Shown: positions 1 to 64,000 of the stretch, piece after piece
Numbering within the stretch: position 1 is the first letter of the stretch
How the letters are laid out: the number at the start of each line of letters is the position of its first letter
DNA from: an uncultured delta proteobacterium
Lineage (GTDB): Bacteria > Myxococcota_A > Polyangia > Fen-1088
Length of the DNA: 64,000 nucleotides
Assembly (NCBI GenBank): GCA_963796685.1
Contig: CAWCMR010000001.1
Span: 64,001-128,000, forward strand
Direction: 5' to 3'
Position numbers and translations under genes: made by a program
Notes under the pieces: model-generated
What the model saw: the letters and a program-made list of their open reading frames with translations, nothing else
What the model was told of the DNA's origin: nothing
The model's database searches: none

Positions 1-1
1 T

Positions 2-1486
2 ATCTCCGATTTCGGGCACACCCAGGACGGCATCGTCTACTTCGTGATGGAGCTGATGGAGGGCCAGAGCCTGCGCGACCGGCTGTCGGCATCGGGGCCG
101 GTGCCCATCGACCTGGCCGTCACCTTCGCCCGCCAAGTGATAGACGCGCTCGCGGCCGCGCACCGTGTCGGCATCGTTCACCGCGACCTCAAGCCGGACA
201 ACATCTTCCTGGTGACCGATTCGCAGGTTCCGGGCGGCTTCCGCGCCAAGCTGTTCGACTTCGGCGTGGCCAAGCTGCTCGGCGACAAGCAGAGCCAGGT
301 CGGCCACAAGACCATCGACGGCGCCGTGGTGGGAACGCCTTTCTACATGTCGCCCGAGCAGGCCTTGTGTCACGACGTGGGAACCGCGGCCGATATCTAC
401 GCCATGGGCGTCGTGATGTACGAGATGGTCACGGGCGCGGTGCCCTTTCGCTCCGAGCAGCTGGTGCTCTTGCTCAATGCCATCTTGAAACAGCCCGCAC
501 CTCCGCCCAGCCGGCTCCGACCCGAGACACCGCCCTGGCTTGACCGCCTGGTGCTGCGCTGCCTGGAGAAAGATCCGGAAGCGCGGCCACGCAGCATGGA
601 AGAAATCGGCGCCGTCTTGGCCGCCGGGAGCGCCGAGAGCAAGGGCGGCGAAGTGGCCCTGGGCGCGACCATGATGGCGCCCGTGGGCCTGACCCCGCCG
701 CCCGTGGCCGTGGGGCAAGTGCCCTCGGCGCGCACGTCCGTCGCACGTCAGCCGACCGTGGCCGGGCAAGCCGCCGTCGCCAGCGGGGCCCCGCCAGGCA
801 GGGCCCCGTCCGCCAGCGCGTTGCCCAAGCAGACGCAGGTGCGAGGCGGAGCCGCCCGGCCGAGCCAGCCCATGGGGCTGGTCGCGCAGGTCCGCACCTA
901 CCTCGACACCCGGCGGGTGCAGCGGGTAGCCATTCCGCTCATCGTGATCGTGGCCGTCGGCATCGTGGCCAGCATCTTCGTGTCCGCCGCCGCCAAGCGA
1001 CCCATCACCGAGATCGCGCCCGAGGTCGCCCCGCCATCGCCCGCGCCGCCATCGCACGCCTCCATTCACATCAACTCCGAACCGCCGGGCGCGGAGGTGC
1101 TCCGGCTCAACGACAACCGCGTGCTCGGAACCACCCCCCTGGTGGACATCCGCCCGGCGGACGGGCGCCAGCTCAACTACCGCTTTCGCCTGGCCGGGCA
1201 CACCGATGTGCAGATGCAGTTGCAAGCCGCGACCCCGGGGAAATACGAGCTCACCGCGACGCTTTCGCCCGTCGAGCGCAGGTCGGATTCGGGCAATCGC
1301 GCGGCGGGCGGCTCGGGCCATCGCTCGAGCCACGCGCATGAAAAGAAGCACGAGGCACCTGCGGCCCCGGTCGCCCTGCCCGCGCCGCGCGCCGCTGCCA
1401 TCGCGCCGCCGACGCGCGACAGCTACTCGCCGACCGGGCTGCCACCGCTCGGCGACCGCAACCCGGTCAAACGCCTGGGTCATTGA
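2..1486 (+). CDS. Serine/threonine protein kinase with TM helix and C-terminal PEGA-like domain (5' partial)
   Basis: HRDLKPDN, DFG and GTPFYMSPE kinase motifs; hydrophobic helix; INSEPPGAEV...LGTTP PEGA-like motif; frame is open to the window edge. Confidence 0.93.
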   Translation: MSDFGHTQDGIVYFVMELMEGQSLRDRLSASGPVPIDLAVTFARQVIDALAAAHRVGIVHRDLKPDNIFLVTDSQVPGGFRAKLFDFGVAKLLGDKQSQVGHKTIDGAVVGTPFYMSPEQALCHDVGTAADIYAMGVVMYEMVTGAVPFRSEQLVLLLNAILKQPAPPPSRLRPETPPWLDRLVLRCLEKDPEARPRSMEEIGAVLAAGSAESKGGEVALGATMMAPVGLTPPPVAVGQVPSARTSVARQPTVAGQAAVASGAPPGRAPSASALPKQTQVRGGAARPSQPMGLVAQVRTYLDTRRVQRVAIPLIVIVAVGIVASIFVSAAAKRPITEIAPEVAPPSPAPPSHASIHINSEPPGAEVLRLNDNRVLGTTPLVDIRPADGRQLNYRFRLAGHTDVQMQLQAATPGKYELTATLSPVERRSDSGNRAAGGSGHRSSHAHEKKHEAPAAPVALPAPRAAAIAPPTRDSYSPTGLPPLGDRNPVKRLGH

Positions 1487-1685
1487 GCGCCCTTGAGTGA
1501 ACTATAATCCAGCGATGGCCGCAGAAGGTCGTGGCCGTGGTCGTGGCCGTCGCCGTGGCCGGTTGCAATTGCCCTCGGCAACGGCCATGGCCACGGTAAG
1601 CCGTCTACGCCGTCGTGGAAAACCAGGCCGTGGATGACCTGCTTGACGCTGCGCTGGTAGCGCGGTAGGAAGCCTCGCTCCGCTT

Positions 1686-1757
1686 GCCGCCCTAGCTCAG
1701 TGGTAGAGCATCGCTTTCGTAAAGCGAGGGTCCCCGGTTCAATCCCGGGGGGCGGCT
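1686..1757 (+). tRNA. tRNA-Thr (anticodon CGT), CCA not encoded
   Basis: Acceptor stem GCCGCCC/GGGCGGC, D-arm TAGCTCAGTGGTAGAGC, anticodon arm TCGCT-TTCGTAA-AGCGA, T-loop GGTTCAATCC. Confidence 0.96.
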
Positions 1758-1772
1758 CCGGGTTTGGTTCGT

Positions 1773-2072
1773 CTACGGTTGCCCTGCGACGGCCCGCGCT
1801 ACCGCCGTCGCCGAGACGCCAGCGATACGGAGGGTCTTCTTGCGTCCGGTCTGGCCGCGCACGATGGTCACCGCGGAGCGCGCGACCCCGAAGGTTTCAG
1901 CGAGAACGCGCACCACTGCCTCGTTGGCCTTGCCGTCGACCGGTGGCGCGTTCACCGCCACACACAACCGGTCACCCTGAATCGGCCCGACGCCTTCGCG
2001 CGACGAGCGCGGCTTCACGGCGATGTCGACGGTAACCGCCCCGTCCTTTTCGGACATGCGCAGCGTGGACAT
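1773..2072 (-). CDS. DUF167 (YggU-like) family protein
   Basis: VKPRSSR...VNAPPVDGKANEAV...IVRGQTGRKK signature. Confidence 0.9.
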   Translation of the reverse strand: MSTLRMSEKDGAVTVDIAVKPRSSREGVGPIQGDRLCVAVNAPPVDGKANEAVVRVLAETFGVARSAVTIVRGQTGRKKTLRIAGVSATAVARAVAGQP

Positions 2073-2078
2073 GGCCGA

Positions 2079-4598
2079 TCAGCCGACGACGATGTTCACG
2101 ATTCTGCCGGGCACGACGATCACCTTGCGCACGGTCTTGCCTTCGAGGTGCTTGGCGACGTTCGGCACGGCGAGCGCCTGCTTGCGAATCTCGTCCTCGG
2201 CCGCGCCGCGCGCGACCTCGAGATTGCCGCGCATCTTGCCGTTGACCTGGATCGCCAGCGTGACCACCGCGTCGATGGTCAGGGCGGGATCGAAGGCAGG
2301 CCAAGGCGCGTCGATCAGGAACCCCTTCTCGCCCAGCTTGTCCCACGCCTCGTCGCCCAGGTGGGGCGCGAAGGGGCCGACCAGCTTGACCAGCGCGAGC
2401 AGGTCTTCGCGGCTCGCGCCCTTGGCGGTCAACTCGTTGACGAATTCCATCATGGCGGCGATGGCGGTATTGAAGGCCATGCGCTCCAAATCGCCGGTGA
2501 CCTTCTTGATGGTCTTGTGGCGCAGGCGCAGGTGTTGGTCGTCGGCGGGCGCCTTGTCGGCCGTCCATTCTTCCACCAGCCTCCACACGCGCCTGAGGAA
2601 ACGCGCGCTGCCCTCGATGGCGCGCGGATCCCAGGGCTTGGGCAGCTCGAACTCGCCCATGAACATCTCGTACAGGCGCAAGACGTCCGCGCCGTACTGA
2701 GCGACCACGTCGTCGGGATTGATGCCGTTGAGCATGGATTTCGCCATCTTCTCGACGGAGACCTTCAGCTTTTCGCCGGTGGCCTTCACGAATGCCTCGT
2801 CGCCGCGCAGCTCGACGGTCGCGGGCTCGTGGTAGCGGCCCAGGCCGTCCTGGTACGAGAACGCGAGCACCGTGCCCTGGTGGCGCAGCTTCTTGAATGG
2901 CTCGGGCGTGGACACAAGGCCCAGATCGAAGAGCACCTTGTGCCAGAAACGCGCGTAGAGCAGGTGCAAGACCGCGTGCTCGGCCCCGCCGACATAGAGA
3001 TCGACGGGCTGCCATTGCTTTTCGACCTCGGGCGACCACGCGGCCTGGTCGTTGTGCGCGTCGAGGTAGCGCAGGTAGTACCAGCACGAGCCGGCCCACT
3101 GGGGCATGGTGTTGGTCTCGCGCTTGGCCGGGGCGCCGCAGGTCGGACAGGTGGTGTTGACCCAGGATTCGATCCCGGCCAGCGGCGATTCGCCCGTGCC
3201 TGTCGGCTCGTAGCGCTCGACCTCGGGCAACTTCACCGGCAGCTCGGACTCGAGCACCGGAACCACGCCGTGGGTCTGGCAGTGCACGACGGGAATCGGC
3301 TCGCCCCAGTAGCGCTGGCGCGAAAACACCCAGTCGCGCAGGCGGTAGCTGACCGTGGCGCGGCCGAGGCTCTTGGCTTCGAGGTAGGCGCAGATCTTCT
3401 TCTTCGCCTCCACGGTCGTGAGGCCGTCGAGCATTCCGGAATCGACGTTGATGCCCTCGTCGCAGAAAGCCTTGCCGGTCTCGGGCGTGCTGCCGTCAGA
3501 TGGCCGCACCACCTGTTTGATGGGCAGACCGAACTTGGTCGCGAACTCGTAGTCGCGTTGGTCGTGCGCGGGCACGGCCATGATGGCGCCGGTGCCGTAG
3601 GTCGCGAGCACGTAGTCCGCGATCCAAATGGGCGTGCGTTCTCCGTTCACGGGATTGAGCGCAAAGGCGCCGGTAAACGCGCCCGTCTTGTCCTTGCCGA
3701 GGTCGGTGCGCTCGAGATCGCTCTTCTTGCGCGCGCTGTCTTGGTAGGCACGCACCACCTCACGCTGCTCGGCCGTGGTGATGCGTTCCACCAGCGGGTG
3801 CTCGGGCGAAAGCACGACGTAGGTCGCGCCGAACAGGGTGTCGGGGCGCGTGGTGAAGACCTTGATCTCCTCGCCGGCCCAACCGTCCTTGCCGCTGACG
3901 CGGAAGACGGCCTCGGCGCCCTCGGAGCGTCCGATCCAGTTGCGCTGCATGGCCAGCGTCGACTCCGGCCAATCGACCAGCGCCAAGTCCTCGAGCAGCC
4001 GGTCCGCGTAGCGCGTGATGCGCAGGAGCCACTGGCGCATGTCCTTGCGCTCGACGCCGTGACCGCAACGTTCGCAGCGCCCCTGCGTGACTTCTTCGTT
4101 GGCAAGTCCGGTCTTGCACGACGGGCACCAGTTGATGGGGATGGTGCCCTCGTAGGCCAACCCTCGCTTGTAGAGCTGCAGAAAGATCCACTGCGTCCAC
4201 TTCACGTAGCCCGCATCGGTGGTGTTGACCTCGCGCTCCCAGTCGTAGGCGAAGCCCACCGAATCGATCTGGCGGCGGAAATTGGCGATGGCCTTTTCCG
4301 TGGTCGCGCGCGGATGGATGCCGGTCTTGATGGCGTAGTTTTCCGCCGGCAGACCGAAGGCGTCCCAGCCCATGGGGTGCAAGACATTGAACCCCTGCAT
4401 GCGCTTCCAGCGCGTGATGATGTCGGTCGCGGTGTAGCCCTCGCAGTGCCCGACGTGCAGGCCCGAGCCCGACGGATAGGGGAACATGTCGAGGGCGTAG
4501 AACTTCGGCCGCTTCGGATCGAACGTCGTGCGATGCAGCTTGGACTCGCGCCAACGCGCCTGCCACTTGGGTTCTGTGATGCGGTGTTCGTAAGGCAT
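2079..4598 (-). CDS. leuS: Leucine--tRNA ligase
   Basis: LDMFPYPSGSGLHVGH (HIGH), FTTRPDTLFG and YGTGAIMAVPAHDQRD editing domain, KMAKS (KMSKS), C-terminal IQVNGK; start placed at MPYEHR. Confidence 0.98.
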   Translation of the reverse strand: MPYEHRITEPKWQARWRESKLHRTTFDPKRPKFYALDMFPYPSGSGLHVGHCEGYTATDIITRWKRMQGFNVLHPMGWDAFGLPAENYAIKTGIHPRATTEKAIANFRRQIDSVGFAYDWEREVNTTDAGYVKWTQWIFLQLYKRGLAYEGTIPINWCPSCKTGLANEEVTQGRCERCGHGVERKDMRQWLLRITRYADRLLEDLALVDWPESTLAMQRNWIGRSEGAEAVFRVSGKDGWAGEEIKVFTTRPDTLFGATYVVLSPEHPLVERITTAEQREVVRAYQDSARKKSDLERTDLGKDKTGAFTGAFALNPVNGERTPIWIADYVLATYGTGAIMAVPAHDQRDYEFATKFGLPIKQVVRPSDGSTPETGKAFCDEGINVDSGMLDGLTTVEAKKKICAYLEAKSLGRATVSYRLRDWVFSRQRYWGEPIPVVHCQTHGVVPVLESELPVKLPEVERYEPTGTGESPLAGIESWVNTTCPTCGAPAKRETNTMPQWAGSCWYYLRYLDAHNDQAAWSPEVEKQWQPVDLYVGGAEHAVLHLLYARFWHKVLFDLGLVSTPEPFKKLRHQGTVLAFSYQDGLGRYHEPATVELRGDEAFVKATGEKLKVSVEKMAKSMLNGINPDDVVAQYGADVLRLYEMFMGEFELPKPWDPRAIEGSARFLRRVWRLVEEWTADKAPADDQHLRLRHKTIKKVTGDLERMAFNTAIAAMMEFVNELTAKGASREDLLALVKLVGPFAPHLGDEAWDKLGEKGFLIDAPWPAFDPALTIDAVVTLAIQVNGKMRGNLEVARGAAEDEIRKQALAVPNVAKHLEGKTVRKVIVVPGRIVNIVVG

Positions 4599-4670
4599 GA
4601 AGCCGCGGGAGTTTACAACACTCCGTAGCGGATCGAAGGCGCATTTGGGTGCCATCGAGTTGCCCGCGGC

Positions 4671-4725
4671 CCCCTCACCCGCCTCGCTGCGCTCGGCGAC
4701 CTCTCCCCGCTGCGCGGGGCGAGGT
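4671..4725. repeat. REP-like intergenic palindromic element
   Basis: CCCCTCACCC...CCTCTCCCCGC-TGC-GCGGGGCGAGG nested hairpins between two genes; resembles the widespread CCCTCACCC...CCTCTCCC repeat type. Confidence 0.6.
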
Positions 4726-4728
4726 GGT

Positions 4729-6963
4729 CTACGGGCCGCTGCTCTCGTCCTCGCTATCCCCGTAGTCTACCCCCGGCTTGGGCACGAAGGTCTCGATGGG
4801 GTGCTTGAGCTTGCCCATGATGCGACCTTCGGTGACCAGCACGGGAACGGGCTGCTTGAGCTCGTAGTAGTAGCCGCGGGTATCGAGCAGGTACTCGTAC
4901 TCTTTGTCCTCGTAGGTGAAGCGCTTGCGCAGGTTGAGCGGCAGGTTGCCCACGCGTTCGAACGGTCGCCGGCGCAGGATGAAGTCGAACAGGCGCACGG
5001 CGCGGCTGTTCACCAGACGGTGGCAGCCGTGGGAAAAGCGCCGCGCGATGGAGGTGTAGTCGTCCGAGCCGTGGGTGCGGATCTGGTTGTCGAAGAGCTT
5101 GCCGCCCGACTTGCGGTGATGAATCGCCAGCACCAGGCCGTAGGCCGACTGGAAGCCGGGGCCCATCACGTCGGTGTTCACGACCGTCACCGGGCCCACG
5201 TCGCGATCCAGCGTCTTGCGCGTGAGCAGCTCCTTGGCCGGCGTGCTGTCGGGCGGTATCCACACCGGGCTGGCCACGATCTCTGGCCAGATGCGTGGCC
5301 CCACGTCCGAGTTCTTGTACTTGTAGTACACCTTGCCGTTCGGGTGGGTTTCGCTGCGCCACGAGCCGATGGTCGTGCGCCAGCGCACGAGCGGAATCTT
5401 CTGGCTCTGCCAGTCGACGAACAAGGTCAGGGTGGGGAAATTCACGCGCGGCTGCGCGATGGGCTTGCCGTCTTCGTCGAAGGGAAAATCGTACCAGACG
5501 TCGCCGCGGTCGATCTCGACGGACAATTCCATGTGCGGACCGTAGTAGGGCGGCAAGGGCGCCGGACGATACGCCACGTGCAAGGTCGCCAGTCCTTCGC
5601 GCCCCACCCGGTGCAAAAAGGCGGCGACGTCGTCGGGCGTGCGAATCTTCAACTCGGTCATCAGCGCCTCGGCATCGTCGCCGACCAGGTTCGGTACCGG
5701 CTGCTCCTTCCCGGCAGCGTCCTTGTAGACCGCGGGCGTTCTGCCCCCGGCGGCCGAGCCGTCCTCGACGATGCCTGCCGCGTCCGCGATGCGCTCCATC
5801 AGGATGCGGCGGAAGGTCTCGAGGTGCAGGTCCATCGGTGGCTGCTGCAGCGCCGCCAGGGTTTCGCCGCCGAGAAAACCCCAGCCGAAGATGTCGTTCT
5901 TGCGCTCCCAAGCCGCCAGGGCCTGATTGGTCGCCAGATCGAAGAGACCGTGCACGTACTTGGTTCTGGGGCTGAGCAAGCCCTCGCAGATGAGGCGAGC
6001 CTGCACGGCGCGCACGGCCCGCAAGCGCGCCTGGCCCCGCCGGTAACGCTCGATGCGCGCGGCCTGTCTGCGGTCCTCGTGGGCGATGCGCGCCAGCAGG
6101 GCATCGCGCTCGTCGTCCGCATGCGATCTGTCGCCTTTGGGCGCCATCTGCACCTTGCCGGTGGTCGCATCCGCCGCCGACTTGTCGCCATCCAGGATCT
6201 TTTCCACCCACGCAGCGTCGGAGAGCGCCTCGCCGTATTCGCGCTTGGACTGCTCGCGGCTCTGGTAGGTCACCAGGCCGGCGAAGGTCGCAAGCCCGGG
6301 CAAGTCCACCTGATCGTAGCAGCGCTTGCCCCGATCTTCCTCGAAGCGCGCCAGCAGCACCGACAGCGTCGGCGGGATTCCATACGCTTCGAGATAATTG
6401 CGATCGCGCTGCACCCGCACCGCGCGCTTGGCCTCGGCGATGGCGCGCTTGCCCTCGCTGCTCTCGGCAGCGCCCTGCTCGAGGGGAATGCCCGCCGCGG
6501 ACAGCGCCGCGAGCGCACCCTGCGGGGTTTCCATCAGCAGCTCCTCCGGGCTCCTGCGGTCGTTGGCCAAGGCGATGAAGGTACGACGGTAGCTGTTCGG
6601 TTTGGCGGGACGTCCCGGCCCATCGGATTCGCTGAAGATGAAGGGCGCCCATTCATCCGAGAGATCCACGTCGAGCAGGCCCTGCGCGCGCGCCTCGGCC
6701 ATGGGCCCGCGGCGAACGCCGGCAGCGCCGAGCACGTAGGTTTCGCCCGCAGCCAGCGGACCGTGCGCATCCCAGGGCTCGACCGGCGCTGCGGCTTCAA
6801 CGGCAGGTACACGCGCGGCATCGAGGCGGCCAGCCTGATCCGCGGCAGGAGCCGACACCGGCTTGTGCTCGCACGCCACGGCCAGCGTCGCAAGCAAGGC
6901 GACGATGGGTACGAGGGTCGAGTTGCGGTCTCGGATGATGTAGCCTCTAGCCGATTCGAACAT
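4729..6963 (-). CDS. L,D-transpeptidase (YkuD-like) family lipoprotein
   Basis: C-terminal THGS...FSHGCHRL catalytic motif; lipobox-like LAVAC; start uncertain. Confidence 0.8.
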   Translation of the reverse strand: MFESARGYIIRDRNSTLVPIVALLATLAVACEHKPVSAPAADQAGRLDAARVPAVEAAAPVEPWDAHGPLAAGETYVLGAAGVRRGPMAEARAQGLLDVDLSDEWAPFIFSESDGPGRPAKPNSYRRTFIALANDRRSPEELLMETPQGALAALSAAGIPLEQGAAESSEGKRAIAEAKRAVRVQRDRNYLEAYGIPPTLSVLLARFEEDRGKRCYDQVDLPGLATFAGLVTYQSREQSKREYGEALSDAAWVEKILDGDKSAADATTGKVQMAPKGDRSHADDERDALLARIAHEDRRQAARIERYRRGQARLRAVRAVQARLICEGLLSPRTKYVHGLFDLATNQALAAWERKNDIFGWGFLGGETLAALQQPPMDLHLETFRRILMERIADAAGIVEDGSAAGGRTPAVYKDAAGKEQPVPNLVGDDAEALMTELKIRTPDDVAAFLHRVGREGLATLHVAYRPAPLPPYYGPHMELSVEIDRGDVWYDFPFDEDGKPIAQPRVNFPTLTLFVDWQSQKIPLVRWRTTIGSWRSETHPNGKVYYKYKNSDVGPRIWPEIVASPVWIPPDSTPAKELLTRKTLDRDVGPVTVVNTDVMGPGFQSAYGLVLAIHHRKSGGKLFDNQIRTHGSDDYTSIARRFSHGCHRLVNSRAVRLFDFILRRRPFERVGNLPLNLRKRFTYEDKEYEYLLDTRGYYYELKQPVPVLVTEGRIMGKLKHPIETFVPKPGVDYGDSEDESSGP

Positions 6964-6988
6964 CCAAGGCAAGGGAGCGCGACCAAAC

Positions 6989-7369
6989 ATGCCATCCATC
7001 GCCATCCTCGGCGCGTCGAACGACCGGGAAAAATTCGGCAACCGCGCCGTGCGCGCGTATGTCACGCAGGGCTGGACCGTGTACCCGGTCAACCCCAAGG
7101 AAGCCCAGATCGAAGGGCTGCCCTGCTACCGCGGCGTCGCCGAGCTTCCCGGGCCCGTCGACCGCGCCTCGCTTTACGTGCCGCCCGCCGTCGGTATCCA
7201 GCTGCTCGACGCCATCCGCGCCCGCGGCGCCAAGGAGCTTTGGGTCAACCCCGGCTCGGGCAGCCCCGAGCTGCTGGCCCGCGCCGAAGAGCTCGGCCTC
7301 ACCGCCGTCGAGGCCTGCAGCATCATCGCCGCCAGCGAGGATCCCGAGTCGTGCGCCGTCGAACCGTGA
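6989..7369 (+). CDS. CoA-binding protein (YccU-like)
   Basis: IAILGASNDREKFGN...VYPVNP...IEGLPCY...LWVNPG pattern. Confidence 0.9.
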   Translation: MPSIAILGASNDREKFGNRAVRAYVTQGWTVYPVNPKEAQIEGLPCYRGVAELPGPVDRASLYVPPAVGIQLLDAIRARGAKELWVNPGSGSPELLARAEELGLTAVEACSIIAASEDPESCAVEP

Positions 7370-7479
7370 GAACGGCCACTTCGGGGCGAATCCCCCGGCA
7401 CGCAGCAACTGGTTGACACCCGCTGCCCATGCGGGTAGATCGTTGCGGCTCGAAACGTTGACCATCTACGTTTCGGCAT

Positions 7480-7553
<74 letters not shown>

Positions 7554-7558
7554 CAACG

Positions 7559-7586
7559 CCCCTTGGGAGAAATCCCAAGGGGTTTT
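7559..7586 (+). terminator. Rho-independent terminator after tRNA-Asp
   Basis: Perfect 10-bp stem CCCCTTGGGA/TCCCAAGGGG, GAAA loop, followed by TTTT. Confidence 0.85.
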
Positions 7587-7757
7587 GCTTATTGGGGGCA
7601 TGCTCTGACTCTCACCGTCACGAACTGTCACAGCAACTCTCACAGTTCGCCCGTCCTGTGCCGAAAGTGGATCTGATGAAATCGTCGTGATATCGAGCGG
7701 TTCTCCTCGGTCCGCCCCAGCTCAAGATCGGTGAGGACCAGGGGTTTTGGTACCCTG

Positions 7758-8087
7758 ATGGCCACGAGAAAGACTTCCCTGAACTTGCCGTTGCCGCTCC
7801 AGTTTCTAGCGGCGTGGCTCGCGGTGTGGCTCGGCCGGGTTCTCCAAGAGCAAGTCGACTATCTAAAGGCTGAGAATCTGCTCCTACGAGTAAAGCTCGG
7901 CACGAAGCGGTTGAGTCTTACCGACGCGGAGCACTGTCGGCTGGCGATGCTGCGAAGACAGGGGCGGCCGAAGACCGCGGCTGACATCGCGGCCCTCATC
8001 GTCAGGATGGCGAGCGAGAACAGCTGGGGCTACACACGCATCAAGGGCGCGCTCAAAAACCTGGGCCACAAGGTCACAAGTTGGTAA
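7758..8087 (+). mobile_element. Integrase-core (rve-type DDE) transposase remnant, N-terminal part, internally deleted
   Basis: QEQVDYLKAEN...LTDAE..RLA followed by GRP...LIVRMASENSWGYTRIKGALKNLG; catalytic core absent. Confidence 0.8.
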
Positions 8088-8165
8088 CCATCGCTCGCAG
8101 GAAAGCCTGCAAGACACACCGCAAAGATTCCGGTTTTCTCTGGCGAACGCGTGCCCGGCTCCGGC

Positions 8166-10404
8166 TCAGGAGGAAGACGGTGCTGACTCTGGTGGCTCCA
8201 ACGGCGCCCACTCGCGAAGTCTCGCCTGCCAATAGCCAAAGGGTATGCCGCTGCCAAGGTAATCCGGAATCGACTTTAGCTTCGCGGCCGCTCGGACCCA
8301 AACCGGCCCTGTGTCGAGCACGAAAGTCTCGGTCAGTGCGGACAAATACTCATACCCGAGAGCGACCACACGTGCGCGTAGCTCGTCGAGCACGATGGCC
8401 TGGATCTCCGTTTGATTCTTGACCGCAGGTACGATGGCCATGGCCTGCAGATAGAACGTGTTGCCTTCTCCGTGGTGCGGATCCGAGTGCACGCCTGCCT
8501 CATCGTAATTCTCGAGCGGACTCCCCAGCGCATAGGCAATGATGCGGCCCGAGACCGAGTCGCGCAAAGCGACCCCTATCCCTCGCGCCGCGGTCATCGA
8601 GATCTCGAGAGCGCTCGCCGGATATTGCAGCAAGGGCCTTCGGCCCGAGCGCAAAGTCTCTTCGGGGTACTGTGCGATGGTGCCGTACCTAGCGATCTCT
8701 ACCGCCATGATTTGTTCAAGCAGGGGCTCGAACGCCGCTGCATTCAAGTCGACAACTTGGACTCCGGCACGCGGGACGTCGAGCGCCCCCACGCGGAGTC
8801 GGCCCATTAGGAGGCCCCGCCTGGGCATGTCCGGAGCGGACATCGTCGATGGCACTCTTTAACAGGCTCACTGCTTCTTCCAGGGCCCTCGGGTGCATGT
8901 CGAATCGGGGATAGAATCGCAGGGTACGTTCCCCAGCAGGCAATAGAATGAGCCCTCGCCGGAAGGAACGGTCCCGAAGGGCATCGCGCAAGTCGGGGCG
9001 CGCGACGTCGAAGGCGAGCATGCAACCCGCTCCACGGATGTGATGGATGAGGTCACGGTACTCGAGCTCCAACGCTTTGAGCTGGGAGCGCGCGAGAGCC
9101 CCGGTGCGACGAACCTGTTCGAGGTCTACCTTCTCAAGCGTGGTCAAGAGGCGGATCATGCCGACCGAATCGCCCTCCCACGTGGTGTTGAACTTCTTTT
9201 CTTCTTGGAAGAACGCCGCGAGCTCTTCGCTTACGAAAAGGATCCCGTTCTGCGCCTTCTTCGCCCACATGACAGCGTCCGGAGGCAGCGGGAGGTCGAA
9301 GGCTTGGTGCGCCCAAAACGAGCCCGTTAGCCCGCCCCCGGTCTGCACTTCGTCGAACATGAGCGGAACGCCGTACAGAGCAGTAAGCAAGCGAAGCCGT
9401 CGAAAGAATTCTGGACGAGCGATTCGGACGCCGCCTTCACCCTGGATGGGTTCCACCAGCACGGCCGCCGCCCGAAGCGCCCTGCTCAGGATTTCCTTGG
9501 GAATCGCCGCGCGAGCGCCATCGAGTCGATGCAATAGTTCGTCGTTAGGCGCCCGCAAGAGCAGTTCGATGAGCTCCATGTCATGTTTGAATCCATCCTT
9601 GCTCCGAAGCTCCGTCGCTCTTCGCCCGGTGAGCAGCTCCCAAACCCGACGCAGGCTACGTTCCTCTCGACGGCTCGTATCCTGGGGAGAATCCGGATCT
9701 TCGAAGGGGAATGGGACATGGGGCCAGTCGAAGGTGGGGAATCCGGCACGTGCCTTCTTTCGTTGCGTGACCGCCAGACATCCCAGCGTACGCCCGTGGA
9801 ACGCGCCGTCGAACGAGATCACGAACAGGGCGGATGTGGATACGTCGGTCATGCGTACGCGATGGAGCAGGACGGCCTTCATGCCATTTTCGACTGTCTC
9901 CGCGCCCGTGTTGACCACGAAATGGCGAGGTGTTCCGGACGGCGCAATGGCATCGAGCCGGCTCTTCAAGCGAAGCGACAGGGCGGTCTGATACTCGCAA
10001 TGAGCATAGCGAGAAACGAGGTTCGCCGGTGACGAGAGTACGGCAGCCACCATGTCAGGATCGTTTTCGCCGAACGGTTGGGTCGCGATCTGGGCGCCCA
10101 AGTCCAAAAATCGGTAACGCGCGCCGGAAGCATCGGAGTCGACGGTGGCGAGGTAGGGACCCACGCTTTCCGATGCGTCGAAGGCCACAGGAAGCGAAAA
10201 GAACAGGCCGCGAGAGGCAGCCTCCAAGGCTCGGTGCGAGGCCGGCAGGAACGCCGCTACGACCTCGTCCAAGGGACGAGCGTGATCGAGCCACGCATCT
10301 GGCACATGAACACGGAACTCGCCTGCCCGATACTGGGCGTCGAGCTCTCGGACCCGTTGCACGAACGCCGCAACCGCTTGCACCGGAGCTTCGAGATCGA
10401 TCAT
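8166..10404 (-). pseudogene. Class III PLP aminotransferase (lysine epsilon-aminotransferase-like) with C-terminal GNAT-like domain, frameshifted near 8800
   Basis: FDGAFHGRTLG, EPIQGEGG, FDEVQTG, WAKKAQ, NTTWEG motifs; protein-like sequence continues in overlapping ORF 8166..8855. Confidence 0.75.
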
Positions 10405-10845
10405 GGCAAATCCAGCATACCCTGCCGGTGTCGGTCGCGCCGTCGACACGCGCTGGGCGAACAGACCTGCAATTCGATGGAGGCTATTTCTTCGCGGGCT
10501 ATTTCTTCGCGCTCGAGCCAGGCGCGGACGATCCTTGGTGCCGCACCGGCTGCACCGGTGCCCCGTCTTCCGGGGTCTCGCCAATGTTGAGTGCCACGGT
10601 CTCGCCGGCGTGAACGCCTTCCAGCACGGAGGTCAACGAGGATGGCGAACATCGCGTCGATCATGCGGGGACCACCAAGGTCAGGCAATGCCGCCTTCGT
10701 CCATCCATTTGCGGTCGTCACCGACGGCAAATCCGCTCCTCGGATGGCAACCTGGCGAAGGACAACCACGATCCCGCTAGCTGGTCCAGGGCCACCGAGC
10801 CCGTCTATCCTCGCGGAATACCTCGGGATGCGGAAGGCAGCCAGC

Positions 10846-10911
10846 ACGGTGGTCGCCTGTCGCGAGCGGCTCGGCGGATTACTCAAGTTCTACCATCGGG
10901 AAGCCGCCTGA
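10846..10911 (+). mobile_element. Integrase-core transposase remnant, extreme C-terminus
   Basis: VVACRERLGGLLKFYHREAA* is the typical C-terminus of the family seen at 7758. Confidence 0.75.
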
Positions 10912-11237
10912 ACGGCTCGGTCGAATATTGGCACCAGACGCGTTGTCAATCTCGTTAGGACGAAGACGCACGATTCGCGCCAGGCTGCGATCGGCTCTCC
11001 TGGGTTACGCGCTCGCGGTACTTCTGAAGGCGCTCGACGTACTCTCGGGTGCTCTTGGCAAATCGGTGTGTGTGCTCGCGGCACCCATCGCACCTCAATG
11101 TAGCGCCGATCACTGGCAGCGCAGCCGGCGCAATGGGGATGCGCGAAATGTTTACGTGGATGCAATATCACAGAAGCAAAGGCGTGCACCCGGGTGGCAG
11201 GCATGGGGACAAGCGCCCTGGCAGCGCTCAGTCTGGC

Positions 11238-11381
11238 GACGATCGAGCAGAAGAGCGGCATTTCAGCCGCGCTGAGCGCGATCGCCCTATGTCGCCAAAA
11301 CCAATGAGATCAGGCGCTTGGACCCAGATGGCGCCGCGCTCGACCAGATCGCCAACTGGCGCTTCTCGAAGATCGCCTACA
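11238..11381 (+). repeat. Dispersed noncoding repeat, copy A
   Basis: GACGATCGAGCAGAAGAGCGG...CCCTATGTCGCCAAAAC.AATGAGATCAG.CGCTTGGACCCAG shared with 23437 and 25390. Confidence 0.85.
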
Positions 11382-12492
11382 TCGTTGAAGGACAGCCGGT
11401 GATGTGCATCGGTCTGTTCAAACTCGCATTGTCACGTTGATGGATAGTCCCATCACCGAGATTGTCGCCGAGGACGTCCACCCGAATCGTAGCGGTGGTT
11501 ACCTTGCTGACGCCGAGATAGACAAAGACCATCACGCCCAGTGCCGCCAACGCCAGGAGGGCAAGCGGCGATGACAGCAGGACGAGCCCCAGCCGGATGT
11601 CGGGCGGCCGCGCGCATGGAGAAATCAGGGCCAAAGCCGGCACCACGTAGAGGAGGCAGGCGAGCGCCATCCACTGGTAGGCGCTGAGCCGGCCCTTGCC
11701 TCGGTAGTCGGCGCGCAGGAATTCGCTGAAGAAGCGCCACGAGAAGGCCACGCAAAGCGACAGGGTGCCGGCGGCGCGGAAATCCCCGCCGAGAAACAGT
11801 GTCCCGCTCGCCAGGCTTGCCGCAGAAAGCACCACCGCCGACATGGCGGGGATGGGCAGCAAGGGAATGCCCTCGCAATGGCCCGCGTACGCTGCCTTGC
11901 GCGTGCCCCCGAGAACCACCGTCGGCCACCATCCGAAAAGCGCCTTCACGCCGGGACCGCAATCGTCCAACCGGCGCCCGTAACAGCAGCCGAAGCTGAT
12001 GCAGGCAAGTCTGCCGATGCCCTCGCCAAGCGGGTAAGCCACGGCGATGGCGCTGATGAGGGGAACGGCGTCGTCCCGGCCGAGGAGAACGTCCACCCCA
12101 AGGGCGGTCCAGGGCAGAAACAGGGCGGCCACGAACACGGCACCCCCGACGGTGTAGGTTCCGCGTCTGCGCTCGACCAAGCGGGCGACCAGCCCCGCGG
12201 CCGGCAGGGCCACGGCCAGCATCGCGCCGAGCACGAGAACCAAGGCGTGCGCGGGCACGCCGGCTGCACCGGCAAGCACCAACGCGAGGGCAACGGCCAG
12301 CACCATCCCGGTCATTTGCATGACCCCGTACCAGGTCAAATTCACGCCTCGCCACAGGTTCCCGTCGATACGCCGCAAAGGAACCGTGGCCAGGATCTGC
12401 ATGTTCTCGCGGGGGAGCACGCGCAGCCCCCAGGTGAGTATGGCGGATACCAGGCCGCCCTGCCCCAGCACGAAGAGGGTCTCCGCACTCAT
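11377..12492 (-). CDS. Prolipoprotein diacylglyceryl transferase (Lgt)-like membrane protein, non-canonical
   Basis: Multiple TM helices; EGIGRLACISFGCCYG and RFFSEFLRAD Lgt-type motifs; ATGA overlap with upstream gene. Confidence 0.75.
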   Translation of the reverse strand: MSAETLFVLGQGGLVSAILTWGLRVLPRENMQILATVPLRRIDGNLWRGVNLTWYGVMQMTGMVLAVALALVLAGAAGVPAHALVLVLGAMLAVALPAAGLVARLVERRRGTYTVGGAVFVAALFLPWTALGVDVLLGRDDAVPLISAIAVAYPLGEGIGRLACISFGCCYGRRLDDCGPGVKALFGWWPTVVLGGTRKAAYAGHCEGIPLLPIPAMSAVVLSAASLASGTLFLGGDFRAAGTLSLCVAFSWRFFSEFLRADYRGKGRLSAYQWMALACLLYVVPALALISPCARPPDIRLGLVLLSSPLALLALAALGVMVFVYLGVSKVTTATIRVDVLGDNLGDGTIHQRDNASLNRPMHITGCPSTM

Positions 12493-13511
12493 GCCACGGG
12501 CTCCGCGACGCCCAGTCGCTGGGCGATGGACGAGCGCACGCGCACCTCGGTTTCGGCCAGAGGCGCGCGGAAGGCGAGAGAAAATCGGCTGGCCACGTCG
12601 GAGCGTTGCTGGGCGCGCACGAGATCGGGGCTCATGCGCACGCGGCCGCGCTCGAAGAGCAGGACATCGGTGCTGCCGCCCGGCCGGTATCGACTCTTGG
12701 GTGCCCCCCGGCGCAGGAACAGTCCCCGCGTCATGGGCTTGGGCGAAGCGTATTTCTCCTCGCTGTAGCACTGGACGATGTCGCCGATCATCAGGGCCGC
12801 GACCTCCACCATGGCCACCAAGCCCACCTGACTGCCGCCCTGCACGTCGGTGTCGATGAGGGTCACGTGGCGGCGATTCTTGGAATAAGGCGTGACCACC
12901 TCGACCACCGCCGCGGGATTGCAGGCATGGCAGGCACCGTCGAGCGCGAAGAAATCCTTCACCACGCCGGCCACCGGCGCATGGTTGTAGTGATACTTGT
13001 CGAGGGTCAGTCGAAAAACGGCCCAGTCGCCGTCGGCGAAACGCCGCCACCAAGCGTGCCCACCCAGCAGCTCCTTCAGGTCGAAGAACTTGCCCTTGAT
13101 GAAGAGCGGGCTGCCGTCCGCAAACGATCCGCACACCAGGCGCGAGTCGGCGGGGGCGACCACGGCGTGCTCGTCCTTGCTCATGGGCCGCCGCTCCCAA
13201 TAGCGAATCTTGCGCTCGAAGACCTGGGCCAGCGAGCGCAGACTGTCGGGGTCGTCGAGACATTCCGTCCAGTCCATGCCACACGAGAGCATGAAGCGCC
13301 GGCCGCCGGCGAAGCAGCGGCCCACGAATGAGTCGTAGTTGAGGAAGCCGAGGAACGACGACATGCGCGGGCTGGTCATGGCCGCGAACAGGCGCGGGGC
13401 CTTCTCGCGCACGGGCGAGTAGAGGAAGCGAATGGCGCTGTCCCAGTACAGCCGTTCGTCGCGCACGCCGCCCGATACGCGGTCGATGTACTGGTGGACG
13501 CCGTCACGCAT
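12489..13511 (-). CDS. Phosphatidylserine decarboxylase-family proenzyme
   Basis: VAPADSR, IKGKFFDLKELL, FRL..DKYHYNHAPVAG, NRR, and PGGST self-cleavage motif. Confidence 0.88.
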   Translation of the reverse strand: MRDGVHQYIDRVSGGVRDERLYWDSAIRFLYSPVREKAPRLFAAMTSPRMSSFLGFLNYDSFVGRCFAGGRRFMLSCGMDWTECLDDPDSLRSLAQVFERKIRYWERRPMSKDEHAVVAPADSRLVCGSFADGSPLFIKGKFFDLKELLGGHAWWRRFADGDWAVFRLTLDKYHYNHAPVAGVVKDFFALDGACHACNPAAVVEVVTPYSKNRRHVTLIDTDVQGGSQVGLVAMVEVAALMIGDIVQCYSEEKYASPKPMTRGLFLRRGAPKSRYRPGGSTDVLLFERGRVRMSPDLVRAQQRSDVASRFSLAFRAPLAETEVRVRSSIAQRLGVAEPVA

Positions 13512-15879
13512 CGCCGCCCTCGCCCACCACGGTCACCGCCAGGATCAGGCTGATGAGACGCAAGATCTCCTCCGTGTTCAGCCGATCGTCGAGGAGCTCG
13601 CCGTGCACGGCCGCGAGATAGGCATCGGGGTTGGCGAGCAATCCGAGATCGCCCCACTGCACGCCCCACAGGCGCGCGGCGGCCGAGGAAAGCTCCTCCC
13701 GCAAAAGCAACAGGGCCTCGTCGATCTGCGCGCGACGCAAGCGCCCGCGGTAATAGCGCTCGGCCGCCAGGTTGAAGGTGCGCGCCTCGACCTTCATGGG
13801 ATCGCGTGCCCCGGTCTCGCCCAGGATGCCCTGAAGAAGCCGGTGGGACGCCCGCGCCGTGGGATCCGCGAGACGGTGATCCAGCTCGTCGAGGACTTCG
13901 CCCATGCCGAGCGTTTCGATGAGATCGGGGGCCTCCTGGCGCAACAGGCGCAACAGCCCTCGGCGGTACTCATCGGTGCGAACCCTGTTGTAACCGGGGT
14001 AGCGCCGGCTGGGCCGAATCTCGTGGGTGTGTGAAAGAACGGCTTTGAGAAACCGATTGGTGGTGGCCTCGTGGACGAAGAAGGTCGGCAGACCGATGGC
14101 GCAGTCGAACACCACCTGCCGGCGCTCGCTCTCGATGGTGGGATCGTCGGGAATGTGGGCGTGCGTGAAACGGCCGGTGGCCATGCAGCGGTAAGCAAAA
14201 GCGCACAGTAGGCGCTGCAACCCGACCGCGTGTCCCATGTCCTCGCCGAAACGCTCGAACAGGCTGTATTGCCGGGCCTCGAAGCCCGAGAACCCCATGA
14301 CCGCCTGCTCGCGCAATTTGACCAGCAGGTAAAGCGACATGCGCGTGTCGAACACGCCCAGACTGGCCAAGTCGCGCTTGAGCCGGTCCGAGTTGCCAAG
14401 CACGCCGGAAAGCGACGGGCTGGTATTCGTGCTGAGCAGGAACACGAGATAATCGATGAGCCTGAAGTCAGGCACCCAGTCCCCGCGCAGACCGAAGACC
14501 GAGCTCAGCGCGCGGTCGATCCACGCGGGCCCGCAGGGCGTGAAGGTGATGCCCAGGGCGCGCAGATTGGCCTTGCCCTTCCAGCGCCGCCACAACATAC
14601 GCAGGTGGGTGAAGTCGAGCTCGTGGGGCAAAAAGCCGAGAGCGCTCTCAGGATGAAAGTCCTGAAACCCCAAACGGTAGGGCGCGGCGCTGTACGTGCC
14701 CACGAACAGCGGCAAGAAATGCTCCATGATCTTGATGGCCAGATCGCCGAAATACTTCTCGTCGCGCGCGCCGAATCCGGAATCGCCGGTGGCAAGGAGG
14801 CCGGTCAGGCGCTTGCTGCCGATGCTGACATGCACGCCGTTGTTGGCCAGGCTGAGATTCGACGTGTTCGGCATCACGACCAGGTTGTTGACGATGATGC
14901 CGGCGTCGCGCAGCTTCTTCACGCCGTTGAGCTGGCTGCGCGAAACCACCTCGTGGCAAAGCCCCATGTAGGCGCTCTTGTCTTCCCCACGATCCCAGCC
15001 CGACAGGCACGGGTTCATGAACAGCTCGCGATAGAAGGAGTCCGAAATGAGTCTGTTCAGCTCGCGCTGCCGGACGGGCGGCGTGGGGGCGTGACAGGCG
15101 GCCGCCTTTTGCCCGGTGGCCTCCAGCTCGTAGCGCCGGTTGGCGTAGGCGAGAAGAAGCTGCGTGAGCAGAAAGCGTCGCCCGGACTCCCGGGCCAGCG
15201 TGCGTCCGCCGCCAGCTTCGGGCGCGAGATTGACGACATTGAACGAGCAGGTCTCGGGCGAGGTGTTGTCGCTCATGAAATGGGCGAAGAGGCGCCGCCC
15301 GGTCTTGCGCACGGCCTCGGGCCGTTCGGGCAGGGCCGACACCGCGTCGGCCAGCGCCAGCTTGAGGAGATAGCTGATGGGAACGCGCGCGTACTCGATG
15401 CCCCGCTCCACCGCGATGAACTTATCCGCATCGCCGCGCAGGCGGTTCGATCCATCGGACTTGTCGGCGCACAAGTCGCCTGCGAAGACCTCGGCAGCCG
15501 CCGCTCCGAGCAACCGGCGCGGGAAGCGCACCCAGTCGTTGTCCCAGACCTGGTCGGGGTTGGCATCGAGGAAGCGCTCGAGGGCGTGCGCTTGCCTGGG
15601 AGCGGTGTCGCCCACGGCTGCCCGGCGCAGGATGTTGGCCAGGAAGTCCGAGCCCGCGATCGCCAAGGGCAGATCCACCGTGGAACGGCTGCCCTGCACG
15701 GACGCCTGTAGCTCGGCCTCGGCGCCGCCGGTTGCATCGGCGCCCACGAAGGGTAAGCGCCCGACGTCCTGCGCGGAAGCCATCCCCAGCGCCGAGCGCA
15801 ATCGCTCGATGCTTGGCGCGGCGCCAAGCGCCGCCGCGACCCCTTGCGAAGAAGGGGCGACCCCGGCCTGCCGGCTCAT
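13504..15879 (-). CDS. Large hypothetical protein, putative glutamine-synthetase/GCS-fold carboxylate-amine ligase
   Basis: ~790 aa coherent ORF coupled to the decarboxylase gene; motifs TGGAEAELQ, NTSPET, NNGVHVSIG, GFEAR. The ORF is secure; the function is inferred. Confidence 0.6.
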   Translation of the reverse strand: MSRQAGVAPSSQGVAAALGAAPSIERLRSALGMASAQDVGRLPFVGADATGGAEAELQASVQGSRSTVDLPLAIAGSDFLANILRRAAVGDTAPRQAHALERFLDANPDQVWDNDWVRFPRRLLGAAAAEVFAGDLCADKSDGSNRLRGDADKFIAVERGIEYARVPISYLLKLALADAVSALPERPEAVRKTGRRLFAHFMSDNTSPETCSFNVVNLAPEAGGGRTLARESGRRFLLTQLLLAYANRRYELEATGQKAAACHAPTPPVRQRELNRLISDSFYRELFMNPCLSGWDRGEDKSAYMGLCHEVVSRSQLNGVKKLRDAGIIVNNLVVMPNTSNLSLANNGVHVSIGSKRLTGLLATGDSGFGARDEKYFGDLAIKIMEHFLPLFVGTYSAAPYRLGFQDFHPESALGFLPHELDFTHLRMLWRRWKGKANLRALGITFTPCGPAWIDRALSSVFGLRGDWVPDFRLIDYLVFLLSTNTSPSLSGVLGNSDRLKRDLASLGVFDTRMSLYLLVKLREQAVMGFSGFEARQYSLFERFGEDMGHAVGLQRLLCAFAYRCMATGRFTHAHIPDDPTIESERRQVVFDCAIGLPTFFVHEATTNRFLKAVLSHTHEIRPSRRYPGYNRVRTDEYRRGLLRLLRQEAPDLIETLGMGEVLDELDHRLADPTARASHRLLQGILGETGARDPMKVEARTFNLAAERYYRGRLRRAQIDEALLLLREELSSAAARLWGVQWGDLGLLANPDAYLAAVHGELLDDRLNTEEILRLISLILAVTVVGEGGDA

Positions 15880-16264
15880 GACCGGCTCCGGGGGCGAAAT
15901 CGTGGATGGACTGCAGTTTCCACGGAATTCGATTGTCCGCCTTCCATGTGTCGAAACGCGCACGTTTTGCCGAACTTTCTGTGAGCAATGCCGCTGGCAA
16001 CGCATGACGCATAACAGGCCTATTCCCGAGGACAGCACAGGTTTGTAACCAACCCATCTGCAGAGATGCGGCGCCGTGTCCACACAACGAGAGTGACGAT
16101 CGCACGACGTCTTTGAGACAGGGGGGTGAATTCGACGCGAGGCCCTCCGCTTGTCATTGTATTCCACCTCCGAACCGGGCCAGTCTCGGCGGCGGAAGAC
16201 GAGGCATGACATCCTACGCGGGCAGATCTGGTAGGCGGACGACCAAGCGGGAGCGCATTCGGCC

Positions 16265-17080
16265 GTGAACGATCCCACCTACTTCATGGAAAGCGAGGAC
16301 GAATCCCTGCGCCTGGACATCAAGACCGACCCCGGCGCGGTGGAGGAGCAAGCACGCTGGGCTGGCGTCGGTCCGGGTATGCGGGTGGTCGACCTGGGCT
16401 GTGGCGCCGGCAGGACGACCCACATCTTGCACCGGCTGGTCCAGCCGGGCGGTGAGGTGGTCGGGATCGACGGCTCGCCGCAACGGATCGCGTACGCCAA
16501 GGAGAATTTTTCCGAAAGCGGAATCGCCTACTTGCAGAGAAACGTTCGCGACCCGCTCGTCGAGGTGGGTATGTTCGACCTGGTATGGAGCCGGTTTTTG
16601 CTCGAGTACTTCGCCGACGAATCGTTCGCCATCGTCAAGAGCGCTTACCAAGCCCTCGCACCGGGAGGAACCATCTGCCTGATCGATCTCGACCAGAACT
16701 GTCTGGGACACTTCGGTGCGCCCGCACGGCTTGAAAAGACCTTATGCAACGTCGTGCTTGCCATGGCGAGACAATACGGTTTCGACCCTTTTGTCGGCAG
16801 AAAACTCTACGCCTACCTTTACGACCTGGGATGCGCGGATATCGAGGTGCGGATGTCGGCTCACCACCTCATCTACGGAGAGCTGTCCGAGACCGATCGC
16901 TTCAACTGGTTGTCCAAGGCCGAGGCGACCCGGAATGCTGCGGGGCTCTTCGCCGACAGCTACCCCGGCGGGTACGAGGAATTCCGACGCGAGTTGGTCG
17001 CCTACCTCGAGCACCCCAGGCGGTTCATCTACACGCCCCTCATCATGTGCAAGGGGAAGAAGCCAGCCGCTGGGGGATGA
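16265..17080 (+). CDS. Class I SAM-dependent methyltransferase
   Basis: VVDLGCGAG, VVGIDGS, FDLVWSRFLLEY, LAPGG motifs. Confidence 0.9.
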   Translation: MNDPTYFMESEDESLRLDIKTDPGAVEEQARWAGVGPGMRVVDLGCGAGRTTHILHRLVQPGGEVVGIDGSPQRIAYAKENFSESGIAYLQRNVRDPLVEVGMFDLVWSRFLLEYFADESFAIVKSAYQALAPGGTICLIDLDQNCLGHFGAPARLEKTLCNVVLAMARQYGFDPFVGRKLYAYLYDLGCADIEVRMSAHHLIYGELSETDRFNWLSKAEATRNAAGLFADSYPGGYEEFRRELVAYLEHPRRFIYTPLIMCKGKKPAAGG

Positions 17081-17086
17081 CCCAGC

Positions 17087-19111
17087 TCAAGCAATCTTCA
17101 GCGCAACCGGCGTCTTGGGCGCAGGAGTCTCCTCGGGCAGCGGAGTCTCCTCGGGCGGTCGCGCCGACACCGGGGCCCCAAGCTCGAGCTGGGCGGGATA
17201 GGCCTGCTCGAAGTAGCGAAGAAAGGCATCCACCAGGCGGGGCTCGAAGCTCTTGCCAGCCTCTCGCTTCAGAAGCGCGATGGCCTCTTCTCTGCGCATG
17301 GGCTCGCGGTAGTGCCGCTTGGCGGTGATGGCCTCGAAGAAGTCGGCCACGCCTATGATCCGCGCTCCCAGCGGTATCTGCTCTCCCCCGAGCCCCCGGG
17401 GGTACCCGCTGCCGTCCATCTTTTCGTGGTGCGCGCCAGCGATGGCCGGGACCTGCCGGTAGATGCCCTCGAAGCTGATCTGGCGCAAAATCTTCTCGGT
17501 TTGCTCCGCGTGAATCTTGACCAGCTCGTACTCGCGGGCGTTCAGCCGTCCAGGCTTGCGTAGGATCGCGTCCGGCACCGCGAGCTTGCCGTAGTCGTGC
17601 AAGAGCGCCGCCGTCGAAATTACCTCGCGCTGCTCTTGCGAAAGCCCGAGCTCGTCGCAGATTCCCACCGCGTACTCCGTGACCTTGTCCGAGTGACCCC
17701 GGGTGAGCGGATCGCGCGCGTCGATGCTGGCGGCCAGCCCGCGTAAGATCGAACGGAATTGACGATCCTTGGATTTCAGAAGCTCTTCGTTGCGCAAACT
17801 GATGCCGACCACTGCGGCCACACCGATGAGCAGGCTGCGGTCGGTCTCGACCAGCGGTCGCTTGGTCTTGACATTGTCAACCGCCAGAACGCCGATCGAT
17901 TCCCCGTTGCTAACGATGGGGCAGCAGATGAAGGACTCCGCACCCAGCTCTTCGGCATAGGACATGCTCTTGAGAGAGAGATCTTCTTCAATTGCCTCCA
18001 GGTTGCTCACCAGAAACGACCTCTGTTGCTTGAAACAGAGCACGAAGACGCCCCGCGATCCCGGCCTGTCCAGGTGAAAGGAGGTTCGCCGCAAGAGCTT
18101 GATCTGACGGTCGTCGTGGCCGTATCCGGCGCCGAAAACGAGGTGCTTGCTGCCGCGGTCCGCCAGCAGGATCATGCAGCGGTCGTAGTCGAGCCACTTC
18201 TTGCAAGCTTTCACCACGCTGGAAAGCACATCTACCGAGCCGGAACGCCTGCTGATGGACTGGCCGATCTCGCTGGTCAAGACCGCGTTGTTGTGGTTCA
18301 CCTCGATCTGGTGGACGAGTTGATGGGTCGAGTCGAACAGGCTGTGCAGGCTCGCGGCCATGTCCTTCTTTTCGAGCGAAAGGTAGAGCGCGGTGAGGAG
18401 CGCCAGGATCGCGAGCGCCCCCGGCAAGACCTGGGTCACGCCGAAAAGGGGCGCACGGATGGCGGACCAGACAACCAGCGGGAGGAGGAATGCGGCCGCA
18501 TGGTTCCGCGCCCGCTTGAACAGGTCCGCTCTGGATACGTTCCAGGAAATGATGTACCGGCAGGTTTGTCCCCCTCGGAAGAGGCACTCCGGATGTTCGA
18601 CCTCCGGCGTCCCACGCGCGAACAAGAGGGTAACTGCTTCGAAAAAGCCCATGCGATTCTCGCATTGATAGGGCTTCTCCTGCACACCCGGCTCGAAGGT
18701 GGTGGTGACTTCCACCCGGTTCGAGCTGAGGCTCCGCGATGCAAGGGTCGAGGAACGGGTCAATCTGCGCGCGCCTCTTCCAATCAGCTCGTAGGCTCTG
18801 CCAGGCCCGACTGCGCCTAGAATGAGGAGCTGCATGGCTCCCATGGCATCCGGAGACGCGGCATAGCGGCCGGCCTCGCGCGCGATCGACGCGTTGCTGG
18901 TCAAGAAGGATAGCCTCTCGTAAAAACGGTCGGTCTGGTCCTGGGTGAACCAGTGCCCTTCGTCGGCCACCTCGTGGGCGGTCATACCGGCGTACTCCAG
19001 CAGACTCGAAACCCGGACCTGCGGATATTTCCTCTCGATGAGTCGTATGTAATTGTCGATGATTCGACTGTTATACAGGCGGCGACCGTCGCTTGTCATC
19101 GGAGCTCCCAT
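17087..19111 (-). CDS. HD-GYP phosphodiesterase with N-terminal V4R/H-NOX-like region, 2 TM helices and GAF domain
   Basis: IDARDPLTRGHS, LLHDYGK, HHEKMDGSGYP, ADFFEA; EHPECLFRGGQTCRYII V4R-like motif; ICCPIV...IGVLAVDN GAF. Confidence 0.9.
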   Translation of the reverse strand: MGAPMTSDGRRLYNSRIIDNYIRLIERKYPQVRVSSLLEYAGMTAHEVADEGHWFTQDQTDRFYERLSFLTSNASIAREAGRYAASPDAMGAMQLLILGAVGPGRAYELIGRGARRLTRSSTLASRSLSSNRVEVTTTFEPGVQEKPYQCENRMGFFEAVTLLFARGTPEVEHPECLFRGGQTCRYIISWNVSRADLFKRARNHAAAFLLPLVVWSAIRAPLFGVTQVLPGALAILALLTALYLSLEKKDMAASLHSLFDSTHQLVHQIEVNHNNAVLTSEIGQSISRRSGSVDVLSSVVKACKKWLDYDRCMILLADRGSKHLVFGAGYGHDDRQIKLLRRTSFHLDRPGSRGVFVLCFKQQRSFLVSNLEAIEEDLSLKSMSYAEELGAESFICCPIVSNGESIGVLAVDNVKTKRPLVETDRSLLIGVAAVVGISLRNEELLKSKDRQFRSILRGLAASIDARDPLTRGHSDKVTEYAVGICDELGLSQEQREVISTAALLHDYGKLAVPDAILRKPGRLNAREYELVKIHAEQTEKILRQISFEGIYRQVPAIAGAHHEKMDGSGYPRGLGGEQIPLGARIIGVADFFEAITAKRHYREPMRREEAIALLKREAGKSFEPRLVDAFLRYFEQAYPAQLELGAPVSARPPEETPLPEETPAPKTPVALKIA

Positions 19112-21296
19112 TCCTTCGACCCGCTCGAAGAATCAAATTCATCGATCGATAAAAGCTATCGGAAGAAGAATGAGGCATCAGAGACCACATCACGTAGCGT
19201 TTCTCGACCGGTATATTCAAGCTTTTCGCAGCAGCTTCGGGATAGATAAGGACGGGCAGTTGTTCCTGACCCAAGCTCTTCATTAGAACGGATAGGGCAT
19301 CGTAAACGACTTCAATTCTCAACTCTTCTTGATCCAGCACGAACAGGGTGACGGAGTTGGTCAGATCGGAAAGGTTCAGTCCAATATCGGCGAGATTGAC
19401 CATGACGACGGCATGGAGGCGGTCATTTCGCTTGAGTGCGTAGAGGTGGCGCTCTCGCTTCAATCCCAACTTGTGGAACTGCTCGCCCAGATCGCTGGTT
19501 TGGGAACCCTGGGAGTGTTCCCCAACCCTGCCGCGCTCAGGCTCCGCTGGGCAAAGCCCGGCTCCGCCTACGCGGCTATGATCGACATCGCCTGGTTCGA
19601 GGTCGAGCGCGCCGATCATCAACCCCCCACCCGATTCGTGCTGGCAAAAACTGGATAGCTCGCGCAGGTCGTCGTCGTCGGTCGGGCTCAAGCAGTACCC
19701 GTGAAGGCTGCCTTCGACATTGTGGTCGCACTGCAGATGAAAATAGGCGAAGAGCGCCTCGGAACAGATCCGCGGATCGTCGATACCGCGGCATAGACCG
19801 CCGAATACGCTCCGGGGGAAACGGTTCTCCGGCCGATAGAAGCAGATCAAGTACTCCATGTGCATGAAGGAGAAACGACACGATTCGTTGATGAAGCGAG
19901 TGATGTGATCGAGCACATTCAGGCCGGCCCTGTACGTGTAGTTGGTGCGCGCCGCGTGGTGGTGAATCAGCCAGGTGCTGTCATAAAAGCGCACCATGGC
20001 CATGTGGCCGAGGATCTTGCCCTGGTCCTGATGGATGAAATGGCGGGCGATGCTGGGGCTACGAGCATAGAGCTTCTCGTAGGTCTGCTTGATCTGTTCC
20101 CGGTTCTTCTGGATAAAATCGTACTTCTGCGGGTAGATGAAACCAGTCTCGAAGAAGAAGCTCCACAGATCGTCCATGTCGACTTGGTTGCAGACATAGG
20201 AGAGACGGTCATCGGCGTGGTGCAGAAGCCCCACCAGCTGAACATGGTCTGCGACATCCATGTCGAGCAATGCCAGCCCGTACTTGAGGCAGGAGTCTTC
20301 GGACCCGTGCTCCAGTACCTGGCGGTGGACGACCTGCGCTCGACAAGAAAACCTGAAGTTGTTGGCAAGGCATAGATCAAGTCGGGGGATCATCAGACCT
20401 GGCATCAGAACTGCGTTGCGCGCGTACTCTTCCACCGCCAGACCAGAGGCGGAGAGGTCCAGCACCTTGAGCGATACCAGCCGTCCGGTGAGCGGGTGCT
20501 CGAAGACGATCGTCGGCGCGGGAAGAAGCTGCTGGCGAAGGCTGCGGTGCTGCTGGCGTTCGAACCGCTGGATGTGGTCCTGGGTCGGCTCGAACACGTA
20601 CTCCCGGCAACTCCGTCCGCCGGTCTGGCTGACAATCCGGCAGTCGCCCGAGAAGAGGATTTCGCGGTCGTTCGAGATGACCACCATCACTGGAGTGCCA
20701 GCGGTGAGCCAGCCAAAGGTTTGCGGCGGCGAGGCGTGAACGCGCGCGCGGAACGAGAGGGCGCTGAAATCGACCAGCGTGCCCTCGAAACGCGAGCCGC
20801 TCTTGAAGAGCTGTACCTGAATGCCGCTGCAGGGGCTCCTCACCACCCGGCGGGAGTACACCTCGGTGCAGACCTCGGGAAGCTCGATGACGATCCCCTC
20901 CCCATCGATCGATCTTACTTGACCAATGCCCTGCAGCAGCTTCTGTTCGTCCGGGACGAACAGCGATGAAAAGAGGTAGTATCTAGAGAGAGCCCGGGCG
21001 GCGTGCGGGTCGACCCAGGTGCAGCGAAGCCGGTTCTCCTGGCACGGCTGCGGCCTGGCTTCCACGCGTAGCGTGTGTCCATACCTCACGTGCTCGAATT
21101 CGAGCAGGACGGTCTTGTTCTGGAAGTTGAGGTAGTTGAGCTTGTTGATCAGACGTTCGCGTCTGACCGGTCGCGGCGCAGCGGCGAGAGAGGTGGCATG
21201 GATCGCGCCCGGGATTTTCGACGACTCGGCCATCGCTTCGCCGTCTCCGGGCACACTGCGCTCGCCGACACTGAAGTGCTGTTGAGCCTGGTCCAT
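19071..21296 (-). CDS. Tandem PilZ-domain protein with C-terminal GNAT-like region
   Basis: RRVVR...DFSALS and RSLRQ...DLSASG PilZ motifs; GHMAMVRFY..TWLIHHHA in C-terminal half. Confidence 0.78.
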   Translation of the reverse strand: MDQAQQHFSVGERSVPGDGEAMAESSKIPGAIHATSLAAAPRPVRRERLINKLNYLNFQNKTVLLEFEHVRYGHTLRVEARPQPCQENRLRCTWVDPHAARALSRYYLFSSLFVPDEQKLLQGIGQVRSIDGEGIVIELPEVCTEVYSRRVVRSPCSGIQVQLFKSGSRFEGTLVDFSALSFRARVHASPPQTFGWLTAGTPVMVVISNDREILFSGDCRIVSQTGGRSCREYVFEPTQDHIQRFERQQHRSLRQQLLPAPTIVFEHPLTGRLVSLKVLDLSASGLAVEEYARNAVLMPGLMIPRLDLCLANNFRFSCRAQVVHRQVLEHGSEDSCLKYGLALLDMDVADHVQLVGLLHHADDRLSYVCNQVDMDDLWSFFFETGFIYPQKYDFIQKNREQIKQTYEKLYARSPSIARHFIHQDQGKILGHMAMVRFYDSTWLIHHHAARTNYTYRAGLNVLDHITRFINESCRFSFMHMEYLICFYRPENRFPRSVFGGLCRGIDDPRICSEALFAYFHLQCDHNVEGSLHGYCLSPTDDDDLRELSSFCQHESGGGLMIGALDLEPGDVDHSRVGGAGLCPAEPERGRVGEHSQGSQTSDLGEQFHKLGLKRERHLYALKRNDRLHAVVMVNLADIGLNLSDLTNSVTLFVLDQEELRIEVVYDALSVLMKSLGQEQLPVLIYPEAAAKSLNIPVEKRYVMWSLMPHSSSDSFYRSMNLILRAGRRNGSSDDKRRSPPV

Positions 21297-21528
21297 GACT
21301 TTGATCCAAATCTCGAAGATGTTTGTGTGGAGGTGGGAGATCGAATACGTGAGGGGAGAGCATTGTAATCAGGAATTGGCGAGCTCTACTAGACCGGAAC
21401 GAGAACAGTCGTGTGACAAAGAGAACAACCATGTGACTCCGATGTGTGCCTTATGCGACACCCGGGCACATTGAGGTTTTCCATTCTGTCGCAGTTACGT
21501 TGCATCGCGGGGCGTACCATGAGGCACT

Positions 21529-23371
21529 TTGGACTGGCTGGAACATACTGCGGCAGAGGAGCCGGTTCGGGGACGAGACCACTGGCGGGAGGAAGAGGAA
21601 GCGCTGCGCACAATCATCGACACGCGCCAGATCACCTCTGACTTTCAGCCTATCGTAGATTTGCACCATGGCACCGCGCTGGCCTGGGAGGTCTTGTCGC
21701 GTGGTCCGGAGTTGCTTGTTTCGCCGGCTGAAATCTTCGCCAAGGCGAAAGCCCTCGGCAAGCTACCAGAGTTGGAGGAGGTCTGCCGCGACGTGGCTTT
21801 GTGCTCGATTGCGCGGCTCCCTCCATCCGCGCGGTCACGATCGTTCTTCATCAACGTCAGCCCGAACGTGATCGGCGATCCGCAACCGATGAATGGACAC
21901 CTGCGGGCAGAGCTCGCCGACCTGGGACTCGATCGGCGAAACTTCGTCATCGAGATCATCGGGCGCGAATCGAGCGAAGGCCACGCCTCCCTCGAGCAGC
22001 AGATGCATTACTACGTCGAACAAGGATTCAGGATCGCCCTCGATGATATCGGCGCTTGCGGCGCGGACCTCGTCAAGCTCGTGACGTGCTCGCCGCATTT
22101 CATGAAGCTCGACATGACACTCTCGCGCGAGATCCACCGCCACGCTCACAAGCAGCGCCTCGTAAAGTCGCTGATGGCCTTCGCGGCCAGCGTGGATAGC
22201 GCCCTGATCGCCGAGGGAGTGGAAACCTGGGAAGAGTTGGAAACTCTGACACGCCTAGGGGTGCGCTACGCCCAGGGGTTCTTGTTCGCCCGGCCAGCCA
22301 AGATACCCTCGGATGTGCCAGAGGAAACCCGTCTCGAGCTGCGACGGATCATGCGCCAGTTCACCTACCGCGAGTCCGACCTCAACGAAACGGTCGGTCC
22401 GCTTGCGATTCGCTGCGAGACCATTCGCGAGAAGGAAAAGCGGGGCGAGGACGTGAACCGCATTTTCCAATGCCAACCCTCGCTCGATCATCTGACCATC
22501 CTACGTGAAGAGCGACCTGTCGGTCTGATCACGCGCCAGCACTACTACAACATGACGGGTGGCCCGGTTGGCTACCACCTCTTTCAGTGGAAGCCAGCCG
22601 AAGAGCTGGCCCGCCCGACGCCCCTCATCGTGGAGAAGCTCGATCAACGTGACGGCACTCGCAAAGCTAGCGATGGAGCGACCACCTGACGAGCTTTACG
22701 ATCCCGTGATCGTGGTGGACACATCCGGGAACCTGGTCGGCACCGTCACCATCCGGCAACTCATCATACGCTCGACCGCTCTGGAGGTTCAATCTGCCAA
22801 GGGAGCGAGTCCCCTGACCGGATTGCCTGGGAACCGAAGCATCGAGAGCTGGATCCTGAACGCATTCAATCAGACAGATGCTCACGTCCTCTACGCGGAT
22901 CTCGATCGTTTCAAGGAGTACAATGACTGTTACGGATTTTTGCGCGGCGACGAAATGATCCGATGTCTTGCAGGAGTGCTGTCGCGTATCCTGATGGCAC
23001 TGTCACCGGAAGCCAAGCTGGGACACATCGGCGGCGATGACTTCGTCATCGTCTCGCCAGCGACCGTTGGCCCCGAGAGCGTCGAAGCCCTTTGCCGTCA
23101 ATTCGACCAAGCAAGGATCGATCTATTCGATCCGACGGATGTTGAGCGCGGCTACTTTCGCGCCACCGACCGACGAGGCCAAGAGGTCGAAGTGCCTCTT
23201 GTCACCTTGAGCGTGGCGGTTGTCCCGTGCGAAGCCGTGCGAAACGTCGAACACCCCGGAGCGCTCGCCCAAATGGCCGCTTCGCTCAAACGTAAGGTCA
23301 AGGAAATAACCACGACCAGCCGAAAGAGCGAGTTCCTGTTCGAGCGCCGGAAACTGCGGCCCACGATCTAG
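21529..23371 (+). pseudogene. EAL-CBS-GGDEF protein, frameshifted near 22635
   Basis: FQPIVDL..WEVLSR, IALDD, IAEGVET, QGFLFARP in ORF 21529..22689; PLTGLPGN, DLDRFKEYND, HIGGDDF in ORF 22559..23371. Confidence 0.85.
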
Positions 23372-23436
23372 GAAATGGGCTCAACCGACTGCGCAGCCAT
23401 CGCGCGTTACGCGTGGATCTGGACTTGGGATCCTCG

Positions 23437-23504
23437 ATTTCGGCCGCGCCGAGCACGAGCACCCTGTGTCGCCAAAACTGATGAGATCAGACGCTTGGAC
23501 CCAG
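23437..23504 (+). repeat. Dispersed noncoding repeat, copy B
   Basis: ATTTCGGCCGCGCCGAGC...CCCTGTGTCGCCAAAACTGATGAGATCAGACGCTTGGACCCAG matches copy A. Confidence 0.85.
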
Positions 23505-23682
23505 GCCGACCGCCTCCTCGCCTGCCGGGACGAGTCTGAGGGCTCGGGGTAGGGAAGGCATGCGTCGACGATGAAAATCCGCCTGCCAGGACGCGTCTTC
23601 AAGGTGCGATGCGTCCGAGTCGATAGTAGCGACAGACTTCTCTACGGAAGAAGGCACCGACCCGATACAGAAAGACGCCAAC

Positions 23683-25368
23683 ATGAAATTCAACGACCTT
23701 CGCATGAGAGCGAAGCTGATGATTCTTGTCGGGTCGGCCTTGGCCGGGTTGATTGCCTATTTTCTTTTCGGCCACTTGACCATGCAAAGGGTGACCGTGA
23801 ACGGGCCCTTGTATCAAGAGATCATAGCCAATAAGGATCTCGTGGCCGATGTGCTGCCTCCTCCCGAGTACATCATCGAAGCCTTTCTGGTTACCAAGCA
23901 GCTCCAGGGTGAAGCCACCGGCTCTCAGCGGAAGGCGCTTGCCGCACAGCTCACAAAGCTCGAAAAGGACTACGAAGAGCGCCACTCGTATTGGACAGGG
24001 CACCTTCCAGCGGGAACCTTGCGTGATCAACTCACCAAGGACTCCTACGAGCCGGCGCGGCTATTCTTTCGCATTGCTACCGAGGAATTCCTTCCCGCGC
24101 TGATGAGGAACGACCTGGAGAAAACGAGAGCCAACGCAGCCCGGCTCAACGAGGCCTACGAGCAACATCGGGCTGCCATCGATAGGGTTGTGTCCGACGC
24201 GAATCAAGAAGCGGCGGCGCTAGAAAAGAACGCCGACGCCGTTCTCTATTCGACCAATGTGGGGACCATCGTCGCCTTCATGGTCCTGGCCGCGATGATC
24301 GCCCTCTTGGGTATTCGCACCGCTCGCAGTATTACTATTCCCATCAACGCCGGCGTGCAGTTGCTCGACCTTGCCAGCAAAGGGGACTTTAGCAGCGAGA
24401 TTCCCCGCGAGCTTCGCGACAGAAAGGACGAGGCGGGCGATCTGTGTAGATCCCTCGACGGTATGAGCAAGAACCTGCGAAAATTGGTGTTTGAGGTGGC
24501 CGAAGGGGTCCATACATTGGCCGCCTCCGCCACCGAGCTTTCCGCCATTGCGTCCCAGACTTCCTCGGGAACGCGAACTATGGCCGAAAAGGCAAGTACC
24601 GTGGCGGCGGCCGCAGAGGAGTCCAGCACCAACACGGTCTCGGTCGCGGCCCGCATGGAGCAGGCCGCAACCAATCTCGTTTCGGTCGCCGGCGCGACGG
24701 AGGAGATGAGTGCGACCGTGGGAGATATAGCAGCGAAGGTCGCCAAGGCTCACGCCATCAGCGAGGATGCCTCGGCGAAGGCCCAGGCCATCTCCTCCCT
24801 CATGCGCCAACTAGGGCAAGCGGCGCAGCAGATCGGGCAGGTCACCGAAGTCATCACGAATATCTCCTCGCAAACAAACCTGCTGGCCCTCAACGCAACG
24901 ATCGAAGCCGCCCGGGCCGGTGCGGCTGGAAAGGGTTTCACGGTGGTGGCCAATGAAATCAAGGAGCTTGCCGGGCAGACGGCACATGCCACCGAAGACA
25001 TCAAGTCCAAGATCAGTGGCGTGCAGACGTCCACCGCCGAGGCCGTCGCCGATATCGGCAAGATCTTCGATGTCATCAAGGAGGTCGGCAGCATCGTGGG
25101 CGATATCGCGGGCTCCATTGAAGAGCAGGCGACGGTGACCAGAGATGTGGCCGGCAATATCGCCGAGGCCACAAGTGGCGTGAAGGATTCGAACGAGCGC
25201 ATTGCCCAAACCGCAGGCGTTTCGAAATCGATCGCGCAGGACATCGCAGGTGTCAACGCAACGCTTGGCTATATCCGTCAGGGCGGCGAACACGTACAAG
25301 CGAGCGCCGCGGAATTGTCACGGCTGGCGGAACATTTGACGGCCCTGGTGGGCCAGTTTCGTGTTTGA
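23683..25368 (+). CDS. Methyl-accepting chemotaxis protein
   Basis: Two TM helices, HAMP (RKDEAGDL), signalling hairpin [37 protein letters not shown]. Confidence 0.95.
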
Positions 25369-25389
25369 CTCCGCAGCCTCGGGTGTGGA

Positions 25390-25459
25390 GACGATCGAGC
25401 AGAAGAGCGGTATTTCGGCCGCGCCGAGCGCGATCGCCCTATGTCAAAGATCGCCTACA
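25390..25459 (+). repeat. Dispersed noncoding repeat, copy C (internally deleted)
   Basis: GACGATCGAGCAGAAGAGCGGTATTTCGGCCGCGCCGAGCGCGATCGCCCTATGTC joined directly to AAGATCGCCTACA. Confidence 0.85.
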
Positions 25460-25460
25460 C

Positions 25461-25525
25461 CTCAAACGATTGGTTCCCCTGGGAGGGAGACATTTGCGAT
25501 TGGCCATCGCCGAATACATGAGATA
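25461..25525 (+). mobile_element. Integrase-core transposase internal fragment
   Basis: LKRLVPLGGRHLRLAIAEYM resembles the post-catalytic L.RL.PLGERHLR...EY segment of this family. Confidence 0.55.
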
Positions 25526-25848
25526 CGCCTTGGCGATCTCGAGAAGTGCGGGCGCCACCGCGATCGACTCCCGCGCACTCCCCGCGATCGTCTCCATTAG
25601 GGATCGAGCACGAGCTCCCCAGCGTGTTCGCCCATGCCCCAGCTCCCGCAAGCCCGCATGCCGTCGTATGCCACTTCGCAGCGGCTTACCGAGAAGCGAA
25701 GATGCCTTCCGGTTTTTGCGGTCTTCGAGCCGATCTTGCCGAGTGGAATGGTCAGCTCGACCACCGCCACAATGGTGTTTCGCGGCCGAAATCGCATCCT
25801 GAAGCACCATCGGGCGCTCGCCCTCGGGCCACGTGTCCCGCATTCCTT

Positions 25849-26958
25849 CTAGCGCTGTGCCACGAGGCGCACGATGAACAACACGACACCGCCGATGGCA
25901 ATCATGGCGCTGATCAACTTGACGCCACGATCGGCGAACCAACGTGAGCGTCGCGCGGCCAGGATCAGCGGAAGCACGACGGCGAGGACGGCGAATTGAC
26001 CCGCTTCCACGCCCAGGTTGAACGAGACCAGCGCGATCGGGATCTGTCCTCGGGGCAAAGCGATCTCGCGTAGGGCACCCGCGAAACCGAACCCGTGGAT
26101 GAGCCCGAACGGGAAGGTGATGCGCCAGCGTTTGCTCGCGTCCTTGACGAAGAAGTTCTCGACGCCCACGTAGGCGATGGACAACGCGATGGCCGGCTCG
26201 ACCAGGCGCGGGCTGGGCGTCAGCACGGATAGCGACGCGAGCGCCAGCGTGATCGAGTGCGCGAGCGTGAAGGCGGTCACCACACCCACCAGCGAGCGCA
26301 GTCTCCCGCCAACGAGGATGAGGCCCAGCAAGAACACCAGGTGATCGGCGCCGGTGAGGATGTGCTCGACTCCCAGCTTCAGCATCGACCAAGCCATGCG
26401 GGCAGTGCCCGCGGGCGGGCTTGCCTCGTCCAAGGTCCAGGTGGCATGGGCTCGATCGAGCACCCTGACATTCGCCTTGCCCGCACGAAAAACGCGCGCC
26501 AAGTGCCGGTGTCCGGGGGCCAGCCCATCGAGAAGCGGGAGGGCCAGCATGAGCCGACCGGGAACCTCGGGACAGGTGTAGCGCACCTGGAAGACGACGC
26601 CGCCCTCGGCCTCCAGCACCCACGTGCGGTCTAGCGAGCCGAGGCAGGCTCTTCCGTCGGCCTCCACGGTCACCCCGCCCACGAGAGCGCGCGCGACAGC
26701 CTCGCGACCCGCAGTCAGCTCCTCGGCGTCGATTGAGCCGTCGTGGTTCGTGTCGATCATGGGGAGCAAACGGGCCAGCTCTCGACCGGCCATACCGATG
26801 TCGCCGTAGAGCACTTTGCCGTCCAAGCGGTACTCGCCGCTGGAGATGCCCACGGCATGGGCAAAGGCGAGGCGTTCGGGCGCCAACCCAGCGAGGCCGA
26901 TGGCGACAGCGGTGATGGTAGCGACGCGCCCGATCCTTCTCCCATGGAGACTCGTCAT
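25849..26958 (-). CDS. HupE/UreJ family membrane protein with periplasmic N-terminal domain
   Basis: Signal peptide AFA-H; LGVEHILTGADHLVF, TAFTLAHSITL, FGLIHGFGFA, FNLGVEAGQ. Confidence 0.92.
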   Translation of the reverse strand: MTSLHGRRIGRVATITAVAIGLAGLAPERLAFAHAVGISSGEYRLDGKVLYGDIGMAGRELARLLPMIDTNHDGSIDAEELTAGREAVARALVGGVTVEADGRACLGSLDRTWVLEAEGGVVFQVRYTCPEVPGRLMLALPLLDGLAPGHRHLARVFRAGKANVRVLDRAHATWTLDEASPPAGTARMAWSMLKLGVEHILTGADHLVFLLGLILVGGRLRSLVGVVTAFTLAHSITLALASLSVLTPSPRLVEPAIALSIAYVGVENFFVKDASKRWRITFPFGLIHGFGFAGALREIALPRGQIPIALVSFNLGVEAGQFAVLAVVLPLILAARRSRWFADRGVKLISAMIAIGGVVLFIVRLVAQR

Positions 26959-26967
26959 GCTGCCAGC

Positions 26968-28317
26968 TCAACGCGCGGGCGACTGTGGGACGGGCGCACC
27001 GCCCGCCTCGCGCACTGCCGCCGCCACGTAGGGCGCGTCGGTCAGCGTCCCCAAGAAGGCCACGACGGCATCTATTTCGTCATCGGTCATGGGCGGAGGG
27101 GATCCCTCCCGTTTGTTGTAAATGGGGGAGTAGATGTTGACGTTGCCACGGTACCTCGGCGGCACGTCGTCGAACTTCTGCCCCGGCGGGTAGACCAGGC
27201 CTGGCGATACCGCGCGCCGGGCGTAGAACACCACGACTTCGCGCAGGGTCTTGAACACGCCGTTGTGCCCAAAGCTGCTCTGAACAGCGACGTTGCGCAG
27301 CGACGGCGTGCGAAAGCTCGAGCACCACCTTTCGTCGTCCGAAGGAGTCGCCCTGTTTTTCCGTTCGCACAGGCCGAGATCGAAGGACGCGGCATTTCGA
27401 TTGCCGGGCAAATCGTGGTTGCGGGGAACGGCGACCGCATCGTACCCATAATCGGTGAACATCGACTCCGCCGGATTGGTTGACGTCTCGGCCATGCGGT
27501 GGCAACCAGAGCAGGCGCCCCGGCGTGGGTCCTTGAAGATCTCCAGACCGAGCCGCTCTTTCTCCGTCAGGGTCGCCTGGCCGCGTACGTAGGCATCGTA
27601 CTTCGAAGTCGCCGGCGTCATCGCGTCGCTCTTCAAGAAGGCTTCGAGAGCCACGCCGACACCGCGCAAGACCACTCCTGGCGCCGAGGACGGACCCATC
27701 GCACTGCGGAACTCCTTCGCGTAAGGTCCGCGCACGATCTTGGCGGCGAGGCGAGGCGGGGTTCCGGCGTTCATCTCGTCGGGGCTGAAGAGCGGCTGGC
27801 GCACGAGCTCCGCGACGCTGTCGGAGCGTCCGTCCCAGAAGAAACCGCCGCGCGGTTCAGGCACCGGGGCTTCGTCGTCCTCGAAGTAATGGAACTCGGG
27901 TACGTACCTCATGTACAGGACGGACGGCGTCGAACGACGAGCGAAGTGCCCAGGGCGGCTTCCGAGGGCCACTCCGATGCTGGAGCCATGTCGTCCCGAG
28001 AAGGCACGCGCCGGATCGTGGCAGCTCGCGCAGCTCGTTCCAGGCGGCTCCGACAAGCGTTCGTCGAAGAAGATCTTCTTGCCCAGAGCCACGAGCACCG
28101 GATTGTCCGGTGGTCCCTGGCGGGGAGGCACAGGAAGGACATGGGTGCGGCGGGCCGGTATCACCGGCGTACCGGACAGCCTGGGTACCTTCGCCGCGGC
28201 CCACGCCTCCGCGATGGTCGGCTTCGGCGCGGGCGAAGGTGCACCTTTCCCACAGGCCCCCAGCGCCCACACCAACGCGGCGCCCGTTGCCAGGCGCCGT
28301 CGGGATCGTGCTTCCAT
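26968..28317 (-). CDS. Diheme cytochrome c peroxidase/MauG superfamily lipoprotein
   Basis: CASCH and CSGCH heme motifs, LGKKIFFD, FFWDGR, FRTPSLRNVA, FGHNG; lipobox LGAC. Confidence 0.92.
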   Translation of the reverse strand: MEARSRRRLATGAALVWALGACGKGAPSPAPKPTIAEAWAAAKVPRLSGTPVIPARRTHVLPVPPRQGPPDNPVLVALGKKIFFDERLSEPPGTSCASCHDPARAFSGRHGSSIGVALGSRPGHFARRSTPSVLYMRYVPEFHYFEDDEAPVPEPRGGFFWDGRSDSVAELVRQPLFSPDEMNAGTPPRLAAKIVRGPYAKEFRSAMGPSSAPGVVLRGVGVALEAFLKSDAMTPATSKYDAYVRGQATLTEKERLGLEIFKDPRRGACSGCHRMAETSTNPAESMFTDYGYDAVAVPRNHDLPGNRNAASFDLGLCERKNRATPSDDERWCSSFRTPSLRNVAVQSSFGHNGVFKTLREVVVFYARRAVSPGLVYPPGQKFDDVPPRYRGNVNIYSPIYNKREGSPPPMTDDEIDAVVAFLGTLTDAPYVAAAVREAGGAPVPQSPAR

Positions 28318-28364
28318 TCTCAGGTTTGCGCGATTGGCACGGATCAACTCGGCCGTGCTCTCGG

Positions 28365-30458
28365 TTACGGGATGTTCTCGTAGGTACCGACGGTGCTGCC
28401 GCTGGCATCCGTGCAGGTGATCTGGCTGCCCGGAGTGCTATCGCACACTCCACTGCAGGCGATGGGCGCCGCCATGCTACACACCGCGATGACCGTGCCA
28501 TTCGTGCGATAAGCCGTGAACTTCCAGTTCTTCTGGCCAACGGTGCCCACGCGGTCCATCACCATGAAGCCAAACCCGTTCGAGAAGGCAAACGTGTTGA
28601 CCATGGTATTCGCGGCCGGCAAGTCGGAGTTGGGGTCGAACACGGCAGGCAGCGCGGCATCCAGGTTGTCGCCGCTATTGCCGGCAACGAAAGTCGCTGG
28701 GTGGTTGCTGGAGAAGTTCAAGGCCTGGAAGTCGTGCACGTGGCCATGGAGGGCGATGGCGATGTTGGGCGGGTAGTAGTTGCCGGGGTAAGCCGCGTTC
28801 ATGACGGACTGCAGACCGGGGTTGCCCACCGTTGGCGGACTGCCCGCGGAGTAGCCAAGGACCGGGTGGTGGACGGCGAACAGGTTCAACATGTTCGGGG
28901 TCGCCAAGCTGGCCGCCTCGGCGAGCTCGGTCGTGTAGGGCATGAAGGCCGGAGGCGAGTAGACGCTCTTCGAGGTGTTCGACGAGTCGAATACGATGAA
29001 CTGCGTGTCGCCGAACGCGACGGCCCACGGATCGTTGTAGTTTCCCACGTTATCGTTGGCCGGAACGTCGCAGGTCTTGACGTCGGTGCTGTCGAACGGG
29101 TTCGGATCGAGATAGCGATACCAGCCCTGCCCGGCGCGGTTGCAGACCTCGTGGTTGCCGCGGACCATGACCCACGGGGCAGCCGCGAGCAGGGGCGCCG
29201 CCGGCGTGAAGAAGTCCGCCGCCCAGGCGTCAGAACCGTAGCCCCAGGGCTGTCCAGCGCAGGCTGTGTTGCCTGGAGGGCAGGGATTATCGCGATACTC
29301 ATAGTCGCCCACGTGCAGGACGAGATCCGGCTGCATGGCCGCGGCCGCCGACGAGATGACGGAGAAGGGCCACTGCGTGGGATCGGCGCAGGCCTGGTAG
29401 ACGTTTCCGATCGAGATTCGGCACCCGGTGTCACCCAGGATCACGACGCGGTTGACGACCGGCTTAGGCAGCGGCAGCTTGATGCCGGTCACAGTGGCCA
29501 TAGTCGCCCCCGCGGGGAGAAGGAATTCGCAGGTCGTCGTCGTGAAGATGGAGGGCTTGGAGTTGCCCGACGTTGTCGCCGCGGCGAGCGTCGTATCTGT
29601 GCTCGTGGTGCGGATCGGAAGGCTGGCCGGCAGCGCACGGACCGTCATGGCGCTCGCGACCCCGTCGACGGTGATCGAGGGGCACACGGTGTACGGCGTG
29701 ATGAGCCGTGCGATGGCCCGGCTGTTGGCGCCGATTTCGACCCACGCCTGTGCGCCGACAGCCGAGTCCGCAGGGCAAGTCAGCAGGAGGTTGAAGGTGT
29801 CGGTGCAACCCGGATCCCCGTCGCTGACTGTGAGGGTGAGCGAGGCATTTCCCGGCCCGCTGCATGCGAAGATCGGGTTCGCGACCGTCGTGCTGCTGAG
29901 CGTTCCGCCGCTGGCGGTCCACAGATAGGAGATCGGCCCCGGACCGCTGTCGGGGTCGGTGGCCGTGCTGAAGAGCGCGATGGTGTTGCCCACGGGCGCA
30001 TTCGCGCTGATGCTGGCGACGCTCGCGCAAACGTTGATTTGCCCGCTCACCGAGATGCTTCCGGTGTTGTGCGCTTGTTTGCAGTCGAGATGCACCGCGA
30101 CGGCAGTCGTCATCGACGCCGCCACGGCAAAGGGCGCCGAGGTCCCCGTGCAGGTCGTGGTTCCATCGGTGGACGTTCCCGTGAGCGTCAGGGTGTAGGG
30201 CGAGCCCGCCGCGATGTTGCCGATCACCACGCTGATGGTCGCGGAGTGCGAGACATCCACGGTGCCCGAGTAGGAATGCGGGCCAGTGGTCGAATAGGCC
30301 ACGGTATTCAAGAAGACGCCCGGCCCAGCTTGAAGCTGAAGCTCTACGCGGCCGAGGGCACCGCTGCCATTGTCGCCACTGCTCGGTCCCCCGCTGTTGC
30401 AGGCTGCGACACTGGCGCACACGAAAACGAAGAGCAGACTTGCGTTGAGCTTGATCAC
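28365..30458 (-). CDS. Secreted calcineurin-like metallophosphoesterase lipoprotein with Ig/PKD-like N-terminus
   Basis: GDTGC, HVGDY, RGNHE, HHP, GHVH motifs; lipobox VAAC; GTG start after GGAGG. Confidence 0.88.
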   Translation of the reverse strand: MIKLNASLLFVFVCASVAACNSGGPSSGDNGSGALGRVELQLQAGPGVFLNTVAYSTTGPHSYSGTVDVSHSATISVVIGNIAAGSPYTLTLTGTSTDGTTTCTGTSAPFAVAASMTTAVAVHLDCKQAHNTGSISVSGQINVCASVASISANAPVGNTIALFSTATDPDSGPGPISYLWTASGGTLSSTTVANPIFACSGPGNASLTLTVSDGDPGCTDTFNLLLTCPADSAVGAQAWVEIGANSRAIARLITPYTVCPSITVDGVASAMTVRALPASLPIRTTSTDTTLAAATTSGNSKPSIFTTTTCEFLLPAGATMATVTGIKLPLPKPVVNRVVILGDTGCRISIGNVYQACADPTQWPFSVISSAAAAMQPDLVLHVGDYEYRDNPCPPGNTACAGQPWGYGSDAWAADFFTPAAPLLAAAPWVMVRGNHEVCNRAGQGWYRYLDPNPFDSTDVKTCDVPANDNVGNYNDPWAVAFGDTQFIVFDSSNTSKSVYSPPAFMPYTTELAEAASLATPNMLNLFAVHHPVLGYSAGSPPTVGNPGLQSVMNAAYPGNYYPPNIAIALHGHVHDFQALNFSSNHPATFVAGNSGDNLDAALPAVFDPNSDLPAANTMVNTFAFSNGFGFMVMDRVGTVGQKNWKFTAYRTNGTVIAVCSMAAPIACSGVCDSTPGSQITCTDASGSTVGTYENIP

Positions 30459-31070
30459 GCTGGGCCTCCGATGGGGAATGGAATCCGAGTCGACGGTTTC
30501 GGTTCTTCGATTCCGCGCCTCGTGAAAGGGTTTGCAACAAAAGTGTTTCAGTCCGTGCCTCAGAGTACTTGCCCAATGCACAAGCCTGCGCTTGCGTGGA
30601 CAAGGATTCGGGCAAACAGCCGGCCGCAAAGTGCAAGCGGGCCTGCGGCGGCTGCCGCAACGAGACGGCTCATCGGCTACGCCTGTGCAAGAAGATCGGC
30701 GAAGCTCCTCACGCTTGAACAATCAAGGAGTCGGAAAGCAGCCCGCATACCCTCGTCCACACCCTGGATCTGTGCGCCCCGCACGTGCTCACCGGGTCGT
30801 GAGGCGGCGATCTGACTTGTCCAGCGCTCGTCGATCAGGCGCCATACGCGCGCGAACGGCATGCAAGCACGGGGCGTCAAGCGTGCGGTCTTCGGGCCTG
30901 CCAGCTGATGCCTTCCATCCATTGATGACATGCGGGCAGCTCCTTGGCCCGACCGCAGGATCGATTGAAGAGAGCCATGAATGATTCGACGGAACCAGGA
31001 ATCGGCAACCGCTTCGGAAAGATGTCCCGACCGGGGGCAACGTGCGTCCGCTACGCAGCCCGATAAGCCA

Positions 31071-32008
31071 TCAGGCCGCCGCAGACCACTGGCGCCGCGC
31101 GTGCTCCAGGAGCAACCCTTCGCGGAGCGCGGCCCGACAGACGCGCGCTCGAGGACGTCGACGACGTCGAGCACCGAGGCCAGAATGACGGCTCCATGGA
31201 TGATTTGATCCGCGCGGTCGGGGTTCAAGCCAGGAACACGGCGGCGCGCCGCCAGCGGCAGCGCGGCCAGCTGCTCGATAAGCAGGTGCAGCGTGTCTCG
31301 GCTCAGGTAATGGGAGCTTTCGCCCGACGCCGGCACCAGGCGCAGCGCGCGGGCCACGGAGCGCAGAGCTCGTGCGGTTCCCGCGCAAAGCACGACCTCG
31401 CCGAGGTCGCGCCTTTGCAGCGGGCGCAGCAGCGCGGCCACGCGACTGAACGCCCAGCGCTTGAGGGCGCGCAGGTCAAGTGGCGAAGGGGGATCCGACG
31501 ACGGCTGCTCCGCCATCGCGCGCAGCACGCCGATGGGCGCCGAGGCGGTGTGAAGGATTCGACTCCCATCGCCCACCACGACCTCGAGCGATCCGCCGCC
31601 GAGATCGAAGAGCGTGGCACGACCAAGACTGCCGTCCAGCTGTGCGCGTGCGCCCACATAGGCGAGACGCGCCTCCTCGTCGCCCGAGATGACCTGGACG
31701 TCGATACCGAAGCGCGCACGAACCTTGGCCACGAACGCCTGCCCATTGCGTGCCTCGCGGACGGCGCTGGTCGCCACCGCGAGCACGGCCTGCGGTTCGT
31801 TCCGCTCAATGACCGGGACCAGCTCACCCACGGCGTGCAGAGCGCTTTCGAGCGTCGCGCCCGAGAAACCGCCGGTTCGAAAGATGGCCTCGCCAATCCT
31901 GGGCATGCGCTTGGCGCGCTCGATGACCGCCAAGCTCTCGCCACGCTCGACGTCCGCAATCAGCGCATGGAAGGAGTTGGAACCGAGATCAAGGGCCGCA
32001 AGTCGCAC
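31071..32008 (-). pseudogene. Ppx/GppA exopolyphosphatase family, frameshift near 31145
   Basis: ALDLGSNSFH, VATSAVREARNG, ISGDEEARL, DLGGGSLE, RADQI; the conserved ALREGLL terminus lies in another frame (ORF 31071..31388). Confidence 0.85.
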
Positions 32009-32182
32009 ACTATGAGTGTAAGCGGGCGCGAATACGCGGTTATTTCCATTTTGGTAACAACTTATCAACAACCCGGAAACGGCTTGGAGGGTGCAGAAGG
32101 CCTGACCGTCGATCTTCGATCTTCCTTCGATCTTCATACCGCATTGCGGCTCCGAATACGGTCTGAATCAGCTTAGCTCGGG

Positions 32183-32482
32183 TCATCCAGTGCCCGTCCC
32201 TGTCGAATCAACAATCGCCAGACCGGGCTGGGCTTCATCCTGAATCGGCTGCGGTTCCATCGCCGCCACCGGGGGCATGCTTTGTCGCTTTCCGCCTTTC
32301 TTGACCGCCTTCTCGACGGCTTTCTTGACCGCTTTCCTGATCGCCTTCCTAAATGCCTTGTTGACCGCCTTGTCGATCACCTTCTTGACGGCCCGCTTGG
32401 TGAGGGCCTTTGTCTTTTCGAGAGTCTTCTTGGATTTGATCGGTTTCTTGGCTTTGGTTGCTCTCTTGGCTTTGGTTGGCAT
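32183..32482 (-). CDS. Small Lys/Ala-rich basic (histone H1-like) protein
   Basis: MPTKAKRATKAKK...KAVKKAVEKAVKK composition; 99 aa. Confidence 0.6.
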   Translation of the reverse strand: MPTKAKRATKAKKPIKSKKTLEKTKALTKRAVKKVIDKAVNKAFRKAIRKAVKKAVEKAVKKGGKRQSMPPVAAMEPQPIQDEAQPGLAIVDSTGTGTG

Positions 32483-32574
32483 GGCGTAAATGTTGCCGCT
32501 GTGTGGGCCTGCGCGCAAGCTCGCTGAGTCCTATCCAAGCGTGCCAGCGGCGATTCTGAGTCCCCTGCCCTACG

Positions 32575-32855
32575 CGCTGGAAATGGACGTACTCTCCCTC
32601 TTGGCGCGTCTTGCGGCCTCGGTGCCACCGCCGAAGCTGCATCTGATTCGCTACTGCGGGGTGCTCGCACCCGCCTCTCCGTGGCGACCACTGGTCATGC
32701 CGCCCCTGCCTGAGCCAGCACCCACGCAGACACCTTCCGCCCCGCAGGCGCACACCAAGCCGCCAGCCAAGCCAGCACGCACCGGACCGCGCTGCCGATA
32801 CTGACCGTGGGCCGAGTTGATGCGCCTGACCCTGGGGCGAGCTGTTCGAGTAGGC
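32575..32855 (+). mobile_element. IS91-family (Y2) transposase remnant
   Basis: LSLLARLAASVPPPKLHLIRYCGVLAPASPWR and RY*PWAELMR motifs, with internal stop. Confidence 0.85.
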
Positions 32856-33009
32856 CGAGCGCCCCGCCGCGAGTACGCTCACCCCATTCGAATGAGCTAG
32901 GCTCCGGCGCAGAATCCGACTAAATTTTCCACATGGTCGGTACTCCCGATGTCCGAGGGCGCCAACGCTTCCAGAGCTTCCGCAAGGCATTTACTTCTCG
33001 CTTCGCCTA

Positions 33010-33295
33010 TCATGCTGGCCGCTGGCGTCGCCCGCGGCCCTTCAGGCCGGCGTCTTCCTGCTGGCCGCCGTCGCCTACTTCCTCGCGTATGAGATTCTAC
33101 GCGCCCTCATCTGCCGGACGACACTCTCGCTCGGATCGGCATCGGCCGCCTCGGCGCTTTCGCCGCCTGCAGGCCCACCACCGCCACCACCACCGTCTGG
33201 GGCGGATGACACATGCCAATTTCAACGTTACCTTCCCGCTGATGGACTTTCTGTTGGGCACCATGGAAAGGAAGAGCCAGGCAACATGGACGTAG
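33010..33295 (+). pseudogene. Sterol desaturase/fatty acid hydroxylase C-terminal fragment
   Basis: AHHRHHH...NFNVTFPLMDFLLGT His-box motif; 5' part missing or frameshifted. Confidence 0.65.
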
Positions 33296-33385
33296 CGAAG
33301 GGTCTCGTCCATGCGCATGTGCCCGAGCCAGGTCATCAGCCTCCACGGGTTCACGCCGAAGAACGCGGCGTGAGTCCCGAATGCA
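33283..33385 (-). mobile_element. Tyrosine recombinase C-terminal fragment
   Basis: AFGTHAAFFGVNPWRLMTWLGHMRMDETLRYVH box II motif (LGH...T.RY.H). Confidence 0.75.
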
Positions 33386-33503
33386 CTCCGTGGGTTGCGG
33401 GGTATTCCCGCCACAGCCCCAACCGGCGCAAAGCACGGAAAGCACGGCCGCCTTCGATCGTATCCTGGTCGTCATGATGGCCTGACGAGTTTTCTCGGAC
33501 ACC

Positions 33504-34433
33504 CTACCCCCCCGCGTGAACAATCAACGGAAAAGAGAACTGCGATTCCCCGCTTACGTATGGGAAGTGCCAGTGTCGGACTACGTTCTTGATGCAGGAA
33601 GAAACCGATTCAAGGGCCACCGGAGCTTCAACGAAAACCGCCCGTACAGTACCTGAGGCGGCGATGGTTGCAGTGACGTTCAGTCTTCCATTGGGCAAGA
33701 AGCCACCGCGCCTCTGCACACGATCGTAGCAAGCTCGCAGAGCCGCCGCGTTGTCTCTATCCTTGACGACCGACATCAGGTCGGGCCCTCCAGGTGCGCT
33801 CGCTTTGGCCACCGTCGTTTCTGTGAAAGAGGATGCCACCCCCGCGGGGCGCTTTTCTCCTCCCACGCTGGCGCCGGGTGGCGCCGCGCGTCGTGCGTCG
33901 TCCGCGAAGGGGGCGGGCTCCAGGGACAGAGGAGTGTCCTGCCTGGATAGCAGAACGGTTCGCGGTTCGATCTGGGCCGGCTTCGCCGGCGAGAGCGTCG
34001 CGATGCTCTCCACATTTTCTCTTGCGATTTGCTTGCCGGAGCTCCTTCCAGCGGTCCTTTGCTGCAGTTGCAAGACAATGGCCTCCAACTCGTTGACGAG
34101 CCGGGGCAAAGGAACGCTGGTTGCGCCGGATCGGGAACTGGCTTGCAGGAACGCGCTGCAAGCGTGCAGAGCCAGCTCGGGCCTGTTTGCAAGCCGGTAG
34201 GCTCGGGCCAGCAGATAGTAGAGCACGAGGGGATCCTGATCCACGGCCAAAGCGGCTTGGAAATCCGCTATCGCTTCATCGTAATGGCCGAGATCGAGCG
34301 CGATGATGCCGCTGGTGCGCAAGGTGTTGGAACGGTGCTGCTCGCGGGCACCCGACAAACGCCCCGGAAGGCTCACGATGGCGACGCATATAGTCGCGAT
34401 ACTGATAATGCGAAGAAGCCTTCTTCCAGCCAT
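33504..34433 (-). CDS. Exported TPR protein with C-terminal AgmX/PglI (TonB-C-like) domain
   Basis: Signal-like N-terminus; GHYDEAIADFQAAL TPR; LRACYDR...GRLNV..TIAASGTV...CIKNVVRHWHFP. Confidence 0.65.
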   Translation of the reverse strand: MAGRRLLRIISIATICVAIVSLPGRLSGAREQHRSNTLRTSGIIALDLGHYDEAIADFQAALAVDQDPLVLYYLLARAYRLANRPELALHACSAFLQASSRSGATSVPLPRLVNELEAIVLQLQQRTAGRSSGKQIARENVESIATLSPAKPAQIEPRTVLLSRQDTPLSLEPAPFADDARRAAPPGASVGGEKRPAGVASSFTETTVAKASAPGGPDLMSVVKDRDNAAALRACYDRVQRRGGFLPNGRLNVTATIAASGTVRAVFVEAPVALESVSSCIKNVVRHWHFPYVSGESQFSFPLIVHAGG

Positions 34434-34565
34434 GGAATCACCGCACTCTCCTCGCGCTGCCCAGGCCGAGCAAGCGAGATGGCGACCGTTAGCACAACTG
34501 TCTCAATTCCGTTGCACGAGTGTCAGAGCAACCGCCGTGCTGACGACCCATCGCGTCCTTTGTTG

Positions 34566-34930
34566 CAGACACCGTCCTCCCCGCAAGCGCACACCAAGCC
34601 CCCAGCCAAGCCGGCCCCCACCAGATCGCGCTGCCGATACTGGCCCTGGGCCGAGTTGATGCGCTTGACCGTAGGCTTGTCCGCCGACACCCTACTCTTG
34701 GGCCTAGCCGCCCGGTCCCTACCCCACGCTGCTTCGCCGCGCCCGTCTCCCACTGCGGGGGACGCATGAAGCTACGTGCCTGGTCCGGGAGCGCGAGAGC
34801 ATCGAGCGCTTCCTCCGCCACCAAGGCCTGCGGACCAAGCCCCTCGGCCTTGCCGAAGCTCGCCCGCCACCCTACTTTCGCTCCGTCACCCCTCTCAGGC
34901 CGAGCCCCCAGGTCGAGCTGTTCGAGTAGA
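34566..34930 (+). mobile_element. IS91-family transposase C-terminal remnant (second copy)
   Basis: RCRYWPWAELMR, then frameshifted PHCGGRMKL..SIERFLRH; ~105-bp diverged direct repeat of 32727..32831. Confidence 0.8.
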
Positions 34931-35170
34931 GTAGGCAGAGTCCTCAAGCCGAAGGGCCGTGGTCCGACCATCGGCAACTGATTGTCGGGACGCTTACGGT
35001 CCTGGCGCGAGCGTTCGTCGTCGTGGGTCGCCGTTCCCATTTGGCCATCGCCTTCGTCCGATCCCTACCCTTTCCGCACACGACACCCGCTGTGCTCGCA
35101 GCGGGGCGCCGAAAATGAGTCGGGCCGGCGCTCCGGGGAAAAGCGCCGGCCCGAGCAGAGCAAGGAACGC

Positions 35171-36170
35171 TTACGGAACCTGCGTGATACGGCCGTCGGT
35201 GGCCGCGCTCACCGGAGCCGGCTGCGCTTTCAAGTACGCCACAAGCGCGTCGAGGTCGATGGGCCCAGGAACCAAATTGGTGCCGCTCTTGAAAGCAGTA
35301 AAGCCATCACCGCCGCCCGTCAGGTAGTTGTTCATGGCCACCACGAAGGTGTCGGTCGGGAGGATGGGCGTACCGTCCTTCTTTTTGAGGGAGCCCGGAA
35401 CGACGATCGGACTGCTATTCGTCGCCAGCGCCGCCGCCGACCACTGGTAGGTAAAGCCCGAGATTTGAAGGATCTTATTGTATCCGGTTCCGAAGGGCGG
35501 CGCCGCGTTGCTGCCGGTCCACTGCTGCTCGAGCGCGGCGGCGAGCTGCGCGCCGGTCAGGGTTATCATCATGACCTGGTTCCCGAACGGCTGCGTGGTG
35601 AAGCAGTCGTTCCAGGTGACGGTGCAGGGCGAGCCGCTACACGACTGCGGCAGATCCGCTCGCATGCCGCCTGGGTTGGTGATGCCGAAGTCGGCGTTCA
35701 TGGCCACCCGGTGCGCCTCCGCGATCAGGTCGCCAAGCGGCGCCTCGCCGGCGGAGGTCTGCGTCTTGCTGAAGATCCCCGTCGCGGTGGTGACCGGCGC
35801 GTTGGCGATGGGCCCCACCATGGCCTCGGCCGCAGCGGTGAGGGCTGCCATGGCCGCATCCGGCGTAAGGCCGGCGCCGGAATCGGCGTAGGTCGTGGGA
35901 ACGCTCGCGGTCTTGGTCAGGATGTCGTCGGTCTGGCGATCGATCGTGACATCGATGTCGTCGTACGCGGTGCTAGCCGAGTACGCCTGAACGACCAAGG
36001 TGTCCTTGTTGCCGGCGTTCTTGACGTAGGCGTTGGTGAAGACATGGGTGTGGGCGGTGATGACCACGTCCACGTCAGCGTCGAGACGATTCACGAAGGC
36101 GGTCGTGTCGCTGGGCGCCGTGACGGTCGTCTTGGTGGCGCCGGCGTAGCCCGACATCGAGCCGCCGCCC
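35171..36170 (-). pseudogene. 5'-nucleotidase (UshA-like), 5'-truncated
   Basis: DVVITAHTH, GEAPLGDLIA, NPGGMRADL, QPFGN, NNYLTGGGDGF present; N-terminal metal-binding motifs and signal peptide absent. Confidence 0.82.
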
Positions 36171-36554
36171 CAGTGCCCTTTCGAGGTTCGCGGTCCAATT
36201 GACCGTGCGACGATAGAGCGTCGTGAAAGAAGCCTGCGCTACGTTTGCGTTAGAGAATTGCAAGCAAATCGCAGACAAGGGGAGCAGATGGAGGTCTGGC
36301 TCGGTGGCGTGCACGACGGCGGGGGTGTGCGCCGTCTCCCGCTCTTCCCCATGTCAGACCTCGCACGGGCTCGATGAGCGACAACCTTATGCCCTTACGC
36401 ACCAAGGATTGTGTCACCATTGCGTGACAGGCGTGTTCCAGCGTTGCACCTGTTCAGATGGACGGCGTCGGACGAACGCAATCGTAACGGGACCCTGGCG
36501 GCCTCGCCGTGGGACAATGGCGCACGCATCGGTCAGGAGCACTGCGAACGCACC

Positions 36555-37553
36555 ATGAATCTCACCATTACCACTTTCAACTTGGAAAACCTGTTTACAC
36601 GCTACGCAACAATCGACGACCCCATCGTCCCCCGCAATCCGCGCGTCGTCATGACGGGTGTGACGTCGATCAACTACCAAGGAAATCCCCTGTCCAGCGC
36701 CACCACCGCGCTCCAACGCAACAACACGGCGGCGGCCATTCTCGAGTGCCAGCCGGACGTTCTCGCGGTTCAAGAGGTGGAGAATCTGTGGACACTGCGA
36801 CTGTTCAACGATCAGTATCTGTCGGGCTATTTTGGCCCGCTCATCCTCATCGAAGGCAATGACGGCCGAGGCATCGACGTGGGGCTCTGCCTTCGCAAAG
36901 GCCTGGCCGCTACGATTGCCGGCATCCGCACGCACGTCGATGACCTGGATCCCAATCGCAAGAACAAGGACGCATCGACGGTCGCGCGCTACTACAACGA
37001 ATCGACGAACGAGCTGACCGTGACCGGCGCGCTATTTTCTCGCGACTGTCTCGAGGTCGACGTCGATGTCGGCTCGTCCACGGCGGTGCCGCTCACGTTT
37101 TTGATCAATCACTTCAAATCCCAGAACGATGCCCAGAAAGCCGACGACATCCTGCGCGCAAATCAAGCCGCGAAGGTCGCGGAGTACGTCAAGGCCGTCC
37201 GGGCGCGATCACGCAAGGTGGTCGTGCTCGGCGACTTGAACGAGGACTTCACCCGAAAGCCGTCGAACCTGCAGCCGCTCCAGGACCTCATCGCCGCCGG
37301 GATGCTCGCCGATCCGTTCGGCGACGATCCGGATACCGCTCGCTGGACACATTACTACGAAGTCGGAGACGAGGTCAGCCGCCTGGACTACCTTCTCGTC
37401 GACCCATCGCTCGCTATCGCCTCCAAGTCCGTGCTCCGAAAAGGGATCACCCAGAAGTGTCGGGTTGCGGGAACCCGGTACCCGACGGTCGGCTACGTCG
37501 CATCCGAGGCCAGCGATCACTGCCCGGTTTCCGTTACGCTGGCTCTCGGATAA
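36555..37553 (+). CDS. Endonuclease/exonuclease/phosphatase family protein
   Basis: TFNLENLF, LAVQEVEN, GNDGRGIDV, NHFKS, LGDLN, LDYLL, SDHCPV. Confidence 0.92.
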   Translation: MNLTITTFNLENLFTRYATIDDPIVPRNPRVVMTGVTSINYQGNPLSSATTALQRNNTAAAILECQPDVLAVQEVENLWTLRLFNDQYLSGYFGPLILIEGNDGRGIDVGLCLRKGLAATIAGIRTHVDDLDPNRKNKDASTVARYYNESTNELTVTGALFSRDCLEVDVDVGSSTAVPLTFLINHFKSQNDAQKADDILRANQAAKVAEYVKAVRARSRKVVVLGDLNEDFTRKPSNLQPLQDLIAAGMLADPFGDDPDTARWTHYYEVGDEVSRLDYLLVDPSLAIASKSVLRKGITQKCRVAGTRYPTVGYVASEASDHCPVSVTLALG

Positions 37554-37560
37554 CACTCAA

Positions 37561-40500
37561 CTATTCGACGCTGCCGGGACGAGCGGTCGGATAGGGACGA
37601 TTCCCCATGATACCCCGCCAGAGGGCTCGGTTGAATCGAGGCGTGTCGAGGGCGTCCTCGCGGTCGAAGTTCTGTCCGCGCATGACCCGTTCCCAGTAGG
37701 CAGCTCCGTGGCGATGGTGCTTGGCCAACATGGCCATCGATAGTGGGTGGGCCACGGTGTTGCTGGCGGTGGCGGCCGGCACGGGCAACGACGTGGAGCG
37801 CAGGATCTCGGGGACCTTGGCCGTATACTTGAAAGTCCTCGGTGATAGCGACCTATCGAAGACCTCCGACATGGGTGTGGCCAGCGCATCGTTGAGGCCG
37901 AGGGGTTCGAGGCCCAAGACCTCCTCTATCGTCTTCACCATCGAGACCGTGTTGTACGGCACCGACACGACCGCCCCCTGCTTGACATAGGGTCCGAGCA
38001 CGAAGGCGATGCTGCGATGGGCGCTCACGTGATCGGGTCCGTCCTGGGCATCGTCCTCGACGACGAAGATGAGGGTATCGTCGCGATAGCGGCTGCCCGC
38101 CACCTTCTCGACCAACTGGCCGACCGCATAGTCGTTGTCGGCCATCTGGAGCTCGGGCGTGTTCACGCCGTCGATAGCGTCGGAGAAAGTGCCGAAATGA
38201 TCGTGGGGAAATCGCACCAGCTCGAGCGCAGGTAGATCGCCGTTCGCGGCGAACTGGTCGAACTCGCGCTCCCATTCCTTCAAGCGCCAATAGTCCGGGT
38301 ACTTGTTGTCGAAGCCGCGAAAATAGAGATCCGACGTGGTTTGCAGCGCCGCCTTGGCGGGATAGAATTGGCGCACGGCTGCAGCGTAGGGGTGACGTTC
38401 GAGCGGAATGAAGACGGGGTAGTCGAGCGGGACCGACGAGCGTGTGAGGTCGCCGAAGCAGCCGTAGTTGCGAATGGTCAGCCCCTTACGCAAGGCCGCA
38501 TCCCACAAGTACGATTCACCGGCGGCCTCGCTCTCGGCAGGATCGCCCGACGCTACGTCGGAGGTTCCCGGGAGCAAGTCGGGATCGGCGGGCGTGATGG
38601 GGTTGAGCGAAAGACGTTCGGCCAGGGTCGCCACGCCGACGTTGATGTTGCGGTTGGTTCCCTCCCAGTCGTAGTTGAGGCCGCGGCCGGCGTAATTCGG
38701 AGGCTGTGTCTTCTCCACCGAATCGGTGGTTCGTGCCGACACCGTCCAGTTCCAACCCACACCGCTGGTCTCTCCCGAGTCCTGGAAAGCGTCAAGGGTG
38801 ACGTACTGGCTGGCCAAACCGTGATGGTTGGGGGTCGTGGCCTCCGGGAACAGCGTCAGCATTGGATCGCCGTTGCCGCGCGGCAAGTCGCCCAGCACCT
38901 GGTCGTAGGTTCGATTCTCCTTGATGATGTAGATGACGTGCCTGATGTGCGAACGCAGGAATGCCATCAGGCGGCGCAGTTCGTGGTCCTCGTCGCCAGT
39001 CGGGAAGTTGTTGTTGGCAGCGACCTGCTTGGTCAGACGCCCGAGGGTGGCGCCGCTTGGAATTGGCGCCGTGAGGAAGCCGGCCTTCTCCAATTGCCAC
39101 ACGTACTCGTTCCCGTTCCAGCACGAGGTGTAGTTGGTGTTGCTGGCGACATCGACGCACCCAGGACCCGAAAGACCCTTGCCGTTCACCACGAACAACC
39201 TCCGGCTGTCGGCGCTCAAAGTCACGGATTCTGGATACCAGCCGGTGGGGATCAGCCCCACCACCTGGCTTTGCTCGGAATCGTCCCGATTGCCATCGTC
39301 GTTGCGACCATCGGATTTCTGCAGACCCCGATGCCCAAGCTGCACGACCGCGACCGCGTTGAGACCACCATTGGTGACGTAGAGCGTGCGGCCATCGGCC
39401 GACAGAGCTAGGCTGTTCGGGTTCGCGCCGGTGAGTCCACGTGGATTCGGTAGCACGGCGCTGGGCGCCGCGACTCGGAATTCGTCGACCACCCGGTCCG
39501 ATCGGGTGTCCATGACCGAGACCGTGTCGGCCCCCCCGTTGGCGACGTAGAGGAGGCCTTCATCGCTGGAAAGGAGCATCTTGTTCGGTTGCCCGCCAAC
39601 AGCAATGCGTCCGCGCACTTTGGCCTTGGCGACGTCCACGACGACCACTTCGCGGTCGCGTTGGCAGGTCACGTAGGCCTTCTTGCCCTTGACAGTTACC
39701 CAGTAGGGATACGAGCCACCCGGGTGCCCCGATTGCGACGCATCGACTTTACCCGGACGCAAGTCGATTTCCGTGGTCGCCGATGTGGCAAGATCGATGA
39801 TGCTGACCGAATCGTTTTCATAGTTCGCCACCACCACGTGCTGGCCATCGTCGTCCGTCGCCAGGCCGGCCGCAGTGGGAGGTACGGCGAGCCCCAGACC
39901 GGCGGAGTGGCCCAGGGCAATGGCCGGCATGACTTCGGCGAACGAGGGACCGGAACGCCGGAAAGTGTGTACGTTGTCGTCGACGCCACCGCTCACGTAG
40001 AACTCGCGACCGTTCGGATTCCACGCCATGCCCACGAAAGTGTTCGGGACTTGCAAGACTTGGCGCTTGGCGGGCGGCACTTGGGTGACGTCGTAGACGA
40101 AGACGTATTCGTTCGACAGCTCGGGAACGAAATTGCCGCTGCCATCCGCTGCAGTCACACCGTTGTATCCGCTGGTAAGGATGAGCAGCGTCTTCCCGTT
40201 CGGGCTTAGCGCCGTGGTGACGGCATGGTCAGCCAGTTGATTCGGCAGCGTAGGAAGGTCCGGATTTAGCCCCTGAAACACCGAGCCAGGCGTCGCATCG
40301 GGAGTAATGCGGACGCCGGTAGGCAAGAGCTGGCCCGCGGAGAGGGAGCGCGAGTCCGATGTGGACATGTTCTTGGCCGAGGCAATCGGTATCGCCGGCA
40401 ATGTGTTGGACGCGGGATCGCTGGCCGAGGCCTGATTACAAGCAACCGTCAGGAGCGAAGTTCCCAATGCAAACAGCGTGGATTCGACATGGGTACGCAT
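37561..40500 (-). CDS. YncE/YVTN beta-propeller plus phosphoesterase (alkaline phosphatase superfamily) lipoprotein
   Basis: Lipobox TVAC; propeller repeats (LYVANGGADTVSV); IIKENRTYDQVLGD, EDDAQDGPDHV..HRS. Confidence 0.9.
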   Translation of the reverse strand: MRTHVESTLFALGTSLLTVACNQASASDPASNTLPAIPIASAKNMSTSDSRSLSAGQLLPTGVRITPDATPGSVFQGLNPDLPTLPNQLADHAVTTALSPNGKTLLILTSGYNGVTAADGSGNFVPELSNEYVFVYDVTQVPPAKRQVLQVPNTFVGMAWNPNGREFYVSGGVDDNVHTFRRSGPSFAEVMPAIALGHSAGLGLAVPPTAAGLATDDDGQHVVVANYENDSVSIIDLATSATTEIDLRPGKVDASQSGHPGGSYPYWVTVKGKKAYVTCQRDREVVVVDVAKAKVRGRIAVGGQPNKMLLSSDEGLLYVANGGADTVSVMDTRSDRVVDEFRVAAPSAVLPNPRGLTGANPNSLALSADGRTLYVTNGGLNAVAVVQLGHRGLQKSDGRNDDGNRDDSEQSQVVGLIPTGWYPESVTLSADSRRLFVVNGKGLSGPGCVDVASNTNYTSCWNGNEYVWQLEKAGFLTAPIPSGATLGRLTKQVAANNNFPTGDEDHELRRLMAFLRSHIRHVIYIIKENRTYDQVLGDLPRGNGDPMLTLFPEATTPNHHGLASQYVTLDAFQDSGETSGVGWNWTVSARTTDSVEKTQPPNYAGRGLNYDWEGTNRNINVGVATLAERLSLNPITPADPDLLPGTSDVASGDPAESEAAGESYLWDAALRKGLTIRNYGCFGDLTRSSVPLDYPVFIPLERHPYAAAVRQFYPAKAALQTTSDLYFRGFDNKYPDYWRLKEWEREFDQFAANGDLPALELVRFPHDHFGTFSDAIDGVNTPELQMADNDYAVGQLVEKVAGSRYRDDTLIFVVEDDAQDGPDHVSAHRSIAFVLGPYVKQGAVVSVPYNTVSMVKTIEEVLGLEPLGLNDALATPMSEVFDRSLSPRTFKYTAKVPEILRSTSLPVPAATASNTVAHPLSMAMLAKHHRHGAAYWERVMRGQNFDREDALDTPRFNRALWRGIMGNRPYPTARPGSVE

Positions 40501-40546
40501 GGCTTTCCTCATTGAAGCTTTCAGGTTCACGTATTCCAAACAACAC

Positions 40547-41359
40547 TCAGAAGCCGGCCGCGAAGCCACCCAGAACCAGGACGCCCGTGTGCAGTCGGTC
40601 GACCTTTTGCCCACTGATTCCCGCTTCGCTCACGAGCGAGAAACCGCCCATCGAGTAGGCGAGCAGCGGACCTGCATTGAATTCGAAGATTGGATTCGAG
40701 TGCTCCGCCCGATGTGGATCGCTGGAGCCAAGAGAAGTCCGGACTCGGCTATCAAGCCCGACGTGCAGTCGCGTGCCGAAGTCGCGCAATCCGACCAAGC
40801 GAAGCTCGCCCTCTCGGTCATCGCCCTCGCCATCCTGCGCGTAGACGAGATTCGCAAGCGCCAGCGTGGCCCCAAAACGCCGGCTGAGCAGGGCCGACCA
40901 CTCCAGCATCCCTTCCTCGTTGGCGAAGCGATCTTGGCGATAGAGGAATCCCGCGGCCGCATTCACGCCAAAGCGTTTCTGATCGAGCAACATCACGCGA
41001 ACGCCCCCTTGGGCCCGCAACCGAACTTCTCCAGGTTGGGTGGTGGAGCCGAAGCCGGCCATGAGGCCCAGCCGCGGCACGACCCAGGCTTCGGCGGTCG
41101 CGCTGGCGACGGGATTTTTCGTGGCACCGTCGTATCCAGCCCATCCTGCCCCCACGGCCGTGGTCGTCGAATCCATTTCGGCGTCGAGTGCGCCGGGCAA
41201 GAAATGAGCAGGCCGAGCCTGCATCTCGCTGGTCACGTTCTCTCGTGACAGTTCAAGCTCCTGTTCCGCCTTCGCCGGTGTTCCCCAAAGAACCAGCGAA
41301 CCGGCGGCGAAGGAATATAGACAAATACGGCGTGCGAAAAGTCGTGGAATTGCGCGCAT
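40547..41359 (-). CDS. Exported hypothetical protein, probable outer-membrane beta-barrel
   Basis: Signal peptide ending AKA; amphipathic beta strands; C-terminal Phe. Confidence 0.6.
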   Translation of the reverse strand: MRAIPRLFARRICLYSFAAGSLVLWGTPAKAEQELELSRENVTSEMQARPAHFLPGALDAEMDSTTTAVGAGWAGYDGATKNPVASATAEAWVVPRLGLMAGFGSTTQPGEVRLRAQGGVRVMLLDQKRFGVNAAAGFLYRQDRFANEEGMLEWSALLSRRFGATLALANLVYAQDGEGDDREGELRLVGLRDFGTRLHVGLDSRVRTSLGSSDPHRAEHSNPIFEFNAGPLLAYSMGGFSLVSEAGISGQKVDRLHTGVLVLGGFAAGF

Positions 41360-41589
41360 TGTATCTCCCTTTCCGGGCAAAAGCGCCCCGAGATCTCACT
41401 GACCCGCAATGCTATGGATCAGATGCTGGCAGCGACCATGACAACTGACCGAACCTTTCGTGACGACTTCGAGTACACCGCTGACGCGTGCGCTTGGCAG
41501 TCAGCGGTGGCGAATCCCAGTCCGTCAATCCTTTCCGGGACGCGGTCCGGCCACGCCGGCCTCGGAAAGGCGGCCGTGCGTGGAAACGC

Positions 41590-42507
41590 TTAGCCATAAA
41601 TATTCGGCACGTACAGTTGTTCGGGCAGGGTTCGACGTTCGTAGTTCGGGTTGAAGACGCGCTCGGGGAGTGCAATCGGTTCGTGGGGAACCTCGGTATA
41701 GGGAATCTGCTTGAGCAGGTGATCGATGCAATTGAGCCGGGCTCGTCGCTTGTCGTTCCCTTCGACGATGTACCAACGCGCCTCAGGGGTGTGGGTGCGA
41801 TCGAGCATCTCTTGCTTGGCTTGCGTGTAGGCTTCCCAGCGAACACGCGACTCGAGATCCATCGGACTGAGCTTCCACTGCTTCATCGGATCGTGAATAC
41901 GCATGAGAAAGCGCAGCTGCTGTTCTTCGTCCGATATGGAGAACCAGTACTTCAGAAGTACGATGCCAGAGCGCACGAGCATTCTCTCGAACTCAGGTAC
42001 GTCCATGAAGAACTGCTCGACCTGATCCGTCGTCGCAAACCCCATCACGCGCTCGACTCCCACACGATTGTACCAAGAGCGGTCGAACAGGACGATCTCG
42101 CCCGCCGCCGGTAGGTGCGCGACGTAACGCTGAAAGTACCATTGCGTCTGTTCCCGGAGGGAGGGTGCGGGCAACGCAACCACGCGACAGACGCGCGGGT
42201 TCAAACGCTGGGTGATGCGTTTGATCGCACCTCCCTTTCCCGCCGCATCCCGGCCCTCGAACAACACCACGATTTTGGCGCCACAATGCGCGACCCAAGT
42301 CTGTAGCTTGATCAGCTCGGACTGCAACCTCAAGAGGTGGCGCAGGTACTCCTTGCTCGCGAGGGCTTCAGGATGCTTCTTGTGGTAGATCCGGCCGATT
42401 TCGGTGTAAAGCGAAGAATCGGAGATCTCGAGCTCATATTCCTCTGCCAGGTTATCCTCAATCTCGGCCTCAAGCCAGTCCTTGGCCCCGTCTTCGATCG
42501 ACTCCAT
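41590..42507 (-). CDS. ppk2: Polyphosphate kinase 2
   Basis: FEGRDAAGKGG, FDRSWYNR, KQWKLSPMD, DKRRARLNCI. Confidence 0.96.
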   Translation of the reverse strand: MESIEDGAKDWLEAEIEDNLAEEYELEISDSSLYTEIGRIYHKKHPEALASKEYLRHLLRLQSELIKLQTWVAHCGAKIVVLFEGRDAAGKGGAIKRITQRLNPRVCRVVALPAPSLREQTQWYFQRYVAHLPAAGEIVLFDRSWYNRVGVERVMGFATTDQVEQFFMDVPEFERMLVRSGIVLLKYWFSISDEEQQLRFLMRIHDPMKQWKLSPMDLESRVRWEAYTQAKQEMLDRTHTPEARWYIVEGNDKRRARLNCIDHLLKQIPYTEVPHEPIALPERVFNPNYERRTLPEQLYVPNIYG

Positions 42508-42747
42508 GGTCCGCGCTCCCTTCTTCGGTGGTTCGGATAGCGAACGTAGGTGGGAGATCGGAGCAGTCAAGTGACAGGCCGGTGACAGATGCCGTCCTGT
42601 CCCGAGAATGGATCGGTACCAATCGCTGTGATATCGAGCGGCTGCCCGCCGCGCAGAACCAGTGATGAGAAGCCGACGCGTTTGATTTTGGCACACCCAT
42701 GAGTCTCACCGACGCAGAGCGCAGACGACTAGCCGGAACTCGCAAGC

Positions 42748-44094
42748 CTACCCACTGACTGGGACTGCTACACGGCCGCCGCGACCGCGAATGCGCGGAC
42801 CCTTCGGACCAGTAAAGCCTTCGTAGTTCCTTGTGATGAGGTGTGACTCGATCTGCTGAACGGTGTCGAGCGCGACGCCAACGACGATCATCAAGCCCGT
42901 GCCGCCGAAGCGGAAGGGAACGCCAAGGTTGTCGGAGAGCAGGTTGGGAAGAACGCAGATGACCGACACGTAGAGCGCGCCACCTGCGGTGATTCTGCTG
43001 AGTCCCTTGTCGATGTAGGAAGCGGTGGCCTTGCCCGAGCGAATGCCAGGGATGAAGCCGCCGTACTTGCGCATATTGTCGGCGACGTCGACGGGATTGA
43101 ACGTCACCGCCGTATAGAAGTAGCAGAAGAAGACGATGAGCGCGATGTAAAGGACGTTGTAGCGCCAATCGCCTGGATGAAGTGCGTCGGAGATCACCCG
43201 CGCGTAGGAGTTGCTCAGGAACGAAGCGATCTGCTGTGGGAACATCAAGATCGACGAGGCGAAGATGGGGGGGATGACGCCAGCCGTGTTCACCTTGAGC
43301 GGCAGGTGCGTCGACTGACCGCCGAACATTTTGCGCCCAACAACGCGCTTTGCGTATTGCACCGGGATGCGGCGCTGGCCGCGCTCGAAGAAGATGATCG
43401 TGGCAATGACGGCCACCACGATAAGCCCCATCAAGGCGAGCGAGAACGCCGTGATGTTGCCCTCGCGAGCGCGCGTGGCGAGGCGAACGAGAGCGCTTGG
43501 GATGTCGGTGACGATGCCGGCGAAGATGATGAGCGAAATGCCATTCCCGACGCCACGCTCGGTGATCTGCTCGCCCAACCACATGATGAACGCAGTTCCC
43601 GTGGTCAGCGAGATCATGGTGAGGAGATAGAAAGTCCATCCCGGATCGGGAACCACCTCTCCCAGGTGGCCGTAGGTCGAGTTGTTGGAAATCAACCAAC
43701 GCGCGATGAAGTACGATTGAATGAGCGACAGAATTACGCAGCCGTAGCGCGTGTACTGGTTGATCCGCCGCCGCCCAGCCTCGCCTTCCTTTTGAATCTG
43801 TTCCAGCTTGGGAATGACCACGGTCAGGAGCTGGATGATGATCGACGAGCTGATGTATGGCATGATGCCGAGCGCGAAGATTGACATCTTCTCGAGCGCG
43901 CCGCCCGAGAACATGTTGAACAGGCCCAGGAAGGTCCCGCTCGACTGACTGACGATCTTGCTCATCACCGCGGCATTGACGCCTGGAGTGGTCACGAACA
44001 CGCCGATGCGATAGACCGCCAGAAGCGCCAGCGTATAGAGTAACCGCCGGCGCAATTCCGGGATCTTGGTCATAGTTTGGAAGCCAGAGGCCAT
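42748..44094 (-). CDS. secY: Preprotein translocase subunit SecY (outside the spc operon)
   Basis: [58 protein letters not shown]; RBS AGGAGG. Confidence 0.97.
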
Positions 44095-44384
44095 CTAGTC
44101 CCTCCTGCCCTTGTGTGGCTTTGCAGGCTCCTCAGTTACGCTGGAGCGGATGCTGCCATTGAAACAAAAGCGCGACAACATGCAGGACCGTGCGCCGCGG
44201 CGGGATGCCCAGCGCACGCTTTCTGGCGTGCTGCGAGCGTGGCTAGCCAGTCGGAAGCTCGGCGCGGGCCGCCCCTTTTCTCGCTCTCTTCCTTGAAAGG
44301 CATCCCGGCAAGCGCCTCGGCATTGGCGAGCGAAAAGGTTTCGCGGCTGCCCGGATGTGGAGCTCGGCCCCGGTCGCCCCGTGG

Positions 44385-44576
44385 AAAGGTCGCCGTGTCC
44401 ACGCCAAGCCCAACCCACCGCCCAGGCCCGATGCCCCGCGATTCCAGGGCATGACGCATGGTCTGCGAAGCAACCAGCGTGCTGTGGTAGCCTCGGTGGC
44501 GTGCCTTGTTGCGGTAGTAGGTTTTGATCCCGCCGCAGGTATCGGAGAAGAAGCTGGTAACGTCGACCAAGCGCAT
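44385..44576 (-). pseudogene. GT4 glycosyltransferase remnant (internally deleted)
   Basis: MRLVDVTSFFSDTCGGIKTYY fused to TLVASQTMRHALESRG...VGLGVDTATF; rest of GT-B fold missing. Confidence 0.65.
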
Positions 44577-44578
44577 CG

Positions 44579-46993
44579 TCACCCAGGACTTCCCACCCCT
44601 CCTTTGAATCGAAGCTGGTCGAGAAGCGAGGTGTACGCCGCAAAGGTTCCTTCCAGAGCCGATTCCATCGTGTAGCGCCGAGCGAAAGCGTGGGCCGCCC
44701 TTCCCATTCGCTGGCGCAGCTCGGGCTGTTCGAGCAGGTGCTGCAAGGCAGCCGCAAGCTCTTCCGGTCGGTCGGCATCCACGAGAATTCCGGTCTCGCC
44801 CGGAATGACGTTTTCGCACGCTGCCCCTCGGTTAGCGACCACGACGGGAATGCCCGCGGCCTGCGCCTCGACAACGGTATTGCCTAATGTCTCGGTCTCG
44901 CTCGGGCACACGAACACGTCTGCAGAAGCGTAGAGCTTCGCCAGCTTTCCGCCTGTTTGTTCGCCGGTGAAAATGATGCGCGGATCGCCACCGGCCTGAC
45001 GCCGCAGGTGATGAGCATGCGGCCCGTCACCGACCAGCAGAAGGCGCGCACCGGGTAGCTTCTCGGCCGTCTGGCGGAATCCGGTGACCAGCGCGTCCAA
45101 GCCCTTTTCCCGTGACAAACGACCGACGTAGAGCACCTTCGGCTCGCCATTGAGACCGAACTCGGCGAAGGCCTCGGGCTCGCGCTTGTCGGGTCGGAAA
45201 AGCGAATGGTCGATGCCGCGGGGAATGAGCCGAATCTTGTCCTCGGCAACGCCCAGCGCCAACAAGCGCTCGACCACGGCGCGTGAGGGTGCGAGCACCT
45301 GGTCGAGCTTGCCGTAGAACCACCCCACGAAGCTTGAGGCCATGGTGGCCATGAATCGATCGCGCGTAAGGCGTTCCACGTACTCGGGCAGATCGGTGTA
45401 GTATTGGCCGATCACGGGAATGCCCGCCATGCGCGCGACCGCAAGACCCACCAGTCCCATGGGTCCTGGAGTCGAACACTGAACCAAGTCGATGCGTTCG
45501 GTAACAAGGTAGTGCATCAGCGACGTCAGGCTGGGAACGCCGAACGCAATGGACTCGTAGTCCTTGAGCCTGTGCCATAAGACGCAGGGAATGCGCACAA
45601 CGCCTTCGTCGTCGGCGACGGTCTGTTCGCCATCGCCCAAGCCGACCAAGCGCAGGTCGCGACCTTCCAGCTTGGCCTGCGCGATCAATCGGCGCAGCCC
45701 CAGCGAAACACCATGCACGTCGTCGAGCGTATCGCAAAGGATGGCAACGCGTGGCAAGGACGGCTCTGGCAAGGAAGCGTCTAGCTGGCGGCAGAAGCCA
45801 CGGGCATTTCCCGTGTCACGGCGGAAGATGGCAACGCTCGACAGGTAGGGGATTGAAAGGGCAAGAGCCTTGGCCAGATCCGGTAGCGCATCCGTGGCGG
45901 CTGCCAGTTGCCCGCCGGCTACGGCTTCCGCCAGGGTCTTGAGCGCATCACGATTGGCTCGCACCAGAATGCGGTCGATGATTTGGTGGAGTGCTTCGTG
46001 CGTAGAGTCTTCGTGACCCTTCAGGATGGCGTCTTCGAAATCGAATTGTCGGTCAGCCTCGTCGAGATAGCTCGCGTAGCGGGTGATGGTCTGGCCCAGC
46101 GACGACGAGGACCCTTCGCCCAAACCCAACGACAGCTGTCCGGAATGGAGGAGCACGCCCGCCACCACACCGTAGACGTTGTGACAAAGCAAATCGGGAG
46201 TGGCGGTCAAACCGCCGGCGTCGGTGGCGTAGTTCCGGATGGCCTCGCGCAAGCCAGCAACCGTGGCCGGCCCTCGAAACACGGTATGGGCGCGCGCGAT
46301 GGAGAGGCCGGCATGGTCGTCCGATCCGCCAAACCAAGCGTAACGTCCATCCTGGTTCAGAAACGGGACCTGCGGATAAAGGTTCGCCCACCTGGCCAGT
46401 CGTTCGACAGACAATCCCGCCACCACGTTGCGCAGCCCCTGTTCGTGCGCTGCATCGCGAGCGCCGTTACGTAGCTCGAGACCGCGGTACATGAGCAGAC
46501 AACGTTGGATGTGACTGCGATCGAGGCGCAGGTTCACCGGGGAAAGCAAATGGCAGGCGAAGAAGGGGATGCCATGCTCGTCGAGGTACTCGACAAGCTC
46601 ATAGATATTCCGGCGCAACCGTTGGATCTCCACATGCTGGGCCTCGGAGATGTCGAGCACCAGCGTGTGGACGATGCAACCGTCCTCCGGGAAGGCAGCC
46701 GACACTTCTTCGCTGATGAAGGTGTCGTCAGGGTGCGACGCCCGCAGCTCGATCACCGCCTCGATCGTGTCGTGGTCGGAGATGGTAACGAGATCCATGC
46801 CTCGCTGTTTGCACAGCTCATAGAGTTGGTCCGGCTGGGTGTAGCTCTCGGACGCACCCACAGAATCCATGAGCCAATTGTTCGGAGCACGCGAGGCGTA
46901 GGAATGGACATGGGTATCCACGCGTACTTCGTTGTCTTTGATGGACTTGTCTATAACGTGGTTCACAACGTGGCGTAGAGTACTCCGCGCCAT
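44579..46993 (-). CDS. PHP-domain plus GT4 glycosyltransferase fusion
   Basis: DTHVHS, TISDHDT, GGSDDH PHP motifs; RGID, YVGRLSREKG, LYASADVF..PSETETLGN..EAQAAG GT4 motifs. Confidence 0.9.
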   Translation of the reverse strand: MARSTLRHVVNHVIDKSIKDNEVRVDTHVHSYASRAPNNWLMDSVGASESYTQPDQLYELCKQRGMDLVTISDHDTIEAVIELRASHPDDTFISEEVSAAFPEDGCIVHTLVLDISEAQHVEIQRLRRNIYELVEYLDEHGIPFFACHLLSPVNLRLDRSHIQRCLLMYRGLELRNGARDAAHEQGLRNVVAGLSVERLARWANLYPQVPFLNQDGRYAWFGGSDDHAGLSIARAHTVFRGPATVAGLREAIRNYATDAGGLTATPDLLCHNVYGVVAGVLLHSGQLSLGLGEGSSSSLGQTITRYASYLDEADRQFDFEDAILKGHEDSTHEALHQIIDRILVRANRDALKTLAEAVAGGQLAAATDALPDLAKALALSIPYLSSVAIFRRDTGNARGFCRQLDASLPEPSLPRVAILCDTLDDVHGVSLGLRRLIAQAKLEGRDLRLVGLGDGEQTVADDEGVVRIPCVLWHRLKDYESIAFGVPSLTSLMHYLVTERIDLVQCSTPGPMGLVGLAVARMAGIPVIGQYYTDLPEYVERLTRDRFMATMASSFVGWFYGKLDQVLAPSRAVVERLLALGVAEDKIRLIPRGIDHSLFRPDKREPEAFAEFGLNGEPKVLYVGRLSREKGLDALVTGFRQTAEKLPGARLLLVGDGPHAHHLRRQAGGDPRIIFTGEQTGGKLAKLYASADVFVCPSETETLGNTVVEAQAAGIPVVVANRGAACENVIPGETGILVDADRPEELAAALQHLLEQPELRQRMGRAAHAFARRYTMESALEGTFAAYTSLLDQLRFKGGVGSPG

Positions 46994-47113
46994 GTGTAGA
47001 TTGAGTTTAGAATCTGCAACGATTGCGTGCAGACGGGGTGACGGAATTGAGGCAGCAGCGAATCCGAAACATTTCTCGTGACAAGATGTTGCACAATTGA
47101 AGGAGTCATCACT

Positions 47114-48208
47114 TCACAGACGAGATTCGGTGGCGATTGCACGGCTGTTGCAGTCGGATGTGGGAAGCTCAAGAACACTCCGGCGCGCGGCTGGTGTCGA
47201 GCTGCGTGTGCGCAGCCTCCGCGCAATGACGCCGGAAGCGTAACCCGACAGCAGACCCATGACGATATCGGGTACCCAATGGTGGCGCAGGTAGACAGTA
47301 GCAAGACATTGCGATACCGCGATGGGGGCAAAGATGGTGAAGAACAGCCGGGGCCTCCTCGGAAATGCCAGGTTGCCGAAACGTCGTGCGTATCCGAACG
47401 TGAAGACCGCCAGCGAACAGTGCAGCGAGGGAAATGACGACCGCGCACGTACAGGATCCGCCAAATCGAACAGGCGCTGTTGGATCTCGTAGATGCCCAG
47501 GAACGAGTGCAACCGTGGTGGTGTGAACGCACTCTGCAGAGGCGCGAAGAAGCGCGGCGGCCCGGCCGGGAGACACAGGCAGACGAAGAATCCCACTCCG
47601 AGTTGGAGGATGAGGGCCGAAGACATCTCTCGGAAGTCTTCTCGACGTCCGTGCCAAGCCAGGATGCCCGCAAGGGCCAAAGGCGCAACGAGGTAAAGGC
47701 TGTAGGTCAACGCCATCCAATCGGTTAGCAGGGGATGAAACAGGTGTCCCACCCAGACCGTCGGCTCCACCCCCAACCAGTCCATATCCAATCGGTAAAG
47801 GGCGCCTTCGACACTGCTCTTGCGCACGACCGCAGTATAGGTCTCGAGGGATTGAAACGCCCAGATGAGGATCATCACAGGTGCCCAGTCGCGAGCAGTT
47901 GCGCCGGCACGGGTCCAAAGTAGGCGGCTTGCGTCAGCACGGGTCGTCAGGGCCGCAGGAAGGTGGCGCAACATCGAGAGCAATACGAGGCCCGCCATGA
48001 CGCCACAACAGACGATGGCAGGTCCTCGGGCCCATTGAAAGGCACCGCCGCTAGCCCATACCAGGGTCGCGAGCGCCATGATCACGAAAATGGCCAGCGC
48101 CATGTCTGCGTCGAATATTGCCCAGCGAAAGACCGAAGGAGGATCTACCGGTTCCGAGAAGGTTCCGATCATGTCAAGGTCCCTGTTCTCGCCGTCCGAC
48201 GGCGCCAT
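47114..48208 (-). CDS. PAP2-superfamily membrane phosphotransferase (PAP2_3, Aur1/Ipt1-like)
   Basis: LPAGPPRF, SSFPSLHC, ATVYLRHHWVPD motifs; multiple TM helices. Confidence 0.85.
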   Translation of the reverse strand: MAPSDGENRDLDMIGTFSEPVDPPSVFRWAIFDADMALAIFVIMALATLVWASGGAFQWARGPAIVCCGVMAGLVLLSMLRHLPAALTTRADASRLLWTRAGATARDWAPVMILIWAFQSLETYTAVVRKSSVEGALYRLDMDWLGVEPTVWVGHLFHPLLTDWMALTYSLYLVAPLALAGILAWHGRREDFREMSSALILQLGVGFFVCLCLPAGPPRFFAPLQSAFTPPRLHSFLGIYEIQQRLFDLADPVRARSSFPSLHCSLAVFTFGYARRFGNLAFPRRPRLFFTIFAPIAVSQCLATVYLRHHWVPDIVMGLLSGYASGVIARRLRTRSSTPAARRSVLELPTSDCNSRAIATESRL

Positions 48209-48330
48209 TGCGAGCCAAGATAGCTTGGAAGCCAAGACGACGCCCCCTGTGTGTGCGCAATTTGGCACATTCGACACACAATGGTTGCAACAGTGGCAAT
48301 GACAGGGTTGGAATCTCGCGCCTTCGGCGG

Positions 48331-49131
48331 TCAAGGAGCTGGGCTCGGTGACGACCCCGCACCCGGATCGGGGCTGCGGCTGAAGGGGCGGAAAGCGAAA
48401 GCCTGTTGCCGAAAGTAGCCCGAGGGGAAATGGCCTTGCGCCGCAAGCCCGTAGGACATGGGCTTGCCGGCCGGAAGATGAGCCGTGCCGAACAGCCAAT
48501 CCCAGATAGCGAGCTTGGTGGAGAAGTTGATGTCGATGATTTCCACGGCGTGATGCCAGCGGTGCATTTCAGGTCCATTGACCAGGCGTTGCAGGAAACC
48601 CGAACGCACATCGAGGTTGCAATGGATGTACATGCCCCACATGGCGTCCACCACGCCTTTCCAAAGCACCACCTCGGGCGCGCCACCGAGAAGAACGATG
48701 GGCATGAACTCGATGCTCTGATTGATGAAGATTTCGAGGGCGTGAGAGCGCGAGCCACTTAGCCAATCCACGTCCTGGGTGGAATGATGGGCCTCGTGTA
48801 GCCGCCACAAGATGGGATTGCGATGTTGCCAGCGATGAAACCAGTAGATGTAGAAATCGTGGGTGACCACGAAGAAGAGAAGCTGCACTGGCACTGGCCA
48901 CGCCGAGATTATGTGCCATCGGCCGTGGTGTCCAGGACCGTCGATGGCTTCGATGAGTGCCTTGATGACAAGCCCCAGCACGCAACTCTGCACCAAGGTG
49001 TACATCACCAGGTCGGTGAGAAATCCGTTCCGCCATAGGCGCTGCTTGGGGGCGTACGGAAATCGACGTTCAAGGGCGATGAAGAGGAACGCGCCGACAA
49101 GAATGGTGGCCGCGGAGATCGCGGGCGTCAT
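48331..49131 (-). CDS. Sterol desaturase/fatty acid hydroxylase family protein
   Basis: YWFHRWQH, LHEAHHS, YIHCN, HRWHH His boxes; WDWLFGT. Confidence 0.92.
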   Translation of the reverse strand: MTPAISAATILVGAFLFIALERRFPYAPKQRLWRNGFLTDLVMYTLVQSCVLGLVIKALIEAIDGPGHHGRWHIISAWPVPVQLLFFVVTHDFYIYWFHRWQHRNPILWRLHEAHHSTQDVDWLSGSRSHALEIFINQSIEFMPIVLLGGAPEVVLWKGVVDAMWGMYIHCNLDVRSGFLQRLVNGPEMHRWHHAVEIIDINFSTKLAIWDWLFGTAHLPAGKPMSYGLAAQGHFPSGYFRQQAFAFRPFSRSPDPGAGSSPSPAP

Positions 49132-49150
49132 GCTTGCGTCACCGCGCGGG

Positions 49151-50065
49151 TCAGGCCAGACCTCGAGTAGCATCGGCGCTGGACACGCGCCGCAGTTTCT
49201 GACGCTGGGCCATCTCGGTGGCGTGGAGCCGCTTCACGCCGTCTCCGAGCGACCGCTCGATGTCCCGGATGTTGCTCACCAAACGCATGAGGCCACCGAT
49301 TTCGACCGATGCGGCATGATCCGACCCCCACATCGCTCGATCGAGGGTCACGTGCCTCTCGACGAACGTGGCCCCGAGAGTGACCGCTGCCCAGGTGGGT
49401 GAGAGCCCCGTCTCATGCCCCGAATAGCCAATGGGGCAGACGGGAAAGAGATCGCCCAGGGTCTGAATCATGCGCAGGTTGAGAGCCTCGAGTGGACAGG
49501 GATAGGCCGACGTGGAGTGCGCGATAAGAAGGCGATCCGTGCCAAGCAATTCAACTGCGCTGCGAATCTCCTCCATGGTCGACATTCCCGTGGAAACCAT
49601 CAGGGGGCGCCCCGTGGCGCGCAACTTGCGCAACAGGGTTTGATCGGTCAGTGAGGCCGAAGCGACCTTGTAGACCGGTGGGTCGAACACTTCCATGAAG
49701 TCGACGGCGTCTTCGTCCCAACACGAGGCGAACCAAAGCATGCCGCGGTCGCGGCAGTGGCGATCGATTTCGGCGTAGTCCGTGGCACCGAGCTCCACGC
49801 GATGCCTGTATTCCAAATAGGTCATGCGGCCCCACGGAGTGTCGCGCAGAACCTCCCGCTGTGTCGGGGGGACGCATTTGTCAGGCGTGCGCTTTTGGAA
49901 TTTCACCGCATCGGCGCCCGCCACGACCGCGCCGTCGATGAGGCGCTTGGCCAGGTCGACGGAACCGTTGTGGTTGACGCCGATCTCGGCAATCACGAAC
50001 ACGGGGTGGCCGGGGCCCACCCACTTGTTGCCAACACGTATGGAATTGGCCGTGGTTTCTTTCAT
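49151..50065 (-). CDS. N-acetylneuraminate synthase (NeuB) family protein lacking the C-terminal SAF domain
   Basis: IAEIGVNHNG, AVKFQKR, KVASAS, STGMS, GYSGHE, VERHVTLDR, GSDH. Confidence 0.93.
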   Translation of the reverse strand: MKETTANSIRVGNKWVGPGHPVFVIAEIGVNHNGSVDLAKRLIDGAVVAGADAVKFQKRTPDKCVPPTQREVLRDTPWGRMTYLEYRHRVELGATDYAEIDRHCRDRGMLWFASCWDEDAVDFMEVFDPPVYKVASASLTDQTLLRKLRATGRPLMVSTGMSTMEEIRSAVELLGTDRLLIAHSTSAYPCPLEALNLRMIQTLGDLFPVCPIGYSGHETGLSPTWAAVTLGATFVERHVTLDRAMWGSDHAASVEIGGLMRLVSNIRDIERSLGDGVKRLHATEMAQRQKLRRVSSADATRGLA

Positions 50066-50649
50066 GGCGACCTCCTTCTCGAGAGCTCGTCGCACGAGCT
50101 ATCCTCAAAACGCAGGAAACGGATCCACTCGGCAATCTGGCGGAACGCGCCTTCGCCGCCACGCCGGGTGCAGCGGACGTGAACGCGATCGAGCACCGCG
50201 GGCTCGGCGTCTGCGGGCGCGCATATCAACCCCTCGCTCGCGAGGGCTTCCATCACGCCCAGATCGTTGACGTCGTCGCCGATGTAGGCGACTTGGGCAG
50301 AGGTCACGCGGTGCTCGACCAGAATGGACGCCAGGGCGGCGCGTTTGTCGTGCACCCCGCCCCACAAGCGGACCGCCAGCTTCTGAGCGCGGCGGACGAC
50401 GATGGCCGAGTCCTCCCGTGTCACGATAGCCGTCGCGACGCCGATCTCGCGCAGTCGTTCGCACCCCATGCCGTCGCGCAAGGAAAAGCGCTTCATTTCC
50501 TCGCCGCGCTCCGAGTAGTAGACGGTCGCGTCGGTGAGCACGCCGTCGCAGTCGGTAAGCACGAGCTTCAACCGACGCACGCGACGCTCGGCCTCGATGG
50601 GATCGAGGGTGAGAACGGGAGACTCTTCACTCATCACCATGTCGTCCAT
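50062..50649 (-). CDS. KdsC-family HAD phosphatase
   Basis: DCDGVLTD, FSLRDGMG, YIGDDVNDL, GGEGAFR. Confidence 0.92.
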   Translation of the reverse strand: MDDMVMSEESPVLTLDPIEAERRVRRLKLVLTDCDGVLTDATVYYSERGEEMKRFSLRDGMGCERLREIGVATAIVTREDSAIVVRRAQKLAVRLWGGVHDKRAALASILVEHRVTSAQVAYIGDDVNDLGVMEALASEGLICAPADAEPAVLDRVHVRCTRRGGEGAFRQIAEWIRFLRFEDSSCDELSRRRSP

Positions 50650-51458
50650 CCTCCGTCCACCACCAGGTCTGCCCCGGTCATATAGCTGGAGGCGTCGCTG
50701 GCCAGGAACACCACGGCCCCGCGCAATTCGCTCGGCTCGGCCATTCGACCAAGGGGCGTGCGGTCGGAGTACTGCTTTACGAAATGCTCATCCTGCGCTT
50801 GGGCCACGCCGCCCGGGCAAAGCGTGTTGCAGCGAACCCGCTCGCTGGCCCAGTACGTGGCGATGAACCGACTCAGCGCCGACACTGCGCCCTTGCTCGC
50901 CGAGTACACAGGAGACTTCCAGAACCTCTGGTCCCCGTCGGGACGACGATAAATGCGCTGGTCCGGCGCCACCAACCCGTAGGTCGAACCGATATTGATG
51001 ATGGAACCTCCGCGCTGGCCTGCCACGATCTCGGCGCCGAGGATCTGACACGCCAGAAACGTGCCGGTGAGATTGACATCGAGAAACCTTTGCCACGCGT
51101 GCAGGGGATAGCGTTCGAAACGGGTGGTCTGCTCGGTCTCGTTTTCCTCGAAACGGTCGTTGATGGCCGCGCTGTTCACCAGCACGTCCAAGCGACCCAG
51201 GCGTTCGCGCACGGCTGCGCGCAAGGCTTCCACCGACTCCGGTTTGGTCACATCGAGCGGCAGGCCAAGCGCCTGCTCGCCTCCCGCCGCCGCGAGGTCT
51301 TCGGCCTGCCGCTTGCAGGCGAACGGGTCGATGTCGGCGATGACGACCGTCGCGCCTGCCGCATGCAAGGCAAGGGCAAACTCCCGCCCCAGAAGTCCAA
51401 GCCCGCCGGTGACCACGGCCACCTTGCCGGCAAGCGAGAATGGATCAGCCACGGCCAT
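50634..51458 (-). CDS. SDR family oxidoreductase
   Basis: VTGGLGLLG, LVNSAA, YSASKG, LVVDGGWT. Confidence 0.93.
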   Translation of the reverse strand: MAVADPFSLAGKVAVVTGGLGLLGREFALALHAAGATVVIADIDPFACKRQAEDLAAAGGEQALGLPLDVTKPESVEALRAAVRERLGRLDVLVNSAAINDRFEENETEQTTRFERYPLHAWQRFLDVNLTGTFLACQILGAEIVAGQRGGSIINIGSTYGLVAPDQRIYRRPDGDQRFWKSPVYSASKGAVSALSRFIATYWASERVRCNTLCPGGVAQAQDEHFVKQYSDRTPLGRMAEPSELRGAVVFLASDASSYMTGADLVVDGGWTTW

Positions 51459-52827
51459 GCGCCACCTCGCTGGTTGCGTGCCTTCCAACGCGCGGACGGG
51501 TGTTGAAGCCGGCCACCCTGCGGAAGACGGGCTCCATAGGTGCGCCCCGCAAATAGCTCGCCGGTGCTCCGCTCGCCAAGGCCTGCTTGAGCACGGTCAA
51601 GGTCTCGCCGTAGGCGTCCATCAACTGATCGATGTCGGCCTCGCTGTGCGAAAAACAGAGATTGTGGAAGCCCTGCCACAGCACGCCCCGGCGGAGTAGC
51701 TCCTGCTGCACGAGCGACTTCATGATCAGCGGGTCGACGCCAGCTGCGCGGCCTGTGGCAGCGAAGGTCACCAGGGTACGGCAGCCCATGCCCACACAAT
51801 GGGTGAATTCGAGATCGAGACCTGCGGCCAAACCCGCGTAGCGATCACGCAAATGCGACCCCAGGGTGTCGAGACGGCCGGCCACGTCGCGCGTCTTCAT
51901 CACCTCGAGGGTGGCCTGCGCGGCCGCTAGCGATAGCGCCTCGCCGCCGAAGGTGGTGAAGAAGAAGACCTCTCTTTCGCACAGGCGCATCATCTCCGCG
52001 CGCCCGGTTAGTACCGAGAGCGGCATGCCGTTGGCGATGGCCTTGGAGAAACACGCCAGATCGGCGGTGACGCCGAAGCGCTGTTGCGCGCCTCCGAGCG
52101 CCGCGCGAAATCCCGTCCACATCTCGTCGAAGATGAGTAGGCTGCCATTTTCGCGGCAGGCGCGCGCCACCTCGGCCAGGAATCCATCCTTGGGCCATTC
52201 GAAGACCATGGGCTCGAGGATCACGCACGCCACGTCGTCGGCCAGGGCGGCACGCAGAGAGTCGGGGTCGTTGTATGCGAAGGTGTACGACAACTTGGCG
52301 ACGTCTTCCGGGATACCTCGGCTGCGGTCGGTGACCGAGACGTACCAGTCATGCCAGCCGTGATAGCCGCAGCAGATCACCTTGCCGCGGCCGGTGAAGG
52401 CGCGCGCTAGGCGAACCGCGGCGCTGGTGACGTCGCAGCCGGTCTTCGAGAAGCGCACCATCTCGGCGCCGGGCACGAGAGCGGTCACGGTCTCGGCGAC
52501 CAGGACCTCCAGCGGGTGGGGCAGCGAGAAGGTGATGCCGTCTTCGAGTTGCGCACGGATCGCGGCGTCCACCTCCGGGAAGGCGTAGCCGAGCGAAAGC
52601 GGACCCACGCCCATGCTGAAATCGATGTACTCGTTGCCATCGACGTCCCAAACGTGGCTGCCGCGACCGCGCGTCAGATACTTCGGCGCGACGCCGTTTA
52701 CGAACTGTCCCACGCCCTTGGCAAGCGTCTGGGTGCCTGCCGGGATGAGCGGGCGGGCCCGTTCATAGAGCGCGTTCGAGGCGTCGATGCACGGGAAGGT
52801 GGGATCGAGAGTGATGGACTTAGGCAT
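51445..52827 (-). CDS. Class III aminotransferase (glutamate-1-semialdehyde aminomutase-like)
   Basis: WDVDGNEYID, GYHGWHDW, FDEMWTGFR, FSKAIANG. Confidence 0.9.
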   Translation of the reverse strand: MPKSITLDPTFPCIDASNALYERARPLIPAGTQTLAKGVGQFVNGVAPKYLTRGRGSHVWDVDGNEYIDFSMGVGPLSLGYAFPEVDAAIRAQLEDGITFSLPHPLEVLVAETVTALVPGAEMVRFSKTGCDVTSAAVRLARAFTGRGKVICCGYHGWHDWYVSVTDRSRGIPEDVAKLSYTFAYNDPDSLRAALADDVACVILEPMVFEWPKDGFLAEVARACRENGSLLIFDEMWTGFRAALGGAQQRFGVTADLACFSKAIANGMPLSVLTGRAEMMRLCEREVFFFTTFGGEALSLAAAQATLEVMKTRDVAGRLDTLGSHLRDRYAGLAAGLDLEFTHCVGMGCRTLVTFAATGRAAGVDPLIMKSLVQQELLRRGVLWQGFHNLCFSHSEADIDQLMDAYGETLTVLKQALASGAPASYLRGAPMEPVFRRVAGFNTRPRVGRHATSEVAHGRG

Positions 52828-53743
52828 GGAGTCTCCTCGTTGCAAGGGCGTGGCGCACGCGCGCGGCAATGGCGGGTCCCGTGAAACCCTCGGTGTGCAG
52901 CACATCCGGCAAGAGGGCCGGCTTGAACCAACGGTCGAGCGCGAGCGGTAGCACGAGTGGGGATAGACGCTCGCGCAAACAGAGCTCGGCGAGGATACTG
53001 AAAAGACCGCCGACCTTGAAATGGTCTTCCACGGTCACCAGCACGCGGGCGCCTGCCGCGTGCTCGAGCAGCGCGGCCTCGTCGAGCGGCACCAGGGTGC
53101 GCAGGTTGAGCACCCCCGCATCGATGCCGGCCGCGCGCAACTCTTGCGCCGCGGCCACCAGCTCGGGCACGAGCAAGCCGTAGCCGAGCAGCATCACGGC
53201 CTTGCCGTCGAGGAGAAGCTCCGATTGGCCGAGGGCAAAAGGTGTGTGATGCTCCACCCGGCAGGGCGAGGCATTGAATCGCACGTAGGTCGGGTGCGGG
53301 CTGGCGAGCACGGTCGGCATCGCTTCCACAAGCTCGCGCTCGTCGCTCGGACACACGATGTGCATGCCGGGGATTCCGCGCATGAGCGCCACGTCTTCGA
53401 TGGCCTGGTGGGTCGGCCCGTTGCCATCGGACAGAAATCCGGGTACGGCGCCCACCAGCTTCACCGGCAGGCCGGAGATCCCGACGTCGGTCCGGATGAA
53501 CTCGAAGGCGCGCATGACCAAGAACGTGGCCAGCGCGTGCACCACGGGGATGCGTCCACGCAAGGCCAGGCCTGTGGCCGCGCCGATCATGGTTTGTTCG
53601 CAGATCCCGACATCGATGAAGCGTTCCCCGAGCAGGGCCGGCACGCCGCGGATAGCGGCGCGGTTTTCGGCGGTCATCACGACGATGCGCGGGTCGCGCT
53701 CTGCCGCGGCCAGGAGCACGTCTTGGTAAGTCGCCGCGCTCAT
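52820..53743 (-). CDS. Transketolase, C-terminal (pyrimidine-binding) subunit
   Basis: DVGICEQ, RAFEFIR, GPTHQAIED, TVEDH..GGL. Confidence 0.92.
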   Translation of the reverse strand: MSAATYQDVLLAAAERDPRIVVMTAENRAAIRGVPALLGERFIDVGICEQTMIGAATGLALRGRIPVVHALATFLVMRAFEFIRTDVGISGLPVKLVGAVPGFLSDGNGPTHQAIEDVALMRGIPGMHIVCPSDERELVEAMPTVLASPHPTYVRFNASPCRVEHHTPFALGQSELLLDGKAVMLLGYGLLVPELVAAAQELRAAGIDAGVLNLRTLVPLDEAALLEHAAGARVLVTVEDHFKVGGLFSILAELCLRERLSPLVLPLALDRWFKPALLPDVLHTEGFTGPAIAARVRHALATRRLHA

Positions 53744-54621
53744 CGCACCACCAGGGTTTCGGACGTGAGCTGTGCCTGCGCGCTGCCAGCCAGCTCGGCG
53801 AGCAAGGCGTTCACTTCTTCGTCGGAAAAGCGCGCGAACCAGCGATCCGCGCGGCGCTCGATGCTGGGCAGCCCCTTGCCACGCACGGTGTGCGCGAGGA
53901 CGGCGGTGGGGCGGCCGTCCACAAGCGGCAGCGTAGCAAAGCCGCGTTCGAGATCGATGAAGTCGTGGCCGTCCACCTCGACCACACCGAACCCGAAGGC
54001 ACGCCACTTGTCGGACAGGGGTTCGAGTGGGATGAGAGATTCGGTCTCGACGTTGGCCTGGAATTCGTTGCGGTCGATGATGACCACCAGGTTCTGCACC
54101 CGATGGGCGGCTGCAACGAGCGCGCCTTCCCAGACGCTGCCTTCGTCGAGCTCGCCGTCGCCCAGCAAGACGAAGACCCGGCCGGGCCCGCCATCGAGGC
54201 GAATCCCCATGGCAACCCCGATAGCCACCGACAAAAGATGTCCGAGCGATCCCGAATGGAATTCCACGCCCGGGATGGCCCGGTTGGGATGCCAGTAGAT
54301 GTCGTCGCGAGGATCCAGATGATGCCGCAATCGTTCGCGCTCGATGTAGCCGTGCTCGGCCAAGGTTCCGTAGAGAGCGGGAACGTCGTGGCCCTTGGAA
54401 AGAAAGAAGTAGTCGCGATCCCGACTCGTCACCGTGCTGGGACTGATGGCCAACACGCGTTCGTAGAGGAACACGACGAGATCCGTGCACGAGAGCGAAG
54501 CGCCGATGAAGCAGCCGCCGCCTCCCGACATGCGCACGATGTGCTGGCGCACGCGAAAGGCGCGGTCTTCCATGCGGTGAAGATCCTCCGGGGTGATCGG
54601 AATGCGGGGCGGATCTCTCAT
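53740..54621 (-). CDS. Transketolase, N-terminal (ThDP-binding) subunit
   Basis: RDYFFLSKGH, SGSLGH, GDGELDEGSVWE...IDRN, TVRGKG. Confidence 0.92.
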   Translation of the reverse strand: MRDPPRIPITPEDLHRMEDRAFRVRQHIVRMSGGGGCFIGASLSCTDLVVFLYERVLAISPSTVTSRDRDYFFLSKGHDVPALYGTLAEHGYIERERLRHHLDPRDDIYWHPNRAIPGVEFHSGSLGHLLSVAIGVAMGIRLDGGPGRVFVLLGDGELDEGSVWEGALVAAAHRVQNLVVIIDRNEFQANVETESLIPLEPLSDKWRAFGFGVVEVDGHDFIDLERGFATLPLVDGRPTAVLAHTVRGKGLPSIERRADRWFARFSDEEVNALLAELAGSAQAQLTSETLVVR

Positions 54622-55427
54622 GGCGACTCCAGCCGGACCGTGTCCTTGGCGCTGACGGTCCGCAGCTCGTGGAGGTGGTTGCGATACCAGTTCACGCCTG
54701 CCAGATGGCTGTTCAAGCGGAACACATCGGGGCGCCCTTCCAGAAAGGTCAGAATGTCTGCTAGAGAAAAGGGCTTGGCTTCGGGCTGGTGCAAGCCTTC
54801 GAATACCGCTGTCACGAAGGCGAGATCGTCGGGGTAGTCGATGGTGAAACGGTGGCTCATGGAGTAGTCGAGACCCGTCTCCCAGGTCACGTTGTGAATG
54901 CGGAAACGCTCTGGGTTTTCCCAAAGAAAGGGGGTGGTATGCTCGCGTTCGAAAGATCGAGTGGCTGCAATCCAAGCCTGCTCGAGCGCGTGCATCGGTA
55001 TGACCTCAACGTCGTTGCCGTCGGGATAGGTGGCTGGGTGGAGATTGCTCACGAAGTCGAAGTCTTCTGGATGGGCGCGATAGACCTCGATAACGCGATC
55101 GATGATGCCGGGATCGATGAGCGGGCAATCCGAGGGAATTTTCACCACCGCCGTGGCGTCCGTGGCTCGCCCTGCGCGCAGGTGGCGATCGAGGAGATCC
55201 GTGGCGTGGCCGCGAAAGCATAAGAACCCGTGCTCTTCCGCCATGTCCGCGATGGCGTCATCCGCCACAGCCGTGGTCGTGGCCACGACGATCTCATCCA
55301 GCGTGCGGGAAGCGCGCACGCGTTCCAGCATCCACAGAATGAGCGGCCTGCCGAGCACCGGCTTTAGGACCTTGCCCGGCAGACGCGACGAGCCCATCCG
55401 AGCCTGAATGACCCCGACGACTCTCAC
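54618..55427 (-). CDS. SpsF-like cytidylyltransferase
   Basis: IQARMGSSRLPGKVL, VVATT..DD, SDCPLIDP, REHTT, RFTIDYPDD. Confidence 0.9.
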   Translation of the reverse strand: MRVVGVIQARMGSSRLPGKVLKPVLGRPLILWMLERVRASRTLDEIVVATTTAVADDAIADMAEEHGFLCFRGHATDLLDRHLRAGRATDATAVVKIPSDCPLIDPGIIDRVIEVYRAHPEDFDFVSNLHPATYPDGNDVEVIPMHALEQAWIAATRSFEREHTTPFLWENPERFRIHNVTWETGLDYSMSHRFTIDYPDDLAFVTAVFEGLHQPEAKPFSLADILTFLEGRPDVFRLNSHLAGVNWYRNHLHELRTVSAKDTVRLESP

Positions 55428-55469
55428 CGTGTACCTCCGCCGCTGACGGTTGCTATCGCCGGGCTTGAG

Positions 55470-56519
55470 CTATCCGCGCTGGTCGACATGTGCTTCTCTC
55501 GTTGTACAAGAGAGAAGCAAAAGTCCTGTGACGATCCAAAGACACTCCTTCGTCCGTTTCGTTACAAATAGAGCAGCGCCCGCGGTTGCCGCATGCGTCG
55601 TCCCGGCAGCATGCGCAAGAACCACCTCGGCCGCGTCTTGAATGCCGAGTCCAGCTGGAAGAAAGAGTGCCGCGGATCGCAGGAACGAGCTCAATGCCTC
55701 GAAGCGCCACGCGGTCATGAACGGCACGTGGACCCCGCACAGGGATGCAATGACATAGGTATCAAGCGCCTCGAAGAACCACTGCGCAAGGTAAAGACAG
55801 AAGCCCACGACCAGGATGCCCTTGGTACCCGTCAAAATCCGTCGCGCCGAATCATCGATACGGGCAAATGCCTCCACACGCACGACAGCCCAGCGGGCAA
55901 GCCGGCGAAGGGGCAGCCTGGCCAGCAGCCGACGAAGCCGTCCGGCCATGGCTCCCCCCCTCAGCGCCAGCAACACAAAGCCGCCAGTCGTTGCATTGAA
56001 GACGATGCCCGTGACCAGCCCCCATCGCAGAAACCATGCCAGCAGCGACGATGCCGTCGACGAATCCGCCCCAGGCGCGGGTAGCGGCAGAGCACCGCCC
56101 AGCAGACCCACCGCCATATAGACCGCATCGCTCGTGACGATGATGCCCTTTCGCACCGCCACGCTGGCCGCACCCTCTGGAAAAGGCACGCCGCAATGCC
56201 GGCGCAATAGAATTGCGCTCGTAACGTCGGCGACGACGGAACCACCGGGAAGGGCCAGGAGCAGCGCTTCCGTGGCCAGCCGCACGTGCAGCAAACGCCA
56301 GAACTTCACGGGTTGGCCGGTCTGCCGCAGAAGCAGGCCCCACGCCAGAGTATCCGCCACCATCGAACCCAGGTAAGGCAATGGCGCCAAGGCGAGACGC
56401 GGTCCCGCTTGGGCCAGGATGAACCAGAGTCGCGGGAGGTCCGCGCGTGCAAGCAGCCCAATCACGATGACGAGGGCGGCGACCAACGGCAGGGTCTGCA
56501 GGACCCGTACGAGGTTCAC
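55470..56519 (-). CDS. Lysylphosphatidylglycerol synthase TM (UPF0104, flippase-like) protein
   Basis: Multiple TM helices; LPGG, LPAGLGIQD motifs; start uncertain. Confidence 0.75.
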   Translation of the reverse strand: MNLVRVLQTLPLVAALVIVIGLLARADLPRLWFILAQAGPRLALAPLPYLGSMVADTLAWGLLLRQTGQPVKFWRLLHVRLATEALLLALPGGSVVADVTSAILLRRHCGVPFPEGAASVAVRKGIIVTSDAVYMAVGLLGGALPLPAPGADSSTASSLLAWFLRWGLVTGIVFNATTGGFVLLALRGGAMAGRLRRLLARLPLRRLARWAVVRVEAFARIDDSARRILTGTKGILVVGFCLYLAQWFFEALDTYVIASLCGVHVPFMTAWRFEALSSFLRSAALFLPAGLGIQDAAEVVLAHAAGTTHAATAGAALFVTKRTKECLWIVTGLLLLSCTTREAHVDQRG

Positions 56520-56536
56520 TCTAGCTGGGATCGCGG

Positions 56537-57721
56537 TCAGCAAGTTGTCTTCCGCAGCCCTTCTTCCCGGGAAGACAGGTCCCGGGTCCCGCGGCTCTGG
56601 GCGAGCAGGGCGCGGCAGACCTCGGCGATGCGACGTGCGCTGGTACCCCCATTTTGAATCGGACACAGGCGCCGAAGCTCCTCGACGTCGAAGTAGGAAT
56701 GGACCTCCTTGTCGAGGGCCAGACCGACGTATGCCGTCGACGAAAACTGTGTCACCAAAACGTCACAGTTGGCGATCATTTCTTCGGCGCTCCCCGAATC
56801 GTAGACCTGTGCGCTGGGGGCGAGCCTGGCCAGCTCGGCCCGAGCCCGGGCGGCGTTTTCATTCGGGTGGAGCTTCCAAAGAATCTGGCGGCCCCTGGCG
56901 ATGCGTACTACCTCGCGTATCAGTTTGGGGCGGTTCTCCCAACGGGCAGTCTCTCGGACGTCCGAGCTGCAGACGAGCACATAGCCGCGGTGGGGGAAGT
57001 CGTTGCGCCTGAATCGCTCGCAGTTGTCGAAGTTTGGGATGCCGGTGACGACGATCTTCTCCGAGAGGATCCCCTTGCGAACGAACAGATCACGGTACCC
57101 GGCGCTGGCCACGCAGAAGCGATCGTAGGCATGGCTTAGCCCAGTGGCCGAAGAGGTGGCAGTGATCCAGGGGGGCAGTTTCAACGTCTTGACGAGCCAG
57201 AAGATCACATCCTCCGGGTCGGTCATCCCTTCCTGTACGAGCAGGATCGGCCGTCCTCGCAGGTTGCGGGGGACGGCCAGGTCGGAACATGTCACCGCCA
57301 GATCGTAGTCGCCGACTTTTCCGCCGAGATCGAGTGGAAGGTAGCGTTCTTGCAGATAGGCGATACAACGCGCCCGCAGCTTGCTTCCGAGCGCGGTCGT
57401 CTCGAGAATCCGCAGACGTCGGACAGCCTCGAGGAGGCCGTCACAGTAATACCAAGTGAAGGCGTGGTCGCAATCCGGCAGCTCGGCGGCGATCTGCTCG
57501 ACCTGTTTGGTCTGGTTGATGGTGCCACCGATGAACAGGATGCGCGGACGGCTCCGAGCGGGCGATGCCGAACGGGGCGCTGGCGGAAATGTCCGCCGCA
57601 GCAGACGCGCGGTGACGCTCGGAACCAGCCCAAACGCAATCACCAGCAGGCGTCCGATGAAGGACCCGACGGCCAGCACGCCGCTGACGGCGAGGAGCCA
57701 GAGAGTCGCGAGCCAAGCCAT
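56537..57721 (-). CDS. Hypothetical GT-B-fold protein with N-terminal membrane anchor
   Basis: LVQEG, IVVTGIPNFD, WKLHPNE, CDVLVTQFSS motifs of the GT-B/CDP-glycerol transferase/sialyltransferase-like group. Confidence 0.65.
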   Translation of the reverse strand: MAWLATLWLLAVSGVLAVGSFIGRLLVIAFGLVPSVTARLLRRTFPPAPRSASPARSRPRILFIGGTINQTKQVEQIAAELPDCDHAFTWYYCDGLLEAVRRLRILETTALGSKLRARCIAYLQERYLPLDLGGKVGDYDLAVTCSDLAVPRNLRGRPILLVQEGMTDPEDVIFWLVKTLKLPPWITATSSATGLSHAYDRFCVASAGYRDLFVRKGILSEKIVVTGIPNFDNCERFRRNDFPHRGYVLVCSSDVRETARWENRPKLIREVVRIARGRQILWKLHPNENAARARAELARLAPSAQVYDSGSAEEMIANCDVLVTQFSSTAYVGLALDKEVHSYFDVEELRRLCPIQNGGTSARRIAEVCRALLAQSRGTRDLSSREEGLRKTTC

Positions 57722-57944
57722 GCGCCCGGATTGTAGTCCACGGCCGACGCTTGTGTCAGTGTTCCGGTGGGTTCCCCTCACAAATGCGGCAAGGTGCGCG
57801 CCGCGGCACATCCGTCGGCCTCGCTCAGGTCACGCGCCGCAACTTCCAGCGCTCGAACAGAAACTCGCTCTATGGACTGGCGCTGGTCATTGGCCATCTG
57901 AGCGAAAGCGCCTGCATGTTCGATCTTGCGCTTCTCGTAGGGCA

Positions 57945-58070
57945 AAGACTACGTCGGTGGACCTCGAGCCGCTCGCACTCATCGCACGTTTTGCAACCCT
58001 CGTCCCTCCTCCCAAGCGGCATACCGTCAGATATTTTGGCGTACTTTCGTCGCACGCCACAGCGCGCCCA
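57945..58070 (+). mobile_element. IS91-family transposase remnant (third)
   Basis: TTSVDLEPLALIARFATLVPPPKRHTVRYFGVLSSHA. Confidence 0.8.
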
Positions 58071-58395
58071 CCGCCCCAGAAGGTGGGTGGCGGCGATGAC
58101 TGGCTCAACTGAACGCGACCTCGACGGGGCCCGGGGCTGCGATGGGGTAGGCTACGCCTTGTGGTCGAGACAGGCTCTTCGGCATGCGATTCGCGCGTAG
58201 CTCACGGTAGACGGTAGATTGCTGCTCCTCGCGGGGAGCGGGGCAGAGCCCCGCATTGGTTACGGCCGTAGGCCGCGGCAGTGTTATAAAGCGCCCTTCT
58301 TCCTTCACCGAATCGCGTCTTCATTCACATGTCCTATAAGAAGTATGCGTCATCTACAGAGGAACACCCGCACCATACCCGGGGGGAGTGCGTGG

Positions 58396-61300
58396 TCAGT
58401 CTTGTGCTCTTATGTAGACGTCAACTCCTCCGTTGACTATTCCTGGCACGGCTAGTTGGAAGATCTGCGGCACCAGGCACATCTGGGGAACTACAGCGTT
58501 GCTGATGCGCGGTGTTCTTCCAGCGAGTTGTCCCGAGCTGTTGAGCACCCACAGTCTCGAATAGACTTCCGCCTCCTGATAATAATTATTGTATGAGAAG
58601 CTGTCGATGCCATAGCTAAGAACCAAGTCGCCCGTAGCTGGGCTGATCAGCTCGACGCCACGATTTCCGGACGCGCAACCGCTAAATTCCAGAGCAAAGC
58701 CAAAGTCGATTTCCCATTCTCCGTCTGCAACCTGCGCGACACTCAAGTGCAAGAGATCGTAGGGCGAAGTGCTCCAAAACCAGGAGCTTGGCGAAGACAC
58801 CACAGGAATTCCCGAAGACACGTCGATGTAGACTGGTATGCCTGTTGGGCTTGGCATGGTCCCGTCTACGCACGTCGTCGTAGCGATGGAGCAGGTGCCT
58901 GCCGCGCAAGTCTTGCCGGAAGAACACACGTTGCCGCAGGCACCGCAGTCGTTCGGGCTGGTCTGCAGATTCACACAAACGTTGCCACAAGAGGTCATGC
59001 CAGCCGGGCATACCGAGGTACAAACACCGCTCACGCACGTCGCGCCGGTCTGGCAGGCGGCCCCGCAGGCTCCGCAGTTGTTGGCATCGCTGTTCGTGTC
59101 GACACAAACCGACCCGCAGGCGGTCAGGTTGGTAGCCTCGCATGTGCTCGGAATAGAACCGCTCGAACCACCGGCCGCACCACCTGTTGCAGCAGAGCTA
59201 CCGTCAAGCGGCGTTCCTCCCGCAGCGCCCGAGCCACCAGTTCCCCCAGTGCCACCGTCAGGCGTCGCGTCGCTTTCCGAACCACCCGTGCCTCCAAGGG
59301 CAAGGGCAAAGTCGACCTCTGCAATCGCGCCGATAGTAACGGTCGCCGTCTGTGGGTTGAGTGTAGCGGTTTCGCCCGTCGGTGGGCGGATGCGGAGTTG
59401 GTAGCTACCTGCGGACACCTGGTTTATCAAGTAGGTTCCAGTGGTGTCAGTAAGCGTGCTCGCAAACGTCGCGCCGGTGCTGTCCAGCGCGTCGACTTCT
59501 ACGCCAGCTACTGCCCCAAAAGGGTCGGTGATATGCCCGGAAATAGTGCCCATATCGGTTTGTAAAGTTCCGACTACGATGGCTCGCGTCGCAGCGTTGT
59601 TTGAGGTGACCTGGTCCGTGAAGGTCAGGCTCGGATCGATGTCGACCTCGACAATGTAGATTCCCTCGCCCTGGCTTTTCCAGGACGCGTACACGACGCG
59701 TGAGCCGTAGTCCGGGCTTCCGACGGACAAGCTCGCAATCGTCGTTTTGCCGATCCATACCTTGCTCGTCGAACCCGCCGCGGTCACATAGATGTTGATT
59801 GGCACGTCGGTTGCAGCACTCGTCGGGGCCGATGACCAGAAGTGAATCTGAGCCGCAATCGTAATCTCCTCATTCTCGGCTGGGTTGTTCTTGGAGAAGG
59901 CGATGTCATCCGAAACCACGCGAAGATCGCTCAGCGGAACCGTCGCGGGCGGCACCGCAGGCTGACCGCCGGCCCACGACCACGTCCAGCTCCCGCCGCC
60001 AGAACCACCGGGCGATGGGACGTAGTTCCATTGGCCTGGCCCCCACTCCGCCGGTGGGGAACCTGGCGGTGGCGGCGCGGGCGGCAGCGGGATGACGTTG
60101 AACACCAGTTGGCGCGTTCCACTCAGCGTCTGGTCGGAGACGCTCATCCTCATCTGATGGGCGCCGACCAAGGCAGGGGCGAGCAAGGTCTGGGAGAAAT
60201 TCCCGTTGGTGTCCGTGTAGACGGTTCCAAAAATCGAGGAGGTACCATCAGGAGCCACGAGCGTGATATCAACCAGCCCGCCTTTCACCGGGTAGCTGGT
60301 GTTTCTGACTCCGCCGACCAGCACATCGTAGATGGCTTGCCCGCTGAGAGTGAAGAAGGATGATGAGTAAATGCTCGACGGAAGACTGCCTGTGACCAGG
60401 ATGTTGGCGAGCGTGGTCGGGGTCGAGATACGAAGGATGGTCGAGGCATCGTTGTCGGTCTTGTCGCTCTCCGTAACAAGCCCGGCGGGGTCGACCACGG
60501 CCTCGATCACATGGTCTCCGCCTCCCGTTGTGGAGAAGGTGAAGGACACACTACCAACTCCATTGGGAGGCAACGCCGTAAGCGTCGTCTGACCGACTGG
60601 ATTACCGAAATCGAGCAACTGCACTATCGCCTGCGGAGACGCTACGACTCCGAGATTGTGGACGTTCACCGTCACCGTCGCCGATGAGCTCGTGCTCGCG
60701 GCGAGACTGATGTCGTTGGCGCTGATAGCCAGGTCCGGCAAGGGGGCGGTCCCTGGAACCTGAATGGTAACGTCGATGGTCGAGTAAAGCACGTTGCCAT
60801 CGTCGGTCGAGATCTGAAGTAACACATTATCGTAAGTACCAACAGAGGCTTGGGTAGCGTCCACAGTAACGGCAGCCGCCGCGGTCGCACCAGGCGGGGT
60901 GGCGAGGGCACCCGTCGGCGAGACAAAGAAAGCAACACCCGCAGGCGGATTCACGACGGCGAGAGTTGCCGAGTGAGGAGCCGTTCCGGTGTTCGTCAAG
61001 TAGACGGAGATGGTTTGTTGCGTTCCCTGCTGGACGGTGAATGCGTAGCTACATGATGTCTGAATCGCGGTTCCGCAAAGACTACCTGCCGAAGTGTAAA
61101 CGACGCTGATATCGAAGTCGAACCGGGTGTTTAGCCCCAAGGCGTCCGTGACTGTCGCCGACACTGTGAAGGTAATGGCTCCGCTCGCCGGTGCGGTCCA
61201 TGTGACCTGCGAGCCTCCCGTGGTGTCACTCTGCCCAGAAAGAGTGCCGCCCGACGCCAGCCAGGCGAAGGTCATGGCATTGGCCTGAGGATCGGTCGCC

Positions 61301-62397
61301 GTGACAACAAACGTTGCGCTAGCTCCGGCATTCACGCTATCCGCCGATTGCACGCTGGCGGTGATTGCCGGCGCTTCTAGCAGTGGTGGCTTGCCGACTG
61401 GCAAGACCGTTTGGCCGCTTGTCGTTCCGCCGCGGCCATCGCTGACTGCGACATCGAATTCACAGCTCGTGTCAGTGTCGGAAGCCGATAACGTAAAAGT
61501 GGTCGCCGAGGCATTGGCGGCGCTGAACACCCCAGAGACGCAGGTGCTTGTCCAAGCGTAGGTCAATGGATCGTTGTCGACATCGCTGGCGACCACCATT
61601 AGCGAGACCGGCTGACCGAGCGCCACGTACCCGGGCGCTGCCACCATGTCCGTGACGACCGGCCACGTGTTGAGGCTGACGGCGACAGCAGCCTGCCCGG
61701 TGCCATTGGCGTTCGAGACATGCACACGCACAGACGCCGAGGTCGTCGCACCGGAGTCGTCCGTGAGAGTCACGGTCATCGTAACGTCGCCCTCAGTGCC
61801 AGGCGCGGTCCACGTGGTAGTCGCTGCTGTGGAAGCCGAGAAACTGCCAACGGGCGGATTTGTCGACCACGCAAAGCCGATGGTGTCGCCGGCATTCGGG
61901 TCGTGCCCTGTCACCTTCGCAGTCACGGTTGCGCCAGGAACGATTGCGGTCGAAGAGACCAGCAGAGAATCTATAATGGGCGGGGAGTTCTTGAAGGGCG
62001 TCGGAGCGGTGGTCTGTTGGGCCGTGATCAGCACGGCGGTCACCTGGTCCTTTAGAATGGCTACGCTGGTTGCGACGCCGGCATAGATTGGCTGGTTGTT
62101 GACGTCGTTCGCACTGACTGTGAAAACATAGTTACTGCCCACCGGTAGCGATCCGACGAGAGCGCCCCAGTTCTTGTCGTCGCGAGAACTAAGGGCGACA
62201 CTTCGTGGTGCCAGAAGGGGCGGCCCAGAAATCGTCGCCGTCACGGAAATCACGTCCTTAGCATCGAGGGCGTGAACGGTAATATCTGCGCCACCGGTTG
62301 TGCTGGAGCTGGCGTGGCAGCCGGCTACGCCCAAGCCCACAAGAGCTACCAGTGACAACCGCAAGCCGGATCGACCGTGAAATTCGGAAGGCGACAT
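58396..62397 (-). CDS. Large surface lipoprotein with PKD/Ig-like, CARDB, carboxypeptidase-regulatory-like and Cys-rich repeats
   Basis: Lipobox VAGC; SDVDNDPLTYAWT repeats; VDPAGLVTESDKTDN CARDB; CVDTNSDANNCGACG-type repeat twice. Confidence 0.82.
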   Translation of the reverse strand: MSPSEFHGRSGLRLSLVALVGLGVAGCHASSSTTGGADITVHALDAKDVISVTATISGPPLLAPRSVALSSRDDKNWGALVGSLPVGSNYVFTVSANDVNNQPIYAGVATSVAILKDQVTAVLITAQQTTAPTPFKNSPPIIDSLLVSSTAIVPGATVTAKVTGHDPNAGDTIGFAWSTNPPVGSFSASTAATTTWTAPGTEGDVTMTVTLTDDSGATTSASVRVHVSNANGTGQAAVAVSLNTWPVVTDMVAAPGYVALGQPVSLMVVASDVDNDPLTYAWTSTCVSGVFSAANASATTFTLSASDTDTSCEFDVAVSDGRGGTTSGQTVLPVGKPPLLEAPAITASVQSADSVNAGASATFVVTATDPQANAMTFAWLASGGTLSGQSDTTGGSQVTWTAPASGAITFTVSATVTDALGLNTRFDFDISVVYTSAGSLCGTAIQTSCSYAFTVQQGTQQTISVYLTNTGTAPHSATLAVVNPPAGVAFFVSPTGALATPPGATAAAAVTVDATQASVGTYDNVLLQISTDDGNVLYSTIDVTIQVPGTAPLPDLAISANDISLAASTSSSATVTVNVHNLGVVASPQAIVQLLDFGNPVGQTTLTALPPNGVGSVSFTFSTTGGGDHVIEAVVDPAGLVTESDKTDNDASTILRISTPTTLANILVTGSLPSSIYSSSFFTLSGQAIYDVLVGGVRNTSYPVKGGLVDITLVAPDGTSSIFGTVYTDTNGNFSQTLLAPALVGAHQMRMSVSDQTLSGTRQLVFNVIPLPPAPPPPGSPPAEWGPGQWNYVPSPGGSGGGSWTWSWAGGQPAVPPATVPLSDLRVVSDDIAFSKNNPAENEEITIAAQIHFWSSAPTSAATDVPINIYVTAAGSTSKVWIGKTTIASLSVGSPDYGSRVVYASWKSQGEGIYIVEVDIDPSLTFTDQVTSNNAATRAIVVGTLQTDMGTISGHITDPFGAVAGVEVDALDSTGATFASTLTDTTGTYLINQVSAGSYQLRIRPPTGETATLNPQTATVTIGAIAEVDFALALGGTGGSESDATPDGGTGGTGGSGAAGGTPLDGSSAATGGAAGGSSGSIPSTCEATNLTACGSVCVDTNSDANNCGACGAACQTGATCVSGVCTSVCPAGMTSCGNVCVNLQTSPNDCGACGNVCSSGKTCAAGTCSIATTTCVDGTMPSPTGIPVYIDVSSGIPVVSSPSSWFWSTSPYDLLHLSVAQVADGEWEIDFGFALEFSGCASGNRGVELISPATGDLVLSYGIDSFSYNNYYQEAEVYSRLWVLNSSGQLAGRTPRISNAVVPQMCLVPQIFQLAVPGIVNGGVDVYIRAQD

Positions 62398-62615
62398 GGA
62401 TGGCTCCTTGTTTTACCGGCAAGTACCCTAATACCGGGCTGCGTTTTCGAAGGTCACGGTTGTGGAACAGTTCGATTTGCGATGCGCGGTCGCCGTCCGC
62501 CAAGTCCGCACCGCCAGCATGCGAGTGTCCGGACTGTTCGGCGATGTCATGGATACGCAGTTCCAGCCTAGCGCGTACATGGGAATCTGGCAGGCAGGCG
62601 ATGAGCCCTTCACGC

Positions 62616-62770
62616 TCAGGCGACCATTCCGTACTCGTGATGAAGCCCTCCGAGCACCGGTCGCCTACGAACATGGCACGCTGGCGTTGGCCGCACAGGT
62701 GGAAGCCAACGTGCGCCGATCGGTGCCTGCATCCGGAGCCCGCGATGAGGGCGGGCGTGGTAGTAGCCAC
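62616..62770 (-). mobile_element. Integrase-core transposase C-terminal remnant
   Basis: YYHARPHRGL...VRRRPVLGGLHHEY. Confidence 0.75.
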
Positions 62771-62925
62771 GCCTAGTCGCGCGGGACGCGCTCGACATGG
62801 CGGTCGTTGAGCACGATGACGTTGTTGGGGCTTTTGACCCGCCAGGGTGCCGAGAGCCCTCGGGCCCCAGCTTGAGCTTGCGGTTCTTGGGCGCAGCCTC
62901 GCCCGCGCCGCGGAGGCGCACCTCT

Positions 62926-64000
62926 TCACTCCAGCCCGCGCGGCTGCGTGAGCGACGCCGCCATCTTGTTGCACGCCTCGGCTTCCTGGCGGGCTCCGAC
63001 CTCACCGTCGGCGAGCTGCTTGTGAATCCCGACGAACCGGTCTTCGCATCGGACGAAGGAGTCCACGACTGCGGGATCGAAGTGTGTTCCGCTCTCCTTC
63101 AAGATGATGGGTTTGGCGATGTCATGTCCGAAGGCTTGCTTGTAGACGCGTTTCGAGGTGAGCGCATCGTACACGTCGGCCACCGCCACGATTCTCGCGC
63201 ACAAGGGGATTGCCGAGCCCTCCAAGCCGGCCGGATACCCCGAACCATTCCACCATTCGTGGTGACCAGCAGCGATGTCACGTGCCATCCGAAGGAATTT
63301 GGCTTCGGGATATCGAGCGAGCGCCGCAGCCAGCGTCTGGGTCCCGATCACCGTGTGCGCCTTCATGATCTCGAATTCACGATCGGTCAGCTTGCCTGCT
63401 TTGAGCAAGACCGCATCTGGGATGCCCACCTTTCCGATATCGTGCAAGGGAGCCGTCGCATACACCAGGCGCACGAACTCTTCGTCGATCTGGTCGGCGT
63501 AGGGAGGCCTACCCTTCAGATCGGTGGCGAGTGTCCGCGCGTATCGTTGCACGCGCTCGAGGTGCAGTCCTGTCTCTGGATCTCGCGACTCCGCGAGCTT
63601 CGCCATGGCGAATATGGCCACATCGCGTGTCTCGAGCCCCACGATTCTCTCGCCGGCGCGCACGCGAACCAGCAACTCCGCCGGATCGAAGGGCTTGGTG
63701 ATGAAGTCGTCCGCTCCCGCGGACAATCCCGCCAGCTTCGATTCTCGCGAGTCATGCCCGGTCAGCAGAATCATGTACACATAGCTGCCGAGCCAATCCG
63801 CGGCTCGCACTGCCCTGCATAGATCAAGGCCGGTCAATCCGGGCATCTCCCAATCGGCGATGACCAGGCGACAGTCGCGCGACCGGATGCACTCCAGTGC
63901 CTCGGCGCCATTGGACGCGGTTAGAACTTCGTGACCGGCTTCCCCGAGCACGTCCTCCAACAGCACGAGGGCAATGTCATCGTCGTCTGCAATCAATATG
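62926..64000 (-). CDS. Response regulator with HD-GYP domain (RpfG-like), 5' partial
   Basis: ILIADDD receiver, DWEMP, ESRDPETGLH, LHDIGK, HHEWWNGSGYP, ADVYDAL. Confidence 0.93.
   Translation of the reverse strand, partial: ILIADDDDIALVLLEDVLGEAGHEVLTASNGAEALECIRSRDCRLVIADWEMPGLTGLDLCRAVRAADWLGSYVYMILLTGHDSRESKLAGLSAGADDFITKPFDPAELLVRVRAGERIVGLETRDVAIFAMAKLAESRDPETGLHLERVQRYARTLATDLKGRPPYADQIDEEFVRLVYATAPLHDIGKVGIPDAVLLKAGKLTDREFEIMKAHTVIGTQTLAAALARYPEAKFLRMARDIAAGHHEWWNGSGYPAGLEGSAIPLCARIVAVADVYDALTSKRVYKQAFGHDIAKPIILKESGTHFDPAVVDSFVRCEDRFVGIHKQLADGEVGARQEAEACNKMAASLTQPRGLE

Follow-up and report, generated by a model that had tools for sequence, protein, structure and literature searches.

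Our data modestly favor the interpretation that three overlapping genes on the reverse strand of the window (the whole 64-kb stretch of DNA analyzed here) make a phosphorus-free, thioether-linked aminolipid under phosphate starvation, and that this lipid is BACys, the "N-butyramide cysteine glycerols" of phosphate-starved Desulfatibacillum alkenivorans (Ding et al. 2024, PMC11181052). What the analysis establishes are the folds of the encoded proteins, their conserved catalytic motifs, the linkage and co-occurrence of the genes and their phosphate-regulon neighborhood; the substrates, the order of the steps, control by PhoB and the equation of the product with BACys are inferred. A sequence-only reading of the same DNA had proposed the succession of a ligase, a decarboxylase and a lipid transferase, leading either to a new lipid head group or to peptide lipidation; this scheme, ending in a new head group, is still the best reading, while peptide lipidation now appears less likely. 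That earlier account included neither the phosphate-starvation context nor the correspondence with a class of lipids published in 2024.

A conserved three-gene unit

Gene A (13504..15879, reverse strand) encodes a soluble protein of 791 aa which represents a new sequence family and, judging from its structural model, adopts the carboxylate-amine ligase fold of gamma-glutamylcysteine synthetase (GS/GCS). Gene B (12489..13511, reverse strand), translationally coupled to A and C, encodes a 340-aa paralog of the PSD-family (pyruvoyl-type) decarboxylases, and gene C (11377..12492, reverse strand) encodes a divergent, 371-aa membrane diacylglyceryl transferase paralog with the Lgt fold. The open reading frame coordinates and the two junctions (an 8-nt overlap of A and B, ATGCGTGA, and an ATGA overlap of B and C) bear out the earlier description of three overlapping genes on one strand. 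Since homologs of A align only from about residue 20–40, its start is likely the ATG at 15879, which has a GGAG 9 nt to its 5' side; the frame is open further upstream, to a GTG at 16278. As the sequence-only reading had remarked of phosphatidylserine synthase, no CDP-alcohol phosphatidyltransferase gene was present among the neighbors scanned.

Across 80 loci from other genomes (a set to which D. alkenivorans does not belong), B lay directly downstream of A on the same strand in 75, with two of the five misses at contig ends, and C lay downstream of A on the same strand in 69, with seven of the 11 misses at contig ends. All four genomes that had room for C yet lacked an adjacent copy carry a full-length C-type gene elsewhere, in three cases beside B. 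The trio is one conserved unit, and its conservation extends across several phyla. In the scanned collection, genes for A occur in at least 532 species genomes. The trio is present in many anaerobic bacteria.

Distribution was patchy in the order to which the BACys producer D. alkenivorans belongs. Among 151 genomes sampled from this order, A was found in 37 and a C-type gene in 34, all 34 falling within the 37. The three genomes with A only comprise one with a partial match and an in-frame stop (G109), one with a partial match (G155) and one with a full-length match, which lies on one contig (G179). A total of 114 genomes out of 151 lack the trio and, given the patchy occurrence of A, the presence of the trio in D. 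alkenivorans itself is not assured; nor did this species appear in two protein lists of 120 entries, named and unnamed.

Folds and catalytic motifs of the three proteins

By sequence, A stands apart from described families. It had no Pfam or NCBIfam match at E up to 0.1 (PF04262 and PF04107 included) and no PDB sequence match, and hhalign comparisons gave probabilities of 1.7% against 20 GCS2 sequences and 0.09% against E. coli GshA; its homologs number more than 2723, and among the matches listed all are named "hypothetical". The AlphaFold (AF2) model of A (pLDDT 91.1, pTM 0.92) placed GshA and GshF at the top of a Foldseek search (probability 1.00). The best VIA-align match was E. coli GshA (1v4g_C; Z 16.8, 407 residues aligned, rmsd 4.0 Å), along with GshF (Z 16.4), YbdK (Z 15.3, 334 of 352 residues aligned) and PafA/Dop (Z 14–15), versus Z of at most 3.0 for unrelated chains. 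The GS/GCS fold that had been predicted from motifs was thus recovered (Z 14–17 for GCS, YbdK and PafA/Dop), and the model indicates that A is a new sequence family inside that fold.

All four motifs on which the prediction was based (TGGAEAELQ, NTSPET, NNGVHVSIG and GFEAR) are present in A. In a 37-sequence alignment D204, N205, P208, E209, N347, G348, H350, E534 and R536 were invariant and E54 and E56 at least 90% conserved, and in the model each of the motifs G-A-E54-A-E56, D204..E209-T, G-V-H350 and E534-A-R536 is carried by a beta strand. The modeled protein accordingly shows, on its sheet strands, the ExE...E...H...ExR order that characterizes GS/GCS-fold ligases. In E. coli GshA the sequence counterparts G-L-E-R-E, D..E-F-I-T, G-V-H and E-V-R follow in the same order, and we take these residues to serve the metal/nucleotide site. 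Compared with GshA (PDB 1v4g, 2d32), A has the same fold and the same succession of acidic, His and Arg motifs, but it is 791 rather than 518 aa long, with about 350 extra residues unaligned, has no detectable sequence similarity, and is encoded in linkage with the PSD-like and Lgt-like proteins; its ligase activity is predicted. Because sequence-level similarity to GCS families is lacking, the substrate assignment for A depends solely on fold and motifs. The host genome (88.6% complete) yielded no member of the GCS2 or GshA families, so A could be the host's only Glu-Cys-type ligase.

B matches PF02666 (125.1 bits versus a cut-off of 22) and carries RPGGST. D122, H174, H177, G278, S280 and T281 were invariant among eight orthologs from several phyla; presumably the Asp and His residues and the Gly-Ser-Thr self-cleavage site have the roles of those in E. 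coli Psd. While B shares the domain and these residues with Psd, it is not a PSD equivalog (its best NCBIfam score was 123 bits versus a cut-off of 371, and all five PSD models listed fell below cut-off). It also differs from Psd in a conserved extension of about 90 residues at the N terminus, in being an extra paralog, and in its proposed substrate, which would be the glutamyl head group of a thioether lipid rather than phosphatidylserine.

C scored 31.8 bits against PF01790 (cut-off 24.9), and its AF2 model (pLDDT 90) had E. coli Lgt (5azb) as its only significant PDB match (Foldseek E 2.2e-4; Z 13.3 with 232 of 284 residues aligned, the next chain having Z 4.6). C shares with the genome's canonical Lgt, to which it is about 22% identical, the motifs Y55-G56, G156..R161..C164..G168-C169..Y171-G172 and R253..E257..R260..D262..R264-G265; Y55, R161, R253, E257, R260 and D262 are invariant and common to the canonical copy. 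We assume that the Arg and Glu residues correspond to R143, R239 and E243 of E. coli Lgt. The fold and the Arg, Glu and Gly-rich motifs are thus those of Lgt, and the chemistry proposed for C (diacylglyceryl from phosphatidylglycerol to a thiol) is Lgt's own, but C would use cysteine or a dipeptide as acceptor in place of a lipobox protein, and it is not an Lgt equivalog (NCBIfam 25.5 bits versus a cut-off of 334). Ordinary PSD and Lgt genes elsewhere in the host genome make B and C extra copies: a stronger PSD match (C17, 178 bits), a comparable one (C8, 124 bits) and the canonical Lgt (C11, 193 bits).

Phosphate context and the predicted lipid

The genes that neighbor the trio in other genomes include pstSCAB-phoU, phoB/R, ppk1, a Zn phospholipase C and a lipid-type glycosyltransferase. 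Among the 80 loci, 15 had pstS/C/A/B or phoU, a number that rises to 23 if ppk1 is counted as well and to 43 if the Zn phospholipase C and the large GT4 protein are also counted. One neighbor family (cluster 5) occurs in 19 of the 80, either beside the trio or inserted into it, and separates B from C in four loci (L057, L062, L067 and L071). The window encodes a relative of it outside the operon, an 804-aa protein (44579..46993, reverse strand; 34% identity over 798 aligned residues) with Pfam GT4/GT1 domains and a GT4 glycosyltransferase as its C-terminal half. Such a neighbor fits with BACys, which occurs only at low phosphate and together with glucuronosyl glycerolipids (PMC11181052). Phosphate-related genes within the window are more distant, the nearest being 12–30 kb from the trio.

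Upstream motifs suggest that the trio may be regulated by PhoB. The pattern GTAACA-N5-TT[TCA]ACA was found ahead of A at 15 of 78 loci and in each case on the strand of the gene, compared with 0.9% of random windows and 0.22 hits per 78 in shuffled sequences, and in three of four cases in the same genomes a similar box, TGTAACA-N4-TGTAACA, lay about 75 nt upstream of pstS. Other exact matches to the Geobacteraceae box precede genes with no evident phosphate role, as judged from their first residues only. A possible Pho box in the window (16093..16120, reverse strand) consists of three YGTC-type hexamers (TGTCTC/CGTCGT/CGTCAC) at 11-bp spacing, 214–241 nt upstream of A's ATG; this degenerate pattern has one match in the 64 kb versus 0.02 expected, a weak result because the pattern was chosen after looking. 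In the host genome as a whole YGTCAY-N5-YGTCAY occurred at 22 sites versus 4 for the reversed control, two of them at the pst operon on C16.

The trio appears to share a Pho-regulon context with the PlcP/Agt glycolipid, BtaAB betaine lipid and OlsBA/OlsF ornithine lipid systems, and its loci likewise adjoin phospholipase C and lipid glycosyltransferase genes. To our knowledge, those routes involve no GCS-fold ligase, PSD-type decarboxylase or Lgt-type transferase, and the lipid of the trio would differ in coming directly from a phospholipid, via a thioether. In Desulfovibrio alaskensis G20, homologs of Agt and OlsF matter under phosphate limitation (PMC5193443).

In the pathway that we propose, A would act as an ATP-dependent ligase that forms an amide between the glutamate gamma-carboxyl and the amino group of a cysteine, which may be free or already lipid-linked. 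C would alkylate the cysteine thiol with a diradylglyceryl group taken from phosphatidylglycerol, releasing glycerol phosphate so that phosphorus would be recovered, and B would use its pyruvoyl group to decarboxylate the glutamyl alpha-carboxyl, which belongs to the sole free alpha-amino acid, leaving a 4-aminobutanoyl amide. The lipid formed in this way would be S-(diradylglyceryl)-N-(4-aminobutanoyl)cysteine with the head group C7H14N2O3S, that is, decarboxylated gamma-Glu-Cys (C8H14N2O5S minus CO2). This is the composition implied by the BACys head-group fragment (C7H13O3N2S+, m/z 205.064; Ding et al. 2024, PMC11181052), a match of arithmetic only that the isomer gamma-glutamyl-cysteamine fits equally. 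The BACys structure is itself tentative and based on MS2 spectra, interpreted as butyramide plus intact cysteine (PMC11181052). We found no genes for BACys in the literature, and the abstract, sections 5 and 13 and a term search of PMC11181052 named none.

Alternative readings and significance

The same enzymes could also work in another order, with C forming S-diradylglyceryl-cysteine, B converting it to S-diradylglyceryl-cysteamine and A adding the gamma-glutamyl group, to give gamma-glutamyl-cysteamine as a head group of identical formula (C7H14N2O3S). The two intermediates are sulfur analogs of phosphatidylserine and PE, respectively. We consider this order improbable, though it has some appeal: S-glyceryl-cysteine would be closer to the normal substrate of PSD than a dipeptide lipid, and the roughly 350 residues of A that do not align with GshA could handle a lipid substrate. 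Against it are the model of A, which has no membrane-spanning segment, and the reported MS2 interpretation, in which an intact cysteine favors carboxyl loss from glutamate (PMC11181052). To a similarly low degree of likelihood, the trio may form a phosphate-starvation lipid other than BACys, either a different thiol/amine conjugate or an existing lipid amine modified by a gamma-glutamyl (later 4-aminobutanoyl) group. The folds are established and the substrates inferred, GS/GCS-fold enzymes accept varied amines, and the trio is patchy in the BACys producer's order, all of which leave room for such a product. Two independent leads nevertheless point to cysteine (thiol alkylation of the Lgt type, and Glu-Cys ligases as the best structural matches of A), decarboxylation yields exactly the reported composition, and a product that retained phosphate would be hard to reconcile with the Pho context.

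A system dedicated to lipidating a peptide or protein, with C as a specialized Lgt for one lipoprotein and A as a PafA-like ligase of glutamate side chains, appears decidedly unlikely. Canonical Lgt does act on proteins, and PafA and Dop are among the structural matches of A (Z 14–15), but the 80 loci contained neither a conserved small ORF nor a gene for a lipobox substrate alongside the trio, a PSD-type enzyme needs a lipid that bears a free alpha-amino acid, and the neighbors are lipid-remodeling and phosphate genes. The Pfam names of B and C would by themselves suggest housekeeping functions (PSD for PE synthesis and Lgt for lipoprotein maturation, beside an unrelated hypothetical protein). 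This explanation is already contradicted, and we give it almost no credence: the scores of B and C fall far short of the NCBIfam equivalog cut-offs, the genome has better PSD and Lgt genes at other sites, and the trio is missing from most genomes of one order while co-occurring strictly with A.

Replacement of phospholipids at low phosphate is a major microbial adaptation in soils, sediments and stratified waters, and the PlcP/Agt, BtaAB and OlsBA/OlsF systems do not account for the sulfur-containing aminolipids of a sulfate reducer described in 2024. We see a roughly even chance that the trio is a widespread, hitherto unassigned route to a new class of membrane lipid, in which an Lgt paralog alkylates a small-molecule thiol, turning phosphatidylglycerol directly into a thioether aminolipid, and the 4-aminobutanoyl-cysteine head group is assembled by a new family of GCS-fold ligases and a PSD paralog. 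If so, the trio would supply the missing BACys genes, giving a lipid class its genetic basis; Lgt-type enzymes would acquire a non-protein acceptor; and a large family of "hypothetical" 800-aa proteins would gain a function. The trio would also be a genetic marker for the remodeling of membranes with sulfur and nitrogen in place of phosphorus in Geobacterales, Syntrophales, Desulfobacterales, anammox Brocadiales and Acidobacteriota, a trait for which metagenomes could then be screened.

A conserved three-gene unit

The trio lies head to tail on the minus strand in our ORF reading of the window: A (13504-15879, 791 aa), a protein of predicted GS/GCS fold; B (12489-13511, 340 aa), a PSD-family homolog; and C (11377-12492, 371 aa), an Lgt homolog. 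The A/B junction is ATGCGTGA, an overlap of 8 nt, the B/C junction is ATGA, an overlap of 4 nt, and the ATG of A is preceded by GGAG. Between 10300 and 16400, scans returned no promoter-like sites, and terminator-like sites were no commoner than in shuffled sequences.

With one genome scanned per species, A was encoded in at least 532 genomes, from which we analyzed the best 80 loci (mostly Geobacteraceae, Desulfuromonadales, Syntrophales, and Desulfobacterales, with other labels including Brocadia, Acidobacteriota/Blastocatellia/Terriglobia, and a few Firmicutes MAGs). Cultured bacteria among the named carriers include Geobacter pickeringii, Citrifermentans bremense R1, Trichlorobacter thiogenes ATCC BAA-34, Geomesophilobacter sediminis, Syntrophus buswellii DM-2, Desulfonema ishimotonii, and Desulfococcus. 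In 75 of these 80 loci, B was the same-strand gene directly downstream of A; the exceptions were two contig ends and three loci with room for the gene. C was downstream of A in 69 and absent there in 11 (seven at contig ends, four with room), and the four genomes with such room all carried a full-length C-type gene elsewhere (~480–500 bits), which adjoined a B gene in three of them. In the genomes of loci L060, L031, and L051 (L136, L137, and L138), the unit is split, with a B–C pair away from A and the lone A adjoining an alpha/beta hydrolase gene. Of 151 genomes sampled from the order containing Desulfonema limicola, 37 yielded A, 34 yielded the C-type gene, and 114 yielded neither; all 34 C-type genomes fell inside the 37 with A. 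The A-only genomes comprised one with a partial A match containing an in-frame stop (G109), one with a partial match (G155), and one whose full-length match on one contig is accompanied by a small fragment on a second (G179). Given this adjacency and co-occurrence, A, B, and C behave as one unit; the sequence-only reading had raised the question of conservation across phyla, and the counts for B and C at the best 80 loci bear it out.

B matched PF02666 at 125 bits and C matched PF01790 weakly (31.8 bits, cut-off 24.9), and as candidates for true PSD and Lgt both fell far under every NCBIfam equivalog cut-off. The genome of the window (7.3 Mb, 26 contigs, 88.6% complete) encodes a canonical Lgt elsewhere (193 bits) and two further PSD-family genes, of which one far outscores B (178 bits) and the other is on a par with it (124 bits, in a search that gave B 126 bits), indicating that B and C are extra paralogs. 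Residues D122, H174, H177, and G278-S280-T281, which we take to be the PSD triad and self-cleavage site, were kept in all eight B orthologs compared, from several phyla, and these orthologs share a conserved N-terminal extension of ~90 residues. In the PDB, the structural model of C (pLDDT 90) significantly matched E. coli Lgt alone (5azb; Foldseek E 2.2e-4), to which it aligned over 232 of 284 residues with Z 13.3 (VIA-align; next chain 4.6), and C shares Arg/Glu/Gly-rich motifs with the Lgt of its own genome at ~22% identity.

A predicted ligase family recognized by structure

Sequence methods placed A among proteins of no named family. It has more than 2723 relatives in a protein collection clustered at 90% (677 representatives at 50%), and every relative among the matches listed is named "hypothetical protein". 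Searches of Pfam and NCBIfam matched no family, phmmer and profile searches of the PDB returned no match, and matches in the ESM Atlas were confined to its own "hypothetical" clusters. By hhalign, the probability of relationship was 1.7% to 20 GCS2 sequences of the phylum, with the GxExE stretch alone aligned, and 0.09% to E. coli GshA. In an alignment of 37 A sequences (mean column identity 47%), D204, N205, P208, E209, R284, H309, N347, G348, H350, E386, E534, and R536 were invariant, and E54 and E56 were at least 90% conserved.

The AlphaFold2 model of A was confident (pLDDT 91.1, pTM 0.92), and its top Foldseek ranks were gamma-glutamylcysteine synthetases (1v4g, 3ln7, 3ln6, 2d32, 1va6, and 3nzt), followed at lower ranks by Dop/PafA, yeast GCL, and YbdK, with E-values of only ~3e-3 and a probability of 1.00. 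VIA-align gave Z 16.8 for E. coli GshA (1v4g_C; 407 residues aligned, rmsd 4.0), 16.4 for GshF (3ln7_B), 15.3 for YbdK (1r8g_A; 334 of 352 aligned), 14–15 for PafA/Dop, 10.3 for yeast GCL (3ig5), and 5.8 for type III glutamine synthetase (7u6o), compared to 3.0 or less for the next, unrelated chains. All four motifs quoted in the sequence-only reading were present in A, and its prediction of a GS/GCS fold agrees with the separation between GshA and unrelated chains. The conserved motifs all fall on beta strands of the model (E49-56, E209-211, E349-355, and E532-538), and E. coli GshA has counterparts in G-L-E-R-E, D..E-F-I-T, S-G-V-H-Y, and I-E-V-R, whose residues are presumably metal and nucleotide binders. 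Since structures match and motifs fit while sequence methods find no relative, the modeled structure identifies A as a new sequence family inside the GS/GCS carboxylate-amine ligase fold. Enzymes with this fold typically activate glutamate at its gamma-carboxyl, and we therefore propose glutamate as the acyl donor for A. No GCS2 or GshA genes were found in the window's genome at its 88.6% completeness, so A may be its sole ligase of the Glu-Cys type.

Phosphate-related neighbors and Pho-box-like repeats

ORFs of the best 80 loci were clustered and then named by Pfam and NCBIfam. Recurring neighbors included PstS (9 of 80 loci; 281 bits, cut-off 207), PstC/A (9 loci; assigned by clustering, with clusters shared with the pst operon of the window's own genome), PstB (10; 398 bits, cut-off 343), PhoU (6; 220 bits, cut-off 130), polyphosphate kinase 1 (8; Pfam PP_kinase domains), a Zn-dependent phospholipase C (12; PF00882), a DUF2062 protein (15; PF09835), and an 811-aa protein with a GT4 C-terminal half whose best NCBIfam matches are lipid glycosyltransferases (19). 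Other recurring neighbors were a PhoR/PnpS-like kinase and a PhoB-like regulator (291 bits, cut-off 296), both within a mixed regulator/kinase cluster. A pst or phoU gene was present at 15 of the best 80 loci; adding ppk1 raised this to 23, and adding phospholipase C and the GT4 protein raised it to 43. At L026, L029, L040, and L045, C is followed on its own strand by the pst genes, and at L075 one other gene separates them from C.

Two families that match neither Pfam nor NCBIfam, one of 732 aa (9 of 80 loci; for example, L067:7503-9701) and one of 255 aa (13 of 80; L010:6418-7185), accompany the trio in Geobacteraceae and Desulfuromonadales and may be further pathway components. At L057, L067, and L071, the 732-aa gene lies between B and C together with the GT4 gene, and at L062 the GT4 gene alone lies there. 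A DksA/TraR-type zinc-finger gene (~140 aa) occupies the same position at L009, L024, L026, L028, L040, L045, L049, and L063, loci labeled Smithella, Syntrophaceae, or unclassified deltaproteobacteria; this family occurs anywhere in the locus at 12 of the best 80.

The direct repeat GTAACA-N5-TT[TCA]ACA preceded A at 15 of 78 loci, on the gene's strand every time, compared to 0.9% of random windows from the same loci and 0.22 per 78 in shuffles. In the same Geobacteraceae genomes, TGTAACA-N4-TGTAACA precedes pstS in three of four cases. The exact Geobacteraceae box pattern has 1–4 sites per genome, and we set it aside as a regulon probe because its other sites precede genes without an evident phosphate role. 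In the window's genome, YGTCAY-N5-YGTCAY occurred at 22 sites (4 for the reversed control), including two at the pst operon and three inside the window, at ~42571(-), ~49126(+), and ~56750(+). A degenerate three-repeat version upstream of A (16093-16120) was the one match in the window against 0.02 expected; since its pattern was defined post hoc, this is weak evidence.

The window also contains a phosphate-scavenging run of genes for a metallophosphoesterase (28365-30722), a PF04185 phosphoesterase (37561-40614), PPK2 (41590-42696), a large GT4 protein (44579-46993), and a PAP2 protein (47114-48499); the GT4 homolog is 34% identical to the GT4 neighbor family of related loci, and a PstS-like gene follows shortly after the window ends (C1:131611-132390, on a contig of the same genome). 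The window's own phosphate-regulon evidence for the trio is indirect. Three nearby genes were rejected as parts of the system, being absent from all 80 best loci: a class-III aminotransferase that carries a long N-terminal extension (8716-10584) and a 229-aa ORF outside any known family (8166-8855), both downstream of the trio, and a divergent methyltransferase (16265-17080). To the eye, an ORF at 7731-8087 resembles part of a transposase, hinting at a separate insertion. Upstream of the trio lies a cyclic-di-GMP signaling cluster (17087-22689) encoding a 674-aa GAF and HD-GYP-type (HD_5) protein, a 741-aa PilZ-domain protein, and an EAL protein.

A candidate route to sulfur-containing aminolipids

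Phosphate-starved Desulfatibacillum alkenivorans is described as replacing nearly all phospholipids with two lipid types, glucuronosyl glycerolipids and new S-containing aminolipids whose head-group fragment is C7H13O3N2S+ (m/z 205.064); the authors tentatively named these aminolipids N-butyramide cysteine glycerols (BACys) based on MS2 (Ding et al. 2024, PMC11181052). Genes for BACys are not named in the abstract, in sections 5 and 13, or at term-search hits of that article.

The trio could supply such a head group. Acting as a Glu-Cys-type ligase, A would form gamma-Glu-Cys (C8H14N2O5S); the Lgt-type C would move a diradylglyceryl group from phosphatidylglycerol onto the cysteine thiol, freeing glycerol phosphate of use under phosphorus scarcity; and B would decarboxylate the glutamyl end, so that cysteine would carry a 4-aminobutanoyl ("butyramide") amide (C7H14N2O3S). 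We place CO2 loss there since a free alpha-amino acid is what a pyruvoyl decarboxylase requires, and the glutamyl end is the sole one in this lipid. Together, the three enzymes predict the BACys head-group composition; the isomer gamma-glutamyl-cysteamine has the same formula and also fits the elemental composition reported. Alongside the trio's proposed butyramide product, the neighboring glycosyltransferase and phospholipase C might be the source of the accompanying glucuronosyl lipids. We infer the substrates, the order of the steps, and PhoB control of the trio. A is patchy in the order of D. alkenivorans (37 of 151 genomes), and this species is absent from the A homologs among the matches listed.

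The literature covered on PSD/Lgt clusters, S-aminolipids, and Geobacter P-free lipids ties neither a function nor BACys to the trio genes, and the terms "butyramide", "Desulfatibacillum", and "thioether" are absent from a 2024 aminolipid review (PMC11631085). A, B, and C are each within a known fold or superfamily, and lipid remodeling under phosphate starvation is an already known kind of system. If the proposed route is correct, what would be new is the combination of GCS-fold, PSD-type, and Lgt-type enzymes, an Lgt paralog with a small-thiol acceptor, and a thioether aminolipid as the product.

Follow-up and report, generated by a model that had tools for sequence, protein, structure and literature searches.

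A widespread, uncharacterised gene cassette that may attach an amino ulosonic acid to a membrane lipid

Introduction

The combination of NeuB with a HAD phosphatase and a cytidylyltransferase is the standard logic of surface-glycan sugar synthesis. In the genome of an uncultured delta proteobacterium, these three enzymes are encoded among genes for membrane and lipid-modifying proteins, raising the question of whether the resulting sugar is destined for a polysaccharide or for a lipid. A preliminary description of this locus, made on the 64,000-nucleotide stretch of DNA analysed here (the window), favoured a membrane lipid, naming a PAP2_3 protein as pathway partner and a sphingolipid as possible acceptor. 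The first part of this interpretation, a sugar pathway leading to a membrane lipid and not to a polysaccharide, is supported by our analysis, while PAP2_3 and a sphingolipid of the host are not.

Results

Gene content of the locus

Open reading frames, Pfam and NCBIfam confirm the 11 co-oriented genes and the families originally assigned to them, all on the minus strand between positions 47114 and 57811 (Table 1; Pfam bit scores are judged against the cut-off of each family). When starts are chosen by conservation, neighbouring genes overlap by 4-16 nt from the cytidylyltransferase through NeuB, and the PAP2_3 gene has a spacer of about 120 nt on either side. The true start of the LPG_synthase_TM gene probably lies downstream of 56666, and its spacing to the GT-B gene is therefore not fixed. 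The reported lack of Wzx/Wzy, flagellin, Maf, NeuC and PseB/LegB families also holds, by Pfam among the 13 proteins encoded at 44.5-62.4 kb as well as in 25 further window ORFs scanned, and no polysaccharide export or polymerase genes were found in the window.

Table 1. Genes of the conserved unit and its two non-conserved neighbours, with positions in the window.
Product	Position	Strand	Basis
GT-B fold transferase, unnamed family	56537..57721	-	ORF open to 57811; start set at M31
LPG_synthase_TM (UPF0104, HpnL-like) integral membrane protein, proposed flippase	55470..56666	-	PF03706 77.2 bits
SpsF/KdsB-type cytidylyltransferase (CTP_transf_3)	54618..55427	-	PF02348 104 bits
Split transketolase, N-terminal thiamine diphosphate-binding subunit	53740..54621	-	PF00456 Transketolase_N 86.9 bits
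Split transketolase, C-terminal pyrimidine-binding subunit	52820..53743	-	PF02779 Transket_pyr 103.9, PF02780 Transketolase_C 63.5
Class III (omega-type) aminotransferase, glutamate-semialdehyde-aminomutase-like	51445..52827	-	PF00202 Aminotran_3 161.3 bits
Short-chain dehydrogenase (SDR)	50634..51488	-	adh_short_C2 178.2 bits
KdsC-type HAD phosphatase, Kdn-9-P/Kdo-8-P phosphatase-like	50062..50649	-	TIGR01670 116.7 bits (cut-off 106.95)
NeuB-family PEP-condensing synthase, SAF-less	49151..50095	-	PF03102 251 bits (cut-off 22.1)
FA_hydroxylase, membrane di-iron, OlsE-like; last gene of conserved unit	48331..49173	-	PF04116 102.8 (cut-off 31)
PAP2_3 membrane protein; neighbour, non-conserved	47114..48208 (ORF open to 48499)	-	PF14378 52.9 (cut-off 27)
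804-aa GT4 glycosyltransferase protein; neighbour, non-conserved	44579..46993	-	GT4 domains (Pfam)

A gene block conserved across many phyla

The conserved unit is narrower than the 11-gene set, extending from the GT-B gene through FA_hydroxylase (48331-57721, minus strand) and including LPG_synthase_TM, the SpsF-type enzyme, split transketolase, class III aminotransferase, SDR, KdsC-type phosphatase and SAF-less NeuB. Searching with a GT-B alignment (A1) yielded at least 583 relatives, and gene counts were taken over the best 80 loci, which cover at least 10 phyla (with Polyangia, Sorangium, Ignavibacteria, Chlorobiota, Bacteroidota, Acidobacteriota, Gemmatimonadota, Planctomycetota, Poribacteria, NC10 and Nitrospirota among the taxa). 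Six core genes occur in identical order in 31 of these 80 loci, 27 of which have both transketolase subunits, and such a recurrence far exceeds chance. Over the 80 loci, the cytidylyltransferase and the SDR are each found in 50, the aminotransferase in 47, each transketolase subunit in 42 (55-69% identity for the N-terminal one), NeuB in 41 (>55% identity), the hydroxylase in 37, KdsC in 35 and the HpnL-like gene in 28. In 47 of the 76 loci with room for it, the cytidylyltransferase gene begins no more than 1.5 kb downstream of GT-B.

Among the three lipid-related genes originally grouped with the sugar pathway, conservation supports the hydroxylase, found after NeuB in 35 of 41 loci (34 of them with a distance of at most 400 nt), and the flippase-like gene, at most 2.5 kb away from the GT-B gene in 26/80 loci and adjacent to it in all six Chlorobia-class loci, but not PAP2_3, rejected as a cassette member with no tblastn match in any of the 80 loci. 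PAP2_3 orthologues in eight other Polyangia loci are not beside any cluster gene. The 804-aa GT4 gene was likewise rejected, with two weak matches (31% identity) in 80 loci; the GT4 part of its product resembles lipid glycosyltransferases (GlcNAc-phosphatidylglycerol synthase model, 155.8 bits, cut-off 480), and PHP_C at E 0.019 is the sole match in its N-terminal 420 aa.

In a phylum sample, three relatives have this block with unrelated genes on either side, placing the cassette borders at the hydroxylase and at the GT-B/HpnL pair. Compact genomes of the Chlorobia class have the HpnL-GT-B and KdsC-NeuB pairs, with an aminotransferase orthologue in none of five and no hydroxylase nearby. The cassette is scarce in close kin, being present in 0/5 same-genus and 3/26 same-family genomes.

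A membrane lipid or a polysaccharide?

The sole transferase of the conserved block is the GT-B protein, whose 4810 relatives are annotated as "hypothetical" throughout. No family exceeds its cut-off (Glyphos_transf 16.4 against 22.1; TIGR04396 36.8 against 125). The structural model (pLDDT 90.4) displays a GT-B fold with an N-terminal transmembrane helix (2-44), and the motifs QEG and HPNE are invariant in an alignment of 78 sequences (A2). The natural fusions of the GT-B protein to FA_hydroxylase in P0086 (64% identity) and to LPG_synthase_TM in P0092 give good support to a membrane lipid as acceptor. Both partners have family matches below cut-off, the hydroxylase OlsE (118.4 bits, cut-off 475) and the flippase-like protein HpnL (TIGR03476, 83 bits, cut-off 195.65). 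In addition, GT-B homologues (55-59% identity) adjoin a FAAL-ACP-oxoamine synthase fusion in 11-12 of the 80 loci, beside which are found an ABC-2 exporter, a GNAT-like protein and an NAD-dependent reductase. A NeuB orthologue is present in 0 of 12 genomes with the GT-B gene at this oxoamine synthase cassette, and therefore the GT-B family does not always use the sugar of the NeuB cassette.

An ordinary nonulosonic-acid pathway for a polysaccharide, capsule or glycoprotein, with membrane genes that export an undecaprenyl-linked intermediate or are unrelated, would fit the standard NeuB/phosphatase/cytidylyltransferase logic, the GT9 heptosyltransferase-like genes upstream in 6/80 loci, the Leptospira O-antigen cluster families among the language-model neighbours of the GT-B protein, and TIGR04396 ("surface carbohydrate biosynthesis protein") as the best sequence family of the latter. 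However, that score is far under its cut-off, neither the conserved block nor the rest of the window contains Wzx, Wzy, a polymerase or an ABC capsule exporter, and both the fusions and the long-chain amino-alcohol lipid genes adjoining GT-B homologues argue against this pathway, which we consider unlikely.

Sugar-pathway enzymes

The cluster encodes the only strong NeuB of the genome, which has no SAF domain, ends around residue 314 and scores 248.3 bits with TIGR03569 (cut-off 399.65), and a phosphatase reaching 125.4 bits with the Kdn-9-P phosphatase family NF058599 (cut-off 180). We propose that the SpsF-type enzyme, whose closest PDB match is 6oew (E 2.4e-36), makes the CMP-activated sugar acid. 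The aminotransferase (PRK06209, 388.4 bits, cut-off 486) has aminoglycoside C-6' aminotransferases and an aminopentol aminotransferase as PDB relatives, and the nearest named families of the SDR are sugar-acid enzymes (gluconate 5-dehydrogenase, mannonate oxidoreductase and KduD). The transketolase C-terminal subunit is closest to a split transketolase (6yaj, E 2.2e-39). Its catalytic H473-equivalent is H in 39/39 orthologues and its H461-equivalent is V in 36/39; the substrate-phosphate-binding residues kept by the two canonical transketolases of the host genome are missing, which weakens the earlier suggestion that it acts on a sugar phosphate.

These same features could be accommodated if transketolase, aminotransferase, SDR and hydroxylase built or tailored the lipid, an Spt-free sphingoid-like base, with NeuB, KdsC and the cytidylyltransferase supplying a Kdn-like head group. 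The transketolase would extend a long-chain aldehyde by a ketol unit, the aminotransferase would give a 2-amino-1,3-diol, and the hydroxylase would be C4-hydroxylase-like. Transketolase and omega-transaminase pairs do yield 2-amino-1,3-diols in synthetic cascades, and this scheme would agree with the lost phosphate site, with aminotransferase relatives using non-amino-acid ketones or aldehydes (including an aminopentol), with the hydroxylase-GT-B fusion and with the lack of an Spt-like gene in the host. It is nevertheless improbable: an Spt-like gene accompanies the transketolase version in most of its carriers, so the cassette is no substitute for Spt; the block has no N-acyltransferase; the SDR sides with sugar-acid enzymes; and transketolase is missing from 4/31 six-core loci and replaced by an ATP-grasp enzyme in locus L034.

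The acceptor lipid

In the host genome (88.6% complete) we found no serine palmitoyltransferase (Spt)-like gene, the top match to the Spt model being a frameshifted BioF-like gene at 141.7 bits. Nor did we find further long-chain-base machinery, lipid A genes or orthologues of the oxoamine synthase fusion, the GNAT-like protein or the reductase, and there was no acceptor lipid pathway that we could name. The check for serine palmitoyltransferase thus goes against a sphingolipid acceptor in this organism. On the other hand, an Spt-like gene is present in 33/50 carrier genomes (Spt as NCBIfam best match, 450-575 bits, cut-off 640), Chlorobiales and Bacteroidota are known sphingolipid makers according to PMC10626005 and PMC7203096, and five Polyangia loci include a distinct PAP2_3 gene in their cassette (phosphoinositol dihydroceramide synthase model, 178.4 bits, cut-off 480). 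The window PAP2_3 shares only 31% identity over 86 residues with the latter, reaches 18.7 bits on the dihydroceramide synthase model and has orthologues unlinked to the cassette, making it very unlikely that the sugar is placed on a host sphingolipid with PAP2_3 as an Aur1/Ipt1-like head-group enzyme. The sphingolipid reading therefore fails in the host genome and has support in other lineages. On present evidence, the host puts the sugar on neither lipid A nor ceramide, and a glycerolipid or a hydroxylated amino lipid is a possible acceptor.

Fold of the GT-B protein

The structure search, a check proposed with sialyl- and Kdo-transferases in mind, did not single these out: NeuC (Z 17.4, rmsd 3.7 over 273 residues) and UDP-GlcNAc 2-epimerases (Z 16.5-16.7) come on top, with Foldseek E around 5e-10, followed by TagF (Z 15.3), polysialyltransferase (Z 13.3) and WaaA (Z 12.8). 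As TagF is only about 2 Z units behind NeuC, the ranking singles out no family. That the GT-B protein is a NeuC-like UDP-sugar 2-epimerase/hydrolase feeding an aldose to NeuB, the transferase being encoded elsewhere, has these top matches and a precomputed Epimerase_2 (PF02350) match in 4/120 of the relatives listed in its favour, yet is hardly probable given that the window protein has no Pfam Epimerase_2 match at E <=0.01, that a membrane anchor, two integral-membrane fusions and lipid-gene linkage in genomes without NeuB are odd for a soluble precursor enzyme, and that, with a phosphatase in the block, the substrate of NeuB should be phosphorylated instead of being free ManNAc. Language-model neighbours, a lead only, include TagF-like and alpha-2,8-polysialyltransferase clusters, both with CMP-linked donors. 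We propose the GT-B protein as a CMP-sugar:lipid transferase.

Discussion

On balance, the explanation that we favour is that the enzymes of the conserved unit produce a CMP-activated amino ulosonic acid, a sugar like sialic acid or Kdn that bears a free amine, and link this to a membrane lipid. Weighing against it are the fold ranking of the GT-B protein, the NeuB-less genomes with the oxoamine synthase cassette, the reduced gene set of the Chlorobia-class genomes, the scarcity in close kin and the lack of a nameable acceptor pathway in the host. NeuB would condense an aldose phosphate with PEP, the KdsC-type phosphatase would take off the phosphate and the SDR would act on the free sugar acid by oxidising one hydroxyl. 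The next step, in most versions, would be the addition of a two-carbon ketol unit to a non-phosphorylated carbonyl intermediate by the split transketolase, before the class III aminotransferase converts a carbonyl into the amine and the SpsF-type enzyme forms the CMP-sugar. At the inner membrane, the membrane-anchored GT-B enzyme would use a lipid hydroxyl as acceptor for the sugar, FA_hydroxylase either making this hydroxyl or altering the lipid product, and the LPG_synthase_TM protein would flip the product outward. The families, their conservation and order, the fusions and the fold are observed, and the sequence of reactions, the donor used by the GT-B enzyme and the nature of the lipid are inferred. 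The same explanation, held with the same modest preference, takes the cassette to be self-contained and horizontally spread. The cassette itself, uncharacterised to date, is real and widespread across many phyla.

Gene block and family assignments

The twelve genes found between 44.5 and 58 kb of the window, all on the minus strand (ORF calls with Pfam and NCBIfam assignment; see the table), include a cassette running from a GT-B-like protein to a membrane hydroxylase, which is real, unnamed and conserved across many phyla, and which probably links the production of an amino sugar resembling sialic acid to a membrane lipid. When starts are chosen by conservation, neighbouring genes in the stretch from the cytidylyltransferase to NeuB share 4-16 nt, and the PAP2 gene is set off by a gap of about 120 nt on either side. 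ORF and family scans confirm the eleven genes seen in the preliminary description and the absences that it stated, in that none of the Wzx/Wzy, flagellin, Maf, NeuC and PseB/LegB families was detected by Pfam in the block region or in 25 further ORFs of the window. The sole promoter-like site, at 57759-57730 and thus immediately before the GT-B gene if translation begins at M31, comes from a promoter and terminator scan whose counts are no higher than chance.

Genes of the block and of the adjoining run in the window, with the occurrence of block genes among the 80 best-scoring loci holding the GT-B gene
Feature	Position	Strand	Assignment	Loci
GT-B-like protein	56537-57811; start probably M31 at 57721	-	no family above cut-off	
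LPG_synthase_TM/HpnL-like membrane protein	55470-56666	-	Pfam, NCBIfam	28/80
CTP_transf_3 cytidylyltransferase	54618-55427	-	Pfam, NCBIfam	50/80
Split transketolase N subunit (TktN)	53740-54621	-	Pfam, NCBIfam	42/80
Split transketolase C subunit (TktC)	52820-53743	-	Pfam, NCBIfam	42/80
Class III aminotransferase	51445-52827	-	Pfam, NCBIfam	47/80
SDR	50634-51488	-	Pfam, NCBIfam	50/80
KdsC-type HAD phosphatase	50062-50649	-	Pfam, NCBIfam	35/80
NeuB-family synthase without SAF domain	49151-50095	-	Pfam, NCBIfam	41/80
FA_hydroxylase protein	48331-49173	-	Pfam, NCBIfam	37/80
PAP2_3 protein	47114-48208	-	Pfam, NCBIfam	0/80
804-aa protein, GT4 domain C-terminal	44579-46993	-	Pfam, NCBIfam	2/80 (31% identity)
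PPK2	41590-42696			
Phospholipase-C-like Phosphoesterase family protein	37561-40614			
Exo_endo_phos	36411-37553			
5'-nucleotidase C domain	35171-36157			
Ppx/GppA	30677-32137			
Metallophos	28365-30722			

The NeuB-family synthase scores 251 bits on PF03102 (cut-off 22.1) and stays below the equivalogs TIGR03569 (248.3 vs 399.65) and PseI (195.9 vs 340.25); its 314-aa ORF holds the NeuB domain alone (residues 52-288), the C-terminal SAF domain of characterised NeuB and PseI proteins being absent by Pfam. The phosphatase falls within the KdsC-type subfamily (TIGR01670, 116.7 vs 106.95) and misses the substrate-specific equivalogs for Kdn-9-P and Kdo-8-P (NF058599, 125.4 vs 180; NF007019, 119 vs 208). 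The aminotransferase can be placed in class III only (PF00202, 161.3 bits), and its scores do not support the glutamate-1-semialdehyde aminomutase HemL (TIGR00713, 239.5 vs 527.3; PRK06209, 388.4 vs 486). The hydroxylase, in whose sequence histidine-rich di-iron motifs are visible, belongs to FA_hydroxylase (102.8 vs 31); although the ornithine lipid hydroxylase OlsE is its best NCBIfam model, a score of 118.4 vs 475 does not support that identity. Likewise, the flippase-like protein is a member of LPG_synthase_TM (77.2 vs 33.4) and falls short of HpnL (subfamily score 83 vs 195.65). For the 804-aa GT4 protein, a PHP phosphoesterase domain is discarded, since Pfam offers no more than PHP_C at E 0.019 and a PDB sequence search is empty.

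Directly upstream of the cassette (58396-62397) lies the gene of a 1333-aa protein of secreted appearance that combines CARDB, PKD-like, Big_9 and CarboxypepD_reg domains with an MXAN_6577-like cysteine-rich region, as is typical of myxobacterial surface proteins, and the window ends in a response regulator with an HD_5 domain (62926-63996). Genes of phosphate-scavenging type follow one another at 28365-42696, immediately downstream of the cassette region, and together with the lipid genes they could form a phosphate-starvation lipid-remodelling neighbourhood. A full-length SecY (42748-44094, 400.8 bits), which may be a second copy, is located between PPK2 and the GT4 gene, outside any ribosomal protein operon. 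A cluster of second-messenger signalling genes (HD-GYP-type HD_5 with GAF, PilZ protein, EAL, GGDEF and MCP) is found at 17087-25368, and the response regulator at the window's end is grouped with it.

Conservation and spread of the cassette

The genome that carries the window (7.3 Mb in 26 contigs, 88.6% complete, 6.5% contamination) has Polyangia MAGs as its closest relatives. A search of 400 genomes of the phylum, in which NeuB orthologues (49-69% identity) are distinguished from ordinary NeuB (at most 42%), identified orthologues in 24 genomes. Mapping of the window proteins by tblastn onto about 20 kb around each of these showed the extended block in only three loci (L033, L034 and L035), a KdsC-like phosphatase being retained near NeuB in 16 of the remaining 21. 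In these three loci the block spans the hydroxylase to the GT-B/HpnL pair, and its flanks are unrelated to the window and to one another, which places the borders of the cassette at the hydroxylase and at that pair. In L034, a glutathione-synthetase-like ATP-grasp gene (12430-13575, minus strand) replaces the split transketolase, and about 1.7 kb of unassigned sequence adjoins it.

The occurrence of the cassette is broader than the preliminary description knew. A scan of one genome per species with an alignment of four GT-B proteins (A1) recovered at least 583 stretches encoding a relative. The best 80 loci, top-scoring rather than random and many of them ending at contig borders, belong to Polyangia, Sorangium, Haliangiales, Ignavibacteria, Chlorobiota, Bacteroidota, Acidobacteriota, Gemmatimonadota, Planctomycetota, Verrucomicrobiota, Poribacteria, NC10, Nitrospirota, Calditrichota, Methylomagnum and others. 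Sorangium strains with the complete cassette include So ce1000, So ce726, So ce134 and So ce1128. Among the 80 loci, the common order by tblastn is GT-B, cytidylyltransferase, TktN, TktC, aminotransferase, SDR, KdsC, NeuB and hydroxylase, the HpnL-like gene often lying just upstream. Six core genes (GT-B, cytidylyltransferase, aminotransferase, SDR, NeuB and hydroxylase) occur together in 31 of the 80 loci, 27 of which also have both transketolase subunits. With contig ends allowed for, 47 of 76 loci have a cytidylyltransferase that starts downstream of the GT-B gene at a distance of no more than 1.5 kb, and of the 41 loci with a NeuB orthologue 35 also contain the hydroxylase, at 400 nt or less in 34.

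The grouping of lipid-modifying with sugar genes proposed in the preliminary description is therefore upheld for the hydroxylase (35/41) and the flippase-like gene (28/80) and fails for PAP2_3, for which 0 of 80 loci contain the window gene and whose orthologues in eight other Polyangia loci never adjoin a cassette gene. Both PAP2 and GT4 (2/80) are thus rejected as cassette members. Among kin the GT-B gene is sparse: the class has it in 6 of 200 other genomes, the family in 3 of 26 and the genus in none of 5, a patchy occurrence that fits an accessory, laterally moving unit. In Ignavibacteria-type loci, the cassette is flanked by a Metallophos phosphoesterase (L099, L100, L105, L108, L131 and L133) and by GT9 heptosyltransferase-like genes (L085, L097, L108, L110, L118 and L130). 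A literature search, with most subscription journals outside its reach, found no work on this gene set.

The GT-B protein and its link to the membrane

The GT-B family comprises 4810 members at E ≤1e-20 among 8000 candidates scored, nearly all annotated as 'hypothetical protein' and nearly all without a Pfam domain. Two of the relatives are fusions in which the GT-B domain follows an N-terminal partner, namely a hydroxylase 64% identical to that of the window in P0086 (675 aa) and an LPG_synthase_TM domain in P0092 (689 aa). The window protein has an N-terminal transmembrane helix (residues 2-44, model pLDDT 90.4), and the GT-B proteins of its Polyangia kin likewise open with one. Taken together, the fusions, the membrane helix and the gene order indicate that the GT-B protein, the hydroxylase and the flippase-like protein share one membrane substrate.

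The model shows a GT-B fold, with two Rossmann-like domains and an inter-domain cleft, and it aligns with numerous GT-B enzymes along some 270 residues at Z values of 12-17 (Foldseek, VIA-align). The preliminary description had proposed a fold comparison with sialyl- or Kdo-transferases; polysialyltransferase (Z 13.3) and WaaA (12.8) are matched, they rank below TagF (15.3; TarL, 14.6) and the epimerases, and the comparison does not discriminate. The fold results thus allow a role as CMP-donor transferase and do not prove it. Less probably, the protein could be a UDP-GlcNAc 2-epimerase-like enzyme of the NeuC type: NeuC and UDP-GlcNAc 2-epimerases are the top fold matches (Z 16.5-17.4), and 4 of 120 listed GT-B relatives have a precomputed PF02350 match, whereas the window protein itself has none at E ≤0.01 (Pfam).

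At the sequence level, TagF-like families alone appear, weakly and below their cut-offs (PF04464, TagF-type, 16.4 vs 22.1; TIGR04396, 36.8 vs 125), a PDB profile search gave just Cps3D (E 1.2e-3), and the language-model neighbours belong to TagF-like, Leptospira O-antigen and polysialyltransferase clusters. The motifs QEG and HPNE are invariant in the GT-B alignment. Bacterial sialyltransferases have D/E-D/E-G and HP motifs, which the QEG and HP(NE) of this family may resemble.

Proposed sugar route and the split transketolase

The gene content suggests a route in which NeuB would make a phosphorylated ulosonic acid, to be dephosphorylated by the KdsC-type enzyme. The SDR, whose nearest named families (NCBIfam) act on sugar acids, would then oxidise the sugar acid, the class III enzyme, solved relatives of which aminate sugar aldehydes and an aminopentol, would aminate the product, and the amino sugar acid would be activated with CMP. 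As no acyltransferase is present in the cassette block, the amine would stay free.

The transketolase possesses the thiamine diphosphate, pyrimidine and C-terminal domains (PF00456, PF02779 and PF02780), and at the position of H473 (E. coli numbering, as throughout) the window protein has a histidine, as do 39 of 39 orthologues. In the E. coli enzyme, this residue is the catalytic histidine, and R358, H461 and R520 form the substrate-phosphate site. The equivalents of the latter three are A, V and A in the window, as opposed to R, H and R in the canonical transketolases of the same genome (contigs C15 and C5). Among the orthologues, valine occupies the H461 position in 36 of 39, arginine is kept at the R358 position in two of 39, and none of the 39 has it in the R520 column, some having R one residue later. 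The missing phosphate-site residues suggest a non-phosphorylated acceptor, which fits action after the phosphatase, and transketolase and aminotransferase together would give a 2-amino-1,3-diol end. In 4 of the 31 loci with the six core genes, the cassette does without a transketolase. A second split transketolase-like pair elsewhere in the genome (contig C25:565074-567024) has G and T as H461 and R520 equivalents and keeps that of R358.

The proposed acceptor lipid

Lipid A is an unlikely acceptor in this genome, since LpxC, LpxB and LpxK have no match in the 88.6%-complete assembly and WaaA is represented by a 23-bit fragment alone. None of 26 genomes sampled from the family has LpxC, and within the class 51 of 201 have it and 150 lack it; much of the Polyangia appears to be without lipopolysaccharide.

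The preliminary description had the sugar transferred to a membrane lipid, possibly a sphingolipid. The lipid link is supported (fusions, gene order and helix), but a sphingolipid acceptor is unsupported for this genome, in which no serine palmitoyltransferase (Spt) was found: the best match to NF047600 scores 141.7 vs 640 in the 88.6%-complete assembly and is a frameshifted BioF-like gene, and tblastn with Sorangium and Polyangia Spt-like proteins gave nothing beyond it. This gene (contig C25:1351161-1352199), the sole alpha-oxoamine synthase, matches in two reading frames, from a frameshift or an assembly error. Across 50 carrier genomes, 33 have an ORF at 450-575 bits on NF047600, below the cut-off of 640, a count that covers carriers only and is not an association test. 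In five examples checked, Spt leads all other families by a margin of more than 100 bits, and the 300-360-bit class is KBL or BioF. The Spt-like ORF is missing in 17 of the 50, including 6 of the 7 closest Polyangia. The transketolase is rejected as a substitute for Spt, because its presence in the cassette does not track the absence of the Spt-like gene.

In five Polyangia loci, the cassette itself contains another PAP2_3 gene, whose product scores 178.4 bits vs 480 on the phosphoinositol dihydroceramide synthase model and shares only 31% identity over 86 residues with the window PAP2. The latter is not supported as an enzyme of the Aur1/phosphoinositol dihydroceramide synthase type (NF052609, 18.7 vs 480).

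Green sulfur bacteria

Of 121 genomes sampled from the Chlorobia class, which holds the Chlorobiota carriers, 106 have the GT-B gene, and five complete-looking ones that were tested all have an orthologue of NeuB (66-69% identity). HpnL and GT-B are adjacent in 6 of 6 loci of the class, KdsC and NeuB lie side by side at another site in 4 of 4, and a Spt-like gene occurs in 4 of 4 genomes tested. The sugar of the aminoglycosphingolipid of Chlorobium limicola is said to be neuraminic acid. No orthologue of the aminotransferase was found in five compact genomes of the class, which makes the fit in gene content to this lipid only partial. Gene content is suggestive of a possible link between the GT-B and NeuB genes and the Chlorobium lipid (Jensen 1991, as cited in PMC11762602).

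A second genomic context of the GT-B gene

Unassigned ORFs of 83 loci were clustered and the cluster representatives scanned for families. In 11-12 of the 80 loci (L083, L088, L092, L104, L106, L112, L115, L116, L117, L121, L129 and L134), from Planctomycetota, Verrucomicrobiota, NC10 and one betaproteobacterial MAG, the GT-B gene lies amid a second conserved gene set. It consists of a 1150-1210-aa protein in which fatty acyl-AMP ligase (FAAL), carrier domain (ACP) and alpha-oxoamine synthase are fused, a pair of genes for an ABC-2 exporter, a protein of 400 aa that matches GNAT weakly (E 2.6e-8 in one of two tested) and an NAD-dependent epimerase-family reductase. According to PMC11087976, the bacterial ceramide pathway consists of Spt, the acyltransferase bCerS and the NDUFA9-like reductase CerR. 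By analogy, we infer that the second set parallels this pathway, the GNAT-like protein possibly corresponding to bCerS and the reductase to CerR; it looks like a seemingly undescribed long-chain amino-alcohol lipid pathway, akin to an alternative long-chain-base route. None of the 12 genomes with the second set has a NeuB orthologue, which indicates that the GT-B family is tied more constantly to lipid than to this sugar. Orthologues of the oxoamine fusion, GNAT-like and reductase proteins were not detected by tblastn in the genome carrying the window.

Comparison with known systems

The Kdo8N pathway of Shewanella consists of KdsA, KdsC, the oxidase KdnB, the aminotransferase KdnA, KdsB and WaaA. 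The proposed route of the cassette resembles it in the PEP condensation to a phosphorylated ulosonic acid, the KdsC-type phosphatase, the oxidation and transamination of the free acid, the CMP activation and the GT-B transfer to a membrane lipid. It differs in that the synthase is NeuB-family rather than KdsA, the oxidase an SDR, the aminotransferase class III and the transferase a member of an unnamed GT-B family rather than GT30. A split transketolase, a membrane hydroxylase and a flippase-like protein come on top in the cassette, and lipid A genes were not found in its genome.

A NeuB-type synthase beside a HAD phosphatase and a cytidylyltransferase is also the arrangement of the Kdn/Neu5Ac 9-phosphate route (e.g., the Bacteroides Kdn-9-P phosphatase, NF058599), and the NeuB orthologues of the phylum sample (n=24) mostly keep the phosphatase as sole neighbour, as in that route. 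Unlike it, the cassette has equivalog scores below cut-off, a NeuB without SAF, no acetyltransferase, additional aminotransferase, SDR and transketolase steps and a membrane lipid context.

With the CMP-releasing TagF/TarL, polysialyltransferase and WaaA, the putative transferase shares the GT-B fold, and its sequence weakly resembles Glyphos_transf and the TagF-like Cps3D. In contrast with these enzymes, it has an N-terminal membrane anchor and, in kin, hydroxylase and flippase-like fusions, reaches no family model, and is matched as well or better by UDP-GlcNAc 2-epimerases.

The proposed product, in which a lipid without phosphorus in a Gram-negative envelope would carry an acidic or amino sugar, recalls the glycosphingolipids of Sphingomonas and Caulobacter and the aminoglycosphingolipid of Chlorobium, from which the present case differs by a genome with no Spt-like gene found. 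The hydroxylase shares its family with OlsE and Sur2/Scs7 but has a glycosyltransferase-fold protein as its genetic partner and, in some cases, as its fusion partner. Finally, the flippase-like protein belongs to LPG_synthase_TM and is paired genetically with a lipid-modifying enzyme, like the MprF flippase domain and HpnL, while lacking an aminoacyl-PG synthase domain and a hopanoid gene context.

Discussion

Sialic-acid-like sugars of bacteria are known on polysaccharides, lipooligosaccharides and flagellins. As far as our searches show, a dedicated and widespread system placing such a sugar on a membrane lipid has not been described.

A far-reaching joint reading, which we consider distinctly unlikely, is that in a lineage apparently without lipid A or ceramide the mobile cassette would by itself suffice to make a zwitterionic outer-membrane lipid of a 'bacterial ganglioside-like' kind. 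The 2-amino-1,3-diol would come from a natural transketolase-transaminase pair and would yield either an unprecedented eleven-carbon amino sugar acid or a sphingoid-type base without Spt, and the hydroxylase, fused in nature, would supply the hydroxyl to which a new family of CMP-sugar:lipid transferases attaches the sugar. The same family, near-universal in green sulfur bacteria, would then be the missing enzyme of the 1991 aminoglycosphingolipid.

The GT-B family has thousands of members in many phyla and no name, is near-universal in the sampled green sulfur bacteria and occurs in Sorangium strains. If the main reading, a sialic-acid-like sugar placed on a membrane lipid, is true, an orphan lipid class would gain its genes, a new family of CMP-sugar:lipid transferases and a natural transketolase acting on non-phosphorylated substrates would be recognised, and bacteria without lipopolysaccharide would have a candidate outer membrane component.
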